Assembly (NCBI GenBank): GCA_039932315.1
Contig: JBDTQG010000015.1
Location: 1,148-65,147, forward strand
Origin: Thermoanaerobaculia bacterium
Lineage (GTDB): Bacteria > Acidobacteriota > Thermoanaerobaculia > Multivoradales > JAGPDF01
Length of the DNA stretch: 64,000 nt
Direction of reading: 5' to 3'
The first letter of the stretch is position 1; the number at the start of each line of letters is the position of its first letter. Shown here in pieces: positions 1 to 64,000 of this stretch. The notes under the pieces are model-generated. The model was given only the letters and a program-made list of their open reading frames with translations, was not told where the DNA came from and searched no databases. Position numbers and translations under genes: made by a program.

Positions 1-1463
1 TCGTCGATGACTTCGAGCAGAATCGCCATCCCGGGCTGCATCCCGTCGCCGAGAAGCAGCGTGCCGAGGTCGGCGGCGCGGAGCTCGACACGTCGAGTGC
101 GCACCCGTACCCGCCCGGCGCGCTCGCCGCCAGGCGCAGCATGCGCTCCCGAATGCGCCCCGCTCCGGGCACTGTTGCCGGCCTCCGCAGCGCCGATGCC
201 GCTGGTGGCGCCGCCGGCGATCGCATCGTGGGCGTTGGTGAGGAGATTGAGGATCACCTGCCGGAGCTGGCTCGAGTCGCCGGCGATCGGCGGCAAGTGC
301 GGTGCGAGATCGAGCCGCGTCTGACTGGCCACGGTCTCCAGCGCGCGCAACAGATGGACGACGTCTTCGACGAGCGAGTTGAGGTCGATCGCGCGGCGCT
401 CGATCTCTCCGCGGCCCGCGTAGGTGAGCAGCTGGCGCGCGAGCTCCGTCGCCCGATCGGCGGCCGCGGCGACGGCGAGCGCGCGTTCGCGGACGGGCGA
501 GCCCTCGGGCAGCCGATCGAGCACGAGCTCGATGTTGCCGACGATCGGCGTCAGCAGGTTCGAGAAGTCGTGGGCGATTCCACCGGCCAGAAGTCCCAGG
601 CTCTCGAGTCGTTCCGTGCGTCGCAGGAGCTCTTCGCTGCGTTTGCTCTCCGTGATGTCCTGTGCGACGCCGAGGATCTGCTGCATGCGTCCGTGCTCGT
701 CGCGCAGAAAGGGCGTGTTGTGCGACCGGAACCAGCGCCATTCGCCGTTGCGGTGCCGGAGGCGGAACTCGATCGTGAGAGAGGCGCCCTCGAGGACGCC
801 TCTCCAGCGCTCGTCGCGATCAAGCGCCGCTGCCTTGTCGTCCGGGTGGCAGAGGTAGTCGAACGGATAAGGACCGAAGGTCAGGGATTCTGCCGCCGAG
901 TATCCGAGCGCCACGGGGACGGAGCGATTGATGTAGACGTCGCGTCCGAGCTCGTAGTCGTAGATAAAGAGGAAGTACGGAGCGACCTCGGCGATGCGCG
1001 CGAGGCGCCGGCTCATCTCCTGAGCGTCGCTTTTGACCTGCTCGCGATCGGTGACGTCGCCGAGGAAAGTCAGAACCGCCGGCCGGTTCTCCCATTCGAT
1101 CGGCATCGAATGCGCTTCGAGGACCGCGACGCCACCGTCCGGGAGCAGAAGGCGCGCGACCATCGTGCGATCGGTGAGGTCGCCGGCGAGCCGGCTGGCA
1201 TAGAGCTCCTGGACGAACGTCCGGTCGTCGGGGTGGATCAGGTCGAGAAACGGCTTGCCGACGAGCTCGTCGATCGGAATCCGGGTGATTCGCGCCGCCG
1301 AGGCGTTCGCGACCTTGAGAAGCCCGTCCTGGGCGATGACGATCGCTTCGTGGCTATGATCGAAGGCGATGCGATAGTGCGCACCGCCCTGCGCACCGGC
1401 CGCAGAGCTCGCCGCGTTTCCGTCCATCGCGGAGCCCGTTCCAGGCGGCCCGGCATCGTCCAT
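1..1463 (-). CDS. sensor histidine kinase, PAS-PAS-HisKA-HATPase_c (3' end runs off the window)
   Basis: Absent from the ORF track because its stop lies outside the window. Hand translation of the minus strand from ATG 1463 (alternative ATG 1427) is open to nt 1. It reads HYRIAFDHSHEAIVIAQDG (PAS-like), EFRLRHRNGEWRWFRSHNTPF (second PAS-like), H-box LGLLAGGIAHDFSNLLTPI (about 543-599), N-box QVILNLLTNAHDAI, and ends MAILLEVIDD at the edge. The listed 141..1703 + ORF is its antisense shadow. Confidence 0.85.
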   Translation of the reverse strand, partial: MDDAGPPGTGSAMDGNAASSAAGAQGGAHYRIAFDHSHEAIVIAQDGLLKVANASAARITRIPIDELVGKPFLDLIHPDDRTFVQELYASRLAGDLTDRTMVARLLLPDGGVAVLEAHSMPIEWENRPAVLTFLGDVTDREQVKSDAQEMSRRLARIAEVAPYFLFIYDYELGRDVYINRSVPVALGYSAAESLTFGPYPFDYLCHPDDKAAALDRDERWRGVLEGASLTIEFRLRHRNGEWRWFRSHNTPFLRDEHGRMQQILGVAQDITESKRSEELLRRTERLESLGLLAGGIAHDFSNLLTPIVGNIELVLDRLPEGSPVRERALAVAAAADRATELARQLLTYAGRGEIERRAIDLNSLVEDVVHLLRALETVASQTRLDLAPHLPPIAGDSSQLRQVILNLLTNAHDAIAGGATSGIGAAEAGNSARSGAHSGAHAAPGGERAGRVRVRTRRVELRAADLGTLLLGDGMQPGMAILLEVID

Positions 1464-1525
1464 CTGACCCGCTCCTGTCCAGTTCCCGGGAAGACTACTC
1501 GCAATCGCTTCGATGGCGGCGAGGC

Positions 1526-2437
1526 TCAGCGGAGGGCGGAATCCGTCCGCCGCCCGGATCCGTTGAGCCGCTGGCCGAGGGCTCCGACCAGCCGGGCGAG
1601 GCCGGCCGGAGCGTCGGCGAGAAAGAGCGTCGGTTCCGTGAGCTCGAGCTCCAGGAGCAGCGGCCGTCCGACGTCGTCGCGAGTCAGGTCGACTCGCGCG
1701 TAGAGCGCTCCGGCGGAGTCGCTCCCGATACCGGCGGCGTCGAGAATCCGGCCGGCGATCGCGAGCTCGTCTTCCGCCGCGGCGACGGGGGCGCCTTCGG
1801 GGAGATCGGTCCAGCGCCCGCCCTGGGTCAGAGCGTTTTTCCGCACCGCATGCGAGAAGCTGCCGTCGAGGAAAACCAGGCAGCGCTCGCCGTAGGTTTC
1901 AACCGAGCGCAGAAACGGCTGGACGAGCATGTCGCGCTCGGGGGCGAGGCGCGCGAGGTGGGCCTCGCCGCGCTCCGATTCGGCGGCAGGGACGAAGATC
2001 GTCTCCCAGGAATCGGCGGAGATCGCCGGCTTGACGACGGCATCGCTCCACCCGCGCTGCGCGAGAAGTTGGGCGTAGAAGCCCGGAGCGACGGTGTCCG
2101 TGCGCGGCACGAGCGCCGTCGGAACGACCGGAAGTCCCTTAGCGGCAAGCTCGACGAGGTAGCCCTTGTGCAGATTCCAGCGCACGAGCTCCAGGGGATT
2201 GACGAGCGAGGTGGCCGCGTTCGTGCGTTCGGCCCAGGCCAGAAATTCATCCGGCCGCCGGTAGTAGTCCCACGGAGAGCGCAACAGCGCGATCTGCGCT
2301 GTCGACCAGTCGAAGTCCGGGTCGTCCCAGGCGACGATTCCGGCGTCGATTCCCGCCGCGAGAAGCGCCCGATGCAGCGGCTGGTCGTCGGGAAAGAGAT
2401 CGGGAAGCTCGCGATAGGTCACCAGGGCAACGTCCAT
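1526..2437 (-). CDS. ATP-grasp family protein (RimK/glutathione-synthetase-like fold)
   Basis: ORF 1526..2440. The TTG at 2440 is followed by ATG at 2437, which overlaps the xerC stop (TGATG). ATP-grasp-like blocks: AVVKPAISADSWETIFV, DMLVQPFLRSVETYGERCLVFLDG, YARVDLTRDDVGRPLLLELELTEPTLF. Confidence 0.75.
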   Translation of the reverse strand: MDVALVTYRELPDLFPDDQPLHRALLAAGIDAGIVAWDDPDFDWSTAQIALLRSPWDYYRRPDEFLAWAERTNAATSLVNPLELVRWNLHKGYLVELAAKGLPVVPTALVPRTDTVAPGFYAQLLAQRGWSDAVVKPAISADSWETIFVPAAESERGEAHLARLAPERDMLVQPFLRSVETYGERCLVFLDGSFSHAVRKNALTQGGRWTDLPEGAPVAAAEDELAIAGRILDAAGIGSDSAGALYARVDLTRDDVGRPLLLELELTEPTLFLADAPAGLARLVGALGQRLNGSGRRTDSALR

Positions 2438-3438
2438 CAAGGTCCTCGTCTTTCAGAGCTTTCGTCATCGGACCCGCTGGGGACGGCAAGGGCCGGAACC
2501 TCCGCACCGCGAGCGCGGGCGCGCGGGTGAGCGTCGCGATAGACGCTCTGCAGCCGTTCGATGTCGACGTGGGTGTAGCGCTGCGTCGTCGAGAGCGAGC
2601 TATGCCCGAGGAGCTCCTGGATTGCGCGAAGGTCGGCGCCGCCCTCGAGCAGGTGTGTCGCGAAAGTGTGCCGGAGGGTATGCGGATGAACCCCGCGCGC
2701 GGTCGCGGTGGCGATGACGTAGCGATCGAGAATCCTGCGCACCGAGCGATCCGTGAGGCGTTCGCCGCGCAGGTTGACGAAGAGCGGGTCGTCGTCGCCG
2801 AAGCTTGCGGCACGGCCTGCACGCAACGCCGTCCACCCCTCTCGCCAGGCGCGGAGCGCAGCCTGTGCCGGCCGGCCGAACGGGACCATGCGCTCTTTGT
2901 CGCCCTTGCCGACGGTGCGCAGAACGCGCTCCTTGAGATCGAGATCGCGCCAGTCGAGGCTGACGAGCTCGGCGACCCGCAGGCCGGTGGCATAGAGCAG
3001 CTCGAGGATCGCGCGGTCCCGCAGCGCGACCGGTTCGTCGCCGGCCGGTGCTGCAAGAAGCGCTTCGATCTCGCCCGGACGAAGGTGGCGCGGGAGCGTC
3101 TGGGGGACCTTCGGCGTGCGAACGCGCTGCGCGGGATTCTGCGTTGCCTCGCCGACGCGGCAGGCCCAGCGGAAAAATGTCCGCAGCGCCGAGAGCGCAC
3201 GGCCCTGGCTCCTGCGGCTCCGTCCGCCCGACGCTCGCGAAAGGGAGGCGAGAAATGAGCGCACCGCGACGACGTCGATCGCTGCGAGATCGATCGTTTC
3301 TTCCGCCCGGCTGAGGTATTCCGTGGCGAGGAATTCAACGAAGCGATCGAGATCGCCGGCGTAAGCGCGCACCGTGTGCGGCGAAAGCGCCCGTTCGCCT
3401 TCGAGATGCGCGAGAAAGCGGGCGGTCAGAGCCCGCAC
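2437..3438 (-). CDS. xerC: tyrosine recombinase XerC/XerD family
   Basis: Last 333 codons of ORF 2437..3981. Catalytic blocks: ATGLRVAELVSL and HTLRHTFATHLLEGGADLRAIQELLGHSSLSTTQRYTHV. N-terminal core-binding block: LSPHTVRAYAGDLDRFVEF. The upstream part of the ORF overlaps trmFO, so the start is set at GTG 3438 (13-nt overlap with trmFO); start uncertain. The position after trmFO mirrors the Bacillus gid-codV order. Confidence 0.85.
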   Translation of the reverse strand: MRALTARFLAHLEGERALSPHTVRAYAGDLDRFVEFLATEYLSRAEETIDLAAIDVVAVRSFLASLSRASGGRSRRSQGRALSALRTFFRWACRVGEATQNPAQRVRTPKVPQTLPRHLRPGEIEALLAAPAGDEPVALRDRAILELLYATGLRVAELVSLDWRDLDLKERVLRTVGKGDKERMVPFGRPAQAALRAWREGWTALRAGRAASFGDDDPLFVNLRGERLTDRSVRRILDRYVIATATARGVHPHTLRHTFATHLLEGGADLRAIQELLGHSSLSTTQRYTHVDIERLQSVYRDAHPRARARGAEVPALAVPSGSDDESSERRGP

Positions 3439-4775
3439 GCCGCCTGCCAGCCGGCAAGCGCCGACAACGCGCGCTGGGCGTATGCCGCGCGACGCTCGTC
3501 CTTCCGCGGCAGCGGCTCGATCGCGGTGAAGAGTCCGTAATGGATGTTGGCGGGCTGAAAATGTTTGGGGTCGGATTCGGTCAGGTGTCGCGCCAGAGCT
3601 CCAAGTGCGGTGGTCGCAGGAAGGAGCGTCGGCGTTCCACTGCCGTCGAGTCCCGCCGCTCCGCGGCGCTCGAGGATGAGGTAGAGCGCCACCGCGAGAC
3701 CGGTCGCCGCGGATTCGAGATAGCCCTCGACGCCGGTGATCTGGCCGGCGAGGCGCAGGCGCGGGCGCGGCTTGACGCGATAGGCGGCGTCGAGATGCTG
3801 CGGAGAGTTGATGAAGGTGTTGCGGTGAATCTGCCCGAGGCGGACGAATTCCGCATTCTCGAGTCCCGGGAGCATCCGGAAAACGCGCTGCTGATCGGGC
3901 CACTTCATGCGCGACTGAAAGCCGACCAGATTGAAGTGGGTCTTCGTCAGATTCTCCTGCCGCAACTGCATCACGGCCCACGGCCGCCGGCCGTCGAGGC
4001 CGCGCAAGCCGACCGGCTTCATCGGACCGAAGCGCAGGGTTCCCTCGCCGCGCCGCGCGAGCTCTTCGATCGGCAGACAGCCTTCGAAAAAGAGCGCACG
4101 CTCGAAGTCGTGGAGCGGCAGAACCTCGGCGTCGAGAATCGCCTGATGAAACGCGGCGTACTGCTCTTTGTCGAGGCCCGAGTTCAGGTAGTCGTCGCCG
4201 TTTCCCTTGCCGTAGCGCGACATCCAGAAGAGCTTCGACATGTCGAGCGACTCGCCGTCGACGATCGGTGCAATCGCGTCATAGAAGTAGAGGTATTCGC
4301 CGCCGAGGAGGAGACCCAGCTCTTTCGCGAGCGCCGGCGATGTCAGCGGCCCGGTCGCGAGGACCGTGTCGTGTTCCGCCGTCAGCGCGGCGAGATCCGT
4401 GACCTCTTCGCGCCGGATTTCGAGGTTCTCGAGCCCTTCGAGCCGGGCGGAGACGGCGGCCGCAAAGCGATCGCGGTCGACGGCAAGAGCGCTTCCCGCC
4501 GGCACCGCAGCCTCCCGCGCCGTCCCGATGATCAGCGAGCCGAAGCACTCCATCTCGCGTTTGAGCAGGCCCGCGGCGTGCTCGGGATCGTCGCTGCGCA
4601 GTGAGTTGGAGCACACCAGCTCTGCGAAGTCGCCGCCCTTGTGCGCCGGTGTCGACTGGCCCGGCCGCATTTCGTGGAGCACGACGGGAACGCCGCGGGA
4701 GGCGAGCTGAAAGGCGCATTCGCTGCCTGCGAGGCCGCCGCCGATGACGTGAACCGGAGAAAGGGCGTTGGCCAT
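3426..4775 (-). CDS. trmFO: methylenetetrahydrofolate--tRNA-(uracil-5-)-methyltransferase TrmFO (Gid)
   Basis: ORF 3426..5087 trimmed to ATG 4775 (MANALSPVHVIGGGLAGSECAFQLA, an FAD dinucleotide-binding motif). TrmFO-like blocks throughout: FAELVCSNSLRSD, LRFGPMKPVGL, RLAGQITGVEGYLESAATG. The 104 codons upstream are Arg/Ser-rich junk overlapping the divergent gene. Confidence 0.9.
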   Translation of the reverse strand: MANALSPVHVIGGGLAGSECAFQLASRGVPVVLHEMRPGQSTPAHKGGDFAELVCSNSLRSDDPEHAAGLLKREMECFGSLIIGTAREAAVPAGSALAVDRDRFAAAVSARLEGLENLEIRREEVTDLAALTAEHDTVLATGPLTSPALAKELGLLLGGEYLYFYDAIAPIVDGESLDMSKLFWMSRYGKGNGDDYLNSGLDKEQYAAFHQAILDAEVLPLHDFERALFFEGCLPIEELARRGEGTLRFGPMKPVGLRGLDGRRPWAVMQLRQENLTKTHFNLVGFQSRMKWPDQQRVFRMLPGLENAEFVRLGQIHRNTFINSPQHLDAAYRVKPRPRLRLAGQITGVEGYLESAATGLAVALYLILERRGAAGLDGSGTPTLLPATTALGALARHLTESDPKHFQPANIHYGLFTAIEPLPRKDERRAAYAQRALSALAGWQAACGL

Positions 4776-4875
4776 GCGTCCATTGTAGCCGGGGGCGAGG
4801 GGCGGAATGTCCTCTTGGGGTGCTGGTTTGCGCTTAATAGAGGTGGAAGCCGATCCGTTCCCCAGGGAGAAACGC

Positions 4876-5406
4876 ATGAACTCGCCGATGTCCATTCCGC
4901 ACTTCACCAAGCGCCCGAAGCTGGGCGAAACGCTGCGCTTCTTCGGTCTGCTTTCGGGCGCCGAGCTCGACATCGCGCTCATCCGGCAGGAGAACGAGGG
5001 CGGAAGGCTCGGCACCTGCCTGCTCGACACCGGGCTCCTCGACGAAGCGACGCTTCTCGCCGCGCTCGGCGCGCAGCAGAACGTCACGACGGTCGATGCC
5101 GCGACGCTCGATGCGCTGCCTCAGTCCGCTGCGGCATTTCTGCCGGCGCGTGCTGCGCTCGTGGCGCGCGCAGTGCCGATCGCGCGCAGCGGCAAGTCGT
5201 TGGAGGTCGCGATGCTCGATCCGTCTTCCATGCAACTCATCGACGAGCTCGCCGCCGTCAGCCGCCTGGTGATCGTGCCGCGCCTCGCGCTCGAAGTGCG
5301 ACTGACGCAGTGTCTCGAGCGCCTCTACGATCTGACGATTTCCGGCCGCTTCGCCCGCACCCGCGAGCGCATCAGCCGCCGGCTCGCGCACGGCGTCGCG
5401 GTCTGA
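4876..5406 (+). CDS. stand-alone MshEN / T2SSE_N domain protein (predicted c-di-GMP receptor)
   Basis: ORF 4807..5406 trimmed to ATG 4876 (AGGGAGA 5 nt upstream). Two tandem 24-aa MshEN-type motifs, KLGETLRFFGLLSGAELDIALIRQ and RLGTCLLDTGLLDEATLLAALGAQ, are separated by ENEGG. They are followed by a GspE/PilB N-terminal-like segment (LEVAMLDPSSMQLIDELAAVSRLVIVPRLALEVRL). No ATPase domain. Confidence 0.75.
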   Translation: MNSPMSIPHFTKRPKLGETLRFFGLLSGAELDIALIRQENEGGRLGTCLLDTGLLDEATLLAALGAQQNVTTVDAATLDALPQSAAAFLPARAALVARAVPIARSGKSLEVAMLDPSSMQLIDELAAVSRLVIVPRLALEVRLTQCLERLYDLTISGRFARTRERISRRLAHGVAV

Positions 5407-5407
5407 T

Positions 5408-8194
5408 TCACGGGACGGTGTCGCTCCACGCTGCGGTGCCGTTGATTTCGAATCCGTCGTCGAAGAGGAAAGGGGCCGTCGCCCAGAGCTCGTCTCCGCT
5501 GCCGTCGCTGGCGGCGAAATAGATCAGGCCGCCACTCGCGACCAAAGGCGTCTCGCCGACGCGCGACCGGTTGGCGTGCGGATTCGAGGATTCGGGTCCG
5601 GGGTGGATGTCGCCGGCGCGCCGGGTGCGCTGCGGCGTGCCGTCGCTCACCCAGAGCTCGCAGCCCGCGGCGCCGTCGCAGGCGGAGAACCAGAGGTCGT
5701 TGCCGGAGACCGTCAGGTGCGTCGGATTGCCGCTGTCGGGACCCGGGTCGAGATCCTTGAACCGCTGCGTGCCGCCGGCCGAGCCGTCGCTCGCCCAGAG
5801 CTCGCAGCCGGAAGTCGCGTCGCAGGCGTGGAAGAAGAGCCGGCCGGCGAAGCTGGTGAGCTCGGACACCGCGCCGGACCCGGCTCCGGTGAAGGTGTCC
5901 TTCAAGAGAACGGTGGTCGCGGCGGAGCCGCCGGTCTTCCAGAGCTCGCGGCCGTGGCTGCCGTCGTCGGCGGTGAAGAAGATCGTCCCCACCGCGACGG
6001 TGAACTCGCGCGGGTTGCTGCCGGTCGTTCCCGGGTTCAAGTCGCCGAGGGCGACCTTGACGAAGCCGCCCAGGCCGGCGTCGACGATCGCCCACGGCTC
6101 GGTGCCGGCGGTCGCGGTCTGGGCGCTGAGCAGTACCACCGTGCCTGAGATGTGGAAGTTCGAGGGCGAGGACGAGTCGCTGCCCGGATTCAGGTTCGCG
6201 ACCAGGTCGGTTCCCGGCCCGGTACCGTCCGAGGTGTAGAGCTCGGTGCCGGTCGCGGTGGTGAAAGCGCCGAAGAGAATGCCGTTGCCGAAGACGCCGG
6301 AATCGGCGATCGGGAAAGCGCTGCCGCCGAGCGTGCCGGGCTCGAGGTCGAACACCAGGTCGGTATCGGCGGCGGCACCGCCCGACTTCCAGAGCTCCCG
6401 CCCGTGCGTACCGTCGTCGGCCGAGAAATAGAGCGTGCCGTCGATGTCCACGAGGTCCCTGGGAAAGGAGTTGCTGAACGTCGGGCGGATGTCCTCGACC
6501 AGGACCGCGCCGCCGGCCGTCTTCTTCCACAGCTCGTTGCCCTCCAGACCGGAGGCCGAGAAGAACGTGCGATTTCCCGAGACGGTGAACTCTGCCGGAG
6601 ACGAGTCGGCGCCGCCCGGGTTGATGTCGAGGATCAGGGCGGTTCCGGCGGCGGTGCCGTTCGAGCGCCAGGGCTCCCGTCCGTGCACTCCGTCGTCGGC
6701 GTTGAAGACCAGCGTCCCGCCCGAGTCGGTCAACTCGAAGAGTTCGCTGGAGGTGGTGTCGGCCGGCGTCGGATCGACGAGAGCGAATGTACCGCCCGGA
6801 GTGCCGTCGGTGCGCCAGAGCTCGCGGTCGATGTCCGAGGTGCTGAGAGTCATCAGGGCGACGGAGCCGATTGCCGAGAAGAGAAACGGCCTGCTGCCCT
6901 CGCCGCCGGGTAGAAGGTCCGCGACGAGCGCGGTGCCGGCGATCGTCCCGTCGGTCCGCCAGAGCTCCGATCCATGGGTTTCGTCCGAGGCCTCGAAGAC
7001 CATGGTGGAGCCGAGGACGAGGAAGCCCTCCGGGAAGGAACCGTCGGGCCCCGGTACCAGGTCGGAGATCTGAAAGGTCCCTGCGGCCGTGCCGTCAGTA
7101 CGCCAGAGTTCCTCGCCGGTGACGCCGCCGTCGTCGAGACTGATCATCATCACCGATCCGAGGACCGCGACGCCGTCGCTCTCGTCGTAGGGCGAGACGC
7201 CGCCGGGCCCGGGGGCGATCTCCTCGATCGGGACGGTTCCTCCCGCGGTGCCGTTCGACTTCCAGAGCTCGTAGCCCGTGGTTCCGTCGTCCGCCAGAAA
7301 GAAGAGTTGCGTACCCACGGCGCGCAGAACGAACGGAAAGGAGCCGGTGGCGGGGTTGATGTCCTTGACCAGCACCGTGCCCACCTCCGTCCCGTCGGAC
7401 TTCCAGAGCTCGCCGTCGTCGACGGACCCCTTGGCCTCGAAGAAGAGCGTCGATCCGACCACCGTGAGCTCGCGCGGCTCGGAGCCGTCGGCGCCGGAGA
7501 GGATGTCCTTCACCCGCACCGTTCCGGCCGGGGTGCCGTTCGACTTCCAGAGCTCCTCCCCGGCGACCCCGTCGTTGGCGTTGAAGTAGAGGGTCGATCC
7601 CACCGCGACGAGACGCTTCGGGAAAGAGCTCGCCGTCCCGGGTTGGATGTCCTTGACCAGGATCGTTCCGGCGGCGGAGCCGTCGCTCTTCCAGAGCTCG
7701 ACACCGTTCGCGGGGGTGTTGGCAGTGAAGTACAAAGTGGAACCGACGACCTTGAAGGTCGTCGGCCTCGAGTCATCCGGCCCGGGTTGGATGTCGATCA
7801 GCCGGAAGGTCCCGGCCGCGGTACCGTCCGACCGCCAGAGCTCTTTCCCGCCGGCAATGTCCTCGGCCTGGAACAGGGCGAGCGGGCCGAGCTTGATGAT
7901 CTGGCCGAACTGTCCGCCGGTCTCGCCCGGGAAGATGTTCTTGATCCGCGCGGTTCCGGCGGCGGTGCCATCGGAGCGCCAGAGCTGCAGACGATCTGCG
8001 CCGGTGCCGAGGCCGAAGACCAGGGCGCTGCCGAGCGCGACGCCAGGAGCGACCGGAAGGCTGTCGGGTTGGATTTCGGTGACGTTGATGTCGGCGACGC
8101 GGAAGGCATCGGCGCCGGCGAGCGTGGCGCAGAGGAAGGCAAGGGCTGCGAAAAGGACGTACCTGAAGCCGCGGTCACGGTGGCGCATCGACAT
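5408..8194 (-). CDS. secreted ELWxxDGT-repeat protein (928 aa)
   Basis: Full ORF in the track. N-terminal signal peptide: FRYVLFAALAFLCATLAGADA. About 17-18 copies (hand count) of a roughly 50-aa unit centred on ELW[KR][ST][DN]GT.AGT. C-terminal tail: FLFDDGFEINGTAAWSDTVP. Confidence 0.9.
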   Translation of the reverse strand: MSMRHRDRGFRYVLFAALAFLCATLAGADAFRVADINVTEIQPDSLPVAPGVALGSALVFGLGTGADRLQLWRSDGTAAGTARIKNIFPGETGGQFGQIIKLGPLALFQAEDIAGGKELWRSDGTAAGTFRLIDIQPGPDDSRPTTFKVVGSTLYFTANTPANGVELWKSDGSAAGTILVKDIQPGTASSFPKRLVAVGSTLYFNANDGVAGEELWKSNGTPAGTVRVKDILSGADGSEPRELTVVGSTLFFEAKGSVDDGELWKSDGTEVGTVLVKDINPATGSFPFVLRAVGTQLFFLADDGTTGYELWKSNGTAGGTVPIEEIAPGPGGVSPYDESDGVAVLGSVMMISLDDGGVTGEELWRTDGTAAGTFQISDLVPGPDGSFPEGFLVLGSTMVFEASDETHGSELWRTDGTIAGTALVADLLPGGEGSRPFLFSAIGSVALMTLSTSDIDRELWRTDGTPGGTFALVDPTPADTTSSELFELTDSGGTLVFNADDGVHGREPWRSNGTAAGTALILDINPGGADSSPAEFTVSGNRTFFSASGLEGNELWKKTAGGAVLVEDIRPTFSNSFPRDLVDIDGTLYFSADDGTHGRELWKSGGAAADTDLVFDLEPGTLGGSAFPIADSGVFGNGILFGAFTTATGTELYTSDGTGPGTDLVANLNPGSDSSSPSNFHISGTVVLLSAQTATAGTEPWAIVDAGLGGFVKVALGDLNPGTTGSNPREFTVAVGTIFFTADDGSHGRELWKTGGSAATTVLLKDTFTGAGSGAVSELTSFAGRLFFHACDATSGCELWASDGSAGGTQRFKDLDPGPDSGNPTHLTVSGNDLWFSACDGAAGCELWVSDGTPQRTRRAGDIHPGPESSNPHANRSRVGETPLVASGGLIYFAASDGSGDELWATAPFLFDDGFEINGTAAWSDTVP
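5467..8017 (-). repeat. tandem array of about 150-nt coding repeats (ELWxxDGT units)
   Basis: Periodic recurrence of ELWRSDGTAAGT / ELWKSDGSAAGT / ELWKSNGTPAGT / ELWRTDGTAAGT and similar in the translation of 5408..8194. Boundaries approximate. Confidence 0.8.
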
Positions 8195-8281
8195 CTCCTT
8201 GTCAGAATCGAACAGGGAGACTCTGCGCCACGTCGTTCCGCGCGACGACCCGCGCTGGTCAGCGCGCGGGACTGACCTTGG

Positions 8282-10615
8282 TCAGGTGGCGACGCTGTCT
8301 GTGGACTCGCTGCCCTCGTACGGCGCGATGTAGTCGCAGGCCTCGTTCGGGCAGACGAGCTCGGTGCCCCGCCGTTTGGTCGTCTTCAGCGTGAGCAGCG
8401 GGTAGGCGCACTTCGGACAGGCCTGCTGGACGGGGGGATTCCACAGTGCGAACTTGCAGTCCGGGTAGCGGCTGCAGGAGTAGAAGATCTTCCCGCGCCG
8501 CGACTTCTTCTCCTGGATCGTGCCCTGCTTGCACTCGGGACACTGCACGCCGGTGTCCTTCGGCGGCGCCGCAGGCGGCCCGGTCTTGCGGATGTTCTTG
8601 CACTCCGGGTAGCCCGTGCAGCCGAGGAAAACGCCGAAACGACTGCGCCGCATGGCCATCGGCTTGCCGCACTTCTCGCACGGCGGGATGTCGGAAGGCT
8701 CCGCGGAAGCCGACGCTCCGCCGTCCGCGGGCGCATTGAGATCGCGCGTGTAGTCACAGGGCGGATCGTTGCGATACGTGCTGCAGCCGAGAAATGCACC
8801 ATAGCGGCCGAAGCGCATCACGAGGTCCGCGCCGCACTTCGGGCACTTCTCATCCACCTTGACGCCATCACGCTTGACGTTCGGCATCGTCTCGGCAGCG
8901 GTGACGAGATCCTTCGAGAAGCGGACGTCGAACTCTTCGACGGCGCGCTTCCATGGCATCTCGCCCTCTTCGATCCGATCGAGCTCCTCTTCGAGCTGCG
9001 CGGTGTAGCCCTCGTTCAGGATGTCCGAGAAGCCTTTCTGCAGCATGTCGTTCACCATCTTGCCGAGAGCGAGAGGATTGAAACGCCCTTCGACCTTCTC
9101 CGCATAGTCCCGGGTGGTCAGGGTCGACAGGATCGAGGCATAGGTCGAAGGGCGGCCGATGCCGTTCTCTTCGAGCGCCTTGACCAGTGTCGCTTCGCTG
9201 AACTGCGCCGGCGGCTGGGTGAACTTCTGTTCCTTGTTGAGCTTGACGAGCTTCAGGGTCTCGCCCTCCCGAAGCGCCGGGAGCAGCCCGTCGGACTCGT
9301 CCTCATCGTCAACGTCGCCCCGCTGCGCGGCGCGACGTTCGGCGGCTTCCTCTTTGGCCTCCTGATAGACGGCGAGAAAGCCGGGGCTCTTCATCACCTT
9401 GCCGGAGGCGCGCAGCGTGTAGATGCCGTTCGCGATGTCGACCTGGGTGACGTCGAAGACTGCCGGCAGCATCTGACTGGCGAGGAAACGATCCCAGATG
9501 AGGCGGTAGAGCTTGAGCTCGTCGGCTTCGAGGTACGGCGCGAGCTCCTCCGGCGGCAGATCGAGGAACGTCGGCCGGATCGCTTCGTGCGCGTCCTGTG
9601 CACCCTTCTTGGAGGCGTAGACATTGGGCTTCGCCGGCAGCTTGTCGGCGCCGTAGGTTTTCGTGATCGTTTCCCGCACCGCGTCGATCGCCTCGGCGGC
9701 GACGCGCGTCGAGTCGGTTCGCATGTAGGTGATGAGACCGATCTGTCCGCGGTCGCCGATTTCGCGCCCTTCATAAAGCCCCTGGGCGAGCCCCATCGTG
9801 CGCTTGACCGAGTAGCTGAACTTGCGCGCCGCCTCCTGCTGCAGCCGGCTGGTGATGAACGGCGGCAACGGCTTCTGCTTCGATTCCTTGCGTTCGATCG
9901 CCGCGACCTTGAAGGCACCGGCGAGGAGATCCTTTTCGATCGTCGCGGCCTGGGTGCCGTCCGTGACCCTCGCCTTCTTGCCTTCGACCTGATGGAGCCG
10001 CGCCGAAAACTCGGGCGGCACCGACGCGGTGAAGCGCCCGCCGACGATCCAGTACTCCTCGGGATTGAAGGCGTCGATCTCGGCCTGGCGCTCGCAGACC
10101 ATCTTGAGCGCAACCGACTGTACGCGGCCCGCCGACAGACCGCGTTTCAGCTTGTCCCAGAGGAGCGGCGAGAGCTTGAATCCCATGAGCCGGTCGATGA
10201 CGCGGCGAGCCTGCTGCGCGTCGACGCGGTTGACGTCGATCTTGCCCTTGTTCTCGAGCGCCTTCAGCACCGCGGTCTTGGTGATTTCGTTGAAGGTGAC
10301 GCGGTGCATCTCGCCTTCGACGTCGCCGAGAACCGCCGCGATGTGCCACGCGATCGCCTCTCCCTCGCGGTCCGGATCGGGAGCGAGATAGATCTGCTTC
10401 GCCTTCTTGGCGGCATCTTTCAGCTTCTTGACGACATCCTTCTTCGTCGCGAGGACCGCATAGGTCGGCTCGAAGCCCGGACCGAGGCCCATGTCCTTCT
10501 TCGGCAGATCGCGGATATGTCCGACGGACGCTTCGACGGCCCAGTCGCGACCGAGAAACTTCTTCAGGGTCCGCGTCTTGGCGGGGCTTTCGACGATGAT
10601 CAGGTTTTTGGCCAC
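8282..10615 (-). CDS. topA: DNA topoisomerase I
   Basis: 777-aa ORF. Toprim start: MAKNLIIVESPAKTRTLKKFLG...VGHIRDLP. Active-site region: GLITYMRTDSTRV. Four C-terminal Cys4 zinc ribbons: CPKCGADL...C, CEKCGKPM...C, CPECKQG...C, CPKCAYPL...C. Confidence 0.97.
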   Translation of the reverse strand: MAKNLIIVESPAKTRTLKKFLGRDWAVEASVGHIRDLPKKDMGLGPGFEPTYAVLATKKDVVKKLKDAAKKAKQIYLAPDPDREGEAIAWHIAAVLGDVEGEMHRVTFNEITKTAVLKALENKGKIDVNRVDAQQARRVIDRLMGFKLSPLLWDKLKRGLSAGRVQSVALKMVCERQAEIDAFNPEEYWIVGGRFTASVPPEFSARLHQVEGKKARVTDGTQAATIEKDLLAGAFKVAAIERKESKQKPLPPFITSRLQQEAARKFSYSVKRTMGLAQGLYEGREIGDRGQIGLITYMRTDSTRVAAEAIDAVRETITKTYGADKLPAKPNVYASKKGAQDAHEAIRPTFLDLPPEELAPYLEADELKLYRLIWDRFLASQMLPAVFDVTQVDIANGIYTLRASGKVMKSPGFLAVYQEAKEEAAERRAAQRGDVDDEDESDGLLPALREGETLKLVKLNKEQKFTQPPAQFSEATLVKALEENGIGRPSTYASILSTLTTRDYAEKVEGRFNPLALGKMVNDMLQKGFSDILNEGYTAQLEEELDRIEEGEMPWKRAVEEFDVRFSKDLVTAAETMPNVKRDGVKVDEKCPKCGADLVMRFGRYGAFLGCSTYRNDPPCDYTRDLNAPADGGASASAEPSDIPPCEKCGKPMAMRRSRFGVFLGCTGYPECKNIRKTGPPAAPPKDTGVQCPECKQGTIQEKKSRRGKIFYSCSRYPDCKFALWNPPVQQACPKCAYPLLTLKTTKRRGTELVCPNEACDYIAPYEGSESTDSVAT

Positions 10616-10808
10616 AGGAGTCCGAGAACGGCTTCAGGGCGGCAGAAATTCCGCACTGCTCAGCGGCGGGTGACCGGCGGCATCCGGTTTCCTACCGGAG
10701 GATTACCGGTGCACTTCGCTTCATTCCAGCCGCCAGCGCCAGCCGCCAGCCAACCGGCCGGCGCCAGCCGACGGCCGCTTTTCGAGGGGGCGGACGCTAC
10801 CACAGGCG

Positions 10809-12128
10809 TCAAGGGGCCGCCCGGTCGCGCGCCCGGCGGTAGCCACCGCCGGCGCCGCGTACCGCCCAGCCGCCGAGCTCCATCTCGAGCAGTGCGGCGA
10901 CGACGCTTTCGATGGAGAGCCCGGCCGCGCTCGCGAGCGCCTCCGGAGCGCGATCGCGCAGCCCGTCGAGCTCGGCGTAGAGCGTCAACTGCGCCGGCGG
11001 GAGGTCCGGCCGGAGCGTCGCGCGAGTCTCGAGCGCGCCCGCGCCTCCGGACTGGGGCAGGCGTTCGATCGCCAGGCCCAGCCGGTCGAGGACGTCGGCC
11101 GGATGGGTGACGGGACCGGCGCCGTCGCGCAGGAGATCGTTCACGCCCAGAGCCTGCTCATCCGTGATCCGTCCCGGGACGGCCAGCACTTCGCGTCCGA
11201 GCTCGAGAGCGAGCCGCGCGGTGATGAGGGAGCCGGACTGCGCCGCGGCTTCGACGACGACGGTGATGTCGGCAAGCGCGGCGATGATCCGGTTGCGCAC
11301 GGGAAAGTTGCCCGCACTCGGCGGCAAAGCGCACGGATACTCGCTGAGCAGAGCGCCGTGCCGGCGGATGCGTTCGCCGAGCTCGCGGTGTCCTCGCGGG
11401 TAGTCGTGCTCCAGTCCACATCCGAGGACGCCGACGGTGACACCGCCGTCGGCGGCGAGTGCGCCGAGGTGCGCGGCGGCATCGATTCCCCGGGCGAATC
11501 CCGAAACCACGACGACGCCGCGACTGGCGAGCTCCCGCGCCAGCCAGGTGGCGACCTCGACGCCGTAGGGCGTTGCGCGCCGGGAACCGACGATGGCCAC
11601 GGCGGGCGCCGGGGCGATCGCAGAATGCGCCGCGTCGGCGCCGTTCAGCCCCGGGAAGAGATCCTGAAGCGGCACCTGGAAGCCGCCGGAAGCCTCTCCT
11701 GGGTGGGCCTCGGAGCCCTTCCCGGGGCGGATCTCGGAGGATCCGCACGCCAGGTGCGAGCTCGAGAAGTCGAAGCGAGCGAGTGTTCCGGCGAGGGTGA
11801 GGACGGGCGGAGGAAGAGCAAGGTCCAGCAGTCGGGCCGGATAGTCGGCGTCGAGCCGGGTGACGAGGCGGGCCGAGAGCCGGCTCGCCGCCTGCTCCTC
11901 GGCGCGGAAAACCGCCCTTGCGCTCGAGCGGCAAGCCAGGGCGGCCCGGATCGAATCCAAAGAGATGGAGAAGTGGGCGCAGACAGATTTCTCGTCGGCA
12001 GCGTGGATTCCGTCGCGCCAGAGCGACAGTTCCGCAGCCAGCTTGCACAGAGCGGCTCGCGAGAGACCGGCGGTGCGGTTCATGGCGACGAGGAGCGCGC
12101 GGTCGGATGGGCGGTCTGGGCCTTGCAT
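10809..12128 (-). CDS. dprA: DNA-processing protein DprA (Smf)
   Basis: 439-aa ORF. Rossmann-like DprA core: AIVGSRRATPYGVEVATWLARELASRGVVVVSGFARGIDAAAH...FPVRNRIIAALADITVVVEAAAQSGSLITARLALELGREVLAVPG. Sits immediately upstream of topA, as in many bacteria. Confidence 0.9.
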   Translation of the reverse strand: MQGPDRPSDRALLVAMNRTAGLSRAALCKLAAELSLWRDGIHAADEKSVCAHFSISLDSIRAALACRSSARAVFRAEEQAASRLSARLVTRLDADYPARLLDLALPPPVLTLAGTLARFDFSSSHLACGSSEIRPGKGSEAHPGEASGGFQVPLQDLFPGLNGADAAHSAIAPAPAVAIVGSRRATPYGVEVATWLARELASRGVVVVSGFARGIDAAAHLGALAADGGVTVGVLGCGLEHDYPRGHRELGERIRRHGALLSEYPCALPPSAGNFPVRNRIIAALADITVVVEAAAQSGSLITARLALELGREVLAVPGRITDEQALGVNDLLRDGAGPVTHPADVLDRLGLAIERLPQSGGAGALETRATLRPDLPPAQLTLYAELDGLRDRAPEALASAAGLSIESVVAALLEMELGGWAVRGAGGGYRRARDRAAP

Positions 12129-12309
12129 CTCGGGTCGACCGTATAGACGTCGTTTGCGCGGTACATCTGGCGGCTTCGGCGGCCGGACTTCTCATGCGAG
12201 AAGGCTGGAGTCGGGAAATGCGTCGTATATTCTGCGGACCGGTTCCGCGGGGCTGGTATCGATCCTCGAAAGCGTGAGGCGCCCCCCGGCCGGCGAGATA
12301 AGGGGAACT

Positions 12310-12879
12310 ATGAACCGGCTCTCAGTCCTCACCGTGGCGCGCAGGACAGTCACGGCCTCGATCCTGTTGTGGAGCGTTTCGACGCCGATGCTCGCGAAGT
12401 CGGCGACGAGCGGCAAGTCGCAACTGGCGTTCGGCGTCGACATGGCCAAGCGCGGACTGTGGAGCGAAGCGCTCTTCCGCTTCGAGCAGGCCCGAAAAGG
12501 CGATCCCGAAAGTCTCTCGATTCTCAACAACCTGGCGATCTGCTACGAGGCCGGCGGCCGCTTCGACGAGGCGCTGGCGACGTACAAAGAGGCGCTGAAG
12601 CTGAAGCCGGACAACCGCGTCCTGAAGCAGAACTACACCCGCTTCGCTGAGTTCTACCAGGGCTTCCGCCCGAAGAAGGCGGCACCGGCTGCGGCCATGA
12701 CCGTGACCGCGGTCGACGGCTCGACGCCCGGAACGAGCGTTCCGCCTGCGGATGCGCCGGCACCCGGCGGCATTCCGCTGCAACCGGTTCCGCCGGCCCC
12801 CGCGCCGGGCGAGCCGCCGTCTCCGACACCGCCGGCGCCGCCGACGGGCAGCGCTACGCCTCCCGGAGGTGGCCGTTGA
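12310..12879 (+). CDS. exported TPR-repeat protein with Pro/Ala-rich tail
   Basis: ORF 11860..12879 trimmed to ATG 12310 (AAGGGGA upstream); the upstream part is antisense to dprA. Signal-like N-terminus: MNRLSVLTVARRTVTASILLWSV. TPR blocks: GLWSEALFRFEQARKGDPESLSILNNLAICYEAGGRFDEALATYKEALKLKPDN. Confidence 0.75.
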   Translation: MNRLSVLTVARRTVTASILLWSVSTPMLAKSATSGKSQLAFGVDMAKRGLWSEALFRFEQARKGDPESLSILNNLAICYEAGGRFDEALATYKEALKLKPDNRVLKQNYTRFAEFYQGFRPKKAAPAAAMTVTAVDGSTPGTSVPPADAPAPGGIPLQPVPPAPAPGEPPSPTPPAPPTGSATPPGGGR

Positions 12880-13631
12880 ACTTTGCCGTGAGCTCGTCGT
12901 CCCATGTTTCCCGTCATCGTTCGCGCCGATGTTTGCGCAACACCTCGCTGGCGTTCCTGGCGTTCCTGCCGCTGCTTCTCTCCGTCGCACCGCTCTCGGC
13001 CGCCGTCGAGGTCAAGCTCCGGCTGCCCGTGCGTGCGCGCATCGATCTCACCGGCAAGAAGTCGATCACGCCGGCGCCGTTCATCGTGGTGACCCGTGAA
13101 GGGGCCGGAGAGACTCCCGGTGGCACCTCCCTCAACGTGCAGCGCGAATTCGAGCACTATCTGGTGAAGGTCCTGCGGCGCGAGACCTCGCTCAAGATCA
13201 TCGAGTCCGGACCGGTCGACTATCCTTCGTACGATCTCGACCTGCTGTCGCGGAACCGGGAGTTCTGGCGCGCCGTCGGCGAGCGGACGCAGGCCGATCT
13301 CATCGTCGCCGGCAGCCTCGATTTCGACGTCCAGGACAAGAGCGGATATCGCACCGAGGAGTACGTCTCGCCGTACGACGGCCGGATCTACTACCGGCAG
13401 GTTCTGGTCGAGCGCACCGGTTTCGACTACGACATCGCCATGATGGTGTTCGACGGCAAGACGGGCGAGCGGATCTTCTTCGACAACTTCAAGGACTTCA
13501 AGCAGTTCGAAGGCGAAAGCGCCGATCCGCTGCAGGGGATGTTCGAGAATCTGGCCTCGCTGGAGGATCGCATCGTCGGCGTGTTCACCCAGAAGACCGT
13601 CGAGACCAGCCGCTTCCTGATGACCGATTGA
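12876..13631 (+). CDS. exported hypothetical protein
   Basis: ORF in the track. TTG 12876 overlaps the upstream stop (TTGA); GTG 12888 is an alternative. Signal peptide: SLAFLAFLPLLLSVAPLSAA. I recognise no family; alpha/beta-looking sequence (ADLIVAGSLDFDVQDKSGY...). Confidence 0.65.
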   Translation: MNFAVSSSSHVSRHRSRRCLRNTSLAFLAFLPLLLSVAPLSAAVEVKLRLPVRARIDLTGKKSITPAPFIVVTREGAGETPGGTSLNVQREFEHYLVKVLRRETSLKIIESGPVDYPSYDLDLLSRNREFWRAVGERTQADLIVAGSLDFDVQDKSGYRTEEYVSPYDGRIYYRQVLVERTGFDYDIAMMVFDGKTGERIFFDNFKDFKQFEGESADPLQGMFENLASLEDRIVGVFTQKTVETSRFLMTD

Positions 13632-16600
13632 TTCGAAAGGAGCCTCTCTTGGCTGACCTGGATCTCCTCGCCCCGCAGGGCGTAGTGGCTCGACGTGCAG
13701 CTCGCCCCGGCCGACGCACGCTCTTGTGCACCGCGGCGGCGGTCGCCCTGCTTTCGCTGGCGTTCGCTCCGGCGGCTTCGGCCCAGTTCGGCAAGAACAA
13801 GATCCAGTACCGGGACTTCGACTGGAAGCTGTACAACTCGCCGCATTTCGTCTTCTATTACTACGAGGACGAGAAGGACTCCCTCGAGAAGGTGGCGTCG
13901 CTCGCCGAAAGCGCCTACGACCGGCTGACGCGTGAGTTCGATCATCAGATCCAGGATCCGATCCCGATGATCTTCTACGCCACGCACTCGGCGTTCGAGC
14001 AGAACAACATCATGCTGAACTTCATTCCTGAGGGTGTGGGCGCGTTCGCGAGTCCGGTGCGCAATCGCATGGTGCTGCCGATCGATCTTCCGGATGGCGA
14101 GCTCTTCCAGCTCATCATGCACGAGCTCACGCACATCTTTCAGTACGACATCCTCTACAAGGGCAAGCTCGGCCGCGGCGTCGGCGGAAACGCGCCGCAG
14201 TGGTTCATGGAGGGCATGGCCTCGTACATGGCGAAGGACGAGTCGACGTCCGACAAGATGTTCCTGCGCGACGCCGTGGTGAACGATTCGATTCCTTCGA
14301 TCCTGCAACGCGGAACGTCCGGGTTCCTCGCCTATCGCTTCGGCCACGCCGCTTTCGATTTCATCGAGGAGCGCTGGGGCAAGGAAGGATTCCGCGATTT
14401 CCTGTTCGAGTTCCGCAACACTTTCGGTGGTCGCGCCGAGCGCGCCGTCGAGCGCTCCTTCCGCATCGATGCTGAAGACTTCGACCTCGACTTCCGGCGC
14501 TGGCTGCGCAAGAAGTATCTGCCGGAGCTCGTCGCGACCGGCGAGCCGTCGGATTTCGGCCGGCCGTTCCGCGACGAACGGAATGAGATCCAGCAGGTCA
14601 TCTCCCCGGCGGCATCGCCGTCGGGGGATCTCGTCGCGGCGATCGCCGTCACGAGCGGCGATCTCGACATCGTTCTCTACGACACGCGGACGCGCCGTGC
14701 GATCGCCAACCTGACCAAGGGCTACACCGGGAGCTATCAGTATCTGGTGTCGCAGTTCATCACCACCGGCGCTCGCGTCGGCCGTGACCTCGCGTTCTCC
14801 GCCGACGGCAACTATCTCGCCGTCTTCGCGAAGCGAGAGCGCGGGCGTAGTCTGCTGATCTTCGATGTCCTCGCCCGGAAACTGGTGAAGACGATCGCGA
14901 TGGATGTCGAGCAGCAGATGAACCCGGCATTCAGCCCCGACGGCCGGAAGGTGGCCTTCGCCGGAAACCGCAGCGGACGCTTCGATATCTACACGGTCGA
15001 TCTCGAGAGCCGCGAGGTCGCGCACGTAACCGACGATGAGACCTACGACGGTTCGCCGGTCTACACCGCCGACGGCCAGTCGATCATTTTCAGTTCGACC
15101 ATCGGTGAGAATCACAACCAGCTCTTCAAGGTCGATCTCGCCGACCCGACCAAGCGCACCCGCCTGACGCAGGGCGACTGGAACGACAAGGACGCGACCT
15201 TCAGCTCCGACGGCAAGCGCATCGTCTTCACGTCGGACCGCTCCGGCACCGACAACATCTACGCCATGGAGCTCGCGACGGGGAAAACGCTGCAGCTGAC
15301 CAATGCGGTCACCGGCTGCTTCATGCCGGCGGTGCTGAAGCGCGACGGCTCGACGGATCAGGTCGTCTACACCGGTTTCTGGCGCGCGACCTTCGATCTC
15401 TATCTCGTCGACATCGACAAGCCGGTCGCGGAGTCGACCGTGGCGGTGCCGCCGGCGGAAGCGACCGACGCGCAACCTCTCGCACAGTTCGAGCCGGACA
15501 TCCGCGTGACGCTCGACGATGCCAACCGGTCGAAGTACCGCGGCTTCAAGCTCTTCGTCGAAGATGCCGGAGCGTCGGTCGGGGTGACCAGCGATCAGAC
15601 GTTCATCGGTAACTCCTACCTCTCGCTGTCCGACTACCTCGGCAACCACCGGGTGATTCTGAATTTCAACTCAGTGTCGAGCTTCTCCGATTTCGACTTC
15701 ATCTACGTCGACCTTTCCCGCCGCTGGAACTGGTCCGCAGAGCTGTTCGATCGGCGCGATTTCTACGTCCTGGGCGGCAACACCGGAAACGTCCTCGCCC
15801 GGCAGGAGCGCAAGCAGGCGATTCAGCAGACCGGCGCCGCGGTCTCCTACATCTATCCGCTGTCGCTCTATCACCGGGTTTCCGCGGGCGCCGGATACAT
15901 CATTCAGAAGGCGACACTGCTGCAGTTCGACGGCACCTTTGACGGATCGGGGCGGCCGAACTTCGACAGCCAGGATTTCAAGAGCGACTATCCGTACGCG
16001 CAGTTGTCGTTCACGGGCGACAGCGCGGTCTTCGGTCAGGATGGTCCGGTATCAGGGCGGCGTTGGACGCTGGGCGGCATCTACGCCTTCGACCAGAAAC
16101 GGAGCGGTGCGCTGTACACGCAGTACCGTGCCGATCTCCGGCAGTATCTCCAGGTGAGCCAGCGGAGCAACCTCGCGCTGCGGCTTTTCGGCGGGTACGC
16201 GAGTGGCAATCAGATTCTGCCGTTCTACTTCGGCGGGCTGGACGACCTTCGCGGCGTGGATTTCCGATCCATGATCGGTGACCGCGCGTTCTTCACCAAC
16301 CTCGAGTATCGGTTCCCGCTGATCGACATCCTGGCAACGCCGGTTCTTAACTTCCAGGGTGTGCGCGGACGCGTCTTCCTCGACGTCGGCGGCGCCTGGT
16401 TCGATTCCGCGGGACAGGGCTTCAGGTTCTGGAACGGTGACGAGAATCGTCTGCAGGACGCCGTTTCCTCTTACGGCTTCGGCTTCACGGTCAACTTCAT
16501 CGGCCTCGACCTGAACTGGGACTTCGCGCAGCTCTGGGACTTCAAGGACACGGTCTCGGACAGCTTCACGACGCAGTTCTGGATCGGAGCGCGGTTCTAG
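13628..16600 (+). CDS. outer-membrane fusion protein: peptidase-MA-like domain + TolB/PD40 beta-propeller + Omp85 (surface antigen D15) beta-barrel
   Basis: 990-aa ORF. TTG 13628 overlaps the upstream stop (TTGA); GTG 13685 is an alternative. Signal peptide: LLCTAAAVALLSLAFAPAASA. Peptidase-MA-like motifs: HELTHIFQ plus WFMEGMASY. PD40-like units: FSPDGRKVAFAGNRSGRFDIYTVDL, YTADGQSIIFSS, FSSDGKRIVFTSDRSGTDNIYAMEL. C-terminal barrel-like alternating sequence ends FTTQFWIGARF (terminal Phe beta-signal). Confidence 0.85.
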   Translation: MIRKEPLLADLDLLAPQGVVARRAARPGRRTLLCTAAAVALLSLAFAPAASAQFGKNKIQYRDFDWKLYNSPHFVFYYYEDEKDSLEKVASLAESAYDRLTREFDHQIQDPIPMIFYATHSAFEQNNIMLNFIPEGVGAFASPVRNRMVLPIDLPDGELFQLIMHELTHIFQYDILYKGKLGRGVGGNAPQWFMEGMASYMAKDESTSDKMFLRDAVVNDSIPSILQRGTSGFLAYRFGHAAFDFIEERWGKEGFRDFLFEFRNTFGGRAERAVERSFRIDAEDFDLDFRRWLRKKYLPELVATGEPSDFGRPFRDERNEIQQVISPAASPSGDLVAAIAVTSGDLDIVLYDTRTRRAIANLTKGYTGSYQYLVSQFITTGARVGRDLAFSADGNYLAVFAKRERGRSLLIFDVLARKLVKTIAMDVEQQMNPAFSPDGRKVAFAGNRSGRFDIYTVDLESREVAHVTDDETYDGSPVYTADGQSIIFSSTIGENHNQLFKVDLADPTKRTRLTQGDWNDKDATFSSDGKRIVFTSDRSGTDNIYAMELATGKTLQLTNAVTGCFMPAVLKRDGSTDQVVYTGFWRATFDLYLVDIDKPVAESTVAVPPAEATDAQPLAQFEPDIRVTLDDANRSKYRGFKLFVEDAGASVGVTSDQTFIGNSYLSLSDYLGNHRVILNFNSVSSFSDFDFIYVDLSRRWNWSAELFDRRDFYVLGGNTGNVLARQERKQAIQQTGAAVSYIYPLSLYHRVSAGAGYIIQKATLLQFDGTFDGSGRPNFDSQDFKSDYPYAQLSFTGDSAVFGQDGPVSGRRWTLGGIYAFDQKRSGALYTQYRADLRQYLQVSQRSNLALRLFGGYASGNQILPFYFGGLDDLRGVDFRSMIGDRAFFTNLEYRFPLIDILATPVLNFQGVRGRVFLDVGGAWFDSAGQGFRFWNGDENRLQDAVSSYGFGFTVNFIGLDLNWDFAQLWDFKDTVSDSFTTQFWIGARF

Positions 16601-16634
16601 CCGCGCGGATCCGGTCCGCGGAGCCACAGGGAGG

Positions 16635-17801
16635 ATGACGACGGAGACATCGGGCGAGCTCGAACGCCGGGTCCTCGAGCAGGAGGCACTGCTCGAGATC
16701 GGCCTGGAGCTCGCGTCGACCCTCGATCTTCGCCGCGTGCTCTCGGTCGCCCTGACCAAAGCGGAAGAGTTCTGCCGCGCAGAAACGAGCTCGATCTGGG
16801 AGCTCGACGAGCCTTCGGGTGAGCTCTTCTTTCGCGTCGTGCATGGGCGCGCCGCGCCCGAGATCGTCAAGCTGCGAATCCCCGTCGGCCAGGGCATCGT
16901 CGGTGCCGTCGCCGCAAGCGGCCGCGCCGAGACGATCAACGACGTCGCGAGCGACCCGCGGTGGCGGGGTGACTCGAGTGAGCAGTTCGACACGCGCGCC
17001 ATACTCGCGGTCCCGCTGACGGCGCGCGGCCGGGTGATCGGCGTGCTGCAGCTCCTGAATCCGATCGGCAAGGATTCTTTCTCGGAGCTCGATTCCCATC
17101 GCATGCAGCTCTTCGCCGGGCCGCTCGCGCAGGCGCTCGAAAACGCGCGGCTCTATGCGGCGCAGCAGCGCCTTTTCGTCGAGACCGTCACGGCTCTCGC
17201 CGAGGCGGTGGAAAAGCGCGATCCGTATACCGGCGGACATCTTCATCGCGTCGTCGCCTATTCGCTGCTACTGGGGCGGGAGCTGCGCCTGGATTCGGAG
17301 GCGCTCGAGAGTCTCGCGCTCGGTGCGACGCTCCACGACATCGGCAAGATCGCCGTTCCGGATCACGTGCTCCTCAAGCCGAGCGCTCTGAGCGACGAAG
17401 AGGCCGCGCGGATGCGGCGTCATCCGGAGGACGGCGCCGAGATCGTGGCGACGATCGAGTCGCTGCACGAGATCCTGCCGATCGTCCGCAGCCACCATGA
17501 GCGGATCGATGGCAAAGGCTATCCGGACCGGCTCGCTGGCGATGCGATTCCGCTGGCGGCCCGGATCGTCGCCGTGGCCGACACCTTCGACGCCATGACG
17601 ACCAGCCGTCCCTACCGGACCGCCTTGTCGCCCGAGATCGCCGCCCGGGAGATCATCTCCAACGCCGGTGTGCAGCACTGCGCAACGGTGGTCGCCGCTT
17701 TTGAGAAGCTCTACGCGTCGGGCCGCTTCCGGGTGGAGCTCGGCGAGCTGTTAGCTCGTTCCTTGTCGGCGAAAATCGAGCGAGAGTACAATGACTGGTA
17801 G
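16635..17801 (+). CDS. GAF domain / HD-GYP domain protein (c-di-GMP phosphodiesterase family)
   Basis: 388-aa ORF, AGGGAGG upstream. GAF-like N-terminal half. HD-GYP blocks: TLHDIGKIAVPD, RRHPEDG, RSHHERIDGKGYPDRL, DTFDAMTTSRPYR. Confidence 0.9.
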   Translation: MTTETSGELERRVLEQEALLEIGLELASTLDLRRVLSVALTKAEEFCRAETSSIWELDEPSGELFFRVVHGRAAPEIVKLRIPVGQGIVGAVAASGRAETINDVASDPRWRGDSSEQFDTRAILAVPLTARGRVIGVLQLLNPIGKDSFSELDSHRMQLFAGPLAQALENARLYAAQQRLFVETVTALAEAVEKRDPYTGGHLHRVVAYSLLLGRELRLDSEALESLALGATLHDIGKIAVPDHVLLKPSALSDEEAARMRRHPEDGAEIVATIESLHEILPIVRSHHERIDGKGYPDRLAGDAIPLAARIVAVADTFDAMTTSRPYRTALSPEIAAREIISNAGVQHCATVVAAFEKLYASGRFRVELGELLARSLSAKIEREYNDW

Positions 17802-17804
17802 GCG

Positions 17805-18584
17805 ATGAAAGTAGAGATTCTGGGCAGCTACGGCGGCGAAAGCATCGACTGCCGAATGACGTGCCTACTGCTCAACGACACGATTGCGCTCGATGCCGGC
17901 TCGCTCTCGCAAACCCTGCCGATCGAGCGTCAACGGCTCGTGACCTCCATCGTGCTGACGCATTCGCACATGGACCACACTTCGTCGCTGCCGTTCTTCA
18001 TCGAGAACGTCTTCGGCAAGCTGCGCGAAGCGGTCGACATCTACGCCTCGCCGGCGACGATCTATGCGCTGCGCCGCCACCTCTTCAACAACGACACCTG
18101 GCCGGATTTCACCCGCCTGCCGAACCACCTTCTGCCGGTCATCCGTTTTCATGAGCTGCACGATGAAGTGCCGATCACGATCGGCGCCGTGAACGGCGAA
18201 GGTGGAGTGCGCTTCACGCCAATTCCGGTGAATCACGTCGTCCCGACGTACGGCTTCCTGATCGAGAACGGCGGTTCGAGTTTTCTCTGGTCGAGCGACA
18301 CGGGTCCCACGCAACGTCTGTGGGAGATCGCGAACCGGACGCCGAGCCTGAAAGGCATCTGGGTCGACGCGAGCTTCGACAACGCCATGCAGGGAATCGC
18401 CGACGTGTCGGGGCACCTCACGCCGGCGACGGTCGCGGCCGAGCTGCGGAAGCTGGAACGCCGCGTTCCGATCCTCCTGCATCACCTGAAGCCGCCGTGC
18501 ATCGAGCAGATCCAGCGCGAGATCGCGGTGCTCGAGAATCCCGACATCGGATTCCTTGAGCAGGGCCGCGTCTACGAGCTCTAG
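17805..18584 (+). CDS. metallo-beta-lactamase-fold, class-II 3',5'-cyclic-nucleotide phosphodiesterase-like protein
   Basis: 259-aa ORF starting 3 nt after the HD-GYP gene. LTHSHMDHTSSLPFFIE resembles the class-II PDE signature H-x-H-L-D-H. Overall layout (LLLNDTIALDAGS..., WSSDTGPT) fits that family. Call made from memory of the signature. Confidence 0.7.
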   Translation: MKVEILGSYGGESIDCRMTCLLLNDTIALDAGSLSQTLPIERQRLVTSIVLTHSHMDHTSSLPFFIENVFGKLREAVDIYASPATIYALRRHLFNNDTWPDFTRLPNHLLPVIRFHELHDEVPITIGAVNGEGGVRFTPIPVNHVVPTYGFLIENGGSSFLWSSDTGPTQRLWEIANRTPSLKGIWVDASFDNAMQGIADVSGHLTPATVAAELRKLERRVPILLHHLKPPCIEQIQREIAVLENPDIGFLEQGRVYEL

Positions 18585-18587
18585 TTC

Positions 18588-19346
18588 CTAAGGCTTGGCG
18601 GTGATGCGTGCGGCGAGCCGGAAAGCGGCCCGCCGCGCCGCACTGCGCGCTGCCTCGGCGTTGGGCTTTCCGGTCGCAGTGGCAAGCTCTTCGTACGACA
18701 GCCCGAGATCGACGCGCCCGACGAGCAGCACCTGATCGTCCTCGTCGAGCTGGAGAAGCGCCTCGCGATACTGCTGCTTCTCCTGCGACTCGATCGCCTC
18801 ATCGAGCGGCGTGTCGCGCGAGTCCGGCGTTTCGGAAAGGCCGCCTCCACCGCGCACTTCCCCCAGGCGCGCGCGCCGGATCTCATCGCGGATGCGATTG
18901 AAGATGCACTTCAGCACATATCGCTTGACGACCTCGGGCTCGAGCGCGCTGTCTTCTCCGAGCTGCCGCAGAACGTGAACGACAGCCTCCTGCACGAGAT
19001 CGCCGGTGTCCATTCGCCGGCGCGCATAGGTCGGCAACTTTCCGTGCGTCCAGCGTTGAAGATGCGGCAGAAGCGATGAAAGCAGCCGCTCGATCGTGTT
19101 CGGCCGTGAACGCGGCGGAGCGGAGATCTCGTCCGTGGCGCGCAGAGCGATGCTGACGAGCGAGATGTAGGCGTCGACTTCGGGCTCGGCGATTTCCGCT
19201 CTCTCCGATCCCTCGGGAAAGTTCGCAGCGAGCGCAGCGATCGCAGAGTCTGAAAGATGCGGCACGGCGCGCGGATACTCTCCGGCCGGCGCGGGGTCGA
19301 GCCGCATCGCCCCAGAGTTCTTTCCCCCGCCCGCCGAATGCGACAT
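18588..19346 (-). CDS. ECF-type RNA polymerase sigma-70 family factor with about 75-aa N-terminal extension
   Basis: 252-aa ORF. Region-2-like: DTGDLVQEAVVHVLRQL...YVLKCIFNRIRDEIRRA. Region-4-like: LLQLDEDDQVLLVGRVDLGLSYEELATATGKPNAEAARSAARRAAFRL. Paralogous to 19540..20124. Confidence 0.8.
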   Translation of the reverse strand: MSHSAGGGKNSGAMRLDPAPAGEYPRAVPHLSDSAIAALAANFPEGSERAEIAEPEVDAYISLVSIALRATDEISAPPRSRPNTIERLLSSLLPHLQRWTHGKLPTYARRRMDTGDLVQEAVVHVLRQLGEDSALEPEVVKRYVLKCIFNRIRDEIRRARLGEVRGGGGLSETPDSRDTPLDEAIESQEKQQYREALLQLDEDDQVLLVGRVDLGLSYEELATATGKPNAEAARSAARRAAFRLAARITAKP

Positions 19347-19500
19347 TGACAGCCTCCAAACGCGCGTTCAGCTTAGGACTGCTGCGGCCCGGATTCAAGC
19401 GGCAAGAAGCTCCGGAAAATGCGCTTCGGACCTCACCCGGACGGGGGAGGGCGCGGGGATCTCCAACGTCTCGAACGAAGCCAAACGACGCGAAGGTCGC

Positions 19501-19525
19501 GACGATTGCGAAGGCCGCAAAGTTC
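19501..19525 (-). promoter_or_regulatory. candidate ECF-type promoter (GAAC-N17-CGTC) upstream of the 18588..19346 sigma gene
   Basis: The minus strand reads GAACTTTGCGGCCTTCGCAATCGTC, about 155 nt upstream of the start at 19346 and just downstream of the other sigma gene. Pattern match only. Confidence 0.3.
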
Positions 19526-19539
19526 GCGAAATGCGCGGT

Positions 19540-20124
19540 TCAGTCCGTGGGGCCGCCCGGCGTGCGTCCCATCGAACGCGCGAGGCGCATCGCCGCGCGC
19601 CGTGTCGCGTTGCGCGCGGCGTCCGGCGATGGCCGTCCGCTCATGATCGCGAGCTCCTCGAAGGAAAGCCCCATGTCGATGCGACCGACGAGCAACATCT
19701 GGTCGTCCTCGGGAAGTTGAAGGAGCGCCGCGCGATATTGCCGCCGGTTCTCTTCGTCGATCGCGTCCTCGAGTGGCGAGGGTCGGCTGTCCGCAGGGTT
19801 CGAAGTGTCGTTCGTCACTTCGCCGCGCGTCGCTCTCCGGACCTCGTCGCAGATGCGGTTCTGGATGGCGACGATCAGGTACTTGCGCAGCGCGATCGGA
19901 TTCGCCGCATCGATCTGACCGATGTTGCGCAACACACCGACGATCGCCTCCTGCACGAGATCGCCGGAGTCCATCCGACGGCGCGCGTAGCGCGGCAGTC
20001 GCCCGTGCGTCCAGCGTTGGAAGAACGGGAGCAGCGCGGCGATGGCGCGCTCGACCGCGGCAAAACGCCCGCGCGCTTCCGTCTCGACGCCGGCGTTGGC
20101 GCCGGCTCTGCGATCGTCGAGCAT
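19540..20124 (-). CDS. ECF-type RNA polymerase sigma-70 family factor
   Basis: 194-aa ORF. Shares with its neighbour the block LLP.[LF]QRWTHG.LP.YARRRMD.GDLVQEA and the region-4 block LLQL.EDDQ.LLVGR.D.GLS.EELA. Confidence 0.85.
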   Translation of the reverse strand: MLDDRRAGANAGVETEARGRFAAVERAIAALLPFFQRWTHGRLPRYARRRMDSGDLVQEAIVGVLRNIGQIDAANPIALRKYLIVAIQNRICDEVRRATRGEVTNDTSNPADSRPSPLEDAIDEENRRQYRAALLQLPEDDQMLLVGRIDMGLSFEELAIMSGRPSPDAARNATRRAAMRLARSMGRTPGGPTD

Positions 20125-20257
20125 TCCGTCCCCCCGGAAAGAAGGCCGGAGTGTACGCCAGTCATTCGGCGGAAGCGCCGCGCCCCGGCGCCCGGTTCGG
20201 GCGCGCCGTTCGTTCTCTAGAAAACGACGAAGTTACTGACGCCCGGAGGGCGCAAAG

Positions 20258-22003
20258 ATGAGCCCATCGATCCGCGACGGTCCGACGTTTCTCAACGCGC
20301 GACTCTTCGCCACGCGAGCGTCGAGCCTGGCTCCCTCCGAGCTGCCCGAGGTCGAATCCGGCGACGCGAACTTCGGTCCGCCCTGGGCCGGCGTGTGCAT
20401 CTCGGGCGGCGGTTCGCGCTCGCTCGCCGCGGCGATGGGAGAGCTGCGCGGGCTCGACGCGCTCGGTCTGCTCTCCCGCATCGGCTGGATCTCCACCGTT
20501 TCCGGCGGCACCTGGGCGGGGACGCTCTTCAACTGGTCTCCGGCGGAGATCGATGACGGCACGCTTCTCGGGCCGCTCCAGCTCACGCCGGAGAACCTCC
20601 GATGGGATTCCGGCCGAAGCGTCGACAATCTTTCGGTTCTCGATGCGCAGGCCATCGGCTCCGCGGCCACCCGGCTCGGTCTCGAGGAGATGCTGGCGAA
20701 AGCGATCGAGCTCTACGATCGCGGCGTCCCCGCCGGGGAGCTCTGGCCGCGGGCGATCGGCGAGCTCGTCCTCGAACCTTTCGGGCTCGGCGACTCGCCG
20801 GCGCAGTACTTCACCTGGACAGCGGGCTGGCTGTCGCGCGCGATCCTTTCGAACAATCCGGGATTGCGCGCCAGCGACTTCGTCACAACGCGTACCGGCC
20901 GCCCGTACCTCATCACGAACTCGTCGCTCTTCTATCCGCCGAATCCGCCGGCGTCGCTCGAGACTCCGCAGCGTCCGGCCGGTGGAGGCGGACCGGCAAA
21001 CCCCTGGGAAGTCGGCTACGACTTCGAGACCACGCCGATTTCGGCGGGGATTCCGCCCGGATTTCCGCGAGCGGGTCCGCCGAGCCCGGGACAACCGGCG
21101 AGCTCCGATATCGGCGGTGGCTGGATCGATCCGTTCGCGATGGGCAGCGTGGCTCCTGCAAAAGTGGCCGAAGACGGCAGTTTCCGCGTTCCCACGCCGC
21201 CGCTTCGATTCCGCCTCTCGGACGCTGCGGGCCTCTCGAGCGTCGCGTTCGTCTACGACGTCCTCGACCTCGCGCACGCGAGCGGCATTCACTATCTCGA
21301 CGACATGGTTCCGGAAACCGTCTGCTGGCCGGTTCTCAATGCCGGTGCCCTGCCGCGAAACGCCGCGCGCTCGTACCTCTTCGGCGACGGCGGGAATCTC
21401 GAGAACCAGGGAATCATGGCGCTCCTGCGGCGGAACCTCGAGAAGATCATCGCCTTCGTCAACACCGAAACCCAGCTCTCGCTGAGCGGCACGGAAGTGA
21501 TCGTCGACTCCGATCTGCCACCGCTCTTCGGCCTCGAGTGGAGCGACTCGGCGGGAACGTACGTTCCGATCTCCGCCACCTCGCCGTTCCGCTTCAACCA
21601 GGTTTTCGACCGCGCGACCTTCGACGATCTGCGCACGCAGCTCTGGGCCCGTGCCCAGGCCGGCGCCACGGCGATGGCGGTCCAGACCGTCGTCGACGTT
21701 CTCGCGAACCCCCACTACGGCGTCGCCGGCGGCACGACCGACATCCTGTGGATCTACCTCAACCCCGTCAACCAGTGGTACAGCGAGCTCCACGACACCG
21801 TCCGCCTCGCCATGGAGCTCGAACCGCTCGACTACGAAATGTTCCCCAACTACTACACCGTCGATCAGCTGAATCTCAATGCCCACCAGGTGAACCTGCT
21901 GGCGCATCTGACGAGCTGGAATGTGGCGAGCACCGCGAAAGTCGGCGGCTTCTCGGCGAATGCGGAGGTGGTGAAGGGGTTTCTACAGGGCCTAAGACAC
22001 TAA
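20258..22003 (+). CDS. PLA2_B / cPLA2-like (patatin-related) serine-aspartate phospholipase
   Basis: 581-aa ORF. Oxyanion block: GVCISGGGSRSLAA. About 30 aa later, nucleophile block ISTVSGGTWAG (compare fungal PLB / cPLA2 SGGGYRA ... GLSGGSW). Aspartate block: LFGDGGNLENQGIMALLRR. No signal peptide seen. Confidence 0.75.
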   Translation: MSPSIRDGPTFLNARLFATRASSLAPSELPEVESGDANFGPPWAGVCISGGGSRSLAAAMGELRGLDALGLLSRIGWISTVSGGTWAGTLFNWSPAEIDDGTLLGPLQLTPENLRWDSGRSVDNLSVLDAQAIGSAATRLGLEEMLAKAIELYDRGVPAGELWPRAIGELVLEPFGLGDSPAQYFTWTAGWLSRAILSNNPGLRASDFVTTRTGRPYLITNSSLFYPPNPPASLETPQRPAGGGGPANPWEVGYDFETTPISAGIPPGFPRAGPPSPGQPASSDIGGGWIDPFAMGSVAPAKVAEDGSFRVPTPPLRFRLSDAAGLSSVAFVYDVLDLAHASGIHYLDDMVPETVCWPVLNAGALPRNAARSYLFGDGGNLENQGIMALLRRNLEKIIAFVNTETQLSLSGTEVIVDSDLPPLFGLEWSDSAGTYVPISATSPFRFNQVFDRATFDDLRTQLWARAQAGATAMAVQTVVDVLANPHYGVAGGTTDILWIYLNPVNQWYSELHDTVRLAMELEPLDYEMFPNYYTVDQLNLNAHQVNLLAHLTSWNVASTAKVGGFSANAEVVKGFLQGLRH

Positions 22004-22364
22004 GAAGCGAGCCGGCATTTGCTGAAACAACTCGCCGAAGTCGAGGCTTTTGGTTGAGGAGCCTGGGTGCTTGTTCGGTTCATCCTCTTCATTCGTTCAC
22101 CTAGATGAGCTCCATATCGTCGAGATGATCATGCTCTTTAGCGAGGGAAAATGTGGCTCGGACCTGCTTCCATCTGCGAGTGAAAGGTACCCCAATGCAA
22201 AGCCGCCATAGGTAAGGAGGCGCCGCCGCTCAGCAGCTGACCGCCGTCGATCGAAGGCGTCCGGCTCACGGAAGTGGCCGCGCAGATGCTCAAGAGGGCG
22301 CTTACCTTCGAGTGGACAACAAACGAGAGTTGAAACAAGGAAGCCCAAAAGGAGGTACCAGAAT

Positions 22365-23384
22365 ATGCAAGCTAAGGAAAGAATGCGGTTCGCGATGCTC
22401 TTCCTATTCGTGTGCTTAGTTACCCTGCCTTTGAAGGCGTGGGCAAGGTCGGAAGGGCGGCAGCTGCCGCCCTTTGCGGCGGGGCGCATGCCCAATGAGA
22501 CACCTAAGACTTTTGCGGAAGTTCAAGAATTTTTGAAAGACGAGAAGAATAACAAGAACCGATTGGTCGGTTCGACGAAGGGCGACGACGTTGACGTGTT
22601 CGTCGTTTATTGTAGGTGCAAGGACAGCACATGCGCGCCCGAGGTGGCCTTCAAAGAGGAGACGCGGAAGACCCGCCTCGAGGAAAGTTTTGGGGAACTC
22701 AAGAAGCTAGCGAACGCACTCGATGCAGAAGGCTGCAACCCGGACTGGGCCGTGGCGAGGAAGAAGCTAGTTGAGCAACGCGCAACCCTTTCAGTAGAAG
22801 CGAAAATGGCCAAAGCGCCACCTAGCCCGGAGGCACCGAGCCCCCTGCCAGCGCAGTGGCTAGTGGTTATCGACTTGAGAGATGGAGACAAGAAAGGTGC
22901 CAACCTCGCGAGCCAATCCGTCACGATATTGACGGGCGCAAGAGAGCCCTGGCTCCTCTCCGCAGCAATCCCGCTTAACAACGTCGATCAGCTGAAGTAC
23001 GACCTCGCGTCGGATCAGATCAAACTCAAGGAGGAACAGAAAACCTTCTATGTATCGCTGGACTACACCCTCGGTGACGCTCTTCTTGAACACCCAAAAT
23101 TTCATGAAGCGCTGACGTTGAAGCTTCTGGTCGCCGCTTCCAAAGATCCGCTTCACTCGGTCGGCGCTGGACTTGGTTTGATGCCGGGCTGGTTCTCGAC
23201 TAAAGACAATCGGTTAAAGATTCTTGACACTCTTTCCCCATGGGTAGGTGTTACGTTCACACAGCAAGACGAAGTCGCGGCCGACGGTACTGTTGATCAT
23301 CGCGGAAAGAGGAATCACGAATTTCGCGCAGGAATCTGCCTCAGTCTCACGGAAGTTACCGGCTGGTTCAAGAAGGCAAACTAG
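22365..23384 (+). CDS. secreted hypothetical protein (island gene 1)
   Basis: 339-aa ORF with AAGGAGG 8 nt upstream. Signal peptide: MRFAMLFLFVCLVTLPLKAWA. Contains CRCKDSTC and a Pro-rich linker (APPSPEAPSPLP). No family recognised. Confidence 0.7.
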   Translation: MQAKERMRFAMLFLFVCLVTLPLKAWARSEGRQLPPFAAGRMPNETPKTFAEVQEFLKDEKNNKNRLVGSTKGDDVDVFVVYCRCKDSTCAPEVAFKEETRKTRLEESFGELKKLANALDAEGCNPDWAVARKKLVEQRATLSVEAKMAKAPPSPEAPSPLPAQWLVVIDLRDGDKKGANLASQSVTILTGAREPWLLSAAIPLNNVDQLKYDLASDQIKLKEEQKTFYVSLDYTLGDALLEHPKFHEALTLKLLVAASKDPLHSVGAGLGLMPGWFSTKDNRLKILDTLSPWVGVTFTQQDEVAADGTVDHRGKRNHEFRAGICLSLTEVTGWFKKAN

Positions 23385-23455
23385 GCACGGTGCCAGAACA
23401 AGCTCATGACTGCCGGAATTGCGCGTCGCATTTCTAGTGATATCGGGATATTTCC

Positions 23456-24517
23456 TTGAAGCGCTCTGGGATCTTGTTCGCTGGAGTAGTTGGGATGACT
23501 TGCGTGTGGTGGCCATTGGGGGCTCTCCCTCAAGGCACTCCGACCTTGGGTATTGGGGGGCCAGCGGCTGACTTCCTTACGACCTTTTCGACGATTTCGG
23601 TCACCGGCCAAGTGTCCTGCGGAGGCGTAGGTAGCGAAGTCTCGATCAGTTGCAGTGCCGTGAGTGTTGCCGCCGCGCTGGCAGGAGAAAGTTGGTCGGC
23701 AAGTGTGCCCTTGACGCTGGGCGCAAATATGCTTCATATAAGCGCCTGTCAAAATGCGATAGCGAAAGACGTCTTCGTTACAAGAGCTGAACAAGTCGTC
23801 GCCGGCTCGCCACAGAAACTCTTCCTTCTATGGACGCCGGAAGCAAATCAAGCCGTAAAGCAAATAGCGCGAGAGACCCTCACGATCAAGCTTTCAAAGA
23901 AAGAGCTTGAAACCTTCGCAGAACGAGTTCGTGACGGCGTCCTTGCTATTTTGGCGGGGAGGTTTCCCATTGGGACGATTGAGCTCGTCGATTCGAGTGG
24001 ACCAGACGTCCACACAGTTCGAATGATCGGAGCGAAGGGAGGTGGCGTCTTCGGACAGACGCCAGTCTACGATTGCGGCAATCTTAGTCACGAGGGCCTG
24101 AGCGAGGTTTGGGTCGGTAGCTATGAAGAGTCGATGCGGAACCTCCCGCTATGGACACCAATGCTAATGAGCGATTCTGTAGGAGACCGAACTGAAGACA
24201 TCAGCCAAGCGCTGGCAAGAGGCGCTGCGCACGAGATTGGCCATGGGCTCGGCATGGTGGGGGGTGCGCCATCTGCGACCTGTGGCTGGATGAACGGATG
24301 CGATGACCTGCATGACTGCGAGTCATTTCAGGCGACTTACGGTAGCCTCGTCAATCGGTTTGAAAAAGGTGGCTACATCATGGACCCGGGAGACACGACG
24401 TTGCGACCTTGGCGGATTGCGCTTCCTCTAGGAAGGGCACATTCCCGCAGGCCTTCTGCTTTCTCGCCGTTCGACCAAGCCTACTTGGCCTTGTTGGCGG
24501 GAGGGGCGGTGCCGTGA
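23456..24517 (+). CDS. secreted HExxH zinc-metalloprotease-like protein (island gene 2)
   Basis: 353-aa ORF (TTG 23456; ATG 23495 alternative). Signal-like N-terminus: KRSGILFAGVVGMTCVWW. Zinc motif: AAHEIGHGLGM. Downstream: C-x5-C-x5-C and GGYIMDPG (possible Met-turn). Confidence 0.7.
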   Translation: MKRSGILFAGVVGMTCVWWPLGALPQGTPTLGIGGPAADFLTTFSTISVTGQVSCGGVGSEVSISCSAVSVAAALAGESWSASVPLTLGANMLHISACQNAIAKDVFVTRAEQVVAGSPQKLFLLWTPEANQAVKQIARETLTIKLSKKELETFAERVRDGVLAILAGRFPIGTIELVDSSGPDVHTVRMIGAKGGGVFGQTPVYDCGNLSHEGLSEVWVGSYEESMRNLPLWTPMLMSDSVGDRTEDISQALARGAAHEIGHGLGMVGGAPSATCGWMNGCDDLHDCESFQATYGSLVNRFEKGGYIMDPGDTTLRPWRIALPLGRAHSRRPSAFSPFDQAYLALLAGGAVP

Positions 24518-25764
24518 AGCGAGCGCTAGTCCTGCTGCTCGGACTCATTGTTCTCGTCGAATCGAGCAAGGCCTCGGATATTGAATACGGCGCCAGCGGG
24601 CTGGCCGGCCTCTCCAGCCGCGCAGATTTGGTAGTCCGCGCAATCTCATTGCAGAAGGTGCCGAGTGCGAGTTCAAGATTTTCAACGTATAGCGTCTCTG
24701 TCGGCGCCGTGTTGCGCGGAGTTGTTGACCCGGATCAGCCTCTACTAGTTAGAGTTCCCGCTGGACTGGATTTCTTGAGCGCCTCTTTAGTTCACGACAG
24801 TCTTCTCTTCCTGGATACCGATCCGAACGACGCCGGATTTATGGAGGTCTCGGTCGGCGGAGTAAGGACATCCCTACTGATTGCAGGTCGGCTTGGCGCT
24901 GTCGATGTCTCAAGTTCCTCTCCGCCAAACCGAGAGAGCAAGATCAAGACCTTCCTTTCAATCGCTGGTCTGCCCGAGCGATTGAGCTGGGCCCGAGATG
25001 CCATTGGGTCTGACGACGAGTACCTTGAAAGGTCAGCTCTGTTTGACTTCGCGAGCCCGGGCGCTGTGGGTGGCGATGTGGTCGTTAAAATTTTGAAGGA
25101 TGCGATCGACAGACAGCAGGTTGCAGCTGGGAACCTCTCGGTCGTAGTCGATGCGCTCCGAAATTCAGGCAGTCCCGAAGCACTTGAAGTACTCGGGGAC
25201 CTGGTAGATGACGCCAAGGCGCAAATGTTTGTTAAGAACTCTGCCATCGAGGCAATGCCGGCGCTGCCGGGAGGGCTGGAGATGCTGAAGGGCATTTCAC
25301 TTGGAAATGGCCAGTTGAAGGATAGAGCGCGGCTCCAGCTAGATCAGATGCAGGATGAAGCGTCGCTGGTTTTTGCGATGAAAGACGCCGACAGGCTCAT
25401 ACCCTTGTTGGATTCGCCAGACGTGAAGCTGCGCGACGATGCGCTAGGTAAACTAATAGCAGGCGAGCCAAGCAGCGACCTGGTGGCGGCGTATCGACGC
25501 CTTCTGCAGAGGGATTCTTGGGCTGGAACAACAGTGAAACTCCTCATTGTTGAAGACCTCTCGACATTTGACGGAGCGCTGGCCGCGACCCTCTTAAAAG
25601 ATGTCGCTGCCGATAGCGATCAAAGTGATCTCGTTCGACGGCGCGCGATCATCAATATAGGAAAATTCGAGAGCGCGATCAGCAAGCCCATACTTACTCG
25701 CCTCGCTACAAAGTTGGAGGATGCGAAGCTGAGAAATTTGGCGAAGGCATCTGTAAACCAGTAG
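24514..25764 (+). CDS. secreted HEAT/ARM-like helical-repeat protein (island gene 3)
   Basis: ORF 24409..25764 trimmed to GTG 24514, which overlaps the upstream stop (GTGA). Signal peptide: KRALVLLLGLIVLVESSKA. C-terminal two-thirds has HEAT-like units (ALRNSGSPEALEVLGDLVDD..., LIPLLDSPDVKLRDDALGKL..., DLVRRRAIINIGKF...). Confidence 0.65.
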   Translation: MKRALVLLLGLIVLVESSKASDIEYGASGLAGLSSRADLVVRAISLQKVPSASSRFSTYSVSVGAVLRGVVDPDQPLLVRVPAGLDFLSASLVHDSLLFLDTDPNDAGFMEVSVGGVRTSLLIAGRLGAVDVSSSSPPNRESKIKTFLSIAGLPERLSWARDAIGSDDEYLERSALFDFASPGAVGGDVVVKILKDAIDRQQVAAGNLSVVVDALRNSGSPEALEVLGDLVDDAKAQMFVKNSAIEAMPALPGGLEMLKGISLGNGQLKDRARLQLDQMQDEASLVFAMKDADRLIPLLDSPDVKLRDDALGKLIAGEPSSDLVAAYRRLLQRDSWAGTTVKLLIVEDLSTFDGALAATLLKDVAADSDQSDLVRRRAIINIGKFESAISKPILTRLATKLEDAKLRNLAKASVNQ

Positions 25765-25860
25765 CGGGAGCGAAGGCGAAGGTCGAGCGGCGGCGCTGGT
25801 TACTTGGTCGTAGATGAACTTGCTCGCCAATATCTCAGAGCCGATTGTGGCGAAGAGTGT

Positions 25861-26330
25861 CTACGTTTCGTTGTTCACCGACACCCGGCTTCCTGAGGTT
25901 TTTCTAGGGGTTGAAGCGGGTGGCGCCGACTTGGAAGTCGACACGAAGAGCTTCGGCAAAGGCTTGAGCCGCGTGCGGCGGTTGAGGCGAGAGTCCTGAG
26001 GGGTGCGCCGAAGGTTGTAGTACTCGAGGAACCGATCGAGATCAACCTGAAGCTGCGCCGTGTCTTCGTACCAAGTCTTCGTTCTTTCGACGTGGAAGCA
26101 CTCATCGAGCAGCGTTCGATTTACACTTTCGACGAGGCTCTTGGTGCGCGGTGAACGGGCGCGGAGTTGCTATGGTCGATGCCCTCAACAGCGAGCATCG
26201 TCGAGGACGACGTTGACGAGCGGCTTTCAGGCAATGAACTTCCGGCGACCATTCGAGGCAACTCTCGGGTTAGTCCACAGCGGTCTTGCAATTGGTTCCG
26301 AGAGCCTTTCCGAGGACTTATTGGGAGGCA
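25861..26330 (-). pseudogene. decayed integrase-core (rve, IS481/IS3-like) transposase remnant, C-terminal part only
   Basis: Hand translation of the minus strand gives ...VASNGRRKFIA(stop)KPLVNVVLDDARC(stop), then after a frame change ...AVEGIDHSNSAPVHRAP, then a further frame change to RTKSLVESVNRTLLDECFHVERTKTWYEDTAQLQVDLDRFLEYYNLRRTPQDSRLNRRT...(stop at 25861). This parallels the rve pattern TDNG.EF ... GI.H ... P.TNG.VER.NRTL..E ... LQ.DLD.FL..YN..RPHQG. Conserved residues are substituted, and there are two frame breaks and internal stops. 5' limit approximate. Confidence 0.6.
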
Positions 26331-26455
26331 CCGCCGGCCATTTCTCCCGGAGGCCGGCGTCGCGACCGGTCCGCCCCGTTCGTTCGTTTACTAAGCGTGC
26401 CCTTCTCAGCCGGAGCCAGGCGCAGGAAAGTGACGAACGTATTCGAGAGGTTCTC

Positions 26456-27931
26456 GTGAGCGGGCGAAGATCTCTCGCCCTGCTAACTGCTCTCGCGGTC
26501 CTTTCGGGCTGCACCGCCGGTCACCGGATCACGCGCTTTCAGCCCGACGAGCGGGTCTCCTCGAGTCATCGCGGTGTCTACTACGCGCTGCCGCGAACGG
26601 TGCTTCAAGTGACGGTCGAGGCGAAGCGGACGGAGACACTTGCGAGAGGCTGCTTTGAGGCGTTGATTGGGTCGCCCGTCGCGGGACCGCTTGCCGGGAA
26701 ATTGCTCTGGGAGTCGTTGAAGTTCGCCGAGGCGCCGGAGGCGGGCGGGGCTTTCTCGGTGGAGGGCGTTCCAGCGGTCAGCGCGCTTGCGGAGCCGGAT
26801 CCTCGTCAGATCTTCAAGGCGGACCTCGATTCGAGCTTCTGGATCCAGCGCAAGATCGAGCTCAATTTCGGACCGTTGGGGGTGCTCGAGTCGGCGAGTT
26901 CGCTGGCACAGAGCCAGGCGCTCGATTTCGTCGCGGGCGTCGTGAAAGTGGCGGGAGCGGCTTTCACGATGGACTTCTCGCCCACCGTCGGCATCGCTCC
27001 GAACCTCGCAGCGAACCTCGTCGAGCGTTGCCGGCCATACGCGGAGCAGATCGTCGAGGATCGCGAATTTCTCGAGTCGATTCCGAACAGGGTGAGGGAC
27101 GGTCTGTTGCCGCGAGCTTCGGCGGATTGGCTCCTGGAGGCGCTGGACTCCCGTATTCAGCGGAACCTGGGCAAGTTCCTCGTCGAGAGGGAGAGCTCGG
27201 GGACGGTCTCCTGTTTCGTTCGCCCCGCCACGCGGGCTGAACCAGGGGCGCAGGCATCTGCGGGACCGCCTCGACCGACCGCCAAACCTCTGACGGAAGA
27301 GTTTGATGTGCTGAAGGTCTCCGCGAGCGGAGGATTCAGCTCCGGCGTCGACGCAGATTGCCTCATCCCCGGTGAATTTCAGGCAGCCCGGCCGAAAGTG
27401 TCGATCGGAATCGAGAATGACTTCTCGCTTCACCTCGGAACGAAGGTGCTCGCGGATCAGGTCGTGAACGGTCTCTATGGGGCTCGCCTCGATCTCGCAC
27501 AGGACCCGGGCGACGAGCAGAGCTTCTACTACCGGATTCCGGCGGTCGCGCGGGTCACTCTCGAGAGTCGGCCGGTGGACAAGGGAAGTGTCGGCAGAGT
27601 CGTCGCCGTCCGCGACCTGATCGTGGCGCAGTACGGGATCGTTGCCTCCCTTCCGCGGCAGCGCGCGATGGAATCTCAGTATGCGTTGACCCTCGATCCG
27701 ATGACCGGCGCGCTCGTCAAGCTGTCGTCCGATCGCGAGGCGCTGGATGCGAAATTTCTGGGAACCCTCGAGGGGGTCGTGGCAGATCGCGTGCAAGCGC
27801 GCGACGCCGCGGCCGCCGCGAAGGCGGAAGCGGAGGATGAGCTGACTCAACTCGAAAGAGAGCGCAAGCTTCTCGACGAGCGCAAGAAGATCCGCGACCT
27901 GCGACTGGACCTTGGGGAGGACGCGCCGTAG
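26456..27931 (+). CDS. lipoprotein with C-terminal coiled coil (function unknown)
   Basis: ORF 26060..27931 trimmed to GTG 26456 (GAGAGG 6 nt upstream); the upstream part overlaps the transposase remnant. Lipobox: LALLTALAVLSGC. The early block GVYYALPRTVLQVTVEAK reminds me of DUF4831-type lipoproteins (unverified). Tail AKAEAEDELTQLERERKLLDERKKIRDLRLDL is coiled-coil-like. Confidence 0.7.
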   Translation: MSGRRSLALLTALAVLSGCTAGHRITRFQPDERVSSSHRGVYYALPRTVLQVTVEAKRTETLARGCFEALIGSPVAGPLAGKLLWESLKFAEAPEAGGAFSVEGVPAVSALAEPDPRQIFKADLDSSFWIQRKIELNFGPLGVLESASSLAQSQALDFVAGVVKVAGAAFTMDFSPTVGIAPNLAANLVERCRPYAEQIVEDREFLESIPNRVRDGLLPRASADWLLEALDSRIQRNLGKFLVERESSGTVSCFVRPATRAEPGAQASAGPPRPTAKPLTEEFDVLKVSASGGFSSGVDADCLIPGEFQAARPKVSIGIENDFSLHLGTKVLADQVVNGLYGARLDLAQDPGDEQSFYYRIPAVARVTLESRPVDKGSVGRVVAVRDLIVAQYGIVASLPRQRAMESQYALTLDPMTGALVKLSSDREALDAKFLGTLEGVVADRVQARDAAAAAKAEAEDELTQLERERKLLDERKKIRDLRLDLGEDAP

Positions 27932-27956
27932 TCGAGGCGCAGTGGAGGTTTTCATC

Positions 27957-29480
27957 GTGCCCAGGTATGTGATGAGTCATCGCCGGGCCGGCCGCTTTCT
28001 CGCGACCGAGAAGCTCGCTTCACGGGCGGCATTGGCTTCGACGTGGAGTCGCGTGCAGCAGCTCGCTTCGACGAATGTGGTCTTCGACGGCCGGCCGGAG
28101 GACGAGCTCGCGCGGCGGGTCGTGGTGTTCGATGCCCAGCCGGGCGAGCTCGCCGGGATCGCGGCGGCGGCAGGTCCGGATGTGCTCATCGAGCCCGAGC
28201 TTCTGCGCTGGCCTTCGATCGTCTACCCGCCGCAGTTCCGCGGGCTGCAGAAGACGGGGAGTTTCGCGCCGCTCGCGGCGGCGCCGGCGGGGCGGGGGCG
28301 GACGTTCGAGGCCGAGGCGTTCTCGCACGGTGAGCCGCTCGCGCATGCGACGGTCTATCTCTTTCTCCAGGGGAGCGACGGCCGGCAGACGTCGGTCGAG
28401 CGCGAGACCGGTGCGGATGGCAAGGTCGCCTTCGAACACAGCGCGTTCTGGACGCCGGGTGCCATTCTCGTGCTGCCCTACTGTTCGGCCTGGGGCACCG
28501 TCGTGCGCGGGCCACGGAGCCCCATCGCGATCGATTGTCCGAGCCTCGATCCCGGCACCGGCGCGCACTCGTCACCCTGGTGGCATGCGCTCTTTCACCT
28601 CAAAGAGTCGGACCGCAAGCGCGGCGATGGAATCCGGGTCGGTATCTGCGATACCGGCGTGGGGCCTCATCCGGACCTCGCGCACGTCGTCGACGCCGGG
28701 GCGTTTCTGGACGGGGCGTTTCTCGAGGGCCAGGCGGCGGACGTCGACAGTCACGGGACGCACGTCGCGGGAATCGTCGGCGCGCATTCGCGGTCCGAAG
28801 GACGGACCGGTATCGCGCCCGCATGCGCGCTGTTGATGGCGCGCATCTTTCCTCCCGGGGGCGGCGCGAGTCAGGCGGACGTTGCGAACGCGATCGACGC
28901 TCTGTCGAAGACGCACGAGTGCGATCTGCTCAATCTTTCCCTGGGCAGCAGCTACGCCTCGGAGATCGAGCGCGATGCCCTCGAGGACGCTTTCGAGCGC
29001 GGGACGCTCGCGATCTGTGCGGCGGGCAACGAGGCCGGCGCGGTCTCTTTTCCCGCGAGCTACGACGTCACGGTGGCGGTTTCGGCCCTCGGCCTCTCGG
29101 GCTGGGGGCCGGCCGACTCGGATGCCAACCTCGATCTGCCGCAGGACGCCGACCGCTACGGCGACGACAATCTCTATCTCGCCGGCTTCAGCTGTTTCGG
29201 GAGGGAAGTCGATGCCGCCGGTCCCGGAGTCGGCATCGTCTCGACCGTTCCGGAGCGCCACGGTTTCATCGCGCCGAGGGCGGAGATGTCGGGCACCTCG
29301 ATGGCGAGTCCGGCGGTCTGCGGCGCACTCGCAGTGCTGCTCGCCGCCGATCCGGTCTATCGCACCCTGCCGCGCGATTCGAGTCGCGCGGCACGGGCGC
29401 GCTCCCTCCTGCGACAGGCCTGCCGCGACGTCGGGCTCGATGCCACCTACGAAGGCGCCGGCGTTCCGGCGGTCGGTTGA
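27957..29480 (+). CDS. subtilisin-like serine peptidase (S8) with I9-like pro-region and prealbumin-like middle domain; no signal peptide seen
   Basis: ORF 27912..29480. GTG 27957 is preferred (GGAGG 8 nt upstream); ATG 27972 is an alternative. Catalytic triad blocks: GICDTGVGPH (Asp), DSHGTHVAGIVG (His), MSGTSMASPAVCG (Ser). N-terminus: VVVFDAQPGELAGIAAAAGPDVLIEPELL (propeptide-like). Middle: GEPLAHATVYLFLQGSDGRQTSVERETGADGKVAF (CarboxypepD_reg-like). Confidence 0.9.
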   Translation: MPRYVMSHRRAGRFLATEKLASRAALASTWSRVQQLASTNVVFDGRPEDELARRVVVFDAQPGELAGIAAAAGPDVLIEPELLRWPSIVYPPQFRGLQKTGSFAPLAAAPAGRGRTFEAEAFSHGEPLAHATVYLFLQGSDGRQTSVERETGADGKVAFEHSAFWTPGAILVLPYCSAWGTVVRGPRSPIAIDCPSLDPGTGAHSSPWWHALFHLKESDRKRGDGIRVGICDTGVGPHPDLAHVVDAGAFLDGAFLEGQAADVDSHGTHVAGIVGAHSRSEGRTGIAPACALLMARIFPPGGGASQADVANAIDALSKTHECDLLNLSLGSSYASEIERDALEDAFERGTLAICAAGNEAGAVSFPASYDVTVAVSALGLSGWGPADSDANLDLPQDADRYGDDNLYLAGFSCFGREVDAAGPGVGIVSTVPERHGFIAPRAEMSGTSMASPAVCGALAVLLAADPVYRTLPRDSSRAARARSLLRQACRDVGLDATYEGAGVPAVG

Positions 29481-29498
29481 GATGAGCGTCGGAAACGA

Positions 29499-29768
29499 GT
29501 GGTGCTTCCGCCAGGTCCGTTTCAGCGCCTGCTCATGATCGGCGAGATCGAAACCTATGTCGTCGCACTCCGGCGTGAGCTCCGCGAGTGGGCTCCCGCC
29601 GACTGGCAGCAGCAGGTGCGCGCGCTGGTCGACGAGATCGTGCCGATCCAGGCCTCTGCGGAGCGGATGCAGGTCGTCACCGACCCGGAATCTATCGCGC
29701 GCATCCGCGCGGCGCTTGGCGGCTTCCTGCATATCGAGACGCTCGACCCGCGCTTCCCGTCGGCCTGA
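29499..29768 (+). CDS. small protein resembling a free-standing subtilase propeptide (inhibitor I9-like)
   Basis: 89-aa ORF (GTG 29499; ATG 29535 alternative) starting 18 nt after the S8 stop. YVVALRRE... and ERMQVVTDPESIARIRAALGGFLHIETLDPRFPS align by eye (about 13 of 31 positions) with the S8 N-terminal RRVVVFDAQPGELAGIAAAAGPDVLIEPELLRWPS. Confidence 0.5.
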   Translation: MVLPPGPFQRLLMIGEIETYVVALRRELREWAPADWQQQVRALVDEIVPIQASAERMQVVTDPESIARIRAALGGFLHIETLDPRFPSA

Positions 29769-29873
29769 ATTACCTCGAAACGACCGATTCCTGCCAGAAG
29801 GGTTACGTCGAACGGAGAAAGGGCGCGCTGATGCGCTACTTCGCCGGATAGCCGGTCGGCCTGGGCAGCCGGA

Positions 29874-30947
29874 TCAGATCTTGCCGGCGTCGAGATCGCG
29901 GAGAAAAGCGAGCAGGCCGGTGAAGTAGGTCTGTTGGTCGTCGTACATCGCGCAGTGGCCGCCGTTCGGACAGGCGAGGAGGCGTCCGTGCGGGAGCTGC
30001 TGCGCCATCCACGCCATGTGCTTCGGATCCATCGTGTCGTGGGCGCCGGAAATGACCAGCGTCGGCACGGCGATCTTCGGGAGATCGCCGCTGCGGTCCC
30101 AGCTCACGAGCTTGCCGGCGGCGCCCATCTCGCTCGGCCCCTGCATCGGAACGTAGATGGAGCGATTGATGTGGCCGAAGGCGCGGAGGACAGGGTCCGG
30201 CCACTGGGCGAACGGCATGCGCAGCAGATGCTCCTCGTAGTACGGCGTGAGGAGCTCCATGTAGCGCGGAGACTCGTTCTCCTTGCGGCGTTCGAGCTCG
30301 AGGATCTCGTGCAGCACCGCGGGATCCATCGCCGGCATCAGGACTTCATGGGCGTACCTGTTGTAGGCCGGAATGCTCGACATCATGTTCGAGATCACCA
30401 GCCCCTTGAGATTCTCGCCATGCGCGAGCGCGTATTCGATGGCAAGCAATCCGCCCCACGAGTGTCCGAGGAGAACGAAGTTGTCCCGGTTCAGGCCGAG
30501 CGCGACGCGCACCTGTTCGACTTCGTCGACGAAGCGGGGGAGCTCCCAGAGCGCGGGCTCGTTCGGTTGATCGCTGTAGGCCGCGCCCAGCTGGTCGTAG
30601 AAGTAGTACTCGACGCCGGCGCCTGGAAAGTAGCTGTCGAAGGCTTCGAAAACCTCGTGCGTGGCGCCCGGTCCGCCGTGCAGGAGCAGCACCTTGAGCC
30701 TCGGGTTGTTGCCGACCCGTTTCGTCCACACGGTGAACGTCCCCTTGGGCGTTGTGACCGGAATGCGCCGCACACCGCCCGCGAGGAGATCAGTTCTGCC
30801 CCGGTTGTCGAAGTAGCTTTCCGGCGCGGGAGCCGCGGTCGCGCTTCCTTCCGATGCCGATGCCCCTGCCGATGCCGCTGGCGGGCACGGCGCCGCGGTA
30901 CAGGCGAGAGTCAGCAGCGCACACGAAACCATCCCGAGCGATTTCAT
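29874..30947 (-). CDS. proline iminopeptidase-family alpha/beta hydrolase lipoprotein
   Basis: 357-aa ORF. Lipobox: CALLTLAC. LLLHGGPGATHE and nucleophile elbow LLGHSWGGLLA. C-terminal GGHCAMYDD. Typical of the proline-specific peptidase family. Confidence 0.85.
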   Translation of the reverse strand: MKSLGMVSCALLTLACTAAPCPPAASAGASASEGSATAAPAPESYFDNRGRTDLLAGGVRRIPVTTPKGTFTVWTKRVGNNPRLKVLLLHGGPGATHEVFEAFDSYFPGAGVEYYFYDQLGAAYSDQPNEPALWELPRFVDEVEQVRVALGLNRDNFVLLGHSWGGLLAIEYALAHGENLKGLVISNMMSSIPAYNRYAHEVLMPAMDPAVLHEILELERRKENESPRYMELLTPYYEEHLLRMPFAQWPDPVLRAFGHINRSIYVPMQGPSEMGAAGKLVSWDRSGDLPKIAVPTLVISGAHDTMDPKHMAWMAQQLPHGRLLACPNGGHCAMYDDQQTYFTGLLAFLRDLDAGKI

Positions 30948-31066
30948 CCCGTCCTCCGCGAATCCGAAGAGTTCGACGGGAGTTTAGACGGCTTTCGAAG
31001 CGCCGGCGCGCCGGACCGCGAGCTCAGGTTCCGGACGTCGAAGCGCCGATGTCGACGAGCGGACGG

Positions 31067-32752
31067 CTACGGGGCTGCCGGAGTCCATTCGGAGAGATCG
31101 GAGCTCTCGAAGCCGTCGCAGTAGAGGCATCCGTAGAGGACGAGGGCCGAGCCCGAGTTGTCGGGGAACGGCGCCACTTCATCGAGCGGTACGGCGACGA
31201 CGAGATCCGCGTGGCCGTCGCCGTTGAAGTCCCCGGCGCCGAGGAAAGCGCCGAAGAGGTCGTTCTGTTCGGCTTCGCCCGGCACTCCGGGCCGTTCGAG
31301 GTTCCAGCTCGTCGCGTAGGTCGCCGTGAGGTCGTTCGCGGAGCCGCGAAGAATCGTCACGGCGCCGGCACCGGTGAGCAGCGAAACCCGTTCGCCGAGG
31401 ACACCGATCGCGAGATCGTCGAAGCCGTCGCCGTCGAAGTCCGCTGCGACGAAGGCGCTGCCGAACCGCTCATCCTCGGCCGGGTCCCCGGGTACACCGG
31501 TCGAAGACTTGGTCCAGTATTGCGGCGTGTGCGCAAGCAGGACGCTCGAATTGCCGTAGAGAACGTGGACGGCGCCGGCGTTCTGAACCTCGCCCCCTTC
31601 CGGCCCGAGGTCTTCGTAGGAGACGCCGATGACCACATCGTCGAAGCCGTCGCCGTTGAAGTCTCCGGTGCCGAGAGTTGAACCGAACCAATCGAACTCC
31701 TCCTGCTGATCGGCGATTCCCGTGGTGTCCTGGGTGAGGAGCACGTCGCTCACCGCGTTCGGCCCGGACGCGTTGCTGTAGATGATGTGGACGCCGCCGC
31801 TCCTCGCCACGGCGCCCCAGTGATCGACGCCGATCGCGAGGTCGTCGAAGCCGCTGCCGTTCCAGTCACCGGCGACGACAGTCCGCGCGAAGTGGTCGTT
31901 GCCGAACGAGTCGGAGTTGATCCCGGTCGTGTCTTCGTCGAAGGTCTGAGCGCCGTCGACGACGATGCCGACGTTCGAGCCGTAGAAGACGAAGAGGCGG
32001 CCGGCATCGCCGTTGCCTCCGACGCTCTCCGACGGCACGCCGACGAGGAGCTCGTCGAAACCGTCGCCGTCGAGATCTCCTGTCGCCAGGACTTCGCCGA
32101 AACGGTCGTCCGTCCCTGCCTGATCGGGCACTCCCGCGATGTCCTCGTGTAGCAGCTTCCGGCGGGTCTCGAGCGCCTGATCCCTATTCGCGGCGCCGTA
32201 GCGGATCTCGACCGCTCCCGCATTGCTGATCGCCCCGAGGTCTTCGCCGGGAATGCCGACGGCGAGATCGGCGAAGCCGTCGTGGTCGAAGTCGCCGACG
32301 GCGAGCGCGCCGCCGAAAAAGTCCCCGGACTCGGGGTCGTCGACCGAGCTCGTGCCGCCCTGCCAGAGGTATTTGACGACGAAGCCGTTCGGGAGTCCGC
32401 TGCCCGCAGCGCCCCAGCGGATCTGCACCTGTCCAACCTCCGAAAGCGCGAAAATCGGCTGGTCGTCGTAGTGAATGCCGATCGCCAGGTCGTCGACACC
32501 ATCGCCGTCGAAATCCCCCGCGGCCACCGCATTGCCGGAGAACTCCTGCCCGTTCGTGGGGCCATGCAGCGGATAGTCGGTGCTCTCGTAGAAGAGCTGC
32601 GCGTGCGGCGTCGCGGGACCGACGGCGGCCTGCGCCGCGGCGGAAAACAGCACGAACAGCACGGTACAGGTCCATCGCAGGAGCGAACGGCCCTCCTGAA
32701 TGGGGCGGAGACGATCCGGTCCTGCGGAAAGCGACGGGCGAATGGCATTCAT
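31067..32752 (-). CDS. secreted FG-GAP (integrin-alpha-like) repeat protein
   Basis: 561-aa ORF. Signal peptide: LLRWTCTVLFVLFSAAAQA. Eight or more units of the type FG.ALA.GDFDGDGFDDLA.G. C-terminal tail: LYCDGFESSDLSEWTPAAP. Confidence 0.9.
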   Translation of the reverse strand: MNAIRPSLSAGPDRLRPIQEGRSLLRWTCTVLFVLFSAAAQAAVGPATPHAQLFYESTDYPLHGPTNGQEFSGNAVAAGDFDGDGVDDLAIGIHYDDQPIFALSEVGQVQIRWGAAGSGLPNGFVVKYLWQGGTSSVDDPESGDFFGGALAVGDFDHDGFADLAVGIPGEDLGAISNAGAVEIRYGAANRDQALETRRKLLHEDIAGVPDQAGTDDRFGEVLATGDLDGDGFDELLVGVPSESVGGNGDAGRLFVFYGSNVGIVVDGAQTFDEDTTGINSDSFGNDHFARTVVAGDWNGSGFDDLAIGVDHWGAVARSGGVHIIYSNASGPNAVSDVLLTQDTTGIADQQEEFDWFGSTLGTGDFNGDGFDDVVIGVSYEDLGPEGGEVQNAGAVHVLYGNSSVLLAHTPQYWTKSSTGVPGDPAEDERFGSAFVAADFDGDGFDDLAIGVLGERVSLLTGAGAVTILRGSANDLTATYATSWNLERPGVPGEAEQNDLFGAFLGAGDFNGDGHADLVVAVPLDEVAPFPDNSGSALVLYGCLYCDGFESSDLSEWTPAAP

Positions 32753-32824
32753 GGCGATCCTCTTTTCTGTGAGCTCTCGCTACGCGCAAAGGCGTGCCGC
32801 CAGGGGCCAGATATCATTCGCTCC

Positions 32825-33451
32825 GTGTCCGCACCCCGCCTTCTCGTCGACTATCCGCGCCGTGCGCACCTCGAATTCTTCCGCCGGCATCCCAACCCGT
32901 TCTATGCCCTGACCTTCGAGCTCGACGTGACCCGGGTGCGCAGCCGCGCGAAGGAGGTCGGGGGCTCGACTTACGCGGCGATGGTCTGGGCTTACCACCG
33001 CGCCCTGATCGGACTCGACGCTTTCCGCACGCGTCTCTCGGGTGACGAGGTGGTGCTCCATGACTCGTTGCGGATCGGCATGACGGTGCCGGCGCCGGGA
33101 CGGACGTTCTCGTTCGCGAGTCTCGAGTGGCAGGCGGAGGCGGAGGAATTTCTCGCCGCGGCGGCGATCGAGATGCGCCGCTCTTCCGCCGTGATCGATC
33201 TGTCGGGCGGCGCCGCGCCGGACTTCGCGTACTACACCTCGCTGCCGCGCATGCCGTTCACGAGCTTCACGCATGTCGCACTGCCCGACCGGGAAGCGGG
33301 CCAGCCGGGAACCGCATTCGGAAAGTTCCGCGAAGAGAAAGGACGGACGCTGGTGCCGGTGGGTCTGCAGGTCAATCACCTCTTCATCGACGGCGCCGAC
33401 CTGGGCGACCTCTATGAGGCGGCGAGCGACAGCTTCGAGCGCGCCTTCTGA
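32825..33451 (+). CDS. chloramphenicol-acetyltransferase-like (CAT family) acyltransferase
   Basis: ORF 32282..33451 trimmed to GTG 32825; upstream is antisense to the FG-GAP gene. CAT-like start: YPRRAHLEFFRRHPNPFYALTFELDVT. Catalytic block: GLQVNHLFIDGADLGDLY (compare H-H-x-x-x-DG). Start uncertain. Confidence 0.7.
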   Translation: MSAPRLLVDYPRRAHLEFFRRHPNPFYALTFELDVTRVRSRAKEVGGSTYAAMVWAYHRALIGLDAFRTRLSGDEVVLHDSLRIGMTVPAPGRTFSFASLEWQAEAEEFLAAAAIEMRRSSAVIDLSGGAAPDFAYYTSLPRMPFTSFTHVALPDREAGQPGTAFGKFREEKGRTLVPVGLQVNHLFIDGADLGDLYEAASDSFERAF

Positions 33452-33473
33452 CGGCCTCCGGCTGAATCCGCAG

Positions 33474-34865
33474 TCAGTGCGGACGCGATCCGGGGAGGCC
33501 AGGAAGCGTCAGGCGTGCGACGGCACCTGCTGTCCTGCCATTCTCGAGCGTGATCTCTCCACCGTGGCGCTGAGCGATCTCCTGGACCAGCGTCAATCCG
33601 AGACCCCTGCCGTCCCGCTTGGTGGAAAAAAATGGCGTGAAGATCTGGGCCGCGGCGTCGATCGTGAGGCCGTGTCCGGAGTCGGCCACCTGGACGGCAA
33701 CGGAGCGGTCCGCGGGAAGGAGCGTGATCTCGACCAGTCCGCCGTCGGGAGTCGCTTCGAACGCGTTGCGCAGAAGATTGAGCAGGGCCTGTTCGATCTG
33801 CTCGCGGTCGGCGAGGGCCGCGTAGCTCGTGGCGGGGAGGTCGAGCGTCAAGCGGAGACTCCGGCGCTCGGCTTCCGGACGGTGCAGCGTCACGAGGTCG
33901 GAGAGAATCGCGCCGAGGTCGAGCGATTGCAGATTGGGCTCGGGAATCCGGACGACCTCCGCGAAGCCGTCGACGAACGCCGCCAGATGGCGGACGCGCC
34001 GTGCCGCGACGTCGAGGGCGTGGTCGACCTCCCCGTCATCACCAGCTCCGCCGCGAGGTGCGGCGCCGGCTCCTGCGGCTCCCGTCGCGCGCAGGATCTC
34101 GCGCGACGAGTCAAGGATCGAACTGACGGCGCCCGCCGAGTTGTTGACCTCGTGTGAGACCAGCCGGATCACCTTTTCGTAAGCGGCGCGCTCGCTGGCG
34201 CGGAGCTCTACCGTCATCTCCTCGATGAGGAGAAACGTGCGCTCGAAGCCGCGGTCCTGGAACTCAGCGCGCGAGAGGCGGGCGCGGCGACCGTTGCCCA
34301 GGGAAAGGACCCGCACATCTCCGGGAGTGAGCGCCGCAGCGACCTCACCGAATGGCGAGGGCAGTGCTTCGACGAGCTTGCCGACGAATCCGCTCGCGTC
34401 CGAGGCCAGAAGACCGGAGGCCAGACCGGAAGTCATCAGTCGCGCGGCGGCCGGATTCACCAGGTCGACGCGCGAGTCGAGGTCGAGCATCACGACGCCG
34501 GCGGGCGATGCGGCGACAAGCTTGCCCAGCAGGAGATCGCGCTCTTCGAGCCGCAGCCGTTCGCGCTGCAACTCCTCGGAGAGGGAGTTGAAGAGCTGGA
34601 CGAGGTCGTCGACATCGCGCTGGCCGAAGAGACGGAAGCGCGTAGCGAAGTCGCCCTCGGCGAGGAGCTCGCGGCCGCCGCGGGCAAGCTGGCGGGCGGC
34701 ACCGCCCAGACGAAGAAGCCGCCATGAGACCGCGAGGGATAGCAGAACGGCGAGCTCGGCGGCGACCAGTCCCGTCGCAGAGGTTCCCGCAGCGAACCCG
34801 GCGAGTCCGGCGAGCGGTACGTGCAGCAGCACGACGAGGAGGACGACACGCCGGGCGAGGGTCAT
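33474..34865 (-). CDS. membrane sensor histidine kinase (NtrB-like partner of the sigma-54 regulator)
   Basis: 463-aa ORF. Two N-terminal hydrophobic segments and a PAS-like middle. H-box: RLVSHEVNNSAGAV. N-box: LLNLLRNAFEA. G-boxes: VADSGHGL, FFSTKRDGRGLGL. ATG 34865 overlaps the upstream stop (ATGA). Confidence 0.85.
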   Translation of the reverse strand: MTLARRVVLLVVLLHVPLAGLAGFAAGTSATGLVAAELAVLLSLAVSWRLLRLGGAARQLARGGRELLAEGDFATRFRLFGQRDVDDLVQLFNSLSEELQRERLRLEERDLLLGKLVAASPAGVVMLDLDSRVDLVNPAAARLMTSGLASGLLASDASGFVGKLVEALPSPFGEVAAALTPGDVRVLSLGNGRRARLSRAEFQDRGFERTFLLIEEMTVELRASERAAYEKVIRLVSHEVNNSAGAVSSILDSSREILRATGAAGAGAAPRGGAGDDGEVDHALDVAARRVRHLAAFVDGFAEVVRIPEPNLQSLDLGAILSDLVTLHRPEAERRSLRLTLDLPATSYAALADREQIEQALLNLLRNAFEATPDGGLVEITLLPADRSVAVQVADSGHGLTIDAAAQIFTPFFSTKRDGRGLGLTLVQEIAQRHGGEITLENGRTAGAVARLTLPGLPGSRPH

Positions 34866-36271
34866 CCGCCGGCGTCCCGGAGATCGCTCCGTCCGGCGAA
34901 GCCGTGTTTCTCGAGACGCCGGTAGAGTGCCTGCCGGGTGATGCCGAGCTCCGCCGCGACGCGGGTGAGATTGCCGCGCTGGCTGGCGAGAGAGCGCTCG
35001 ATCGCTTCGCGTTCGAGCGCGTCGAGATTCCCCGTCGCGCTGTCGATCGCGCCTGGCGTTGCGCCGTTCCCGCCGCCGCCCGGGCGGTCGCCCGGAGGCG
35101 CCGCGAGCAGTGCCGCGGTCAGGTGCTCCGTCGTCGAGATCAGCGCGGCGCGTTCGATCGCCTGGCGGAGCTGCCGGAGATTCCCCGGCCAGGGCTGACG
35201 CGAAAGCCAGTCGATGGCATCGGGAGCGAAAACGAGCCCCGGCCGGTTGAAGGTTCGGGCAGCGCCGGAAAGAAAGGCGGAGGCGAGAAGGGCAATGTCG
35301 CCGCGACGGTTGCGCAATGCCGGCAGGTGAAGCGTGATGAGGTTGAGCCGGTAGTAGAGATCCTCCCGGAACGTGCCCCGCGCGATCGCCTCGCCGAGAT
35401 TCCGGTGCGTCGCCGAGACGATGCGGACATCGGCGCGACGCGTGACACTCGAACCGAGCGCTTCGAAGGTCCTGTCCTGCAGTACGCGCAACAGCTTCAC
35501 CTGCGCCGCCGGTTCGAGGTCGCCGATTTCGTCGAGGAAGAGTGTGCCCCCCTGGGCGAGCTCGAATCGTCCCTTGCGATCGGCACGGGCATCGGTGAAG
35601 GCGCCGCGGACATGGCCGAAGAGCTCACTCTCGAGAAGCTGGGTCGGCAGTCCGCCGACATTGACCTTGATGAACGGTCGATCTCGGCGAGGGCTGTTGG
35701 CGTGAATCGCTTCGGCGAGGAGCTCCTTTCCGGTGCCGCTCTCGCCAGTGATCAGCACCGAGGCGTCGGAAGGCGCGACGCGTGCAACGAGCTCGAGCAG
35801 AGCGACGAAGGCCGGATCCTCGCCAAGAAGAGCCGTGAAATCGCCGCGCTCCGCCAGAGCATCGCGCCGGCCGCTCGCCTCGCGGGCGACGGCTGCCCGC
35901 GCCTGGGCAAGTCCGAGAGCGGTTTCTAGGGTGGCGACGAGAGCGTCGTTCTCCCAGGGTTTGGTGAGGAAGTTCGCGGCGCCGGCGCGCATTCCGGCGA
36001 CCGCCAGAGGGATCGATCCCCAGGCCGTGAGCAGAACGACCGGCAGTGCCGGGCGCAAAGCGCGCAGACGCTGCAGCAGCTCGAGTCCCTCGTCGCCGGT
36101 TGTCGAGCGCGAGAAGTTCATGTCCTGGAGGACGAGCTCGACATCGGCGCGCGCAGCGCCGGCGAGGGCTTCTGCAGCGGTGGCCGCCTCGATCACCGCA
36201 TAGCCGCGCTGGCGCAAAAGGAGGCGCAGCGACGCGCGAACCGTGGCGTCGTCGTCGGCGACGAGAATCAT
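34862..36271 (-). CDS. sigma-54-dependent response regulator (NtrC family: REC + AAA+ + Fis-type HTH)
   Basis: 469-aa ORF. REC: MILVADDD...DMNF. Walker A: GESGTGKE. GAFTDA loop. ESELFGH. C-terminal HTH: NLTRVAAELGITRQALYRRL. Confidence 0.93.
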   Translation of the reverse strand: MILVADDDATVRASLRLLLRQRGYAVIEAATAAEALAGAARADVELVLQDMNFSRSTTGDEGLELLQRLRALRPALPVVLLTAWGSIPLAVAGMRAGAANFLTKPWENDALVATLETALGLAQARAAVAREASGRRDALAERGDFTALLGEDPAFVALLELVARVAPSDASVLITGESGTGKELLAEAIHANSPRRDRPFIKVNVGGLPTQLLESELFGHVRGAFTDARADRKGRFELAQGGTLFLDEIGDLEPAAQVKLLRVLQDRTFEALGSSVTRRADVRIVSATHRNLGEAIARGTFREDLYYRLNLITLHLPALRNRRGDIALLASAFLSGAARTFNRPGLVFAPDAIDWLSRQPWPGNLRQLRQAIERAALISTTEHLTAALLAAPPGDRPGGGGNGATPGAIDSATGNLDALEREAIERSLASQRGNLTRVAAELGITRQALYRRLEKHGFAGRSDLRDAGG

Positions 36272-37476
36272 TCCCAGCGCAGCGCCGCGGTCGGCGTGAC
36301 CCGGCTCGCCATCCGGCTCGGCAACCAGGCCGCGAAACCGGCTAGAAGCAGAAGGGCGACGTTCGCGGCGGCAATTCCGCCCAGTACGACGGAGAGAGGT
36401 ATCCCGCCGAGGAGATGGAGCAGTGGGAGCTGCAGGGCGACGAAAGTTCCGGCGACGAGCGCGACCGTCGCGAGAAGCAGCATCTCGGCGACGAACTGAC
36501 GATGGACTGCTGCAGCAGTCGCGCCGAGCGCTCGGCGAAGGCCGATCTCGCGCCGCCGCTCCGTCACGTTCTGCCAGACGACTCCGATGAGGCCCAGGGC
36601 GACCATGGCGAGGAGAAAGCTTCCCACAATCCCTCCGGCGATGAGCGGCGCGGCGCGCAATCGTCGGTTGTCCGCACGGTATTCCGCCAGTGGCCGGACC
36701 TCGATCGACCAGCCTGGAGCGACTTCGCCGAGCCTCTTCGCCAGACGCTCCTCGAAAGCGATACCGGTGCCCGGATGAACGCGGATCAGCAGGTGCCGGG
36801 GCGAACGGTGTTTCGTGTCGCCGATGCGCACACGCTCGAAGAAGAAATTTTCCGGCCCGGCGAACTCGCCGCCGGCGCGATACTCGGCGACCACACCGAC
36901 GACCTGACGTCGCGCCGCTTTGGGGTCGGAGGCCTCGTTGTCATCGAGGAACTGGCCGACGGCTGCGGAATCTGAACCAAAGACGTTGCGCGCGAAATCT
37001 CCGTCGACGACGAGCGGGGTGACGGCTGCGCCGTCGTCTTCGCGGCCGAACCAGCGACCCGCAGCCATCTCGATCCCGGCGGTGCGGGCGAAGTCGTCGG
37101 TGACTTCGTTGAACGAGCTGTCGATGTGCCGCCCGCCGTGGTCGAACGAGGATTCCATCAGGGCGAGAGAGAAGGGAACGACGTGGGAGCCTGCGACGGA
37201 CTCGACCTCAGGCAGCGCTTTAGCCTCCTGCAAGAGGCGCGCGAAAAGCTCCATGTCGTGGGGATCGAACGTGTCGTCGGAGGAGCGCTGCGAGTTGAGC
37301 TCGGCGACGAGCATGTTGTCGACCGTGAAGCCGAGCGGACGCCGCCAGTTCGTCGCCTGATAGATGGCCGTCGTCGTGACGAGCGCGACGACGAGAAAGG
37401 TGACGAAGAGCTCTAGCAGCAGGAGCGCGGTGGACCGTTTGCGGTTCCAGACCAGGCGCAGGAGGTGGCGGGTCAT
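36268..37476 (-). CDS. ABC transporter permease, MacB/FtsX family
   Basis: ORF 36268..38208 trimmed to ATG 37476 (ATGA overlap with the upstream permease stop). N-terminal TM, large periplasmic loop, and a C-terminal FtsX-type 3-TM bundle (REIGLRRALGATAAAV). Confidence 0.85.
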   Translation of the reverse strand: MTRHLLRLVWNRKRSTALLLLELFVTFLVVALVTTTAIYQATNWRRPLGFTVDNMLVAELNSQRSSDDTFDPHDMELFARLLQEAKALPEVESVAGSHVVPFSLALMESSFDHGGRHIDSSFNEVTDDFARTAGIEMAAGRWFGREDDGAAVTPLVVDGDFARNVFGSDSAAVGQFLDDNEASDPKAARRQVVGVVAEYRAGGEFAGPENFFFERVRIGDTKHRSPRHLLIRVHPGTGIAFEERLAKRLGEVAPGWSIEVRPLAEYRADNRRLRAAPLIAGGIVGSFLLAMVALGLIGVVWQNVTERRREIGLRRALGATAAAVHRQFVAEMLLLATVALVAGTFVALQLPLLHLLGGIPLSVVLGGIAAANVALLLLAGFAAWLPSRMASRVTPTAALRWE

Positions 37477-38714
37477 CGCGGTCCTCCGGCGAGTGCTGCG
37501 ATGGGAGAGATGCGCGACATGCGGTAAGCAGGCCAGAGGCCGGAGAGCAACCCGAAAACGACCGCGCCGGCGAAGGTCCAACCGGCGACAGCGAAATTGA
37601 CGTGCAGGTCGAGGTAGGGAATGAATCCGCTGGCGTTGATGACCGCCAGCGCGAGAGTCGACAGCATGAAGCCGATCGCTCCGCCGGCCAGGGAGAGCAC
37701 CAGGTTCTCGAGAAGAAACTGACCGAGGAGCGCTCTTCTCGGCGCACCGAAGGCGCGGCGCACGCCGATTTCTGTCGCGCGCTCGGCGACTCGTGAAGCG
37801 TTGAGGTTGATGAGGTTCACTGCCGGCAGAAGCATGAACAGCACCGCGGCTCCGACGAAGAGGCCGAAGAGACCGGCGGGCCGCGCACTGTCGAGGTGAT
37901 CGGCGAGCAGCATCCGCGACTGCGCCTCGAACTTGGTGTCGGCGCCGCCGCGCATCTCCGGGAAATCCGGATTCGGCGACGGCGTCGTCAGGATCCGGCG
38001 GCCGATCTCCGCGCGGATCGCCCCGAGGTCGGACCTCGAGCGGGCGACGAAGATCGCCAGATACGTTCCGACGAACTCTGTCTTGTAGAGCTCTGATCGC
38101 GAGGTCGAGAGCGGCACCCAGACGTCGGCTCCCGGGAGCAGCTTGACGATCGGCACATTGTCGACGACGCCGACGACCCTGAACCGCTGTCCCTCGATCT
38201 CGATCCACCGTCCTACGGCGGGTCCGCTGCCGAGGAGCTTGTCGCGCATCGCCGCGTTCACGACGGCGACGAAATTGTGATCGCGCTCATCCTCGTCGGT
38301 GAAAGGACCGCCTTCGAGGAAGTGGAGATCGAAGACGCGCCAGAACGAGCCGTCGGTGCGCTTGCGCATCAGCCGGACTCTTCGCCCATCGACGTAAGCC
38401 GTCGCGCCGCTGGGATAGGAGAAGAAGGTCTTTTCTTCGACGCCCGGAACATCGCGCATGTACCGGTCGAGAAAGCCGTATCCGGCAGACGATGTCGTTC
38501 CGCCGCGCGGCCCGTACATCCCCATGGCCATGATTCCCACCGCCCGGTCGAGCCGGCTCTCCGGCGGGTTGGTACCGAAGACGACGTCGAGAAACGCCGC
38601 GCACGTCGACACGACGAGGAGTGTGGCGGCTATGGTGAAGAGACTGATGGCGGTGAATCCCTTGCGGCGCAGCAGAACTTTGCAGGCAAGCCTGAGGTGG
38701 TGAACGAGTTTCAT
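37473..38714 (-). CDS. ABC transporter permease, MacB/FtsX family
   Basis: 413-aa ORF. Same architecture as the neighbour: MKLVHHLRLACKVLLRRKGFTAISLFTI..., TEIGVRRAFGAPRRAL. Confidence 0.85.
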   Translation of the reverse strand: MKLVHHLRLACKVLLRRKGFTAISLFTIAATLLVVSTCAAFLDVVFGTNPPESRLDRAVGIMAMGMYGPRGGTTSSAGYGFLDRYMRDVPGVEEKTFFSYPSGATAYVDGRRVRLMRKRTDGSFWRVFDLHFLEGGPFTDEDERDHNFVAVVNAAMRDKLLGSGPAVGRWIEIEGQRFRVVGVVDNVPIVKLLPGADVWVPLSTSRSELYKTEFVGTYLAIFVARSRSDLGAIRAEIGRRILTTPSPNPDFPEMRGGADTKFEAQSRMLLADHLDSARPAGLFGLFVGAAVLFMLLPAVNLINLNASRVAERATEIGVRRAFGAPRRALLGQFLLENLVLSLAGGAIGFMLSTLALAVINASGFIPYLDLHVNFAVAGWTFAGAVVFGLLSGLWPAYRMSRISPIAALAGGPR

Positions 38715-38742
38715 TGCACTCTCTCTCGCGGAATCCGCGCGA

Positions 38743-39408
<666 letters not shown>

Positions 39409-39436
39409 CGGGTCTCCGGAAATTTGCCGTCCAGGG

Positions 39437-40717
39437 TTAGCGAAGATCGAGGCGGTCGAAATGGGCGAAGGCGGAGGTGTCGGACACGACGATCGCATCG
39501 CCGGCGACGAGCCCGGAGCTGATCTCGACCTCGTCGCGACCCACGAGGCCGAAAGTCGCGGTGAGGCGTTCGAGCCGGGAACCCCGGACGACGAAGACGG
39601 GCTGACGCGAGCCTGCCGCCGCGAAGACCGGCCGCCGGACCTTCAGGACTTCTGCGCGCTCGTCGAGCACAATGTCGACGTCGACCCGCAGCGAATTGCG
39701 CAGCGCAGGGTCGCTCGGGTGGTCGAGAAGCGCGGTGAATCGCACGCTGCCGTCGACGATCGTCGGATCGACGCGCGCGATGCGCCCCGAGAGCCGCTCG
39801 CCGGAAGCCGTGGTGAAGGCGACGGCCTGGCCGGGTGCGAGCTGGGGCGCATGCACCTCGGCTGCGGATCCCTCGAGCCGGAACGATCCCAGATCGGCGA
39901 CCCGCGCGACGACGTCGCCGGGGCGGACGAGTGCGCCCTCGTCGGCGAGAACGTACGTCACGATGCCATCGCGATCCGAGCGGGTCGTGGCGACGACGAG
40001 CTTGCGGCTGAGCTCATCGCGCTCCTTTTCGACGATCGCGAAGTCGAGCACGGCCCCGCTGAGGCTCTCGGCGCGCGCCTCACGGCTGGCGACGACGCTT
40101 CCTTCGAGCTCTCCGACGACGAGGTCCGCCTTCTTGCGTGCGACTTCGGCCGCGAGGCGATCGCCTTCGGAGATGAGACCTTCGCGGGCCAGGCGAGCGT
40201 GCTGGGCGAGGATCACCGTTGCCGATTCGAGATCGAGCCGCGCTTCGGCGAGGCGGCGTTCGAGCTCCGCGACTTCGCGGCCGCTGCTGAGCTCCAGCTG
40301 ACGATGAACGTGGCGCTCGCGCGCCACCCGGTCGTCGAGGCGCGCGAGATCGGATCGAGCGGCGCTGAGATCGAGCTCGAGGATCGCCTCGTCGCGCTTC
40401 ACCGGGTCGCCCGGTCGTTTGAGAACGCGCAGCACGCGGCCTTCGACCGGCGCCGGGAGCTGCTCCTCATGCGCCGGCGCGAGGCGGCCTTCAGCGGGAA
40501 TGCTGGCGACGAGTGTGCCGCGCTCGACGCTGGCGATGCGCAGTTCGGAGCGGCTCACAGCCGGACGCAACCCGTGACGCGCTGCGAAGAAGATCACGAT
40601 CGCGATCGATCCTCCGATCGCCCCTTTCATCGCCGATCGGAAACGGCGCTGGCGGATCTCTTCCGCTGTGAGCTCGCGATCCATGGTCAGGTCTTGCTGA
40701 TGTCGTTGGGGTCGCAT
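39437..40717 (-). CDS. HlyD-family periplasmic adaptor (membrane fusion protein)
   Basis: 426-aa ORF. N-terminal TM (AIGGSIAIVIFFAA), a coiled-coil hairpin region, and C-terminal beta-barrel-like blocks. Confidence 0.85.
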   Translation of the reverse strand: MRPQRHQQDLTMDRELTAEEIRQRRFRSAMKGAIGGSIAIVIFFAARHGLRPAVSRSELRIASVERGTLVASIPAEGRLAPAHEEQLPAPVEGRVLRVLKRPGDPVKRDEAILELDLSAARSDLARLDDRVARERHVHRQLELSSGREVAELERRLAEARLDLESATVILAQHARLAREGLISEGDRLAAEVARKKADLVVGELEGSVVASREARAESLSGAVLDFAIVEKERDELSRKLVVATTRSDRDGIVTYVLADEGALVRPGDVVARVADLGSFRLEGSAAEVHAPQLAPGQAVAFTTASGERLSGRIARVDPTIVDGSVRFTALLDHPSDPALRNSLRVDVDIVLDERAEVLKVRRPVFAAAGSRQPVFVVRGSRLERLTATFGLVGRDEVEISSGLVAGDAIVVSDTSAFAHFDRLDLR

Positions 40718-40868
40718 GGTCAGGACGAATCGTCGATCGGTCGACAGTGAGGTTACCCAAGCTCCATGCCACGGAGCTCCGCAGAAGAATCAAGGGTTTG
40801 CGCGCCTTGTCGGTACGCGCCTCGTCCGGGATCGGACGGATCGTCCGGAAGCGGACGCCCGCGCGTTC

Positions 40869-40884
40869 GGGCACTGGCCTTGCA
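40869..40884 (+). promoter_or_regulatory. candidate sigma-54 (-24/-12) promoter for the hybrid kinase gene
   Basis: GGGCACTGGCCTTGCA matches TGGCAC-N5-TTGCA, with GG at 40870-71 and GC at 40882-83 (exact GG-N10-GC spacing). It lies about 25 nt upstream of ATG 40910. Confidence 0.45.
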
Positions 40885-40909
40885 GCTCTCTGTCCCAACG
40901 AGAGATGGA

Positions 40910-43180
40910 ATGCACCCAGAGAATCCAGAAAAACCGCTGCCCCTTCCGCCCGTGCCGGCCGGTCCCGAGCGCACTCGCCTTGACCTCGGCTCATCGGATG
41001 TAGAGCGGCGGGCAGCACTGCACGCCTTGCAGAGCAGCGAGGCGCGCTTGCAGGCGGTCTTTCATCAGGCGGCGGTCGGCATCGCCATCGTCGACCTCGA
41101 AGGGCACCTCGTCGAGGTCAACCAGAAGTTCTGCGACATTCTCGAATCTTCCAAAGCGGAACTATTGCAGCGGACCTTTCACCAAATTACTCATCCGGAA
41201 GACCTTGCGGTCTCGGCGGCGCACATGGACGCGCTCGTCGCCGGGTCGGTCGCCGACTTCAGCGTCGAGAAGCGTTACGTGCGCCCGAGCGGTGACTCGG
41301 TGTGGAGTTCAACCACGGTTACCCTGATCCGCGACGCTGTGGGAGTGCCTTCACGCTTCTTGGCTGTCGTGCGGGACATCTCCGGGCGCAGAGCGGTCGA
41401 AGCCGAGCTCCGGGAGGAAACGCGGAATCTCGAGCTGATGAATCGCACCGGTGTGCTGCTCGGGCGTTCTCAACTCGACCTCGCGGTGATTCGTCAGACG
41501 GTCATCGAAGCGACGACCGAAATCGCCGGCGCGGAGCTGGGACTTTTTCGTCTGGAGTCATCTCGTCCAGAGTCGTCGGAAGGATCGGCGAGGTCTGGGC
41601 CCGCGATCACCGTCGCGCGGACCTCGTTGCGCTCTTTTGGCGATCTCGGCCATCCGTCCCTCGCGTCCTTTTTCTCGCCTTGCTTGCTCTCCGACGCTCC
41701 CTTGCGAAGCGACGACGTTCACTCCGATCCGCGATTCGCGGAGGCGATGGGAGCCTGGGGGACGCGACCGACGGCATTTCGCAGTTTTCTCGCCGTGCCG
41801 ATCGTGCGCCGGAACGAGGAGGACAGCGCCGCGCTTTTCTTTCTCCATTCGGAGCCCGGTGCATTCAGCGCGCGTGTCGAGCGCCGCGTCGTCGGAGTGG
41901 CGGCGCAGGCCGCCGTCGCGCTCGACAATGCGAGGCTCTATGCCGAGGTCCGGAAATCCGCCGACGTGCGGATGGAACTGCTCGAAGGCGAGCGCTCCGC
42001 CCGTGAATCGGCCGAGCGCCTGAGCTCACTCAAGGATGAATTTCTTTCGACTCTGTCGCACGAGCTCCGAACTCCGCTTTCGGCGATTCTCGGCTGGGCG
42101 CAGGTACTTCGTCGCGGTGCGCCGAAGGCCGATGATCTGCAGAAGGGTCTCGAAGCGATCGAGCGCAACGCCCGCGTCCAGACGCGCCTGATCGAAGAGC
42201 TGCTCGACATGAGCCGCATCACCTCCGGCAGAGTTCGGCTCGATGTGCAACAGGTCGATCCGGCCTCCGTCATCGAGGCCGCGATCGAAACCGTCCGACC
42301 GGCAGCGGAAGGGAAGGGCATACGCATCGAGCGCCTTTTCGATTCGGGCGCCGGCCCGATCTCGGGCGATCCCGCTCGTCTGCAGCAGATCCTGTGGAAC
42401 CTCCTTTCGAACGCCATCAAGTTCACTCCCCGCCAGGGGAAGATCCAGATTCTCCTGCAGCGGGTCAACTCCTCTGTGGAGATCAGCGTTTCCGACACCG
42501 GCACGGGCATTCAGCCCGAATTCCTGCCGCTCGTCTTCGAGCGTTTCCGCCAGGCGGACGGCTCCTCGACGCGTTCGCACGGGGGTCTCGGCATGGGTCT
42601 CGCGATCGTCAAGCACCTGGTCGAGCTGCACGGCGGCACGGTGAAGGCGGCGAGCGCGGGAGAGGGGCGCGGATCGACATTCGTCGTTCGTTTTCCGTTG
42701 AGCGTCCTGCAGGGTTATGTCGCGAGCGACCTGCGGCTGCACTCGGGCAGTGAGTCGATCGATCCCGTCGACTTCCGTACGCTGGATCTTTCGGGTACGA
42801 AGGTCGTCGCTGTAGACGACGACCAGGACGCCCGCGAGCTCATTCGTCGGGTTCTCTCCGAATGCGCTGCGGAGGTCTTCACGGCGGCGTCGGCGGAAGA
42901 GGCACTGCGCCTCATCGAGGCGGAACACCCGGACGTGTTGGTGAGCGACATCGGGATGCCGGAGATCGACGGGTATGAGCTGCTGCGGCGCGTGCGTCTG
43001 CTGGGCTCGGAACGTGGCGGAGACGTTCCGGTCATCGCCCTCACCGCATTCGCGCGCTCTGAAGATCGTACGCGCGCACTGCACGCCGGCTTCCGTGTGC
43101 ATGTCTCGAAGCCGATCGAACCATCCGAGCTCGTCGCCACCGTCGCGAGCGTTTCCGGGCGCGCGCCCGGCCTGCACTGA
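40910..43180 (+). CDS. hybrid sensor histidine kinase (PAS + GAF + HisKA + HATPase_c + REC)
   Basis: ORF 40766..43180. Start moved to ATG 40910, the first start after the sigma-54-like element (uncertain). H-box: LSTLSHELRTPLSAILGW. N-box: LWNLLSNAIKFTP. G-boxes: DTGTGI, GGLGMGLAIV. C-terminal receiver: VVAVDDDQDAREL...DIGMPEIDG...VSKP. Confidence 0.85.
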   Translation: MHPENPEKPLPLPPVPAGPERTRLDLGSSDVERRAALHALQSSEARLQAVFHQAAVGIAIVDLEGHLVEVNQKFCDILESSKAELLQRTFHQITHPEDLAVSAAHMDALVAGSVADFSVEKRYVRPSGDSVWSSTTVTLIRDAVGVPSRFLAVVRDISGRRAVEAELREETRNLELMNRTGVLLGRSQLDLAVIRQTVIEATTEIAGAELGLFRLESSRPESSEGSARSGPAITVARTSLRSFGDLGHPSLASFFSPCLLSDAPLRSDDVHSDPRFAEAMGAWGTRPTAFRSFLAVPIVRRNEEDSAALFFLHSEPGAFSARVERRVVGVAAQAAVALDNARLYAEVRKSADVRMELLEGERSARESAERLSSLKDEFLSTLSHELRTPLSAILGWAQVLRRGAPKADDLQKGLEAIERNARVQTRLIEELLDMSRITSGRVRLDVQQVDPASVIEAAIETVRPAAEGKGIRIERLFDSGAGPISGDPARLQQILWNLLSNAIKFTPRQGKIQILLQRVNSSVEISVSDTGTGIQPEFLPLVFERFRQADGSSTRSHGGLGMGLAIVKHLVELHGGTVKAASAGEGRGSTFVVRFPLSVLQGYVASDLRLHSGSESIDPVDFRTLDLSGTKVVAVDDDQDARELIRRVLSECAAEVFTAASAEEALRLIEAEHPDVLVSDIGMPEIDGYELLRRVRLLGSERGGDVPVIALTAFARSEDRTRALHAGFRVHVSKPIEPSELVATVASVSGRAPGLH

Positions 43181-43198
43181 TCCTTTCCGTTACCGGCT

Positions 43199-44920
43199 TC
43201 AGGGCTTTCGCGGCGCGGGCAGATTCTGTCCGCCCTGGTGCAGCGTGAGCGCGGTTGCGCGTCCGTCCGAAAGGACGAAATCGATCTGTGCATCGACGAC
43301 CTTGAAGAAGAACCGCGTCGGCGATTCGGGGAAGATCTCGAACTTCGGCTGACCGGTCGCCTGGGCGAAAAGGTGCTCTCCCTCGTTTGTCACCGTGATG
43401 TCGAACCCCGGAGCGAGAGCGAAGATGCCGCAAAGCGCGCCATAGGCGTCCGTCGCGACAGCGACCGCCTGCTTCTCCGCCGGGATCGGCTCGAGCGTTC
43501 GGCGGGAACGGAAGACCGGTCCGATGCCGCCGTCGACGTAAACCGCGTCCACCTTGCCCTTTGCATCGCGTGCGAAGCGGATCGTCGTGTCGTGCTCGCC
43601 GACCTGGTAGAGATCGACACCCAGTGGAACCAGGTCGTGGCGATCGCCGCCCGTGCGCTGCAGGCGGAGGGTCGCGCCCTCGCGCGTCACGATCCGGCGC
43701 TGATCCGCCGATTCGGGGACGAGATAGACGCCGGTCAGGGCGTCGAGATCCCGTTCCTTCATCTTCGGAGCTACGGGCGGATTCGCCGGGGTGGCTCGCG
43801 GCTTCGTCGCGACCGCTCCACCGAGAACCGCGAGCGCGATCTGGTGCGAAATCGCGTTCGAATCCTGCTCGGTGTTGTTGCTCAGGAGGACGATCAGCAG
43901 ATCTTCGCCGGGAACGCGCAGGAGATCGCAGACGAAGCCGTGGATGCCCCCGCCGTGCTCGTGCGCCAAGCGACCGCCGACATCGGTGATCGCGTTGCCG
44001 AGGCCGTAGCGCGTCGAGACGCCTTTCTGCTCACCGGAAGCGATCACGATGGGCGTGAACATGCGGTCCCGTGAAGCCGCGCTCACGACCTTTCCGGCTT
44101 CGAGTGCATCGCTCCAGAGCGCGAGATCGTCGACGTTCGACATCAGGGAGCCCGCAGCGTAGGGCTGGGTGAGCGAGAGATACGGAGCGTTCGTCCAGCC
44201 CTCCGCGCCGCGGACATAACCCGCCACCCGCCCGTGAACGATCTCTTCCTGATGTCCGTAGCGCGTCGAGGTCATGCCGAGGGGCGCGAAGAGCTCTTTT
44301 TCGACGACGTCCTCGTAGGTCTTTCCGGTCACTTTCTCGATGACGGCGCCGAGCAGGATGAATCCGGAGTTGCTGTAGTTCCACAGCGTTCCGGGCGGAA
44401 AATCGAGCGGCTTGTTCCGGAATAGACCCGTGAGCGTGTCGAGGCTCATGTCCTCGCGCCAGCGCGGGATCCACTCCGGCATGTCGGTGTAGTTGGGTAC
44501 TCCCGATGTGTGGGAAAGAAGCTCTTCGATCGTGATCGTCGTGCCCCCGAAGGTCATCTCGGGGAGGAACTTCGTCAACGAATCGGAGAGCGAGAGTCTG
44601 CCCTCCTCCGCGAGCCGCAGCACCACCGCTGCGGTGAACTGCTTCGTCACCGATCCGATCTCGAACACCTGTTCCGGCGCCACCGGAATCCCGAAATCCA
44701 TCTGCGCCATCCCATACCCCTTGCGCAGAATCGTCTCGCCCTTGAGCCGCACCAGCACCGCAGCACCCGGGCCATCGGACGGGTAGGCCTTGGAGAGAAT
44801 GGCGTCCACCGAGCGTGCCGCAGCGGCCGCGCTTCCGGGTGCGCTCTCTGCGGCGTTTGCAGGAACCGCGGCGGGGAGGAATGCGAGGAGGACGGCCAGA
44901 GTGGCGTGCGTTCGGCGCAT
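43199..44920 (-). CDS. exported serine hydrolase, beta-lactamase (class C / PBP4-like) family with C-terminal beta-rich repeats
   Basis: ORF 43199..45064 trimmed to ATG 44920 (GGAGA upstream). Signal peptide: THATLAVLLAFLPAAVPANA. S-x-x-K active site: IGSVTKQF. YSNSGF block. Two C-terminal DUF3471-like segments. Confidence 0.85.
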   Translation of the reverse strand: MRRTHATLAVLLAFLPAAVPANAAESAPGSAAAAARSVDAILSKAYPSDGPGAAVLVRLKGETILRKGYGMAQMDFGIPVAPEQVFEIGSVTKQFTAAVVLRLAEEGRLSLSDSLTKFLPEMTFGGTTITIEELLSHTSGVPNYTDMPEWIPRWREDMSLDTLTGLFRNKPLDFPPGTLWNYSNSGFILLGAVIEKVTGKTYEDVVEKELFAPLGMTSTRYGHQEEIVHGRVAGYVRGAEGWTNAPYLSLTQPYAAGSLMSNVDDLALWSDALEAGKVVSAASRDRMFTPIVIASGEQKGVSTRYGLGNAITDVGGRLAHEHGGGIHGFVCDLLRVPGEDLLIVLLSNNTEQDSNAISHQIALAVLGGAVATKPRATPANPPVAPKMKERDLDALTGVYLVPESADQRRIVTREGATLRLQRTGGDRHDLVPLGVDLYQVGEHDTTIRFARDAKGKVDAVYVDGGIGPVFRSRRTLEPIPAEKQAVAVATDAYGALCGIFALAPGFDITVTNEGEHLFAQATGQPKFEIFPESPTRFFFKVVDAQIDFVLSDGRATALTLHQGGQNLPAPRKP

Positions 44921-44966
44921 GAGGTCTCCAGAATCAGGATCGGTACGAGGGAAAGTCAGCGCGATC

Positions 44967-45929
44967 CTAGCCCTTCGAGACGCGAGACACTCGATCCTGG
45001 AGCTCACGAGCGTGCGCACGGAGGGCCGCCTGCAGGGTTTTCGGACGGAGAATCTCGAACGCAAAGGACAGCCGGGCGAGCTCTCTGGCGAGCCAGCCCA
45101 GGTCGTCGGTCTGGGAGCGGAGGAGGACGCCGCCGTCGACTTCTTCCATCGTGCCCAGGGTGGCGAAGATCTGTTTTCTCGCCGTGGCGAGGTTCGTGTG
45201 GAGGAGCACTTCCGCGCTGTGCGCGCGGGGGAGGCTCGCGATCGCTCGCGAGATCGTCGTCAGGATGTCGAGGTCGCGCGGGCGCGTGAAGGTCGTCTTG
45301 CGCGACTGCACGCTGCCGATCCGGTCGACGCGGAACGTCCGCGAGCCTTTGCGCAGATGGCAGTATCCGACGACGTACCAGCAGCCGCCGCGGTAGGCGA
45401 GGCCGTAGGTGTCGAAGTTCCGTTCCGTGGCGGAGCCGTCTGCCGCGCGATAGTCGAGATGCACCGTACGTTCCGCCTGCGCCGCGGAAGAAAGGGCGGC
45501 CAGGACGGCACTTTCGGCCGGAGCGCCCGACGCCGGGAGATCGAGGGCCATGGTCTCGTCGGCGGCGCGTACCCGGCGCTTGAGCTCGACCGGCATCACG
45601 CGCTCGAGCTTCGCTTTCGCGCTGGCGAGCCCGGGCGCCGTGCGCGAGAGTCCGAGCGCGCCGGCGGCCATCAGACCGAGGGAGAGCGCCAGGGCCTCGT
45701 CGTCACTGAACATCATGGGCGGCAGCTTGTAGCCGGCGACGAGCCCGTAGCCGCCCGCGGAGCCGCGTTCCGCAGTGACGGGAATTCCGAGTCCCTCGAG
45801 TGCCGTGATGTAACGCCGCACGGTGCGGCGGTCGACGCCGAGCCGGTGCGCGATCTCGGCACCGGAGATCTGTCCGTGCGCCTGCAGGAGCTCGAGCACG
45901 GCGAGGATCCGGGTCGTCGGCAGGCTCAC
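44967..45929 (-). CDS. YafY-family transcriptional regulator (HTH + WYL domain)
   Basis: 320-aa ORF. HTH: RILAVLELLQAHGQISGAEIAHRLGVDRRTVRRYITAL. WYL-region block: YGLAYRGGCWYVVGYCHLRKGSRTFRVDRI. Confidence 0.85.
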   Translation of the reverse strand: MSLPTTRILAVLELLQAHGQISGAEIAHRLGVDRRTVRRYITALEGLGIPVTAERGSAGGYGLVAGYKLPPMMFSDDEALALSLGLMAAGALGLSRTAPGLASAKAKLERVMPVELKRRVRAADETMALDLPASGAPAESAVLAALSSAAQAERTVHLDYRAADGSATERNFDTYGLAYRGGCWYVVGYCHLRKGSRTFRVDRIGSVQSRKTTFTRPRDLDILTTISRAIASLPRAHSAEVLLHTNLATARKQIFATLGTMEEVDGGVLLRSQTDDLGWLARELARLSFAFEILRPKTLQAALRAHARELQDRVSRVSKG

Positions 45930-45953
45930 GGAAGCACGCTATCAGCCAATAGG

Positions 45954-46000
45954 GCGGAATCCGCCCGCAATCGAAGAGACGCTCCTTCCGTTCCCGGGAA
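45954..46000. promoter_or_regulatory. two perfect short palindromes in the YafY/LysE divergent spacer (candidate operators)
   Basis: GCGGAATCCGC (45954-45964) and TTCCCGGGAA (45991-46000) lie within the 105-nt divergent intergenic region. Confidence 0.25.
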
Positions 46001-46034
46001 CCCTTCCCGCGTACAGAATGCGAGGAGCACTCTC

Positions 46035-46679
46035 ATGGCACCGGCAGCCTCACTGTGGATCTTCTTTGGACTCGTCTTCGGCATCGTCCTGTTGCCGGGG
46101 CTCGATATGGCGTGCGTGATCGCGAGCTCGCTCGGCGGTGGACGGCGGGCGGGTCTTGCGGCGGTTGCCGGGATCGCGACGGCAGCGGTCTTCCACGTCA
46201 CGATCGGAGCCGCTGGCGTCGCGACGATCCTCACCGCTGTGCCGGCGCTCTACAACGCGCTGCTCCTCGTCGGTGCCGCCTACATCGCCTGGATCGGAAT
46301 TTCGCTGCTGCGGGGCGGCGCAATGTTCGATACCAGCGGCGCATCCGCTGCTGTCGGCATTACCGCGCGAACCGCCTACCGCCGCGGCATGCTGACGAAC
46401 CTCCTCAACCCCAAGGCTTACGTCTTCATGCTGGCGGTCTTCCCGCAGTTCGTCCGCAACGAGTGGGGACCGATCTGGACGCAGGCGGTCGTGCTCCTCG
46501 CGATCATCGTCGCGACGCAGTTCGGAATCTACGGACCGCTCGCGCTTGCCGCGGCGCGCGCTCGTGGCTGGCTTGCGTCCCGGCCGCGCACCTTGTCGAA
46601 CATCGGACGCGGCGTCGGTCTGCTCCTTCTCGCGATCGCAGTCCTTTCGGCGCTCGAAGGCTGGAAGCGAATCGGATAG
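46035..46679 (+). CDS. LysE/RhtB-family amino-acid exporter
   Basis: ORF 44790..46679 trimmed to ATG 46035 (GAGGAG upstream). About six hydrophobic segments. LTNLLNPKAYVFMLAVFPQF block typical of the LysE family. Confidence 0.85.
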   Translation: MAPAASLWIFFGLVFGIVLLPGLDMACVIASSLGGGRRAGLAAVAGIATAAVFHVTIGAAGVATILTAVPALYNALLLVGAAYIAWIGISLLRGGAMFDTSGASAAVGITARTAYRRGMLTNLLNPKAYVFMLAVFPQFVRNEWGPIWTQAVVLLAIIVATQFGIYGPLALAAARARGWLASRPRTLSNIGRGVGLLLLAIAVLSALEGWKRIG

Positions 46680-46799
46680 AGCGTGCTGGCGAGGGCGAGT
46701 TCGGGACCGGGAAGGTCTGGGTCGCGGGCAGTTCGATGGCTCGTGTCCCTTTCTGCGGGTGTCTGACGTGCTCTTTTCTGGCGGCACTTGGGAGGAGAA

Positions 46800-47237
46800 A
46801 TGGGCTGGATCGAAAAAGGCTGGCAGGAACTGTCGCAGAGGCTCGCCGTCGCGCTCGAGCCGTTTCGCCAGGGAGAGGATCTGCTCGGTGTCGTGCACGC
46901 GAATCAGCCGGGAATGTTCTCGGCGCAGCTCTTCGCCATCGGAGTCACCGCGACGCGGCTGATCGTGCTGCCGCTCGACCGTCGGCACGAGCGCTCGGGA
47001 GAGCCGGCGATTTTCTCGCGCGCGGATCTCGAAGATGCGGCCGTCTGGGGCTGGGGCGGCTCGCTCGCCGACTTCGTGTCGGCGAGCGCGGGGCGCGAGG
47101 TGCGGTTCAGCGCCGGCGGCAGGCGTTACAAGCTGATGATTCTCGGTGGCAACGCGCTCGAGGATGCGCTGTCCGGTGCCGATCAGCAGCGGGGACTTGC
47201 GGTTCTGCTCGACTTCCTGCGCTCCGCGAAGCGCTGA
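46800..47237 (+). CDS. hypothetical protein (possibly bacterial PH-domain-like)
   Basis: ORF 46788..47237. ATG 46800 is preceded by GGAGGAG. Non-shadow composition. No family recognised with confidence. Confidence 0.55.
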   Translation: MGWIEKGWQELSQRLAVALEPFRQGEDLLGVVHANQPGMFSAQLFAIGVTATRLIVLPLDRRHERSGEPAIFSRADLEDAAVWGWGGSLADFVSASAGREVRFSAGGRRYKLMILGGNALEDALSGADQQRGLAVLLDFLRSAKR

Positions 47238-47250
47238 AGCTCCGACGGCG

Positions 47251-47545
47251 TCACGGTTCGATCGTTTCCCACGCTGCGGTCGATCCGGATTCGAAACCGT
47301 CGCGGAAGAGAAGGTTGGGCGCTCTCGTCGGCGCCCGGAAGCGCGTTCGCCTCCTGCACCGCAGCGCGCAGCGTGCAGGGCGCGGCGGCGAGAGCGCTCG
47401 CGCAGAGGCCGTCGCCGGGCGCGGCATCGACGGCATCGGTGAGCGGTACGACGACAAATTCCGCGGCGAGCGAGGGCCGGACGATTGCGATCAGTGCGCC
47501 GGTCAGCAGGGCGATCCGTCGGACGCTCGGCGATCTCATGGCCAT
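47251..47545 (-). pseudogene. collapsed, frameshifted remnant of a secreted CSLREA-motif protein retaining only head and DGFE tail
   Basis: Frame A from ATG 47545: MAMRSPSVRRIALLTGALIAIVRPSLAA (signal) EFVVVPLTDAVDAAPGDGLCASALAAAPCTLRAAVQEANALPGADE, then Arg-rich junk. A different frame from about 47330 reads APNLLFRDGFESGSTAAWETIEP(stop at 47251). Confidence 0.5.
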
Positions 47546-47702
47546 GGCGGGCGATCCTGTCGCCCGGAGCTGCGGCGGTCCAGGGAGCGCGCCGCAGGGC
47601 CGGATGGGCTGAGCGGGAGAGGTGCCAGGCGCGCGACGCGCCGGCGGAGGAAACGAAACGTCCGCGCCGGCGGCTCGTAGTAGAAAGCGAGAGGAGAGCC
47701 CC

Positions 47703-47984
47703 ATGACGGAATCCAGATTGCGACGTTCTCGAAACAGCAGGATGTTCGGCGGTGTGATCGGTGGCTTCGCAGACTACTTCGAGCGTGACCCGGCGCTCCT
47801 TCGCCTGATCTATGTGCTGGTGTCGATCGTGTCGGCGGCGTTTCCCGGCATCTTCGTGTATCTCATCCTCTGGGCGGTGATTCCGCTCGCGGAGGTCCGG
47901 CCGACATCCTTCCAGGCGACCCCGCAGGGAACGCCGCGAACCGCGCCGCCGCCGACCGGCGACGGACAGGCGGTCCCTGCCTGA
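47703..47984 (+). CDS. PspC-domain membrane protein
   Basis: ORF 47622..47984 trimmed to ATG 47703. RLRRSRNSRMFGGVIGGFADYFERDPALLRLIYVLVSIVSAAFPGIFVYLILWAVIP is a typical PspC domain. Confidence 0.75.
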   Translation: MTESRLRRSRNSRMFGGVIGGFADYFERDPALLRLIYVLVSIVSAAFPGIFVYLILWAVIPLAEVRPTSFQATPQGTPRTAPPPTGDGQAVPA

Positions 47985-48054
47985 CGGAGGCCGGTCGGCC
48001 GTGAGGTCGGCGGCTTCACTGTCATTCCGGCGCTCGACCGTTACAATCGGTCGA

Positions 48055-49938
48055 ATGACGTCTTTCCGTACCTGCCTCGGGGCCCTCGCGGTCCTCACTC
48101 TCGTCGCCGCCTGCAGCAGCCAGCCGTCCGCACGTTCGCCGGCGGCTCCGGCGGCTCCGGCGGGCGCCGGTCCGGCGAACCCCGCGCACCCCGCCGACGC
48201 CGCGACGTCGGGGGGCGAAGCATCGAGCGCTCCCGTGCCACCGATCGGCTCGAGCTCCGCGACGCCCGAGCTCGCGTCCGCCGCCGCCGCTGCGCGCAAT
48301 GGCGCCGCGGCGAGCCAGGGTGTCGAGGAACCGGGCTCGCTCGAGCTTCAGCCCGAGGACGCCGATGCCGACGCCGCGGACAACGATGCCTCCGCCAGTG
48401 AAGCGGTGGCCGCCGCGGACCCTGAAACTCTGCTGCACGAGGCGATGGAAGCCTACGCTTCCGCCGGAGTCGCCTGGGATCGGGGTGCGATCGACGAGGC
48501 TCTCGCCGGGCTCGACCTCGCGTACGAACGGATGATGAAGATCGCTCTCGACCCGGCGCCGGGCGGCGATGCCGTGCTGTCGCAGGAGAAGGGCAATCTG
48601 CGGCGCCTGATTTCGCGCCGCATCGTCGAGATCTACGCTTCCCGCCAGACCGCAGTCGGCGACACCGGGGCCTCGATTCCGCGCGACATGAACCCGGACG
48701 TCCAGCGCGAGATCGCAAGCTTCCAGGGGCGTGAGCGCGACTTCTTTCTCGACGCCTACCGGCGCTCGGGCCTCTATCGGCCGATGATCGTCGCGCAGCT
48801 CCAGGAGGCCGGGCTTCCGGAGCAGCTTTCCTGGTTGCCGCTCGTCGAAAGCGGTTTCAAGGAGCGTGCGCTTTCGAGCGCCCGAGCCCTCGGACTCTGG
48901 CAGTTCATCGCGTCGACCGGGTATCGCTACGGGCTCGATCGTTCTTCCTGGATCGACGAGCGGATGGACCCGGAAAAGGCGACCAAGTCGGCGCTTGCGT
49001 ATCTCACGGCTCTCCACGATCTCTTCGGCGACTGGTTGACGGCGCTTGCGGCCTACAACTGCGGCGAGCACAACGTCTTGCGCCAGATCAACAATCAGAA
49101 AGTCAGCTACCTCGATCAGTTCTGGGATCTCTATTCGCGACTGCCGAGCGAAACCCGGCGCTACGTTCCGCGCTTTCTCGCGACCCTCGCCATCCTCGAA
49201 GATCCGGCGCGCTACGGCTTCGAGCTTCCGGAGACGTTGACGCCGGTCGAATTCGAGACCGTCGCGATCGAACGCCCGGCGCAGCTCGAGATGCTCGACC
49301 GCGCGCTCGCGCTCGAGAACGGGACGCTGGCGCGGCTCAATCCGGAGCTTCGCCGGAACGCCACTCCGCGGGAGAACTACCAGCTGAAGGTGCCTCCGGG
49401 GACGGCGCCGGTCCTCACGGCGAGCCTCGAGAGTCTGCCGCGGTGGGATCCACCGGCGGTGAGCAGCGTGCAGTACGAGTCCGGGTCGCATCGTGTGCGC
49501 TCGGGGGACACGCTTTCGGCGATTGCGACGCGTTACCGCACGAGCGTCGCGGCCATCAAGGCCGCCAACAATCTGCGCAGTGACCGGCTCTCGCTGGGGC
49601 AGCGGTTGCGCATTCCCGGGCGCGCTGCCGCCTCGCGCCGGGACAGCGATGCCGCGGACGCGCCTCCGGCGGGCCGCAAGGCCGCGTCCGCACCGGCTCC
49701 GCTCGTTCCGCTCGCTCCGGTCGCTCCGGTCGCTCCGACGGCTCCGTCGTCGGCTCCGGCCGCCGGAGTCCGGCATGAGGTGCGCTTCGGCGACAGCCTG
49801 TGGCAGCTCGCGTCCCGCTACGGCACGACGGTCGAGCAGATCCGCGCCGACAATGGGTTGACCGGAAATGCACTTCTTCCGGGACAGATCCTGGTCATCC
49901 GTCCGGGAGCGGCCCCCGCGCAGCCCGGCGGCCGCTAG
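48055..49938 (+). CDS. membrane-bound lytic murein transglycosylase (MltD-like: SLT domain + 2 LysM)
   Basis: ORF 48001..49938 trimmed to ATG 48055. Lipobox: LTLVAAC. SLT blocks: LPLVESGFKERALSSARALGLWQF, AYNCGEHNV. Two LysM repeats: HRVRSGDTLSAIATRY..., HEVRFGDSLWQLASRY.... Confidence 0.88.
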   Translation: MTSFRTCLGALAVLTLVAACSSQPSARSPAAPAAPAGAGPANPAHPADAATSGGEASSAPVPPIGSSSATPELASAAAAARNGAAASQGVEEPGSLELQPEDADADAADNDASASEAVAAADPETLLHEAMEAYASAGVAWDRGAIDEALAGLDLAYERMMKIALDPAPGGDAVLSQEKGNLRRLISRRIVEIYASRQTAVGDTGASIPRDMNPDVQREIASFQGRERDFFLDAYRRSGLYRPMIVAQLQEAGLPEQLSWLPLVESGFKERALSSARALGLWQFIASTGYRYGLDRSSWIDERMDPEKATKSALAYLTALHDLFGDWLTALAAYNCGEHNVLRQINNQKVSYLDQFWDLYSRLPSETRRYVPRFLATLAILEDPARYGFELPETLTPVEFETVAIERPAQLEMLDRALALENGTLARLNPELRRNATPRENYQLKVPPGTAPVLTASLESLPRWDPPAVSSVQYESGSHRVRSGDTLSAIATRYRTSVAAIKAANNLRSDRLSLGQRLRIPGRAAASRRDSDAADAPPAGRKAASAPAPLVPLAPVAPVAPTAPSSAPAAGVRHEVRFGDSLWQLASRYGTTVEQIRADNGLTGNALLPGQILVIRPGAAPAQPGGR

Positions 49939-50013
49939 ACCAGGGTCGCGAGCCCTCGCGGGCGACGCGGCCAGGTCGTTGCGATGCCTGCAGTGCGGTA
50001 GACTCCGCGAGTC

Positions 50014-50841
50014 GTGCAGTCCTCCCTCATCTTCGAGGATCCCCCAGTTTTCTTCCCCCCCTTGCGGGCCGCGGTCCTGGGCTCCGGAAGCGGGGGAAAC
50101 GCCGTTGTCGTCGAATCCGGCGGCACGCGGGTTCTGATCGACGCGGGTTTCTCCTGTCGTGAGCTCGAGCGCCGCATGCGCAATATCGGCATCGAGCCGT
50201 CGACGATCTCGGCGATGCTTCTCACCCACGAGCACGAGGATCATGTGAAGGGTGTCGACCGGTTCGCCCGCAAGTACGGGTTGCCGGTCTACCTCACGGC
50301 GGGGACGATGCTCGGAACCGTGCTTGGGGAGGAGGTTCTTCCCCGGGCGGTGCGCATCGAATCGGGCCGGCCTTTCGAGGTCGGCCCGTTTGCCATCGAG
50401 GCCTTTTCGATTCCCCACGATGCGCGCGAACCGGTCGGCTTCGTCCTGCAGGACCGCGCGGGGCGAAGGCTCGGCCTCGCGGCGGATCTCGGCTGTCGGA
50501 CGCAGCTCGCCTGGGGGCGACTCGTCGACCTCGACTGCCTGCTCCTCGAGACGAACCACGATCTCGAAATGCTGCGCTCCGGTCCGTACCCGTGGTCGCT
50601 CAAGCAGCGTGTCGCCTCGCGGCACGGCCATCTTTCGAATCGCGAAGCGGCCGACGGACTGCCGGAGCTCCTCGCCGAACGCCTGCGTTACATCGTGCTC
50701 TACCACCTCTCCCGCACCAACAACCTGCCGGCGCTCGCTGCTGCCGAAGTTGCCGAAACTCTGGCGCGCGAAGGCTCGAGCACGGAGATCGTGATCAGCG
50801 ACCAGTTCGAACCGAGTCTCTGGATGGAGATCGGGACGTGA
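50014..50841 (+). CDS. MBL-fold metallo-hydrolase
   Basis: 275-aa ORF (GTG 50014; TTG 50062 would give a more typical N-terminus, RAAVLGSGSGGNAVVVE). LLTHEHEDHVKG motif. Confidence 0.8.
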   Translation: MQSSLIFEDPPVFFPPLRAAVLGSGSGGNAVVVESGGTRVLIDAGFSCRELERRMRNIGIEPSTISAMLLTHEHEDHVKGVDRFARKYGLPVYLTAGTMLGTVLGEEVLPRAVRIESGRPFEVGPFAIEAFSIPHDAREPVGFVLQDRAGRRLGLAADLGCRTQLAWGRLVDLDCLLLETNHDLEMLRSGPYPWSLKQRVASRHGHLSNREAADGLPELLAERLRYIVLYHLSRTNNLPALAAAEVAETLAREGSSTEIVISDQFEPSLWMEIGT

Positions 50842-50867
50842 AGTCCGACCAGAAAGGCGAGTGATCG

Positions 50868-51140
50868 ATGCAGGCCAAGGTGACGGTGTATCCGCGACGC
50901 GAAATACTCGATCCGCAGGGCAAGGCGATCTGCACGGCACTGCAGCGCAGCGGTTTTGCCGAGGTGACCGCCGTGCGTGCCGGCAAGACCTTCGAGATCG
51001 ATCTCGGCCCGGCGGACTCTCCGCAGGCCGCGGACCGGGTGGCCAGAATGTGCGAGCAGCTGCTCGCCAACACCGTCGTCGAGGAATACGCGATCGAGAT
51101 CGTTGCCGGCGCGGGCTCGTCGCCGGAGTCCAAGCCGTGA
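50868..51140 (+). CDS. purS: phosphoribosylformylglycinamidine synthase subunit PurS
   Basis: 90-aa [33 protein letters not shown] is a typical PurS sequence. Immediately precedes purQ. Confidence 0.9.
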
Positions 51141-51847
51141 GGTGCGGCGTCGTCCTCTTCCCGGGTTCGAACTGCGACCACGACGTCTATCACGTGCTGA
51201 AGCACGTGCTGGAGCAGGATGTGGTCTATCTCTGGCACGAAGAGGCGACGCTCAAGTCGTGCGATTTCATCGTCCTTCCGGGCGGCTGGTCGTACGGCGA
51301 CTACCTGCGCGGCGGTGCGATGGCCGCGCTTTCGCCGGTCATGCAGTCGGTACGGGAGCATGCCGCCAGAGGCGGTCCGGTGCTCGGCATCTGCAACGGC
51401 TTCCAGGTGCTCACCGAAGCGCACCTCTTGCCCGGCGCCCTGCGGCGCAACCGCGGACTGCGATTCGAGTGCCGCGATACCTATCTCAGGGTCGAGCGCA
51501 CCGATCTCGCGTACACCAGTCAGTACGAGCTCGGTCAGGTTCTGCGGCTGCCGATCGCGCACGGCGAAGGAAATTACGAACATTTCTCCGCAGATCTCGA
51601 CAAGCTCGAGGCGAACCGACAGATCGTCTTCCGCTACGTTTCTCCGGCGGGAGAGCTCGACGACAGCTGGAACGCCAACGGCTCGGCTCGCGCGATCGCC
51701 GGCGTCGTGAACGAGGGCGGCAACGTACTCGGTCTCATGCCCCATCCGGAACGCTGCGCGGAAGAGGTGCTCGGCAATCTCGACGGTCTCGGACTCTTCC
51801 AGGGAATCGTCCAGCCCGCGGCGCGGTTCGTCGGAGCGGCCAGATGA
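51137..51847 (+). CDS. purQ: phosphoribosylformylglycinamidine synthase glutaminase subunit PurQ
   Basis: ORF 50861..51847 trimmed to GTG 51137 (GTGA overlap with the purS stop). [12 protein letters not shown], catalytic GICNGFQ, HPE. Confidence 0.93.
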
Positions 51848-54108
51848 CGGCGACCAAGGTGGCCACGGGAAACGCGGGAGGGGCATCCGCTGTGCGGCCC
51901 GAAGCGGTGGTCGACGAGCGCCTGGCGCGCGAGCATGGCCTCACGGCGGAGGAGTTCGAACGTCTGAAGGGATTTCTCGGACGCAATCCTTCGCTCACCG
52001 AGCTCGGCATCACCTCGGCGCTCTGGTCGGAGCACTGCTCCTACAAATCGTCCAAGGTCTATCTCCGGGAATTCCCGACGTCGGGCGCCCGTGTGCTCCA
52101 GGGACCGGGCGAGAACGCAGGCGTCGTCGACATCGGCCACGGCTGGGTCGCGGTCTTCAAAATGGAGAGCCACAACCATCCGAGCTTCATCGAGCCTTTT
52201 CAGGGCGCGGCGACCGGCGTCGGTGGAATTCTGCGCGACATCTTCACCATGGGCGCGCGGCCGATCGCCTGCATGGACTCGCTGTCGTTCGGAGAGATCG
52301 ACGCGCCGCGCATGCGCTCGCTGATCGACGGCGTCGTGCGAGGCATCGGCACGTACGGCAACTGCATGGGGATTCCGACGGTCGGAGGCGAGACCCGTTT
52401 CCACGCCGCGTACAACCAGAACATCCTGGTGAACGCCTTCGCTCTCGGCGTCGCGCGCCGGGAGAGAATCTTCAAGGCCAAGGCCTCCGGCCCGGGCAAT
52501 TCGATTCTCTACGCCGGCAGCCGCACCGGGCGCGATGGCATCCACGGCGCTGCCATGGCTTCGGAATCGTTCGACTCAGAGAGCGAGAAGAAGAAGCCGA
52601 CGGTGCAGGTCGGCGATCCGTTCGTCGAGAAGATCCTGCTCGAGGCCTGTCTTGAAGCCATGCGCTCGACGGCGATCGTCGCCATCCAGGACATGGGCGC
52701 GGCAGGTCTCACGAGCTCGATCTTCGAGATGGCCTCCCGCGGACAGATCGGCTTCGTGCTCGATCTCGACAAGGTTCCGCTGCGTCAGCCGGGCCTTTCT
52801 GCCTACGAAATGATGCTCTCGGAGTCGCAGGAGCGCATGGTCCTGGTGGTGAAGCGCGGACGCGAGGAAGAGATCGCGAAGATCTACCGCAAGTGGGGAC
52901 TCGAGGTCGCGACGGTCGGCGAGCTCAAGGCCGGCTCGCGCGCCGAGATCCGGCATCGCGGCAAGATCGCCGCCGAGATGCCGATCGCTCCGCTGACCGA
53001 CGATGCCCCGGTCTACGAACGCCCGGTCGCGGTGCCCGCGGATCTCGCTCGCCGGCAGGAGATGCCGGACGTTCCGTTGCCGAAGGATCTCAAGGCGACC
53101 CTCGCGGCACTGCTCGCGACGCCGGAGCTCGCGAGCAAGGAATGGATCTGGCGGCAATACGACTTCACCGTCCGCACGAACACGGTGATCGGCCCCGGTG
53201 GTGACGCCGCGGTTTTGCGGCTCAAGGGCACTCCGTCCGGGATTGCCATGACTTCCGACGTGAACCCGGTCTACTGCAGCCTCGATCCGCGCCGCGGCGG
53301 CCAACAGGCGGTCGCCGAGGCGATGCGGAACCTCGCCTGCGTCGGCGCCGAGCCGATCGGCGTGACCGACTGTCTCAACTTCGGCAATCCCGAGAACCCC
53401 GAAATCCTCTGGCAGTTCCGTGAAGCGGTGAGGGGAATCTCCGACGCCTGCCGCGCCTTTGCGGTTCCGGTGATTTCCGGCAATGTCTCGCTCTACAACG
53501 AGACGGAAGGGCGGTCGATCCCGCCCACGCCGACGATCGGCATGGTCGGCCTGATCGACAATCTCGGCGAGATTCCCGTCGCGCATTTCCGCTTCGCGGG
53601 AGATCGCATCGTGCTTCTCGGGGCGACGCCCGGTTCTGCCGGGGAGTTCGGTGGTTCGGCCTATCTGCGGCTTCTCCACGGAATCGAGCAGGGAATGCCT
53701 CCGGCCGTGGATCTCGCTGCGGAGGCGCGGCTCGCGCGACTTCTGCGCCAGGCGATCGCCGGCAGCGCCGTGCATTCGGCGCACGATCTCTCCGAGGGCG
53801 GGCTGGCGCTTGCCCTCGCCGAGGCGTGCATCGGCAGCAGCCAGCATCTCGGGGCGCGAGTGAAAGTCGATCTGTCCCCGGTCGACCTGTTTTCGGAAAC
53901 TCAGGGACGGGCACTCGTGGCCGTCGCGCCGGCGCGGCTCGAACGGCTGATGCGTCTCGCGCAGGAATGTGGAGTGCAGGCGCTCGAGATCGGCGAAGTC
54001 GGCGGCCAGGAGCTCGTCGTCGAGGCCGATGGCGGGACTCTGCGAGCGAATGTCACAGAGCTGCACACGATCTGGTCGACGGCGCTGCCGCAGGCGCTGG
54101 GACTCTAG
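51844..54108 (+). CDS. purL: phosphoribosylformylglycinamidine synthase subunit PurL
   Basis: ORF 50977..54108 trimmed to ATG 51844 (ATGA overlap with the purQ stop). [37 protein letters not shown]. Confidence 0.95.
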
Positions 54109-54140
54109 GAAACGGCCGGAGAATCGGGGGCGAACGGACT

Positions 54141-55535
54141 ATGTGCGGCATTTTCGGCATCGACAACGTGGACGACGCGGCGAATCTCGCCTATCTCGGC
54201 CTTTACGCCCTGCAGCATCGCGGTCAGGAAAGCTCCGGTATCTGTGCCTGGGACGGGGAGCGGATGCACGTCGAACGCGGCATGGGACACGTGGCGGAAA
54301 TCTTTCCCGAGAAAGTCATCGCGCGCCTGCCCGGACGACGCGCCATGGGACATACGCGGTACTCGACCGCCGGCTCCTCCGTGGTCGCGAACGCGCAGCC
54401 GATCGTGGTCAAGACTTCGATGGGGCCGGTCGGCATCGTGCACAACGGCAATCTGACGAACGCCTCGGAGATCCGGGAGCAGCTTGAAAGTGCGGGGTCG
54501 ATCTTCCAGACCACCAGCGATACCGAGGTGATTCTGCACCTCATGGCGCGTAATCCGCGTGCGGACGTCGTCGAGTCGCTGATGATCGCGCTCGAGGAGG
54601 TCGAGGGCGCCTATTCGCTGCTGCTCATCACCGACAGTTGTCTCATCGCGGCGCGAGATCCGCGCGGCTTCCGGCCGCTCGCGATCGCCCAGCTCGACGG
54701 TTTCTACTGCTTCGCTTCGGAGTCCTGCGCTTTCGATCTGCTCGGAGCGCGGAAGCTCCGCGAGCTCGAGCCGGGCGAAGTCGCCGTCGCCCGCGAGGGG
54801 CGTCTCGAGTCGTTCCGCCTGCCGACCAAGGCGGAACCGGCCCGCTGTCTCTTCGAACACGTCTATTTCGCTCGGCCCGACAGCGTCGTCTTCGGTGATT
54901 CGGTCGCCGAAATCCGCCGCCGGCTGGGCGGGCAGCTCGCACGGGAAGCTCCCGCTGCGGCCGACATCGTCGTTCCGGTGCCTGACAGCGGGCTCTACGC
55001 CGCCCTCGGATACAGCCGCGAATCGGGCTTGCCGTTCGAGCTCGGCATGACGCGCAACCACTACGTCGGTCGGACGTTCATCGAGCCGAAGCAGTCGATC
55101 CGCAATTTCGGCGTCAAGGTCAAGCTCAATCCGGTGCGCGGGATCATCGCCGGCCAGCGCGTCGTGCTGATCGACGACTCGATCGTCCGCGGCACGACGT
55201 CCCGGAAGATCGTCCACATGATGCGCGAAGCGGGGGCGGCGGAGGTTCATCTGCGGATCTCGTCGCCGCCGACTCGATGGCCCTGTTACTACGGGATCGA
55301 TACGCCCCGGCGCAGCGAGCTCATTGCGGCGCATCAGTCGATCGAGGAGATCTGCGCCTTCGTCGAGGCCGATTCTCTCGGTTACCTCTCGCTCGAAGGG
55401 CTGCTCGGTTCGATGGGCGGCGCGCGGCCGAGCTACTGCTCGGCGTGCTGGAGCGGGGACTACCGGGTGCCGATCTCGGTGCAGGACCGCCGGCAGAGTG
55501 AGCTCTTTCCGATTCGCGCCGAAGACGAGAGCTAG
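54141..55535 (+). CDS. purF: amidophosphoribosyltransferase
   Basis: ORF 53826..55535 trimmed to ATG 54141 (MCGIFGI N-terminal nucleophile Cys). GHTRYSTAG. PRTase block VVLIDDSIVRGTT. C-terminal Cys cluster CYYG...YCSACWSG (Fe-S type). Confidence 0.95.
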   Translation: MCGIFGIDNVDDAANLAYLGLYALQHRGQESSGICAWDGERMHVERGMGHVAEIFPEKVIARLPGRRAMGHTRYSTAGSSVVANAQPIVVKTSMGPVGIVHNGNLTNASEIREQLESAGSIFQTTSDTEVILHLMARNPRADVVESLMIALEEVEGAYSLLLITDSCLIAARDPRGFRPLAIAQLDGFYCFASESCAFDLLGARKLRELEPGEVAVAREGRLESFRLPTKAEPARCLFEHVYFARPDSVVFGDSVAEIRRRLGGQLAREAPAAADIVVPVPDSGLYAALGYSRESGLPFELGMTRNHYVGRTFIEPKQSIRNFGVKVKLNPVRGIIAGQRVVLIDDSIVRGTTSRKIVHMMREAGAAEVHLRISSPPTRWPCYYGIDTPRRSELIAAHQSIEEICAFVEADSLGYLSLEGLLGSMGGARPSYCSACWSGDYRVPISVQDRRQSELFPIRAEDES

Positions 55536-56440
55536 CGCGGAGACTGCGCCGCCGCCAGACGTTTCGAGAGCGGCGGTTCCGGAGAGCGCCGGTCGACTAT
55601 CGCAATCTCTCCGGACCACAGCGCAACCCGCATTCCGGCGCGGGCCATCGCGAGAAGCTGCTGCAGAACGACGACCGCGAAGAGGGCGAGTCCAGCGCCG
55701 GTGGGCAGCACGTGGCAGAGCGCGGAGTAGAGAAGCGCCAGCGCGGCGAAGGCGGCCGCGAGCCAGAACCACAGGCCGAGGACGAGGAGCGGCCGGCGCA
55801 GAAGCGCTCGCAAGGTGGCGAAGAAAACCGCGACACCCTTTCTGCGGTCGTCGCGCGCGACGCGGGTCCGGGCGAGATCGAGGGCGAGAAGCACGGTCAG
55901 GACGGCGAGGAGAGCGAGGAGCACCCCGGCGAAGTTGAGCCACTGCTTGGCGCCCTCGGCGGCGTCGTCGAGCGCGCCACTGACGGCGAATACCGGTCCG
56001 GAAAGAACTGCGGCAATGACGATCGCTGTCGCCGCCGCAACCAGCCCCATGCGGAGAAAGCGGTTGAAGTATCGCCCCGCGCCGCGTGCGAATCGATGGA
56101 GCGTCGAGACGGGATCGTTCGAGAGCAGCGTTTCCAGCGCTCCGCCGGCCGCGCCAGCGTTCCACAGCAGCGTGAGAACGATGACCAGAGTGAGGAGTGA
56201 GCCGAGCGGGATTCCCTGCGAAGCTCCGGCGCGTGCTAGGTCGCTCACCAGCGGCAGCGAAAACCGGTGAAGGAATTCATCGCCGGCAGGAGAGTGCGAG
56301 AGCGCGGAGTCGAGGTACCTGAACACCGGATAGCCCGCGATCGCCGCAATGGCAAGCTGGGCGATCCAGAGAAGAGCGATCAATCGGAGATTCTTCGCCG
56401 TCTTCCGGATCGCTGCCGTAGCCAGTTGGAAAGAGTGCAT
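55532..56440 (-). CDS. polytopic membrane protein, function unknown
   Basis: ORF 55532..56638 trimmed to ATG 56440, 6 nt after the M1 peptidase stop. About 6-7 hydrophobic segments. Its stop overlaps the purF stop in a CTAG tetranucleotide. Confidence 0.6.
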   Translation of the reverse strand: MHSFQLATAAIRKTAKNLRLIALLWIAQLAIAAIAGYPVFRYLDSALSHSPAGDEFLHRFSLPLVSDLARAGASQGIPLGSLLTLVIVLTLLWNAGAAGGALETLLSNDPVSTLHRFARGAGRYFNRFLRMGLVAAATAIVIAAVLSGPVFAVSGALDDAAEGAKQWLNFAGVLLALLAVLTVLLALDLARTRVARDDRRKGVAVFFATLRALLRRPLLVLGLWFWLAAAFAALALLYSALCHVLPTGAGLALFAVVVLQQLLAMARAGMRVALWSGEIAIVDRRSPEPPLSKRLAAAQSPR

Positions 56441-56445
56441 CGGCG

Positions 56446-58536
56446 TCACTGTCCGAGCAGGGCCATGCCCTGCTGCAGCCAGAAAAGGAACTGGGAGGTG
56501 AGCCGGCGGGCAGCGCCTGAATCGGGTTCGAGGCGCCGCGTGCTGTTGAGCCGATCGGCGTCGAGAGCGAATTTTCCGTCGGGATCGATGCGGACTTCGA
56601 GCAGTTTCTCCGGCCGGTCGAAGACCCAGCGGGCCCAACGCTTTCCGTCATCCCAGACCCGCCGCTCGGGCGGTTTGCCGGCGAAGGTGAGCTCCACTTC
56701 GACCGGCAGGATCACCTCGCCGCGCTGACGCAGCTGCACGACGCTGTGGAAGGCCCGCGTCCCGGCTGCGGTCGCTGCGCTCTCGCGCCGGCTGGCGGTT
56801 TCCTCGTCGACGAGGACATCCTTGCCATCGTGCGAAATCTCTCCGCGCGGTTCCGTCGCCGGTTCGCTCGACAGGTCGACGACGGCGGGATCGAAGATTC
56901 CGGGCCCGCCGACGGTCTGCGCGAAGAAATCCTTCAGGTCTTCGCCCGAAACCTCCTCCGCGACGGCGAAGAAGTCAGCGCCGCGCGGATGAGCGAAGCG
57001 CCAGCGCTCGTGGTAGGTCCGCATCACGCGCGCCATGGTCTCCGTCCCCAGCATTCCTTCGAGCGTTTCGAGGACCAGAGCCGGCCGCGAGTAGGCGTTG
57101 AAAGGATACTGAGCCCGCGAGAAGTTCCAGGAGAACGTGTCGATCTTGTCGTACCGGCGATTGTTGCCATTTTCCATCCGGTCGGCCTCGACGTTGCCGA
57201 GATGCAGGCCGAGGAAAGAGAAGAGCGATGCCTCTTTCCCGTAGCCCAGATCCATGGCCTTGGCCGTCGAGTAGGTGTTGAAACCCTCGTCCAGCCAGGC
57301 CTCCTCGAACTCGTTGTTGCCGACGAGGGCGTACCAGAACTGATGTCCGAATTCGTGAACGGTGACGATTTCGGCCTCGTTGATTCCGGCGGTAGGCCAG
57401 TAGTTGAAGAGGTAGCTCGTGCCGCAGAAGATGAGCGTCGGATACTCGACACCCGACGCGCCCCCGGCGCCGGGAGCGGGATCGATGAGAGTCAGAGTCG
57501 GATATGGATAGGCGCCGTACCAGAGGCCGAACGACTTGAGCGCGAGCTTCGCCGCAGCGAGATAGCGCGCCGCCTGCGGTTCGTGCCCGGGCTGCAGCAG
57601 CAGGCGGATGTCGACGTCGCGCAGCCGGACTTCGTCGAGAGTGCGGTCGAGGAGCTTCGCCGTCGCCGCATACTCCCCGGGCGTAACGTCGGTCGTGGCG
57701 GAAAACGACGCGTGCATCTCGATGAAGCGCGGGTCGGCCGACCAGCCGAAATCGTGCACGTCGCCCTGCTCGTAGACGTGGGTGGTCGTGCCGTCACCGT
57801 TCTTCTTCCGGGACAGTTCGCTGCCGGTGGCGCCGACGGTGAAACCGTCCGGAACCGTCATCTCCACGCGGAAGTGCCCGTAGTCGGCGTAGAACTCGGA
57901 GTTGGCGTGGTACTGATGACAGTTCCAGCCGCTCTCGCTGCGACCGCGCATTCCCGCCGGCTCGAAGACACCGATCTTCGGGAACCATTGCGTGATGGCG
58001 AAGAAGTTGTCCTTGTAGCCGGCGCGCGCGAAGACTTTCGGGATCTTGCTGTGAAATTCGATGTCGAGAGCGATCTCGCCGCCGGGCGGGACGGCTCTCG
58101 GAAGCGGCACGCGGACGACGGTCCGGTCGTTGACGTTGTCGTCATCGGGATGAACGAACGTCATTCCGGGAAGCAGGTCTTCTCCGGTCGCGAGCTTCAT
58201 CGCGGTGACGTCCATCGAGCCCCAGCCATCGGGTTCCGCTTCGTCCCCTCGCAGACGGCCGCCGGATTCGACATGGAAGGTGCTGAGATTGTTCCGGAAG
58301 GCGTTCCAATAGAGATGGAGCCAGATCTCGGAGACCTGATCCTGCGGATTCGTGGACGGATTTCTCCACACCACGTGCTCCCGCCCGCTGAGCTCCTTCT
58401 TTTCTCCGTCGAGCCGCACCGAGATGTCGTAGTCGACGACTTTCGCCGCGTGTTCAGGGAGGCGCGCAGCGTGAGCCGCAGATCCAACGAGAAGCGTCGC
58501 CAGAGCGACGCCAGTCACACGTGAAATGGCGGGCAT
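56446..58536 (-). CDS. exported M1-family (gluzincin) metallopeptidase
   Basis: 696-aa ORF. Signal peptide: VALATLLVGSAAHA. Zinc motif: VHEFGHQFWYALVGNNEFEEAWLDEGFNTY (HExxH-x18-E). GVEYPTL sits in the position of the GxMEN exopeptidase block. Confidence 0.88.
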   Translation of the reverse strand: MPAISRVTGVALATLLVGSAAHAARLPEHAAKVVDYDISVRLDGEKKELSGREHVVWRNPSTNPQDQVSEIWLHLYWNAFRNNLSTFHVESGGRLRGDEAEPDGWGSMDVTAMKLATGEDLLPGMTFVHPDDDNVNDRTVVRVPLPRAVPPGGEIALDIEFHSKIPKVFARAGYKDNFFAITQWFPKIGVFEPAGMRGRSESGWNCHQYHANSEFYADYGHFRVEMTVPDGFTVGATGSELSRKKNGDGTTTHVYEQGDVHDFGWSADPRFIEMHASFSATTDVTPGEYAATAKLLDRTLDEVRLRDVDIRLLLQPGHEPQAARYLAAAKLALKSFGLWYGAYPYPTLTLIDPAPGAGGASGVEYPTLIFCGTSYLFNYWPTAGINEAEIVTVHEFGHQFWYALVGNNEFEEAWLDEGFNTYSTAKAMDLGYGKEASLFSFLGLHLGNVEADRMENGNNRRYDKIDTFSWNFSRAQYPFNAYSRPALVLETLEGMLGTETMARVMRTYHERWRFAHPRGADFFAVAEEVSGEDLKDFFAQTVGGPGIFDPAVVDLSSEPATEPRGEISHDGKDVLVDEETASRRESAATAAGTRAFHSVVQLRQRGEVILPVEVELTFAGKPPERRVWDDGKRWARWVFDRPEKLLEVRIDPDGKFALDADRLNSTRRLEPDSGAARRLTSQFLFWLQQGMALLGQ

Positions 58537-58627
58537 GGGGGACCAGAGTCTTTGGCGCGCCGCCGCCTTCTGTCAAGGCAGAGGTGGGGTCCGCGACATG
58601 CCGGGCGCGGTAGACTTGGCGCCCGCC

Positions 58628-59707
58628 ATGAAAGAGAAATCGCGCAGTGCCTACTCCGTCGCCGGTGTCGACATCGAAGCTCAGAATCGCGGTCTCAGCG
58701 AGGTCAAGAAACTCGCCCAGGCGACTTTCACACCGGGTGTGCTGTCCCAGATCGGGACCTTCGGAGCGCTCTTCCGGCCCGAGCTCTCTGGCCTCGTCGA
58801 GCCAGTGCTGGTCGCTTCGGCCGACGGCGTCGGGACCAAGCTCGCCGTGGCGAAGATGGCGGGAGACTTCTCGACAGTGGGACGCGATCTGGTGAACCAC
58901 TGTGTCAACGACATTCTGGTGCAGGGCGCACTGCCGCTGTTCTTCCTCGACTACGTCGGCGCAGGCGTGCTCGATCCCGCGAAGCTGGTCGAGCTGGTGA
59001 AGGGAGTATCCGACGGGTGCCGGGAGAATGGCTGCGCTCTCATCGGAGGCGAAACCGCGGAGATGCCGGGGTTCTATCAGGCCGGTGACTACGAGCTCGT
59101 CGGCTTCATCGTCGGGATCGCCGATCGCGCGCGCATCCTCGACGGTTCGCGTGTCGTCGAGGGCGACTTCCTCCTCGGTCTGCCCTCCGCAGGACTGCAC
59201 ACCAACGGCTACTCCCTGGCGCGACGTATTCTCTTCGATGAGCTCGGTCTCGGTCTCAAGGACAGGATCCCCGGCATCGGGGAGAAGATTCGCGTCGGCG
59301 ACTGGCTGCTCGCGCCGCATCTCTCCTACCTCAAACCGGTTTCGCCGCTGCTCGGGCACCCCGGCCTGCACGCCCTCGCCCACATCACCGGCGGCGGCCT
59401 GACGGACAACGTTCCGCGCGTGCTCCCGGCGGGTCTCACCGCCGAGATCCGGATCGGGACGTGGGAAGTGCCCGAGCCGTTCGGAGTTCTGCAGGAGAAA
59501 GGCGAGGTCGAGCTCGAGGAGATGCTGCGCGTCTTCAACATGGGCATCGGCATGGTCATGGTCGTCGCGGCGGATGCGCTGGCCGACATCTCGCGGCGTC
59601 TTTCCGAAGCGGGACAGCCGGTGCGGACGATCGGGCGGGTCGTCGCGGGCGAGCACGGCGTCGTCTACAACCTCGGCCTCCTGCCGGAAGAGGCTGCGGC
59701 GCCCTGA
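58628..59707 (+). CDS. purM: phosphoribosylformylglycinamidine cyclo-ligase (AIR synthetase)
   Basis: ORF 58526..59707 trimmed to ATG 58628. YSVAGVDIEA, ASADGVGTKL, DLVNHCVNDILVQGA. Confidence 0.93.
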   Translation: MKEKSRSAYSVAGVDIEAQNRGLSEVKKLAQATFTPGVLSQIGTFGALFRPELSGLVEPVLVASADGVGTKLAVAKMAGDFSTVGRDLVNHCVNDILVQGALPLFFLDYVGAGVLDPAKLVELVKGVSDGCRENGCALIGGETAEMPGFYQAGDYELVGFIVGIADRARILDGSRVVEGDFLLGLPSAGLHTNGYSLARRILFDELGLGLKDRIPGIGEKIRVGDWLLAPHLSYLKPVSPLLGHPGLHALAHITGGGLTDNVPRVLPAGLTAEIRIGTWEVPEPFGVLQEKGEVELEEMLRVFNMGIGMVMVVAADALADISRRLSEAGQPVRTIGRVVAGEHGVVYNLGLLPEEAAAP

Positions 59708-60297
59708 GCGGCCTCACGCGGCTCGGCGTCCTGTTGTCGGGGCGCGGCAGCAACATGGTCGCGCTGGCGGATGCTCTGGCGCGCGGAGAAGCGCCGGCGG
59801 AGATCGCGCTGGTGCTGAGCAACGTCGCGGGTGCGCCGGGAATCGATCGCGCCCGGGAGCGCGGGCTGTCGAACCGCACGATTCCACACGCCGATTTTCC
59901 GTCGCGCGCTGCACACGAGGCCGAGATGGAGTCGGCGCTCTCCGCCGCGGGGGTCGAATGGATCTGTCTGGCGGGATTCATGCGCCGCCTCTCGGCGGAC
60001 TTCGTCGCGGCTTTTCCGGGACGGATTCTCAACATCCACCCCAGTCTCCTGCCCGCTTTTCCCGGGCTGCATCCTCAACGGCAGGCGCTTGCGGCCGGAG
60101 TGGCATTTTCCGGCTGCACCGTGCACATCGTCGATGCCGGACTCGACAGCGGACCGATCGTTCTCCAGCGGACGGTTCCCGTCCTCGCCGGCGACGACGA
60201 AGAGACGCTCGCCCGGCGGATCCTGGTGGAGGAACATCTGGCCTATCCCCAGGCACTGCGCCGGGTTCTCGCCGGGGAGCCGCCCGGAGCCAGCTGA
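59704..60297 (+). CDS. purN: phosphoribosylglycinamide formyltransferase
   Basis: Last 197 codons of ORF 59461..60297. LGVLLSGRGSNMVAL, ICLAGFMRRL, ILNIHPSLLPAFPGLH, SGCTVHIVDAGLDSGPIV. The only canonical in-frame start (GTG 59461) lies 243 nt inside purM. A CTG at 59704 overlapping the purM stop (CTGA) gives the expected N-terminus. Start codon uncertain. Confidence 0.85.
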   Translation: MSGLTRLGVLLSGRGSNMVALADALARGEAPAEIALVLSNVAGAPGIDRARERGLSNRTIPHADFPSRAAHEAEMESALSAAGVEWICLAGFMRRLSADFVAAFPGRILNIHPSLLPAFPGLHPQRQALAAGVAFSGCTVHIVDAGLDSGPIVLQRTVPVLAGDDEETLARRILVEEHLAYPQALRRVLAGEPPGAS

Positions 60298-60377
60298 AGC
60301 GGCGGAATTCCCGCTGCACGGGGATTGGAACTTCTACCGCCCCGTCGCGTAGGAGCAGAACGAGGAGGAGCTCACCC

Positions 60378-61652
60378 GTGGCCGAAATGGAAGCGGAGCC
60401 GTTCACCGAGACTCCCCACAGGAAGAGAGTCTTTTTCATGCGCAATCGCAAGAAGATCATCGCCACCGTCGTCGTCCTGGCGGTCGGCGGCTTCATTGTC
60501 GCCAAGGCCTCCACGAACTCCAAACCGAAGGAAGAAGATCCGCCTTTTCGTCTGGGGAAAGTTCAGACGGAAGACCTCCAGATCTCGGTCCGGGAGGTCG
60601 GTGTGGTCGATCCGGAAGTGAAAGTGGACGTGAAGTCGTCCGTCTCCGGCCGCGTCGTCGGGCTCAAGGTGCGGGAAGGCGACCTGGTGAAGAGCGGCGA
60701 TGTTCTCGCGGAAGTCGAGCCGGACGTGAACCAGGCGCAGTCCCTGTCCGATGTGAGCTCGGCGGTCACGACGGCGGAGCTCCTGCTGCGCTCCGCAGAC
60801 AAGGATTTCGCCGCGCAGAAAGCGCTCTTCGACAGCGGTCTGATCGGCAGCGAGACGCTGCGCAGCTTCCAGTCGGCACGCGACATCGCGGCAGACACCG
60901 TCGCGGCAGCGAAGACGCGCTACCAGATCGTCGAGCAGCACGGTATTCCGATCTCGGGCGGGGCAAAGAGTCAGGCGGCGCGGGTGACCTCGCCGATGGG
61001 TGGCGTCGTGATCGCCAAGGGCGTCGAGCTCGGAGAGACGGTCACCTCCGGCGTTTCCTCCTTCAACGCCGGAACGGTTCTGTACACGGTCGCCGACCTC
61101 GCGAGCCTGATCATCCGGGTGAATCTGAATGAGGTCGACATCGCCAAGGTTCACGTCGGCCAGCCCGTGCGCGTGACGCTCGATGCCTATCCGCAGAAAA
61201 CTTTCGCCGGCAAGGTGCGCTTCGTCGCACCCGCCGCGAAAGTGGTCGAGAAGATCAAGGTGTTCGAGATCGAAGTCGCGCTCGACCAGCTCGATGAGGC
61301 GTTTCGCACCGGCATGAGCGCGAACGTCGAGATTCTCGGCACCCGCCGCGACGACACGCTGTCGATTCCGCTCGAGGCCCTCCAGCGCAGCGAGGGCGAC
61401 ACGGTCGTCTATCGGCTGAAAAGCAGTCTGACTCCGAAGGAGATCGGCAAGGCTCGAAACGCACTCGACGGTCGCAGTAAGTTCGTCTGGTTGTCGGAGA
61501 ACTGGCAGGACTACTTCGAGCGCGTCAAGGTCGAAGCCGGCATCGCGACGCTCGAGCGCGTGGAGATCGTCGCCGGGATCGCTTCCGGAGATCAGGTCGC
61601 GCTCGAGGACGTGACGCGCAAGAAGGTCGAAAAAGACGACGAGGACAACTGA
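60378..61652 (+). CDS. HlyD/MacA-family periplasmic adaptor (membrane fusion protein)
   Basis: ORF 59574..61652 trimmed to GTG 60378 (GAGGAGGAG 8 nt upstream); ATG 60438 (MRNRKKIIATVVVLAV) is an alternative. Lipoyl-like block SGRVVGLKVREGDLVKSGDVLAEVEP, then a coiled coil and a beta-barrel. Confidence 0.85.
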   Translation: MAEMEAEPFTETPHRKRVFFMRNRKKIIATVVVLAVGGFIVAKASTNSKPKEEDPPFRLGKVQTEDLQISVREVGVVDPEVKVDVKSSVSGRVVGLKVREGDLVKSGDVLAEVEPDVNQAQSLSDVSSAVTTAELLLRSADKDFAAQKALFDSGLIGSETLRSFQSARDIAADTVAAAKTRYQIVEQHGIPISGGAKSQAARVTSPMGGVVIAKGVELGETVTSGVSSFNAGTVLYTVADLASLIIRVNLNEVDIAKVHVGQPVRVTLDAYPQKTFAGKVRFVAPAAKVVEKIKVFEIEVALDQLDEAFRTGMSANVEILGTRRDDTLSIPLEALQRSEGDTVVYRLKSSLTPKEIGKARNALDGRSKFVWLSENWQDYFERVKVEAGIATLERVEIVAGIASGDQVALEDVTRKKVEKDDEDN

Positions 61653-61654
61653 CC

Positions 61655-62359
61655 TTGAGCGCGCCGGCAATCATCGAAACCCGGGGTCTGATCAAGACAT
61701 TCGGCGGGAGCGGAAACGAGGGAAGCGCGGTCCAGGCTCTGCGCGGCATCGATCTCACCGTGCGTCGTGGCGAGTTCGTCGCGCTCATCGGACCTTCGGG
61801 TTCCGGCAAGAGCACGCTGATGGCCATTCTCGGCTGCCTCGACACGCCGACGGCGGGGAGCTACGCGCTCGACGGAAGGCAGGTCGAGAAGCTCGCCGGA
61901 GCCGAGCTCGCGGCCATCCGCAACGAAAAGGTTGGATTCATCTTCCAGCAGTACAACCTGCTGCCCAAAGCGACGATCGTGCGCAACATCGAGCTGCCGA
62001 TGCTCTACGCCGGGGTGCCGCGTCGCGAGCGTCGCGAACGGGCGCTTTCGCTCCTCGCGCAGGTCGGAATTCCCGAGAAGGCGCACGCCCTCCCAGGGAC
62101 GCTTTCCGGGGGGCAGCGGCAACGCGTCGCGATCGCGCGTGCGCTGGCGAACCGGCCGGCATTGCTGCTCGCCGACGAGCCGACCGGCGCACTGGATTCG
62201 AAGTCCGGCCGGGAGGTTCTCGCCCTGTTTCAGGAGCTCCATACCCAGGGGCATACGGTGCTCCTGGTGACGCACGATCCGGCGATCGCGGCGCTCGCCG
62301 AGCGTCGCGTCGAGCTTCGCGACGGCCTGGTGCACGTCGATCCGGCGATCGCGGCGTGA
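61655..62359 (+). CDS. ABC transporter ATP-binding protein (MacB-type)
   Basis: 234-aa ORF (TTG start). [32 protein letters not shown]. Confidence 0.93.
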
Positions 62360-63609
62360 AGGGCAGCGGTGCATTCCGCGAGCGCCTCCAGGAGGCGTGG
62401 ATCGAGCTCACCGAGAATCCAGGGCGCTCGTTTCTGCAGGCCCTGGGCGTCATGCTGGGGGTCGCTTCCGTGCTCGGAGGATTCTCGCTTTCGGACAGCC
62501 AGCGACGGCAGGCGGAGCACATCTTCGCGCGCACGGGGGGGATCGACAAACTCAACGTCTTTCCGACCGACACGATCGCCGACGGCACTCCGAGCGCGCT
62601 CGCGAACGCGAATCTCGGACTGCGCCTCGACGACGCGATCGAAGGCGGCGGAGTTCCCTCGGCGAAGGCCGTCAACGCTGTCGCGGTTCAGCGCCGGGCT
62701 CGGGCGCGGGTGCGTTCGGAATACGGCGATCAGGAGCGCGATGTGATCGGCATCGGTGCCGACTACGTTGCGATGAACGGCTACTCGATCGATCAGGGGA
62801 GGGTATTTTCGACCAGCGATCTCGAGAACGGCTCGCCCGTCGCGATCCTCGGTTCGCAGGCCGCCAGCGTCTTTTTTCCCACCGGCGACGTCGTGGGACA
62901 GACGATCACGATCGGCGCGGTTCCGGTCCGTGTGATCGGTGTGTTCCACGAGCTGGTTTTTCGTTTTCGTGAAGGGCAGAACAACATGTTCGCCTGGCGC
63001 AACCGGCAGATCTGGGTGCCTTCGAGTCTCGTCGCCGGGCGGATGAGCGGCGATCAGTATCACCGTCTCGACCGGATCACCTTCCGCGTCCCTGATCTCC
63101 ATCAGATGGCCGATTTCTCGCGCGAGCTGAGCGCGCTGGTGACGTCGAATCACCGTCTGCAAAGGGACTTTCGTCTCGACGACGTCGGCAAGCGGCTTCG
63201 CCGGCAACTCTCCCAGGGCGACATCTACAACATCATCTTCATGCTCTCCGGCGTGCTGGCGTTGATCGGCGGCGGCATGGTCAACGTGAATATCCAGCTC
63301 GCTTCGCTCAAGGAGAGAGTCCGCGAAGTCGGCGTCAAGATGGCGATCGGCGCCACCGGCAGCGAGATCTTCAAGGCCTTCATGACCGAGGCGCTGCTGC
63401 TCACCGTGATGGGAAGCGCTGCGGGTTACGTGGTGGGCATCGCGTTCTCCTGGACCATAACCCGGGCGATCGGAATCCCTCTGTCGCTTGCGCCGATGAG
63501 CTTCCTCTTGGCCACCGCGATGGCGGTCGTTTTCGGCTTTCTGTTCGCGCTCTATCCGGCGTTCAAGGCCAGCCGGCAGTCGCCGATGGAGGCGCTGCGT
63601 TATGAGTGA
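62356..63609 (+). CDS. ABC transporter permease, MacB/FtsX family
   Basis: 417-aa ORF. GTG 62356 overlaps the upstream stop (GTGA). N-terminal TM, periplasmic domain, and an FtsX bundle (REVGVKMAIGATGSEI). Confidence 0.85.
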   Translation: MKGSGAFRERLQEAWIELTENPGRSFLQALGVMLGVASVLGGFSLSDSQRRQAEHIFARTGGIDKLNVFPTDTIADGTPSALANANLGLRLDDAIEGGGVPSAKAVNAVAVQRRARARVRSEYGDQERDVIGIGADYVAMNGYSIDQGRVFSTSDLENGSPVAILGSQAASVFFPTGDVVGQTITIGAVPVRVIGVFHELVFRFREGQNNMFAWRNRQIWVPSSLVAGRMSGDQYHRLDRITFRVPDLHQMADFSRELSALVTSNHRLQRDFRLDDVGKRLRRQLSQGDIYNIIFMLSGVLALIGGGMVNVNIQLASLKERVREVGVKMAIGATGSEIFKAFMTEALLLTVMGSAAGYVVGIAFSWTITRAIGIPLSLAPMSFLLATAMAVVFGFLFALYPAFKASRQSPMEALRYE

Positions 63610-64000
63610 TTCGCCGCGCCGCCGTCGCAGTGCGGGAGTGCGCATCGCGCTCGTCTGGGAAGTCGTCACCGGCGGACTGATCGAGCTCTGGGCGCACAAG
63701 CTGCGCTCGATGCTCACGCTGACGCTGCTCATGCTGGGAGTCTTCGCGCTGGTCGTCATGACCTCGGTCCTCGACGGCGTGCAGGACAAGGTGAGCACGG
63801 GGTTCGCGGGGATGTCCTGGGACGGCACCCTCATGCTCGCGCCGCGGAATGCGAGGACGTCGGAAGATCAGAAGCGCTTTGCGATGAGTCCGGGCCTGCG
63901 CTACGAGGACCTGGCGAGGATCACCGCGCCGAATCCCAAGGTCCTCGGATTCTCGCCCCGGGCGACGAAGCGCAGCGTCGTCAGGATCTCGGGCGGAACC
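63602..64000 (+). CDS. ABC transporter permease, MacB/FtsX family (5' part; runs off the window)
   Basis: Not in the ORF track (no stop within the window). Hand translation from ATG 63602 is open to nt 64000: MSDSPRRRRSAGVRIALVWEVVTGGLIELWAHKLRSMLTLTLLMLGVFALVVMTSVLDGVQDK.... 8-nt overlap with the upstream permease. Confidence 0.75.
   Translation, partial: MSDSPRRRRSAGVRIALVWEVVTGGLIELWAHKLRSMLTLTLLMLGVFALVVMTSVLDGVQDKVSTGFAGMSWDGTLMLAPRNARTSEDQKRFAMSPGLRYEDLARITAPNPKVLGFSPRATKRSVVRISGGT

What the first reader, a model, noticed from the sequence alone, without database searches (positions are those of the whole stretch)
5408..5470. Identically spaced C-terminal tail DGFE-x6-W-x4-P-stop shared by three unrelated exoprotein genes
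The last residues of three genes align without gaps from DGFE to the stop: DGFE, six residues, W, four residues, terminal Pro.
- ELWxxDGT protein: FLFDDGFEINGTAAWSDTVP
- FG-GAP protein (31067-31129): LYCDGFESSDLSEWTPAAP
- Collapsed gene at 47251-47330: LLFRDGFESGSTAAWETIEP

The upstream domains are unrelated (ELWxxDGT propeller-like repeats, FG-GAP repeats, CSLREA-type head). The tail therefore behaves like a portable C-terminal tag. It lacks the TM helix plus basic cluster of exosortase/sortase-type signals (PEP-CTERM, LPXTG and similar), and I do not recognise it as a catalogued sorting signal. It could be a secretion, processing or surface-attachment signal.
Basis: seen in the sequence. Interest (0 to 1): 0.6.

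Follow-up and report, generated by a model that had tools for sequence, protein, structure and literature searches.

The report
Undescribed C-terminal tag on exported proteins
About 58 unrelated exported proteins of this uncultured soil acidobacterium (class Thermoanaerobaculia) end in the same floppy 20-residue peptide, which sits where related proteins in other bacteria carry known secretion or surface-anchoring signals, so it is probably an undescribed address or docking label whose reader is still unknown.

Summary
All three tails are present at the stated coordinates. About 58 ORFs in 36 unrelated families end in Φ-F-x-D-G-F-E-x-G-x4-W-S-x3-P.

- **Cargo and selection:** Nearly all carriers have Sec signal peptides. 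Selection acts on the protein, because conserved residues use many synonymous codons.
- **Databases:** No Pfam or NCBIfam model covers the tail, and I found no paper on it.
- **Structure:** AlphaFold models it as disordered.
- **Same slot elsewhere:** Homologues carry T9SS CTD, MYXO-CTERM-like, YLP-box, dockerin or RTX modules there. Paralogues here carry IPTL-CTERM.
- **Other positions:** The motif also occurs just after the signal peptide (2 cases) and between domains (at least 5).
- **Distribution:** Multi-copy only within this class, and patchy even within the order.
- **No reader found:** ECF43 sigma/kinase modules sit beside tail genes and their numbers correlate, but neither needs the other. 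IPTL-CTERM is independent and secretins are universal.

My best reading is a trans-recognised docking or retention tag; an export signal is the main rival. This scan has found the same tag before, on another piece of this genome and in other genomes.

The parts
5408..8194 (-). Gene for a 928-aa exported ELWxxDGT-repeat protein that carries the tag
   Evidence: ORF. TIGR04534 matches at E 1.8e-256 with 17 repeats. The N-terminus MSMRHRDRGFRYVLFAALAFLCATLAGADA is a Sec-type signal peptide. The two closest homologues (67-68% identity) keep the tail.
5411..5470 (-). Tag copy 1: FLFDDGFEINGTAAWSDTVP, followed by the stop codon at 5408-5410
31067..32752 (-). Gene for a 561-aa exported FG-GAP beta-propeller protein that carries the tag
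   Evidence: ORF. PF01839 matches at E 4.3e-55. The AlphaFold2 model has mean pLDDT 87 and pTM 0.86. It belongs to a cluster of 14 tagged paralogues in this genome.
31070..31129 (-). Tag copy 2: CLYCDGFESSDLSEWTPAAP, followed by the stop codon at 31067-31069
   Evidence: Residues 546-561 of the model have pLDDT 30-34 and no secondary structure.
47254..47316 (-). Tag copy 3: NLLFRDGFESGSTAAWETIEP, the tail of a collapsed gene remnant
   Evidence: It lies in a different reading frame from the head, 10 nt downstream of it.
47327..47539 (-). Head of the collapsed gene: signal peptide (MRSPSVRRIALLTGALIAIVRPSLAA) plus a CSLREA-like motif (CTLRAAVQEANALPGAD)
   Evidence: TIGR04214 matches at E 6.2e-5 and 22.8 bits, below the 25-bit cut-off. 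The two flanking genes are about 0.4 kb apart here but 5.6-23 kb apart in genomes of the same genus.

Best explanation
The tail is a self-contained, flexible peptide module of about 20 residues: Φ-Φ-F-x-D-[G/S/N]-F-E-x-G-x4-W-S-x3-P-COOH. It is acidic and aromatic, and evolution has attached it to the end of many unrelated Sec-exported proteins.

**Shown:** it is real, under protein-level selection, portable, disordered in the model, and found in the slot that homologues use for secretion or anchoring signals.

**Inferred:** after Sec export, the exposed peptide is bound in trans, as a short linear motif, by a common partner in the cell envelope. That partner could be a protein or a surface glycan. 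Binding would keep or position the cargo at the cell surface without a covalent link. On this view the tag stays on the mature protein, and the conserved terminal proline protects it from carboxypeptidases. The partner has not been identified.
For: - **Enrichment and portability.** The exact motif is followed by a stop in 31 of 36 cases, with 0 hits for the reversed motif. About 58 tagged ORFs fall into 36 unrelated body clusters.
- **Protein-level selection.** Conserved positions use many synonymous codons (Ser TCG/AGC/TCC, Gly GGC/GGA/GGT/GGG, Pro CCC/CCG/CCT/CCA). Stop-codon usage equals the genome background.
- **Exported cargo.** 47 of 59 candidates pass a crude signal-peptide test, and three more do on inspection. 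Only one has a possible lipobox. The cargo types are extracellular.
- **Flexible peptide.** In the AlphaFold2 model the propeller body has pLDDT above 90, while tail residues 546-561 score 30-34 with no contacts or secondary structure.
- **Slot equivalence across phyla.** Of the 120 best ELWxxDGT homologues, 17 end in a T9SS CTD (PF18962), 8 carry RTX repeats, 5 a dockerin, 5 a YLP-like motif and 4 a MYXO-CTERM-like signal; only the 2 closest keep the tag. Among FG-GAP homologues, 25 of 120 carry the tag and 7 carry a YLP-like motif, three of them matching the NCBIfam YLP-box models at E 0.1-0.3.
- **Slot equivalence within the genome.** Three of the IPTL-CTERM proteins are paralogues of tagged proteins.
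- **Docking rather than a strictly C-terminal signal.** The same module sits directly after the signal peptide in two proteins and between domains in at least five. The terminal Pro is conserved in 36 of 44 canonical copies.
Against: - **No partner was found.** There is no recurrent neighbour other than regulatory genes.
- **None of the four profiles tested tracks the tag**.
- **The fixed length is not obviously needed for docking.** The conserved distance from the W to the free C-terminus would fit a machine that reads the terminus at least as well.
- **The equivalent modules are a mix.** Those in the same slot include true export signals (T9SS CTD, RTX) as well as anchors, so slot equivalence does not choose docking over export.
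- **There is no experimental evidence on whether the tail is retained.**
Confidence: 0.42

Rival explanations
1. Outer-membrane export signal. After Sec export, an outer-membrane translocon (a secretin-type T2SS or an unknown channel) reads the tag and passes the folded cargo out. The tag may then be cleaved off. It would act like a very short counterpart of the T9SS C-terminal domain.
For: - Homologues carry genuine export signals in the same slot: T9SS CTD in 17 of 120 and RTX repeats in 8 of 120.
- The tag is strongly biased to the extreme C-terminus, with a fixed length after the W.
- The cargo proteins are typical extracellular enzymes and adhesin-like repeats without lipoboxes.
- Two secretin genes are present in this genome.
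Against: - Secretins occur in all high-quality genomes searched, tag-positive or tag-negative, so nothing co-varies with the tag.
- N-terminal and interdomain copies of the module are not expected for CTD-type or sortase-type signals.
- Single tagged genes occur in three genomes of other classes with no shared neighbour.
- No T9SS CTD model matches the tail, and the tail is 20 disordered residues, not a folded domain.
Confidence: 0.25
2. Substrate-binding or matrix-binding mini-module. The tag is a cut-down remnant of the opening strands of a jelly-roll (CBM/LamG/MAM-type) domain. Through its three aromatic and two acidic residues it sticks to a polysaccharide, either environmental or the cell's own exopolysaccharide or LPS, and not to a protein receptor.
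For: - The only database hit to a tail is to positions 2-22 of the 155-position NTTRR-F1 domain, at E 0.009.
- In two giant proteins (contigs C8 and C46) the module directly precedes a ~135-residue beta-rich domain.
- No protein partner co-varies with the tag.
- Many cargo proteins are enzymes that act on polymers.
Against: - Twenty disordered residues are very small for a carbohydrate-binding unit.
- What follows the module in internal copies is diverse: a region I read by eye as PPC-like, a beta-helix, RHS repeats and others. These regions show no mutual similarity, so the module is not tied to one domain.
- The conserved terminal Pro and fixed length have no obvious role in glycan binding.
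Confidence: 0.1
3. C-terminal pro-peptide or stability element. The tail controls the lifetime or activation of the exported protein. For example, a periplasmic C-terminal processing protease might read it, or its terminal proline might shield the protein from such a protease. It would not direct localisation.
For: - The distance to the free C-terminus is fixed, and the terminal Pro is conserved in 36 of 44 canonical copies.
- The tail is disordered and therefore accessible.
Against: - The N-terminal and interdomain copies have no free C-terminus.
- A conserved F-x-D-x-F-E...W core is more than protease shielding needs.
- Homologues fill the slot with localisation signals, not pro-peptides.
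Confidence: 0.08
4. Signalling ligand. The periplasmic TPR domains of the Ser/Thr receptor kinases that activate ECF43-type sigma factors sense the tags. The cell would thereby monitor its own exoproteins, much as DegS senses the C-termini of outer-membrane proteins.
For: - 10 of 16 TIGR02999 (ECF43-type) sigma genes lie within four genes of a tagged gene, usually next to a kinase-TM-TPR protein (hypergeometric p about 1e-5).
- Tag counts and sigma counts correlate across the 41 relatives (Spearman 0.73, and 0.67 outside the own genus), with no correlation to genome size. Related genomes are not independent, so this overstates the link.
- The ligand of the periplasmic TPR region of the studied ECF43 kinase PknS is unknown (PMC13147305).
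Against: - Neither side needs the other. G028 has 43 tags, 1 sigma gene and 0 matches to the sensor domain. G026 (31 tags) and G002 (36 tags) also have 0 sensor matches.
- Tag-free G031, G040 and G019 have 10, 8 and 6 sigma genes and 3-4 sensor matches each.
- The simplest reading of the adjacency is that the modules regulate the neighbouring exoprotein genes.
Confidence: 0.06
5. Functionless relic. The tail is what remains after repeated truncation of a C-terminal lectin-like domain, or it spreads by recombination without any function.
For: - It resembles the opening of jelly-roll domains.
- A collapsed gene remnant in the window still carries it.
Against: - Length and residues are conserved across 36 unrelated families and across genera, while synonymous codons vary.
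- Orthologues at 44-66% overall identity keep F, D, F, E, W, S and P while the other tail positions change.
- Genomes carry 15-76 copies each, with zero hits to the reversed pattern.
Confidence: 0.03

Closest known systems
YLP-box putative sorting motif ('ultrashort_CTERM'; NCBIfam NF050076 and NF053834)
   Same: It is a very short motif at the extreme C-terminus of exported repeat proteins, with no transmembrane helix and no known reader. It occupies the same slot in distant homologues of both window proteins: three FG-GAP homologues match the models at E 0.1-0.3 (two reach NF053834's 10-bit cut-off), and ELWxxDGT homologues end in ...IYLPLIQR or ...VFLPTVAR.
   Different: The sequence is different ([VI]YLP[LT]V.[RK], basic), the length is 10-11 residues against 20, and it occurs in different lineages. 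The YLP models do not match the window's tails. I found no publication on the YLP-box.
Tripartite C-terminal sorting signals (IPTL-CTERM TIGR04174, PEP-CTERM/exosortase, MYXO-CTERM, GlyGly-CTERM/rhombosortase, LPXTG/sortase)
   Same: These are portable C-terminal tags on many unrelated exported proteins of one genome, restricted to certain lineages. IPTL-CTERM proteins coexist in this genome, and three are paralogues of tagged proteins. MYXO-CTERM-like ends occur on ELWxxDGT homologues.
   Different: The tag has no transmembrane helix and no basic cluster, and its net charge is about -2. It also occurs at mature N-termini and between domains. No sorting enzyme is known or implied. Its presence across genomes is independent of IPTL-CTERM (Spearman 0.14; G028 43 tags/0 IPTL, G029 0/28).
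Type IX secretion C-terminal domain (TIGR04183 / PF18962)
   Same: It is a C-terminal signal without a membrane anchor on Sec-exported proteins, and it directs passage across and attachment to the outer membrane. It is the most frequent occupant of the same slot in ELWxxDGT homologues (17 of 120).
   Different: The CTD is a folded beta-sandwich, about 70-100 residues from my own knowledge, and strictly C-terminal. The tag is 20 disordered residues with no model match. I did not test whether T9SS machinery is present.
Dockerin-type docking modules
   Same: They are small acidic modules placed at either end of secreted enzymes, and they dock the enzymes non-covalently onto a receptor domain. Dockerins (PF00404) fill the slot in 5 of 120 ELWxxDGT homologues.
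   Different: Dockerins are folded calcium-binding modules (about 70 residues with duplicated loops, from my own knowledge) that have known cohesin partners. No PF00404 match and no cohesin-like partner was found here.
Opening strands of jelly-roll lectin-like domains (NTTRR-F1 NF033675; CBM_4_9-like, from my own recollection)
   Same: The pattern [DN]-G-F-E-x-G-x4-W resembles the start of these domains. One tail matches NTTRR-F1 positions 2-22 at E 0.009.
   Different: Only 21 of 155 profile positions are present, and the protein then ends. No homologue lacking the motif, which could act as an acceptor domain, was found in this genome.

Membership tests
Tripartite C-terminal sorting signals (PEP-CTERM, IPTL-CTERM, MYXO-CTERM, GlyGly-CTERM, LPXTG) | A signature motif followed by a hydrophobic transmembrane helix | tested here: not met
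   The tails end 5 residues after the W, and the position-by-position composition shows no hydrophobic stretch. Genuine tripartite ends in the same genome are easy to recognise.
Tripartite C-terminal sorting signals (PEP-CTERM, IPTL-CTERM, MYXO-CTERM, GlyGly-CTERM, LPXTG) | A cluster of basic residues at the extreme C-terminus | tested here: not met
   The last 20 residues have a mean net charge of -2.2 (range -5 to +1), and 36 of 44 canonical tails end in Pro.
Tripartite C-terminal sorting signals (PEP-CTERM, IPTL-CTERM, MYXO-CTERM, GlyGly-CTERM, LPXTG) | A match to the curated NCBIfam or Pfam model | tested here: not met
   No such model hits the full proteins at E <= 0.1, or ten isolated tails at E <= 10.
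Tripartite C-terminal sorting signals (PEP-CTERM, IPTL-CTERM, MYXO-CTERM, GlyGly-CTERM, LPXTG) | Co-occurrence with a dedicated sorting enzyme (sortase, exosortase, rhombosortase) | not tested
   I did not search for sortase, exosortase or rhombosortase families. The IPTL-CTERM signal itself does not co-vary with the tag.
T9SS C-terminal domain (TIGR04183 / PF18962) | A folded beta-sandwich domain (about 70-100 residues, from my own knowledge) that matches the model | tested here: not met
   The tag is 20 residues, with pLDDT 30-34 and no secondary structure. There is no PF18962 or TIGR04183 hit.
T9SS C-terminal domain (TIGR04183 / PF18962) | Presence of the T9SS machinery in the genome | not tested
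   No search for T9SS components was run.
YLP-box ultrashort C-terminal motif (NF050076 / NF053834) | A terminal [VI]-Y-L-P-[LT]-V-x-[RK]-type motif that matches the 10-11-position models | tested here: not met
   The window proteins and their tails give no hit. Distant FG-GAP homologues do (P0044, P0046, P0111).
Jelly-roll lectin-like domains (NTTRR-F1 NF033675; CBM/LamG/MAM type) | A complete domain of about 150 residues that scores over the curated cut-off | tested here: not met
   One tail in ten hits NTTRR-F1, at 16.2 bits against a 70-bit cut-off, and only over profile positions 2-22 of 155.
Dockerin (PF00404) | A match to the dockerin model | tested here: not met
   There is no PF00404 hit on the window proteins. 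Dockerins are annotated on some ELWxxDGT homologues.
ECF43 sigma / Ser-Thr kinase signalling module (as reader of the tag) | The tag and the module occur together across genomes | tested here: not met
   The counts correlate (Spearman 0.67-0.73), but G028 has 43 tags with 1 sigma gene and 0 sensor-domain matches. G031, G040 and G019 have 6-10 sigma genes and no canonical tags.

The most novel reading that the evidence does not exclude
The tag is the linear address of an undescribed envelope pathway. A short disordered peptide would by itself direct folded, Sec-exported proteins to an outer-membrane translocon or surface receptor. If the translocon is the universal secretin-type (T2SS-like) system, this would be a linear, transplantable secretion signal for a system whose substrate signal has long been unknown.
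Probability: 0.15. Interest if true: 0.85.

Novelty: new variant of a known kind. Interest (0 to 1): 0.6.

Why it matters
Roughly 1.5-2% of this organism's genes carry the tag (about 58 of some 3,050 called genes), and most relatives in its order have 15-76 copies of the canonical form. The tagged genes mark out the likely exoproteome of a widespread, uncultured soil and sediment lineage. Current annotation names none of these tails.

A 20-residue, unstructured, transplantable peptide that addresses proteins to the envelope or the exterior of a diderm bacterium would be a new kind of sorting or docking label. It has no membrane anchor and no folded domain. It would be easy to model as an HMM for annotation, and it might be useful as a fusion tag.

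Finding its reader could uncover a new envelope receptor or export route. The physical and numerical link with ECF43 sigma/kinase modules also suggests that these exoproteins are switched on individually by external signals.

Tried and rejected
1. **Stop-codon readthrough or a special stop.** Stop usage at tails (TGA 41, TAG 13, TAA 5) equals the genome background. Gene 1 abuts a convergent gene. Rejected.
2. **A DNA-level repeat that happens to encode the tail.** Conserved residues use many synonymous codons. Rejected.
3. **Split-domain acceptor.** The ~135-residue domain that follows the motif in the C8 giant protein has one homologue in the genome (C46), and that copy also carries the motif. 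No motif-less copy was found. This domain is not similar to the region after the motif in G039 and has no PDB relative. No support.
4. **Partner beside low-copy tag genes.** Neighbours in G025 (4-5 copies), G039 and three single-copy genomes of other classes share only abundant families: Ser/Thr kinases, FG-GAP/ASPIC proteins and ABC ATPases.
5. **Neighbour enrichment in 80 loci from other genomes.** Only kinase-TPR and sulfatase families recur, and both are abundant paralogue families.
6. **Phylogenetic profiles over 41 relatives.**
   - TIGR02999 sigma: correlated but not obligate.
   - Kinase TPR sensor domain: not obligate.
   - IPTL-CTERM: independent.
   - GspD-type secretin: universal.
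7. **Slot analysis in tag-negative relatives.** This failed because those genomes largely lack the cargo families.
8. **Ancestral state of the collapsed gene.** The flanking genes are 5.6-23 kb apart in congeners, but the interval in G008 holds unrelated genes, so the lost body could not be reconstructed.
10. **Whole-library profile search with the tail.** Not run, because a 20-residue profile cannot reach significance against 1.8 billion proteins.
Full report
**1. Observation**

The three tails exist as described.
- Gene 5408-8194 (-) encodes a 928-aa protein with 17 ELWxxDGT repeats (TIGR04534, E 1.8e-256). It ends ...FLFDDGFEINGTAAWSDTVP.
- Gene 31067-32752 (-) encodes a 561-aa FG-GAP propeller (PF01839, E 4e-55). 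It ends ...LYCDGFESSDLSEWTPAAP.
- The third case is a gene remnant. A signal peptide and a CSLREA-like head (47327-47539, -; TIGR04214 at E 6e-5, just under the cut-off) are followed after only 10 nt, in another frame, by NLLFRDGFESGSTAAWETIEP-stop (47254-47316). Its two flanking genes are about 0.4 kb apart here and 5.6-23 kb apart in genomes of the same genus. A large piece has therefore been lost here, although I could not reconstruct what it was.

**2. More than chance, and genome-wide**

The window is contig C15 of a 4.05-Mb, 66% G+C assembly with 202 contigs.
- In its six-frame translation, the distance from GFE to the next stop has one sharp spike at 15 residues: 47 cases against about 7 at neighbouring distances.
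The reversed motif never occurs.
- With small tolerances, 58 ORFs end in the tag.
- Without their last 25 residues, these ORFs fall into 36 clusters with no BLASTP similarity between them. The largest cluster holds 14 FG-GAP paralogues.
- The consensus is Φ-[LIV]-F-x-[DN]-G-F-E-[ST]-G-x-[TS]-[SA]-x-W-S-x-x-[VA]-P-stop.
- Conserved residues use many synonymous codons, and stop-codon usage equals the genome background. Selection therefore acts on the peptide, not on a DNA element or a special stop.

**3. What carries it**

- 47 of 59 candidates pass a crude signal-peptide test. Three of the failures have clear signal peptides on inspection, and others are contig-edge fragments or ORFs with long non-coding leaders.
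- Only one has a possible lipobox.
- Cargo proteins include FG-GAP and ELWxxDGT propellers, a GSDH-like dehydrogenase, a galactose/glyoxal-oxidase-like enzyme, an M43 peptidase, an expansin-like protein and, in relatives, S8 subtilases. I read two further proteins as HExxH metalloproteases, and some as beta-helix proteins, by eye from their sequences; neither reading was tested against a model. This is an exoproteome.

**4. Anatomy of the tag**

- The last 20 residues have a mean net charge of -2.2 and contain no hydrophobic stretch.
- An AlphaFold2 model of the window's FG-GAP protein, built on a 52-sequence alignment, is confident for the propeller (mean pLDDT 87, pTM 0.86). Residues 546-561 score pLDDT 30-34 with no secondary structure. 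The tail is thus modelled as a free, flexible peptide and not as part of the fold.
- Distant homologues of the propeller simply end after the last blade, so the fold does not need the tail.
- The module is not strictly C-terminal. It lies 8-10 residues after the signal-peptide cleavage site in an esterase-like protein (C135) and in a 3,038-residue protein (C19).
- It also lies between domains in two cupredoxin-like proteins whose C-terminal part looks PPC-like by eye, in a beta-helix protein, in two giant repeat proteins (C8, C46) and in an RHS-like protein.
- In C8 and C46 the whole 20-residue module, including ...W-S-x-T-V-P, is retained before a further domain.

**5. Comparison with catalogues**

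- No Pfam or NCBIfam model covers the tail, either in the whole proteins or in ten isolated tails searched at E <= 10.
- The only hit is sub-threshold: 16 bits (cut-off 70) to positions 2-22 of the 155-position NTTRR-F1 domain. The tag therefore resembles the opening strands of a jelly-roll lectin-like domain but is not such a domain.
- Full-text searches for 'DGFE' and 'YLP-box' found nothing relevant.

**6. The slot**

- Among the 120 best homologues of the ELWxxDGT protein, only the two closest (67-68% identity) keep the tag. The others end in T9SS C-terminal domains (17), RTX repeats (8), dockerins (5), YLP-like motifs (5) or MYXO-CTERM-like signals (4).
- Among the 120 best homologues of the FG-GAP protein, 25 carry the tag, and these are the closer relatives (39-66% identity). 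In these orthologues the G of DGFE can be S, N or D, and F can be L. Seven end in a YLP-like motif. Three of these match NCBIfam's YLP-box models (NF050076, NF053834 'ultrashort_CTERM') at E 0.1-0.3; two of them reach NF053834's 10-bit cut-off and none reaches NF050076's 15 bits.
- This genome also has at least 13 IPTL-CTERM-like proteins, 7 of them over the TIGR04174 cut-off. Three are paralogues of tagged proteins.
- The tag therefore occupies the position that evolution uses for secretion, sorting and docking signals.

**7. Distribution**

- A DNA pattern for the tail gives 15-76 copies in 31 of 41 genomes of the order, including all 17 of the own genus. The reversed pattern gives 0 in every genome.
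- No canonical copies were found in nine relatives. Seven of these are 92-100% complete: G019 (same family), G029, G031, G032, G034, G039 and G040. G025 has only two.
- A looser pattern finds nothing in G019 and G029. It finds a few variant copies in G025 and G039 and one internal copy in G031. A variant copy also turned up in G040.
- Tag-free relatives largely lack the FG-GAP cargo family as well.
- In an even sample of 301 genomes of the phylum, multi-copy genomes occur only in the own class. This includes one genome from another order with 73 copies. Three genomes of other classes have a single copy each.
- A capped scan of named records returned mostly MAGs labelled Thermoanaerobaculia, 'Holophagae' or Acidobacteriota, plus a few labelled 'Deltaproteobacteria'.

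**8.

Neighbourhoods gave no candidate partner.
- In this genome the only enriched neighbours are regulatory. TIGR02999 (ECF43-type) sigma genes, usually paired with kinase-TM-TPR proteins, lie within four genes of a tagged gene in 10 of 16 cases (p about 1e-5).
- Eighty loci from other genomes gave no dedicated partner, and neither did the low-copy and single-copy genomes.

Profiles across the 41 relatives also gave none.
- Tag number correlates with the number of ECF43-type sigma genes (Spearman 0.73, and 0.67 outside the own genus) but not with genome size. These genomes are related, so the correlation overstates the link.
- The link is not obligate. G028 has 43 tags, one sigma gene and no match to the kinase sensor domain. 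G031, G040 and G019 have 6-10 sigma genes and no canonical tags.
- The ECF43 system is a known type, in which the kinase PknS phosphorylates the sigma factor EcfK and the ligand of its periplasmic TPR region is unknown (PMC13147305). Here it most simply regulates the adjacent exoprotein genes.
- IPTL-CTERM is independent of the tag (Spearman 0.14; G029 0 tags/28 IPTL, G028 43/0).
- Secretins are present in 40 of 41 genomes, including all high-quality ones.

No reader was identified.

**9. Mechanism**

What is shown: a selected, portable, disordered peptide on Sec-exported proteins, placed in the sorting-signal slot.

What I infer as most likely (confidence about 0.4): a short linear motif bound in trans by a common envelope partner, which keeps the cargo at the cell surface. 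The reasons are as follows.
- The module also works at mature N-termini and between domains, as docking modules do and as CTD-type or sortase-type signals do not.
- It needs no membrane anchor.
- Its conserved terminal proline would protect a persistent tag from exopeptidases.

The main rival (about 0.25) is an outer-membrane export signal. This would explain the strong C-terminal bias and the fixed length, and homologues do carry true export signals in the same slot. The remaining rivals are a glycan-binding mini-module, a stability or pro-peptide element, a kinase ligand and a functionless relic. They are scored in the report sections.

**10. Novelty and context**

- The kind (a portable C-terminal tag of exported proteins) is known. 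This variant is short, acidic, anchor-less and disordered, and it has no known machinery.
- It is absent from Pfam, NCBIfam and the literature searched. Its nearest catalogued neighbour is the equally unexplained YLP-box.
- This scan has noted the same tag before, on another piece of this genome and in other genomes. Those notes also report a shorter form ending ...DGFE in Lysobacterales, which I did not test. They gave me the YLP-box and ECF43 leads, which I checked here.

Noticed in passing
Genome G000, e.g. C37:7813-11177, C29:5469-8956, C7:61221-65172, C20:43239-43802 (outside the window): ECF43-type sigma genes (TIGR02999) paired with kinase-TM-TPR Ser/Thr kinases sit next to tagged exoprotein genes in 10 of 16 cases. 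Sigma counts and tag counts correlate across relatives (Spearman 0.67-0.73), but neither requires the other.
   Followed up: yes
Genome G000, e.g. C6:58473-60272, C11:12437-13867, C17:49513-50796, C46:12246-13508: At least 13 proteins end in an IPTL-CTERM-like tripartite signal (...[VI]-[EDQ]-[VI]-P-[TA]-[LM]..., then a TM helix, then RRR). TIGR04174 is over its cut-off in 39 of 41 genomes of the order, including tag-free ones. By eye the cargo includes repeat proteins I take to be HAF-type and a multihaem-cytochrome-like protein; I did not test these assignments.
   Followed up: partly
Proteins P0037, P0044, P0046, P0060, P0072, P0111 (FG-GAP homologues) and P0129, P0133, P0139, P0199, P0209 (ELWxxDGT homologues): Distant homologues from other phyla end in ...[VI][YF]LP[LT][VI].[RK]. 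For three of them this matches NCBIfam's YLP-box putative sorting motif (NF050076/NF053834) at E 0.1-0.3. I found no paper on this motif.
   Followed up: partly
L016 (G019:C24), ORF ending at locus position 3015: The single large FG-GAP protein of a tag-free relative has a different C-terminal domain that ends ...HLVVDVNGYFE-stop. The ending is superficially reminiscent of a short GFE end but has different spacing.
   Followed up: no
L008 (G039:C118) 8970-10500 and L006 (G039:C75) 3737-7726: In one protein the motif is followed by a ~240-residue region. At another locus a homologue of that region (32% identity) is a separate gene with its own signal peptide, immediately downstream of a gene that ends in the tag. 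The module therefore marks a point where proteins have been split or fused.
   Followed up: partly
window 4807-5406 (+): A stand-alone 199-aa MshEN-domain protein (PF05157, E 2.8e-11) converges on the ELWxxDGT gene, its ORF ending one base before that gene's stop codon. This kind of domain is known from my own recollection as the N-terminal part of T2SS/T4P ATPases. I have no evidence that it is linked to the tag.
   Followed up: no
L146 (G040:C93) 170-1939 (-): A genome scored tag-free by the exact pattern has one exported protein ending ...LFDDGFESGGIGRWSSRIVAIPLP, a variant with a longer extension after the W. 'Tag-free' therefore means no canonical copies.
   Followed up: no

What the first reader, a model, noticed from the sequence alone, without database searches (positions are those of the whole stretch)
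13628..16600. Omp85-type barrel carrying a peptidase-MA domain and a TolB-like propeller instead of POTRA domains
One 990-aa exported protein combines three parts:
1. An N-terminal HELTH ... EGMASY module, like MA-clan zinc peptidases of the Peptidase_MA_2 type.
2. Several PD40/TolB-type propeller blades.
3. A C-terminal roughly 350-aa region with Omp85/surface-antigen-like alternating sequence, ending in ...WIGARF.

Classical Omp85 proteins (BamA/TamA) carry POTRA domains in this position. A protease plus propeller tethered to an outer-membrane barrel suggests a dedicated envelope proteolysis or substrate-capture machine. It is preceded, with 4-nt overlaps, by a TPR protein and an exported alpha/beta protein. 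That loosely echoes the CpoB(TPR)/TolB pairing of Tol-Pal loci, but this last point is speculation.
Basis: partly seen in the sequence, partly recalled or inferred. Interest (0 to 1): 0.6.

Follow-up and report, generated by a model that had tools for sequence, protein, structure and literature searches.

The report
Peptidase-propeller Omp85 outer-membrane protein
This gene really does encode an outer-membrane barrel of the BamA (Omp85) type that carries a zinc-peptidase domain and a TolB-like propeller instead of POTRA domains, but this design was catalogued in 2014 as the still unstudied "WD40-like Omp85" subfamily, so it is a new member of a known kind.

Summary
ORF 13628-16600 (+) encodes a 990-aa exported protein with four parts: a Peptidase_MA_2-like domain with invariant H165-E166-x-x-H169 and E195, a six-bladed TolB-like PD40 propeller, a 45-residue linker with no POTRA, and a 16-strand barrel. 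AlphaFold2 and Foldseek match the barrel to BamA (E 4e-11, TM 0.63-0.66).

The architecture is not new. Heinz & Lithgow 2014 (PMC4104836) list it as the "WD40-like Omp85" subfamily, and their Table S3 already records the aminopeptidase-like domain. Papers from 2024 still call it uncharacterised. Other agents of this scan have reported the same architecture many times on other DNA.

What I add for this lineage:
- The gene is the last of a three-gene cassette: a small TPR protein, a roughly 230-aa protein with a PelC/LptE/CsgG/FlgT-like fold, and the barrel protein.
- The cassette is kept across many families of Acidobacteriota.
- The first two genes are fused in some lineages.
- No type IX secretion markers were found in this genome.

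Most likely the protein is an outer-membrane-anchored zinc endopeptidase that faces the periplasm and acts on envelope proteins. That function is inferred, not shown. The Tol-Pal/CpoB analogy is not supported.

The parts
12310..12879 (+). Small exported TPR protein (189 aa, 2-3 TPR units plus a Pro/Ala-rich tail). First gene of the cassette.
   Evidence: TPR_2, TPR_19 and TPR_1 match at E about 1e-9. The start was mapped. Homologues lie upstream of the barrel gene in 76 of 80 Thermoanaerobaculia loci and in 16 of 17 loci from other acidobacterial families. Eight small upstream ORFs were scanned against Pfam and all eight are TPR proteins.
12876..13631 (+). Exported 251-aa alpha/beta protein ('p251') with a PelC/LptE/CsgG/FlgT/HpaA-like fold. 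Second gene of the cassette.
   Evidence: A GGAGG Shine-Dalgarno sequence precedes the TTG start. Pfam gives only a weak FlgT_M hit. The AlphaFold2 model has pLDDT 76. Foldseek matches HpaA at 2e-7, FlgT at 3e-6, GNA1162, PelC at 1.5e-5, CsgG and LptE. The gene lies directly upstream of the barrel gene in 80 of 80 close loci and in 39 of the 48 acidobacterial genomes where it was detected.
13628..16600 (+). Peptidase-propeller-Omp85 protein (990 aa from the TTG at 13628). The likely true start is the TTG at 13649.
13628..13783 (+). N-terminal leader and signal peptide (...RRTLLCTAAAVALLSLAFAPAASA|QFGK). The cleavage site after A52 is inferred.
   Evidence: The sequence is shown. The conserved mature sequence starts at Q53-F54-G55-K56. 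The region has low pLDDT over aa 1-57.
13799..14557 (+). MA-clan (gluzincin-type) zinc-peptidase-like domain, aa about 58-310.
   Evidence: Peptidase_MA_2 covers aa 94-293, profile positions 3-199 of 201. Of the 51 homologues, 36 hit Peptidase_MA_2, 40 hit M9 and 34 hit BSP. Distant relatives pass the Pfam threshold at 55.7 and 48.9 bits. The model shows a beta-sheet followed by helices H156-177 and H191-202.
14120..14134 (+). HELTH zinc-binding and catalytic motif (H165, E166, H169).
   Evidence: Invariant in 51 homologues. The motif lies on helix 156-177.
14210..14212 (+). E195 of EGMASY, the presumed third zinc ligand, 26 residues after H169.
   Evidence: Invariant and on the next helix, 191-202. 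The role as a ligand is inferred from gluzincin topology.
14579..15421 (+). Six-bladed TolB-like PD40 beta-propeller, aa about 318-598.
   Evidence: PD40 scores E 2e-24 and the TolB model scores 3e-34. TolB structures match at 6e-23. The model has six groups of 3-4 strands. Foldseek matches TolB 2hqs at 6e-11.
15422..15553 (+). Linker between propeller and barrel (aa 599-642), with no POTRA.
   Evidence: DSSP shows only very short strands here. No POTRA family hit was found.
15554..16597 (+). 16-stranded Omp85/BamA-type beta-barrel, aa 643-990, ending in Phe.
   Evidence: The model has 16 strands with short periplasmic turns and longer outer loops. Foldseek matches BamA barrels at E 4e-11, TM 0.60-0.66. 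The barrel profile finds only BamA chains among PDB sequences, at E 0.002. PF01103 hits 20 of 51 homologues, best 1.7e-11.
16232..16255 (+). Loop-6 motif GGLDDLRG (aa 869-876), the counterpart of the Omp85 (V/I)RG(F/Y) motif.
   Evidence: G869, G870 and R875 are invariant and G876 nearly so. The motif aligns with GGxxxVRG of BamA. It sits in the long loop between strands 11 and 12.
16376..16390 (+). F917-L-D919-V-G921 on strand 13, matching the Omp85 (F/G)xDxG motif.
   Evidence: F917 and D919 are invariant; V920 and G921 are nearly invariant. Naming it as this motif rests on my own knowledge of BamA.

Best explanation
The gene encodes a member of the 'WD40-like Omp85' subfamily, a single polypeptide in three parts. 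A 16-strand BamA-type barrel sits in the outer membrane. The zinc-peptidase domain and the six-bladed TolB-like propeller are attached to the barrel's N-terminal end and hang into the periplasm.

I propose that it works as an outer-membrane-anchored zinc endopeptidase. The propeller, and possibly the barrel's seam between strands 1 and 16, would hold or select envelope proteins, which the HExxH..E site would then cut. This would serve envelope protein quality control or processing. It would resemble what the soluble protease BepA does at the BAM complex, but with the protease built into the barrel protein.

In Acidobacteriota it probably acts as a complex with two co-transcribed partners. One is a small TPR protein. 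The other is a roughly 230-aa protein with the fold of barrel-associated accessory proteins (PelC, LptE, CsgG, FlgT).

Shown here: the domain architecture, the conserved catalytic motifs, the barrel fold, the lack of POTRA, and the conserved gene trio with its fusions. Inferred: periplasmic orientation, catalytic activity, complex formation and the kind of substrate.
For: Architecture:
- Pfam and NCBIfam hits.
- The AlphaFold2 model has pLDDT 80.7 and pTM 0.76.
- Foldseek matches BamA barrels and TolB.

Likely catalytic competence:
- H165, E166, H169 and E195 are invariant in 51 homologues.
- They lie on two consecutive helices that follow a beta-sheet, as in gluzincins.
- Relatives pass the Pfam thresholds for Peptidase_MA_2, PD40 and Omp85.

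The barrel is more than a passive anchor:
- The loop-6 RG motif, the FxDxG motif on strand 13 and the Gly three residues before the C-terminal Phe are all conserved.

Periplasmic orientation:
- The loop-6 equivalent lies between strands 11 and 12, and the even-to-odd turns are only 2-5 residues. This places the N-terminus of strand 1 on the periplasmic side.
- In other acidobacterial classes the partner proteins carry lipoprotein signal sequences.
- The N-terminal enzyme domain of the Omp85 protein PlpD was shown experimentally to stay in the periplasm (PMC11116518).

Complex with the partners:
- The order TPR, p251-like, barrel gene was found in 76-80 of 80 close loci.
- The p251-like gene is directly upstream in 39 of 48 acidobacterial genomes with a hit.
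- A TPR orthologue is present in 16 of 17 loci from other families.
- TPR and p251 are fused into one protein in four loci: L081, L085, L092 and L095.
- The p251 fold matches PelC, LptE, CsgG and FlgT.

Not a housekeeping replacement:
- The genome also has a canonical BamA, two other Omp85 proteins, a true TolB and M48 peptidases.
Against: - No experiment exists on any member of this subfamily.
- This protein itself scores below the Pfam threshold for Peptidase_MA_2 (24.0 against 32.4 bits) and gives no PF01103 hit at E<=0.1.
- A profile of the N-terminal domain finds no solved structure by sequence. I could not run a fold search on that domain alone.
- dprA and topA are also syntenic with the cassette across the phylum. 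Conserved gene order alone is therefore weak evidence; the fusions and the tight spacing carry the argument.
- An Ignavibacteria relative lacks the TPR and p251 genes nearby, so the partners are not universal to the subfamily.
- No substrate is indicated by any result.
Confidence: 0.5

Rival explanations
1. Outer-membrane protein assembly factor. The barrel would work like BamA or TamA, inserting or translocating other proteins. The propeller would play the part of BamB (the 'BamA-BamB fusion' idea of Heinz & Lithgow 2014), and the peptidase-like domain would act mainly as a binding or chaperone module.
For: - The Omp85 hallmark motifs are conserved: loop-6 RG, FxDxG and the Gly in strand 16.
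- TPR and small accessory partners recall BamD and BamE.
- Heinz & Lithgow make this proposal.
- In Ignavibacteria the gene lies two genes after a TamB-like gene.
Against: - The catalytic HExxH and Glu are invariant across the family, which argues for real proteolysis.
- There is no POTRA to hand over substrates.
- The genome already has a canonical BamA and a second POTRA-rich Omp85.
Confidence: 0.15
2. Self-exported surface protease. The barrel would translocate its own N-terminal peptidase and propeller to the cell surface, in type V fashion, where they would digest external proteins for nutrition.
For:
- PD40 propellers occur in tricorn and DPP-IV type peptidases that degrade peptides. The propeller hits DPPIV_N at E 2.7e-8, and Tricorn_N and Tricorn_2nd are recorded for relatives.
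Against: - The enzyme domain of PlpD was shown to remain in the periplasm (PMC11116518).
- There is no POTRA.
- Passing a folded six-bladed propeller and a 250-aa zincin through a 16-strand barrel has no precedent.
- The partners are periplasm-type lipoproteins in other classes.
- The predicted strand topology puts the N-terminus in the periplasm.
Confidence: 0.1
3. Exported-polymer or fibre gate. By analogy with PelB/PelC, AlgK/AlgE and CsgG, the TPR protein and the PelC/CsgG-like protein together with the barrel would form an outer-membrane export channel. The peptidase would process the cargo.
For: - The p251 fold matches PelC and CsgG.
- The TPR partner is always present.
- In one genome (G081, locus L093) a TPR and p251-like pair lies next to an Alginate_exp-type porin and no peptidase-Omp85 gene was detected.
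Against: - No glycosyltransferase, polymerase or curli-type genes lie in the cassette or its flanks.
- Omp85 barrels are closed by loop 6, and the loop-6 motif is conserved here.
- The Foldseek TM-scores for p251 are only 0.3-0.5.
Confidence: 0.08
4. Tol-Pal-like envelope tether. The propeller would bind a Pal- or OmpA-like partner, and the TPR protein would act like CpoB.
For: The propeller is most similar to TolB. A TPR gene is adjacent.
Against: - A genuine TolB lies elsewhere in the genome, above the equivalog cut-off.
- This protein scores 118.6 bits against a cut-off of 343.
- No tolQRA or pal genes are in the neighbourhood.
- The TPR protein is a small 2-3 repeat protein. I did not compare it with CpoB.
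Confidence: 0.04

Closest known systems
'WD40-like Omp85' (WD40-Omp85) subfamily of the Omp85/TpsB superfamily, Heinz & Lithgow 2014, Front Microbiol 5:370 (PMC4104836)
   Same: The layout is the same: PD40/WD40 repeats in front of an Omp85 barrel, with no POTRA. Their Table S3 gives Phyre2 hits for members to BamA/TamA (confidence 100), TolB (100) and an aminopeptidase or collagenase-type zincin (about 99). The subfamily is known only from sequence analysis.
   Different: Their members came from Caldithrix, Rhodothermus, Myxococcales, Chlorobi and others. The word 'Acidobacteria' does not occur in the paper's main text. Their text discusses only the WD40 part, as a 'BamA-BamB fusion'. The cassette of TPR protein, PelC/LptE-like protein and barrel gene described here is not mentioned there, and it did not turn up in the papers I searched.
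BamA (and TamA), the canonical Omp85 insertases
   Same: Both have a 16-strand barrel (Foldseek E 4e-11, TM 0.60-0.66). The loop-6 RG motif, the FxDxG motif, the Gly near the C-terminus and the terminal aromatic residue are also shared.
   Different: This protein has no POTRA domains. Barrel sequence similarity to the genome's own BamA is marginal (hhalign E 0.0018, probability 15%). The genome keeps a separate canonical BamA.
PlpD / patatin-like Omp85 (Hanson et al. 2024, PMC11116518)
   Same: Both are Omp85 barrels used as scaffolds for an N-terminal hydrolytic enzyme. In PlpD that enzyme stays in the periplasm.
   Different: PlpD carries a patatin lipase and keeps one POTRA. Here the enzyme is a zincin with a propeller, and there is no POTRA.
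BepA at the BAM complex (M48 zinc protease with a TPR domain; PMC8423444, PMC13478230)
   Same: The logic may be similar: a zinc protease combined with TPR, placed beside an Omp85 barrel in the periplasm to deal with envelope proteins. This is an analogy only.
   Different: The peptidase family differs (M48 against Peptidase_MA_2-like). BepA is soluble and docks onto BAM, whereas here the protease is covalently joined to the barrel. The genome also has M48 peptidases.
TolB
   Same: Both have a six-bladed PD40 propeller, and TolB is the best match in both sequence and structure.
   Different: The score is below the TolB equivalog cut-off, and this protein has no TolB N-terminal domain. The true TolB is encoded elsewhere.
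PelC, LptE, CsgG, FlgT and HpaA: small alpha/beta proteins attached to outer-membrane machines (for the 251-aa partner)
   Same: The fold is similar (Foldseek E 2e-7 to 1e-3). The partner is a lipoprotein in most acidobacterial classes and is encoded next to an outer-membrane barrel.
   Different: No sequence family match passes a threshold; FlgT_M scores 18 bits against a cut-off of 31. TM-scores are only 0.3-0.5. In this genome the protein has no lipobox. Its oligomeric state is unknown.

Membership tests
Omp85 superfamily | [quoted passage not shown] | tested here: met
   The AlphaFold2 model has 16 strands over aa 643-986. Foldseek matches BamA barrels at E 4e-11, TM 0.60-0.66.
Omp85 superfamily | Conserved loop-6 (V/I)RG(F/Y) motif between strands 11 and 12 | tested here: met
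   The motif GGLDDLRGV at aa 869-877 has R875 invariant and G876 nearly invariant. It aligns to GGxxxVRGF of BamA. The residue after RG is Val rather than Phe or Tyr.
Omp85 superfamily | (F/G)xDxG motif on strand 13 | tested here: met
   In F917-L-D919-V-G921, F917 and D919 are invariant. The definition of the motif comes from my own knowledge of BamA.
Omp85 superfamily | Pfam PF01103 hit above the gathering score | tested here: not met
   This protein gives no hit at E<=0.1. NCBIfam Omp85_fam scores only 21.7 bits against a cut-off of 200. Relatives do pass: 20 of 51 at E<=0.01, and distant ones score 60-64 bits against a cut-off of 24.
Omp85 superfamily (classical BamA/TamA/TpsB type) | [quoted passage not shown] | tested here: not met
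   There is no PF07244 hit in this protein at E<=0.1, and none among the families listed for the 51 homologues at E<=0.01. The linker aa 596-642 has no beta-alpha-alpha-beta-beta unit.
WD40-like Omp85 subfamily (Heinz & Lithgow 2014) | PD40/WD40 propeller repeats N-terminal to an Omp85 barrel, without POTRA | tested here: met
   compared with the architectures in their Table S2.
WD40-like Omp85 subfamily (Heinz & Lithgow 2014) | N-terminal aminopeptidase or zincin-like domain (their Table S3) | tested here: met
   Peptidase_MA_2 and M9 hits, with invariant HExxH..E. Their Phyre2 hits are shown.
WD40-like Omp85 subfamily (Heinz & Lithgow 2014) | Sequence clustering with their listed members (such as H1XQ58, D0MEQ5) | not tested
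   Those UniProt entries could not be fetched here. Indirect support: the N-domain profile finds about 785 clusters at E<=1e-30. The ten sampled clusters include Ignavibacteriales and candidate division TA06, and six of the eight representatives scanned show all three domains.
MA-clan gluzincin peptidase (Pfam Peptidase_MA_2, PF13485) | HExxH on a helix plus a Glu third ligand on the following helix | tested here: met
   H165, E166, H169 and E195 are invariant. They lie on helices 156-177 and 191-202. Zinc binding itself was not tested.
MA-clan gluzincin peptidase (Pfam Peptidase_MA_2, PF13485) | Family HMM score above the gathering threshold | tested here: not met
   This protein scores 24.0 bits against 32.4. 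Relatives score 55.7, 48.9 and 36.0 bits and pass.
MA-clan gluzincin peptidase | Thermolysin-like fold of the catalytic domain | tested here: inconclusive
   The order of secondary-structure elements fits.
TolB (Tol-Pal system) | Equivalog score, TolB N-terminal domain and tol-pal gene context | tested here: not met
   The score is 118.6 bits against a cut-off of 343. The true TolB is on another contig at 351.8 bits. No tol or pal neighbours are present.
Type IX secretion-linked variant (lead from earlier notes of this scan) | Neighbouring or co-occurring T9SS genes (PorV, SprA, CTD cargo) | tested here: not met
   PorV, SprA_N and Por_Secre_tail were not found in the window's genome, which is 94% complete. 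The controls for the last two rang nowhere, so these negatives are weak.

The most novel reading that the evidence does not exclude
The trio of TPR protein, PelC/LptE-like protein and peptidase-propeller-Omp85 would be a self-contained 'capture and degrade' machine. The Omp85 seam would pair with the beta-signal of stalled or surplus outer-membrane proteins, and the tethered zincin would cut them. This would be a dedicated route for outer-membrane protein turnover that does not depend on BAM and has no characterised counterpart.
Probability: 0.12. Interest if true: 0.75.

Novelty: new member of a known kind. Interest (0 to 1): 0.35.

Why it matters
The WD40-like (peptidase plus propeller) Omp85 proteins are one of the Omp85 subfamilies with no experimental data. 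The N-domain profile found about 785 clusters (at 50% identity) at E<=1e-30. The family occurs in about half of the Acidobacteriota genomes sampled and also in Ignavibacteria and candidate division TA06.

All Omp85 proteins studied so far assemble or translocate proteins. The exception is PlpD, which showed that the barrel can serve as a scaffold for a periplasmic enzyme. A protease built onto such a barrel would be a second example of that principle. It could also reveal how some bacteria remove or process outer-membrane proteins.

This particular locus adds one practical point. In Acidobacteriota the gene comes with two fixed partner genes, which are sometimes fused to each other. That gives a defined three-protein set for co-expression, structure prediction and pull-down experiments.

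Tried and rejected
- N-terminal domain profile (A4) against PDB sequences. Only spurious hits to designed repeat proteins came back, so the peptidase fold rests on Pfam hits, motifs and secondary structure.
- Foldseek on the whole model. The top 50 hits were all BamA, TolB or other propellers, so it says nothing about the peptidase domain.
- hhalign of the barrel profile against the genome's own BamA barrel. The match was weak (E 0.0018, probability 15%), though colinear.
- T9SS link suggested by earlier notes of this scan. PorV, SprA_N and T9SS CTD were not found in this genome, so I rejected it for this lineage. The control genomes did not ring for two of these families.
- Idea that the protein replaces TolB or BepA. 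Rejected: a true TolB and M48 peptidases are present.
- Idea that it replaces BamA. Rejected: a canonical BamA and two more Omp85 proteins are present.
- Downstream GAF-HD and MBL-fold genes as part of the module. The MBL gene follows in 56 of 80 Thermoanaerobaculia loci and the GAF-HD gene in only 14. Neither was found next to the gene in other acidobacterial families, so I treat them as lineage-level neighbours.
- Profile search with the p251 alignment. The best 120 hits listed were all close relatives (59-69% identity), so it gave no view beyond the class. The whole-genome searches and the fetched loci were needed instead.
- Locus L093 (genome G081). It has a TPR and p251-like pair with no peptidase-Omp85 gene detected. 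Pfam gave little, and I left it unexplained.

Full report
**What is in the sequence**

The window carries an uninterrupted 990-codon frame at 13628-16600 on the + strand. GC content is about 63-65%, so long chance ORFs are common; a 740-aa antisense frame overlaps this very gene. The frame is nevertheless a real gene. A search of the large protein collection returned more than 1,480 full-length relatives of 950-1000 aa, mostly from Thermoanaerobaculia and other Acidobacteriota MAGs. These are annotated "PD40 domain-containing protein" or "Tol biopolymer transport system component".

A TTG at 13649 is preceded by AAGGAG at a 7-nt spacing and is probably the true start. In that case the "4-nt overlap" with the upstream gene becomes an 18-nt gap. 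The overlap between the TPR gene and the 251-aa gene is supported by a GGAGG in front of the TTG at 12876.

**The three parts**

N-terminal domain:
- Pfam gives Peptidase_MA_2 over aa 94-293, covering nearly the whole profile, but at 24 bits it is under the 32.4-bit threshold. Weaker hits go to M9 collagenase, BSP and DUF6782.
- In an alignment of 51 relatives, H165, E166, H169 (HELTH) and E195 (EGMASY) are invariant.
- In the AlphaFold2 model these residues lie on two consecutive helices (156-177 and 191-202) that follow a small beta-sheet. This is the usual gluzincin arrangement.
- Across the 51 relatives, 40 hit M9, 36 hit Peptidase_MA_2 and 34 hit BSP.
- Distant relatives found through this domain pass the Pfam threshold outright, at 55.7, 48.9 and 36.0 bits.

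Propeller:
- PD40 repeats score E 2e-24, the TolB model scores E 3e-34, and TolB crystal structures score E 6e-23.
- The model shows six blades over aa 321-595.

Barrel:
- The model has 16 strands between aa 643 and 986. Turns on one side are short, and loops on the other side are longer, including a 26-residue loop between strands 11 and 12.
- Foldseek puts BamA barrels first, at E 4e-11 with TM 0.60-0.66 normalised to the target.
- A profile of the C-terminal 390 residues finds only BamA chains among all PDB sequences. The match is weak (E 0.002) but colinear up to the last residue.
- The Omp85 signatures are conserved: GGLDDLRG in the long loop, F917-x-D919-x-G921 on strand 13, a Gly three residues before the C-terminal Phe, and the terminal Phe itself.

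No POTRA is present. No POTRA family was hit, and the 45-residue linker has no such fold.

The model as a whole has mean pLDDT 80.7 and pTM 0.76.

**It is an extra Omp85, not the housekeeping one**

The same genome encodes several related housekeeping proteins:
- a canonical BamA;
- a 987-aa POTRA-rich Omp85;
- a weaker 598-aa Omp85;
- a genuine TolB above the equivalog cut-off;
- M48 peptidases.

**It is already catalogued**

Heinz & Lithgow (2014, PMC4104836) divided the Omp85/TpsB superfamily into ten subfamilies, one of which is "WD40-like".
- Their Table S2 lists PF07676 repeats together with PF01103.
- Their Table S3 lists three Phyre2 hits for members of this subfamily: BamA or TamA for the barrel, TolB for the WD40 part, and a "best aminopeptidase hit" (1z5h, 4kxd, 4fgm, 4ar1, 3qnf) at about 99% confidence.
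- A 2024 paper summarises the subfamily as having "divergent WD40 and peptidase domains".
- Another 2024 paper names the WD40-like family among those "not well characterized".
- I found no experimental study.

The notes of this scan also show that the same architecture has been reported and followed up many times on other genomes. I cite those notes as leads only.

**Distribution**

A profile of the N-terminal domain was searched against 1.84 billion representative proteins. It found 785 clusters at E<=1e-30 and 2,258 at E<=1e-10. Among the best 150 hits, the long ones are 900-1140 aa and in nearly all of them the domain sits at about residues 25-300. The shorter hits look like contig fragments.

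Named members include Ignavibacteriales, candidate division TA06, and cultured Melioribacter and Rosettibacter, where NCBI calls the protein "peptidase MA family metallohydrolase".

Within Acidobacteriota, 80 of 151 sampled genomes have the domain. The pattern is clear by family: some families score 0 of 8 or 0 of 10, and others 5 of 5 or 6 of 6.

**The neighbourhood, which is what this locus adds**

Upstream on the same strand lie two genes: a small TPR protein (12310-12879) and an exported 251-aa protein (12876-13631).

The 251-aa protein has no family assignment beyond a sub-threshold FlgT_M hit. Its AlphaFold2 model (pLDDT 76) resembles HpaA, FlgT, GNA1162, PelC, CsgG, CT253 and LptE. These are small alpha/beta proteins, mostly lipoproteins, that attach to outer-membrane barrels or rings. 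TM-scores are moderate, at 0.3-0.5.

Conservation of the trio:
- The order TPR, p251, barrel gene holds in 76-80 of 80 Thermoanaerobaculia loci. However, dprA and topA are syntenic there too, so this alone proves little.
- Across the phylum, a p251-like gene was detected in 48 of 151 genomes. In 39 of these it lies directly upstream of the peptidase-Omp85 gene on the same strand (coordinates).
- I fetched 18 loci from other families. Of the 17 that carry the barrel gene, 14 have a detectable p251-like gene immediately upstream (one of them, L082, only at E 0.009), and 16 have a TPR orthologue. The 17th has only 1.3 kb of upstream sequence.
- Eight small upstream ORFs were scanned against Pfam and all eight are TPR proteins. 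This includes two loci where the middle gene is too diverged to be recognised.
- In four loci (L081, L085, L092, L095) the TPR and p251-like parts are fused into one protein of 355-549 aa. This is the strongest argument that the two act together.
- In most other classes both partners carry a lipobox cysteine. In this window neither does.

Limits of the cassette:
- The downstream GAF-HD and metallo-beta-lactamase-fold genes are kept only within the class.
- A Rosettibacter relative has a different context, with a TamB-like gene and RNase R upstream and no TPR or p251. The cassette is therefore a feature of the acidobacterial branch, not of the whole subfamily.
- The type IX secretion link reported for other phyla in earlier notes does not apply here. 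PorV, SprA_N and the T9SS C-terminal domain were not found in this 94%-complete genome. The controls for two of these families were uninformative.

**How it most likely works**

The loop-6 equivalent lies between strands 11 and 12, and the turns after even-numbered strands are only 2-5 residues. Strand 1 therefore starts on the periplasmic side, so the peptidase and propeller should be periplasmic (inferred).

Two further points fit this orientation:
- The partners are lipoproteins in other classes.
- The enzyme domain of PlpD, long thought to be exported, was shown experimentally to stay in the periplasm (PMC11116518).

The invariant catalytic residues argue for a working protease. The conserved Omp85 motifs argue that the barrel is not just an anchor.

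My best reading, at about even odds, is an outer-membrane-anchored periplasmic zinc endopeptidase. It would act on envelope proteins with help from the TPR and PelC/LptE-like partners. In logic this is comparable to BepA at BAM, but the protein is not related to BepA. No result here points to a substrate.

Less likely alternatives are:
- an assembly factor in the sense of Heinz & Lithgow;
- a self-exported surface protease;
- a gate for polymer or fibre export;
- a Tol-Pal-like tether.

**Verdict**

The feature is a new member of a known but unstudied kind. Interest is moderate to low for this single instance, and higher for the subfamily as an experimental target.

Noticed in passing
window 16635-17801 and 17805-18584 (+): A GAF plus HD-GYP-type (HD_5) protein and a metallo-beta-lactamase-fold protein with a class-II cAMP phosphodiesterase-like hit lie directly downstream, in the same direction. 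The MBL gene follows the barrel gene in 56 of 80 Thermoanaerobaculia loci and the GAF-HD gene in 14 of 80. Neither was found next to the gene in other acidobacterial families.
   Followed up: partly
L081 5071-6327, L085 7333-8475, L092 7487-8554, L095 4780-6429: In some acidobacterial families the small TPR protein and the p251-like protein are fused into one protein of 355-549 aa, directly upstream of the peptidase-Omp85 gene.
   Followed up: partly
L093 (genome G081) about 6700-11100: A TPR and p251-like pair is present but no peptidase-Omp85 gene was detected in this genome. The gene upstream is an Alginate_exp-type porin, preceded by an FG-GAP repeat protein. This suggests the accessory pair may serve other outer-membrane barrels.
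   Followed up: partly
window 13649: A TTG preceded by AAGGAG at a 7-nt spacing is a better start for the big gene than the TTG at 13628, which removes the 4-nt overlap with the upstream gene.
   Followed up: yes
window 13427-15649 (-): A 740-aa antisense open frame overlaps the gene. Several other long overlapping frames occur in this high-GC DNA. They are composition artefacts, not genes.
   Followed up: no
window 8282-10615 (-) and 10809-12128 (-): Two ORFs that I took by eye to be topA and dprA lie divergently upstream of the cassette. This arrangement is kept in many acidobacterial families well beyond the class, so gene order in this region is unusually stable.
   Followed up: partly
own genome G000: C112 about 1-2496 (-), C11 34562-37522 (+), C3 25655-27448 (+): Three further Omp85 proteins are encoded: a canonical BamA, a 987-aa Omp85 that looks POTRA-rich by eye, and a 598-aa weak Omp85.
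   Followed up: partly
L099 (Rosettibacter firmus) 1-9216: In this Ignavibacteria genome the homologous gene follows a TamB-like (DUF748/TamB_N) gene and RNase R, with no TPR or p251 genes nearby.
   Followed up: no
window 18588-19346 (-) and 19540-20124 (-): Two similar ORFs of about 190-250 aa look like ECF-type sigma factors by eye. I did not check them with any tool.
   Followed up: no

What the first reader, a model, noticed from the sequence alone, without database searches (positions are those of the whole stretch)
22004..26455. Low-GC island with a tightly linked trio of signal-peptide genes of unknown function
G+C drops abruptly from about 70% to 37-57% (hand counts at lines 22381, 22501, 23881, 25141) right after the phospholipase stop. 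It recovers to 67-68% at the lipoprotein gene, and the right border is a decayed rve-type transposase.

Inside are three + strand genes: a 71-nt gap between genes 1 and 2, then a GTGA start/stop overlap between genes 2 and 3. Each has an N-terminal signal-like segment.
- Gene 1: a 339-aa protein with no domain I can name.
- Gene 2: a 353-aa HExxH protein.
- Gene 3: a 416-aa HEAT/ARM-like repeat protein.

The first gene has a consensus AAGGAGG ribosome-binding site. Composition (Lys/Glu/Ser-rich) differs from the Arg/Ala-rich host proteins. I cannot match the trio to any described secretion, toxin, defence or adhesion system. The working hypothesis is a horizontally acquired extracytoplasmic protease module: protease, helical-repeat partner and an unknown third component.
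Basis: partly seen in the sequence, partly recalled or inferred. Interest (0 to 1): 0.7.

Follow-up and report, generated by a model that had tools for sequence, protein, structure and literature searches.

The report
Foreign island with exported protease module
A 4.4-kb stretch of foreign-looking DNA in an uncultured Acidobacteriota genome carries a widespread but undescribed gene pair (a secreted zinc protease and its helical-repeat partner), plus a third exported gene from a separate undescribed family that elsewhere sits next to other secreted hydrolases.

Summary
**Observation: confirmed.**
- Window 22004-26455 is the only compositionally aberrant stretch in the 64 kb.
  - GC is 0.56, against 0.665 elsewhere.
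  - GC3 is 0.59-0.64, against 0.76-0.84.
  - GC-corrected tetranucleotide r is 0.68, against 0.94±0.02.
- A decayed rve_3 transposase lies at the right edge. There is no tRNA, att site or flanking repeat.
- All three ORFs are real and carry signal-peptide-like N-termini.

**The trio is not one conserved unit.**
- Genes 2 and 3 form a strictly conserved, often overlapping pair, seen in 12 of 12 loci with downstream sequence.
  - Gene 2 has an Ig-like domain plus a metzincin-type HExxHxxG zinc peptidase. No Pfam or NCBIfam model covers the family.
  - Gene 3 has a beta-rich domain plus HEAT repeats, and a conserved mature N-terminus.
- Gene 1 belongs to a separate family with no fold match in PDB.
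  - It is absent from all 8 other gene-2 loci that have at least 1 kb of upstream sequence.
  - Elsewhere it sits directly upstream of subtilase-like genes or LpxR.
  - Its closest homolog follows the same cPLA2-like gene as in the window.

**Most likely reading.** This is a horizontally acquired mosaic of extracytoplasmic hydrolase modules. Gene 3 is probably a latency or escort partner. Gene 1 is probably a potempin-like companion. Both roles are inferred, not shown.

**Other results.** PADLOC, plasmid and viral-contig searches gave no match.

**Verdict.** Moderate interest; new variant of a known kind.

The parts
22004..26455 (.). Low-GC, atypical-signature island between the cPLA2-like gene stop and the lipoprotein gene start
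   Evidence: GC is 0.560 against 0.665. The maximum-likelihood segment is 21831-26322. Tetranucleotide r is 0.68 against 0.94±0.02. GC3 and codon usage also deviate.
22349..22355 (+). AAGGAGG ribosome-binding site, 9 nt before the gene 1 ATG
   Evidence: Read directly from the sequence.
22365..23384 (+). Gene 1 (339 aa): exported beta-rich protein of an undescribed family. It has a signal peptide ending AWA|RS, a variable N-terminal alpha/beta domain and a conserved C-terminal beta domain (residues ~183-338).
   Evidence: The ORF is. The AF2 model has pLDDT 85. There is no PDB or BFVD fold match at E<1e-3, and no Pfam, NCBIfam, PADLOC or PDB-sequence match. Conservation with P0003 starts at residue 34, upstream of NCBI's start at M42.
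23456..24517 (+). Gene 2 (353 aa, TTG start): exported Ig-like domain (~residues 29-110) plus a metzincin-type zinc peptidase domain (~118-353). HEIGH is at residues 259-263 (nt 24230-24244).
   Evidence: In the 53-sequence alignment A2, H259, E260, H263, G266 and H286 are invariant and M309 and D310 nearly so. The AF2 model has pLDDT 92.6. Single family members give weak Pfam hits to M10, Reprolysin, M7 and DUF4953. PDB profile hits to MMPs, myroilysin, snapalysin and EcxA are weak.
24514..25764 (+). Gene 3 (416 aa, GTG start, GTGA overlap with the gene 2 stop): exported partner. It has a signal peptide (SKA|SD), a conserved mature N-terminus x-D-x-x-[YF]-G, an N-terminal beta-rich domain and HEAT repeats.
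   Evidence: Pfam HEAT_2 matches at E=1e-6. The family alignment is A7. PDB alphaRep matches at E=9e-17. The gene is adjacent to gene 2 homologs in every locus with downstream DNA.
25942..26157 (-). Decayed C-terminal fragment of an rve-type (IS481/IS3-like) transposase. A possible further fragment lies at 26230-26283 in another frame.
   Evidence: Six-frame translation. Pfam rve_3 matches at E=9.6e-7, above the cut-off.
20258..22003 (+). Left flank, host composition: cPLA2/PLB-like phospholipase (GGGxR and GxSGxW motifs).
   Evidence: PDB cPLA2-delta matches at E=1.1e-4 over the nucleophile elbow. GC3 is 0.83. Its homolog precedes the gene 1 homolog in L001.
26456..29480 (+). Right flank, host composition: lipoprotein (LSGC lipobox) overlapping by 20 nt a Pfam S8 subtilase (27912-29480).
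   Evidence: The lipoprotein is unrelated to gene 1's family by hhalign.

Best explanation
The segment is a horizontally acquired, now immobile mosaic island in a Thermoanaerobaculia chromosome. It sits in a neighbourhood that is already rich in exported hydrolases.

**What it carries**
- A conserved two-gene module, genes 2 and 3.
  - Gene 2 is a Sec-exported zinc endopeptidase of an undescribed metzincin-type family. It has an N-terminal Ig-like domain and an HExxHxxG site. Its third histidine appears displaced by a ~19-residue Cys-containing insert, and it has a conserved Met (IMDPG).
  - Gene 3 is translated in tandem with it. It is an exported partner made of a beta-rich domain and HEAT repeats.
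- Gene 1, a member of a different undescribed family of exported beta-rich proteins. In other genomes these sit immediately upstream of exported subtilase-like hydrolases or LpxR.

**Inferred mechanism**
- Gene 3 binds gene 2 in the periplasm as a latency, escort or adaptor partner. It may plug the zinc site with its conserved mature N-terminus.
- Gene 1 is a companion (guardian, anchor or substrate) of envelope hydrolases, by analogy with potempins.

**Shown versus inferred**
- Shown: the composition, the gene structures, the families, the motif conservation and the synteny.
- Inferred: export, catalytic activity and the roles of genes 1 and 3.
For: **Foreign origin**
- Composition, tetranucleotide signature and codon usage all deviate.
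- An rve_3 relic lies at the right edge.
- Low GC is not intrinsic to these gene families. Homolog pairs in other hosts are close to their flanks, for example L005 at 0.659 against 0.662.

**Mosaic rather than single unit**
- Codon usage of gene 1 is closer to the host (r=0.72) than that of genes 2 and 3 (0.34 and 0.45).

**Gene 2-gene 3 unit**
- A gene 3 homolog lies directly downstream of the gene 2 homolog in L002 (a Verrucomicrobiae MAG), L003, L004, L005, L007, L008, L011, L012, L014 and L022. The same holds in the P0005 contig, where a 426-aa HEAT_2 gene overlaps by 4 nt.

**Peptidase assignment**
- H259, E260, H263, G266 and H286 are invariant, and M309 and D310 nearly so, in 53 sequences at 26-39% identity.
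- The order of secondary-structure elements in the AF2 model (pLDDT 92.6) fits a zincin catalytic domain.
- All weak family hits are to metzincins.

**Export**
- N-terminal hydrophobic segments are present across both families.
- Conserved cysteines flank the zinc site.

**Gene 3 N-terminus**
- D22 and G26 are invariant directly after the predicted cleavage site. L022 shows the same.

**Gene 1 partners**
- L016, L017 and L019/L020 have a downstream, overlapping 565-602 aa exported protein with D-H-N-S motifs in subtilase order.
- L018 has a Pfam S8 gene 9 nt downstream.
- L001 has LpxR starting at the next base.

**Published precedents**
- Upstream-encoded exported beta-barrel inhibitors of peptidases of different catalytic classes (potempins): PMC9890683.
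- A secreted metzincin paired with a TIMP-like protein: PMC8235301.
Against: - No experimental data exist for any member of either family.
- Foldseek on the whole gene 2 model returned only Ig-domain matches. No metzincin appeared in the top 50, so fold-level membership is unproven.
- The canonical third zinc ligand position (+6 after the second His) is Gly.
- The gene 2 start is uncertain: it is a TTG with a weak Shine-Dalgarno sequence, and an ATG 39 nt downstream has a better GGAG.
- The inhibitor role of gene 3 rests only on analogy and a conserved N-terminus. Gene 3 of the window has Ser where most homologs have the second Asp.
- Gene 1's partners include non-proteases, and its fold matches nothing, including potempins.
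- Only 8 gene 1 contexts were seen.
- The island has no att site, tRNA or repeats, so how it inserted is unknown.
Confidence: 0.55

Rival explanations
1. One reading: genes 1, 2 and 3 are one three-component extracytoplasmic protease system, acquired and working as a unit.
For: - The three genes are tightly spaced on the same strand in the window, with a 71-nt gap and then an overlap.
- The closest gene 2 relative (P0005, 41% identity) also has an unannotated 358-aa gene 17 nt upstream, followed by the HEAT gene.
- Gene 1's family usually sits upstream of a hydrolase.
- Some gene 1 relatives carry inserted HEAT-like repeats.
Against: - No gene 1-family ORF was found in any of 8 other gene 2 loci with at least 1 kb of upstream DNA, nor in L022.
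- Gene 1's nearest homolog is followed by LpxR, not by genes 2 and 3.
- Codon usage differs between gene 1 and genes 2-3.
- The 358-aa gene in the P0005 contig could not be read because no DNA was available.
Confidence: 0.2
2. A conflict or defence module with gasdermin-like logic. Gene 1 would be a latent membrane-damaging beta-rich effector that its neighbouring protease activates by cleavage. The variable protease class would reflect effector-activator shuffling.
For: - One family is paired with different hydrolase classes.
- Two gene 1 loci lie in defence-island-like surroundings: SIR2_2, a methyltransferase and Mrr_cat-nSTAND3 in L018, and SMC/AAA_15 and a UvrD-like gene in L019.
- L015 has EAD1-Trypsin_2 plus EAD1-STAND-HEAT beside a gene 1 homolog. 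That system type is described in PMC7159879.
- CARD/gasdermin systems swap effectors (PMC10312443).
- The top, though insignificant, fold hits are pore-forming proteins and porins.
Against: - Gene 1 and most partners have signal peptides, which does not fit cytoplasmic phage sensing.
- There is no PADLOC hit.
- No fold match reaches E<1e-3. The lysenin and porin hits have probability of 0.13 or less.
- No relatives were found in viral contigs.
- The L015 system is 344 nt away and may be only a neighbour.
Confidence: 0.12
3. Gene 1 belongs functionally with the upstream cPLA2-like phospholipase as a lipid or outer-membrane remodelling unit. Genes 2 and 3 were inserted beside it later.
For: - The order phospholipase then gene 1 is conserved in L001. 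Identity is about 71% in the phospholipase tail and 59% in gene 1, and the downstream gene there is the lipid A deacylase LpxR.
- Gene 1's codon usage is closer to the host than that of genes 2 and 3.
Against: - Only two loci support this.
- No phospholipase homolog was found in six other gene 1 loci.
- The composition break falls between the phospholipase and gene 1 in both loci.
- Intergenic DNA is not conserved.
Confidence: 0.1
4. Not foreign DNA: native genes whose odd composition reflects weak expression or amino-acid content.
For: - There is no att site, tRNA or flanking repeat.
- L001 shows the same composition drop after the phospholipase gene.
Against: - The deviation is in GC3, in GC-corrected tetranucleotides (about 13 SD) and in codon usage, not only in amino-acid content.
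- A transposase relic lies at the edge.
- Homologs in other hosts match their flanks.
Confidence: 0.03

Closest known systems
KLIKK-peptidase/potempin system of Tannerella forsythia (PMC9890683)
   Same: An exported beta-rich protein is encoded immediately upstream of, and co-transcribed with, an exported peptidase. The partners span metallo-, subtilisin- and chymotrypsin-type enzymes. The proposed role is to guard the cell's own envelope.
   Different: Potempins are 98-132 aa lipoproteins of two unrelated folds (OB and 8-stranded up-and-down barrel). Gene 1 belongs to one homologous family of 330-600 aa proteins, has no lipobox and gave no fold match to any PDB entry. Inhibition is untested.
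Metzincin plus cognate exported inhibitor pairs: serralysin/AprA with APRin/Inh (MEROPS I38) and MMP-TIMP (my own knowledge), and Listeria Mtz-Tim (PMC8235301)
   Same: A secreted metzincin-type peptidase is encoded beside an exported non-enzymatic partner. In I38 inhibitors and TIMPs the partner's mature N-terminus enters the active site, and gene 3 has a conserved mature N-terminus.
   Different: Gene 3 is far larger (about 300-435 aa) and contains HEAT repeats, and shows no detectable sequence relation to I38 or TIMP. Gene 3's structure was not predicted.
Leishmanolysin (M8) within the metzincin clan (my own knowledge; the paper was not read here)
   Same: An HExxHxxG motif is followed by an insertion before the third zinc-binding histidine, and then by a conserved methionine.
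   Different: The insert is about 19 residues here, against about 60 in leishmanolysin. There is no Pfam Peptidase_M8 hit. The overall architecture differs (Ig-like domain plus a ~235-aa catalytic domain).
Bacterial gasdermin-protease and EAD/CARD-linked conflict systems (PMC10312443, PMC7159879)
   Same: A constant non-enzymatic component is paired with interchangeable proteases. Some relatives lie in defence-island-like neighbourhoods.
   Different: The window's proteins carry signal peptides. The window has no NTPase or sensor gene, there is no PADLOC match, and the fold shows no similarity to gasdermin.
IS-associated genomic islets
   Same: Atypical composition, accessory cargo and a decayed rve transposase at one edge.
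   Different: No intact mobility gene, no inverted or direct repeats and no tRNA target.

Membership tests
Metzincin clan (MA(M)) zinc peptidases - gene 2 | Extended zinc motif HExxHxxGxxH/D | tested here: inconclusive
   HExxHxxG is invariant in 53 sequences (H259, E260, H263, G266). The canonical third-ligand position 269 is Gly. An invariant His286 lies 19 residues further on and may replace it.
Metzincin clan (MA(M)) zinc peptidases - gene 2 | Conserved Met-turn beneath the zinc site | tested here: inconclusive
   M309 is at least 90% conserved within the IMDPG motif. Its position relative to the metal could not be checked because no model coordinates were available.
Metzincin clan (MA(M)) zinc peptidases - gene 2 | Catalytic-domain fold (beta-sheet, backing helix, active-site helix, C-terminal helix) matching solved metzincins | tested here: inconclusive
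   The element order in the AF2 model fits. However, whole-model Foldseek returned only Ig-domain matches, and the domain could not be searched on its own.
Metzincin clan (MA(M)) zinc peptidases - gene 2 | Significant sequence match to a curated metzincin family | tested here: not met
   The window protein has no Pfam or NCBIfam peptidase hit. Single relatives hit M10, Reprolysin_5, M7, DUF4953 and Reprolysin at E of 2e-4 to 9e-3. PDB profile hits have E of 0.057 or worse.
HEAT-repeat proteins (Pfam HEAT_2 / PBS-HEAT) - gene 3 | Score above the Pfam gathering threshold; repeats align to solved HEAT proteins | tested here: met
   HEAT_2 scores 29.4 bits against a 27.7 cut-off. The family profile matches alphaRep at E=8.7e-17.
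Horizontally acquired genomic island | Composition significantly different from the host | tested here: met
Horizontally acquired genomic island | Mobility gene or its relic | tested here: met
   An rve_3 fragment lies at 25942-26157 on the minus strand.
Horizontally acquired genomic island | Flanking direct repeats, att site or tRNA target | tested here: not met
   Only short chance-level repeats, no tRNA and no Rfam hit.
Bacterial gasdermin-protease defence systems - gene 1 | Gasdermin fold or HMM match; cytoplasmic, lipid-anchored effector | tested here: not met
   No PADLOC hit. No gasdermin appears among the Foldseek PDB matches. Gene 1 has a cleavable signal peptide.
Potempin-type or I38-type exported peptidase inhibitors - genes 1 and 3 | Stable inhibitory complex with the genetically linked peptidase | not testable with these tools
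   This needs complex prediction or biochemistry. The gene order resembles potempins, and there is no fold match for gene 1.
Outer-membrane beta-barrel proteins - gene 1 C-terminal domain | Closed transmembrane barrel with a C-terminal aromatic beta-signal | tested here: not met
   Only insignificant porin and OmpA matches. The protein ends in a predicted helix (...GWFKKAN), and helices interrupt the strands.

The most novel reading that the evidence does not exclude
Gene 1's family could define a new, widespread class of envelope modules. In these, one conserved exported beta-rich protein of novel fold is coupled to interchangeable exported hydrolases (subtilase-like, metzincin-like, LpxR). 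It would act either as a protease-activated membrane-active effector, an extracytoplasmic counterpart of gasdermin-protease systems, or as a universal guardian or anchor that works across catalytic classes. The gene 2-gene 3 pair would be a second new module: a metzincin kept latent by a HEAT-repeat partner.
Probability: 0.15. Interest if true: 0.8.

Novelty: new variant of a known kind. Interest (0 to 1): 0.45.

Why it matters
- Two protein families have no model in Pfam (2025), NCBIfam (2026) or PADLOC. Together they gave 436 matches among 50%-identity cluster representatives. They turn out to have regular partners.
- The Ig-metzincin/HEAT pair would add a new metzincin family with a displaced third zinc ligand. 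It may also add a new type of protein partner or inhibitor.
- Gene 1's family would be a new fold that accompanies exported hydrolases of different classes. The only close precedent found is the potempin system of one oral pathogen.
- Both ideas can be tested directly with complex prediction and simple enzymology.
- The island itself is an ordinary small insertion scar. Its ecological role in an uncultured Thermoanaerobaculia bacterium is unknown.

Tried and rejected
- **Left-border transposase relic.** A minus-strand peptide at 22104-22229 (…FTRRWKQVRATFSLAKEHDHLDDMELI*) looked like an IS4/IS5 tail. It has no Pfam hit at E<=1 and no tblastn hit in 72,556 plasmids at E<=1, so I dropped it.
- **Left border inside the phospholipase gene.** The maximum-likelihood fit suggested this. 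I rejected it because GC3 stays high to the stop codon.
- **Word-index homolog searches.** Genes 2 and 3 returned only themselves, and gene 1 returned one homolog. This looked like orphan status, but the full HMMER scan overturned it.
- **Genome-collection scan with the gene 1 alignment.** Nothing was found. With the gene 2 alignment, one locus was found.
- **Viral contigs.** No relatives of gene 1 or gene 2. One attempt failed because the alignment was not conserved enough.
- **Plasmids.** No match for gene 1 or gene 2.
- **PADLOC.** No hits for the three genes or their flanks.
- **Gene 1 compared with the downstream lipoprotein and with gene 3 by hhalign.** Unrelated.
- **Subtilase nature of the 565-602 aa partners of gene 1 homologs.** No Pfam hit and no PDB sequence hit. 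This rests only on the order of conserved D-T-G, H, G-N and G-T-S-x-A-x-P motifs.
- **Foldseek of the gene 1 model against BFVD.** Nothing significant.
- **Promoter and terminator scan of the island.** Nothing above the shuffled expectation.

Full report
**Source and observation**

The window comes from a 66.5-kb contig of a Thermoanaerobaculia (Acidobacteriota) MAG. The three genes are ABI639_05580, ABI639_05585 and ABI639_05590, all named 'hypothetical protein'.

The compositional anomaly is real.
- GC is 0.560 in 22004-26455 against 0.665 elsewhere. This stretch holds every 1-kb window below 0.60 in the 64 kb.
- A two-breakpoint likelihood fit gives 21831-26322, with a log-likelihood gain of 72.
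- GC3 of the upstream phospholipase gene stays at 0.76-0.92 to its stop, so the left border is at about 22004. The right border is gradual over 25765-26455.
- GC3 of genes 1-3 is 0.59-0.64, against 0.76-0.84 for neighbouring genes.
- After correction for base composition, the tetranucleotide signature of 22001-26000 correlates at r=0.68 with the rest. All other 4-kb windows give 0.94±0.02.
- Codon usage correlates at 0.72, 0.34 and 0.45 with host genes for genes 1, 2 and 3. Ten host genes give 0.86-0.98.

The AAGGAGG site, the 71-nt gap and the GTGA overlap with a GGAGG site are all present.

The right-edge transposase relic is confirmed. Minus strand 25942-26157 matches Pfam rve_3 at E=9.6e-7.

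No tRNA, Rfam family, att-like site or flanking repeat was found. A suspected second relic at the left edge did not hold up.

**The genes are not orphans**

Word-index searches suggested orphans. A full HMMER scan of 1.84 billion representatives, with genes 1 and 2 joined end to end, told a different story. It found 436 proteins at E<=1e-3 and 205 at E<=1e-10. In the listed hits, each best-scoring match lies in one half of the joined query only, so no fusion of the two families was seen. Every member that carries a source name is 'hypothetical protein'.

**Gene 2**

A 53-sequence alignment at 26-39% identity to the window protein shows a consistent layout.
- It starts with a signal-like N-terminus.
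- An Ig-like domain follows. It gives a weak Glucodextran_B match in 8 members and matches PDB 1ug9.
- A ~235-residue domain follows. In it H259, E260, H263, G266 and H286 are invariant, along with D240, R245, D248, R301 and G305. M309 and D310 are nearly invariant (IMDPG).
- The canonical metzincin third-ligand position is Gly. The invariant His286 lies after a ~19-residue insert with conserved cysteines. From my own knowledge, this layout recalls leishmanolysin.

The AF2 model is confident (pLDDT 92.6) and its order of strands and helices fits a zincin catalytic domain. Whole-model Foldseek was dominated by the Ig domain. Sequence links to curated metzincins are weak and below thresholds.

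I therefore call gene 2 a metzincin-type zinc peptidase of an unmodelled family, with membership of the clan unproven.

NCBI's start (285 aa) removes the signal peptide and most of the conserved Ig-like domain. The TTG at 23456 fits the family best, although an ATG at 23495 has the better Shine-Dalgarno sequence.

**Gene 3 and the gene 2-gene 3 unit**

Gene 3 matches HEAT_2 above threshold. Its family profile matches PBS-HEAT alphaRep proteins at E=9e-17 over the middle third. The N-terminal ~150 residues match nothing.

A gene 3 homolog lies directly downstream of the gene 2 homolog in every locus that has downstream DNA, with overlaps or gaps of 30 nt or less where the coordinates were read.
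- This holds in L002 (a Verrucomicrobiae MAG), L003, L004, L005, L007, L008, L011, L012, L014 (broken by frameshifts) and L022.
- It also holds in the contig of P0005, where a 426-aa HEAT_2 gene overlaps by 4 nt.
- The L011 and L012 matches are weaker (E of 1e-7 and 7e-6).

In all seven family sequences read (the six in the alignment, including the window's gene 3, plus L022), the first residues after the predicted signal-peptidase site follow x-D-x-x-[YF]-G. By analogy with exported metzincin inhibitors, whose mature N-terminus enters the active site, I infer that gene 3 is a latency or escort partner of gene 2. A secreted metzincin paired with a TIMP-like protein is documented in Listeria (PMC8235301).

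**Gene 1**

The family has a signal peptide in 51 of 53 members. It has a variable N-terminal domain and a conserved C-terminal beta domain (TGPxEHWFLSADVP … FYxGxxYxxGD … PLDSxG … SPFVG … SLNLDxALxW). Some members carry inserted HEAT-like repeats.

The AF2 model (pLDDT 85) has no significant match in PDB or BFVD. The best, insignificant hits are pore-forming proteins and porins. There is no Pfam, NCBIfam, PADLOC or PDB sequence match. Conservation with its homolog shows that the true start is the 339-aa one, not NCBI's 298-aa one.

The family was not found in any of 8 other gene 2 loci with at least 1 kb of upstream DNA, nor in L022. Its own neighbourhoods are as follows.
- **L016, L017, L019/L020:** an overlapping downstream 565-602 aa exported protein. 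It has conserved D-T-G, H, G-N and G-T-S-x-A-x-P motifs in subtilase order, but no Pfam or PDB hit.
- **L018:** a Pfam S8 gene 9 nt downstream, among SIR2_2, methyltransferase and Mrr_cat-nSTAND3 genes.
- **L015:** an EAD1-Trypsin_2 plus EAD1-STAND-HEAT system 344 nt away.
- **L001:** the closest homolog (59% identity). It is preceded by the tail of a homolog of the window's cPLA2-like gene and followed at the next base by LpxR.

So gene 1 is a companion of exported hydrolases of several classes. The closest published analogy is the potempin system, in which upstream-encoded exported beta-barrel inhibitors guard against peptidases of three catalytic classes (PMC9890683). Potempins are small lipoproteins of other folds, so this is a functional analogy only.

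**Synthesis**

The island is a small mosaic.
- Genes 2 and 3 form a self-contained conserved module with the most foreign codon usage.
- Gene 1 has a separate history and may have been at this site, next to the phospholipase gene, for longer.
- L001 shows the same composition drop right after the phospholipase stop: GC3 is 0.90 in the tail and 0.60 in the next gene. Only 180 nt of flank are available there. This remains unexplained and could mark an insertion hotspot.
- The surroundings are rich in exported hydrolases. These include a Peptidase_MA_2/PD40 protein, the cPLA2-like gene, a lipoprotein-S8 pair, an S33 hydrolase and an FG-GAP protein, together with two ECF sigma genes.

A defence reading with gasdermin-like logic is not excluded for gene 1's family. 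The signal peptides, the lack of PADLOC hits and the absence from viral contigs all count against it.

**Verdict**

The foreign origin, the protease and the helical-repeat partner hold up, but the trio is not a conserved unit.
- Novelty lies in two undescribed families and their regular partnerships, not in the island itself.
- Interest is moderate.

Noticed in passing
window 22365-23384 and 23456-24517: The deposited annotation starts both genes too far downstream (298 aa and 285 aa). Conservation with homologs begins upstream of both starts. The annotated proteins therefore lose their signal peptides, and gene 2 also loses most of its Ig-like domain.
   Followed up: yes
L001 1-2448: A second contig (GCA_040960765.1) repeats the window's layout: the tail of a cPLA2-like gene (GC3 0.90), then a gene 1 homolog (GC3 0.60), then LpxR (GC3 0.62). 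The same composition drop therefore occurs at the same gene boundary in another organism. This could mark an insertion hotspot.
   Followed up: partly
window 26456-29480: A lipoprotein gene (LSGC lipobox, weak DUF4831 match) overlaps by 20 nt a Pfam S8 subtilase. This is another partner-plus-protease pair directly right of the island, and it has host composition.
   Followed up: partly
window 18588-19346 and 19540-20124, minus strand: Two tandem ECF-type sigma-factor-like genes (Sigma70_r2 and r4_2 matches) lie just upstream of the phospholipase gene.
   Followed up: no
window 4001-10000: The tetranucleotide correlation dips mildly (0.88 against 0.94). The stretch contains a 928-aa ORF (5408-8194, minus strand) with no Pfam hit, next to topoisomerase I (8282-10615, minus strand).
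   Followed up: no
L015 2167-6347: An EAD1-Trypsin_2 gene is followed by an EAD1-STAND NTPase-HEAT gene. This is a known type of NTPase conflict system, and it lies 344 nt downstream of a gene 1 homolog.
   Followed up: partly
L018 1695-10879 and L019 455-10876: Pairs of a gene 1 homolog and a protease sit among defence-like genes. L018 has SIR2_2, an N6/N4 methyltransferase and Mrr_cat-nSTAND3. L019 has SMC_N/AAA_15 and a UvrD-like helicase.
   Followed up: no
L016 1661-3358, L017 1662-3278, L019 9068-10876: A 565-602 aa exported protein family has no Pfam or PDB sequence match. Its conserved D-T-G, H, G-N and G-T-S-x-A-x-P motifs occur in subtilase order, so it is probably a very divergent subtilase family.
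   Followed up: partly
proteins P0079, P0084, P0092, P0097; L021 1504-3195: Longer members of gene 1's family (497-592 aa) carry an inserted block of HEAT-like repeats between the N-terminal and C-terminal domains.
   Followed up: no
L014 375-2007: A gene 2-gene 3 pair is split over several frames. This is either a decaying copy or an assembly error.
   Followed up: no
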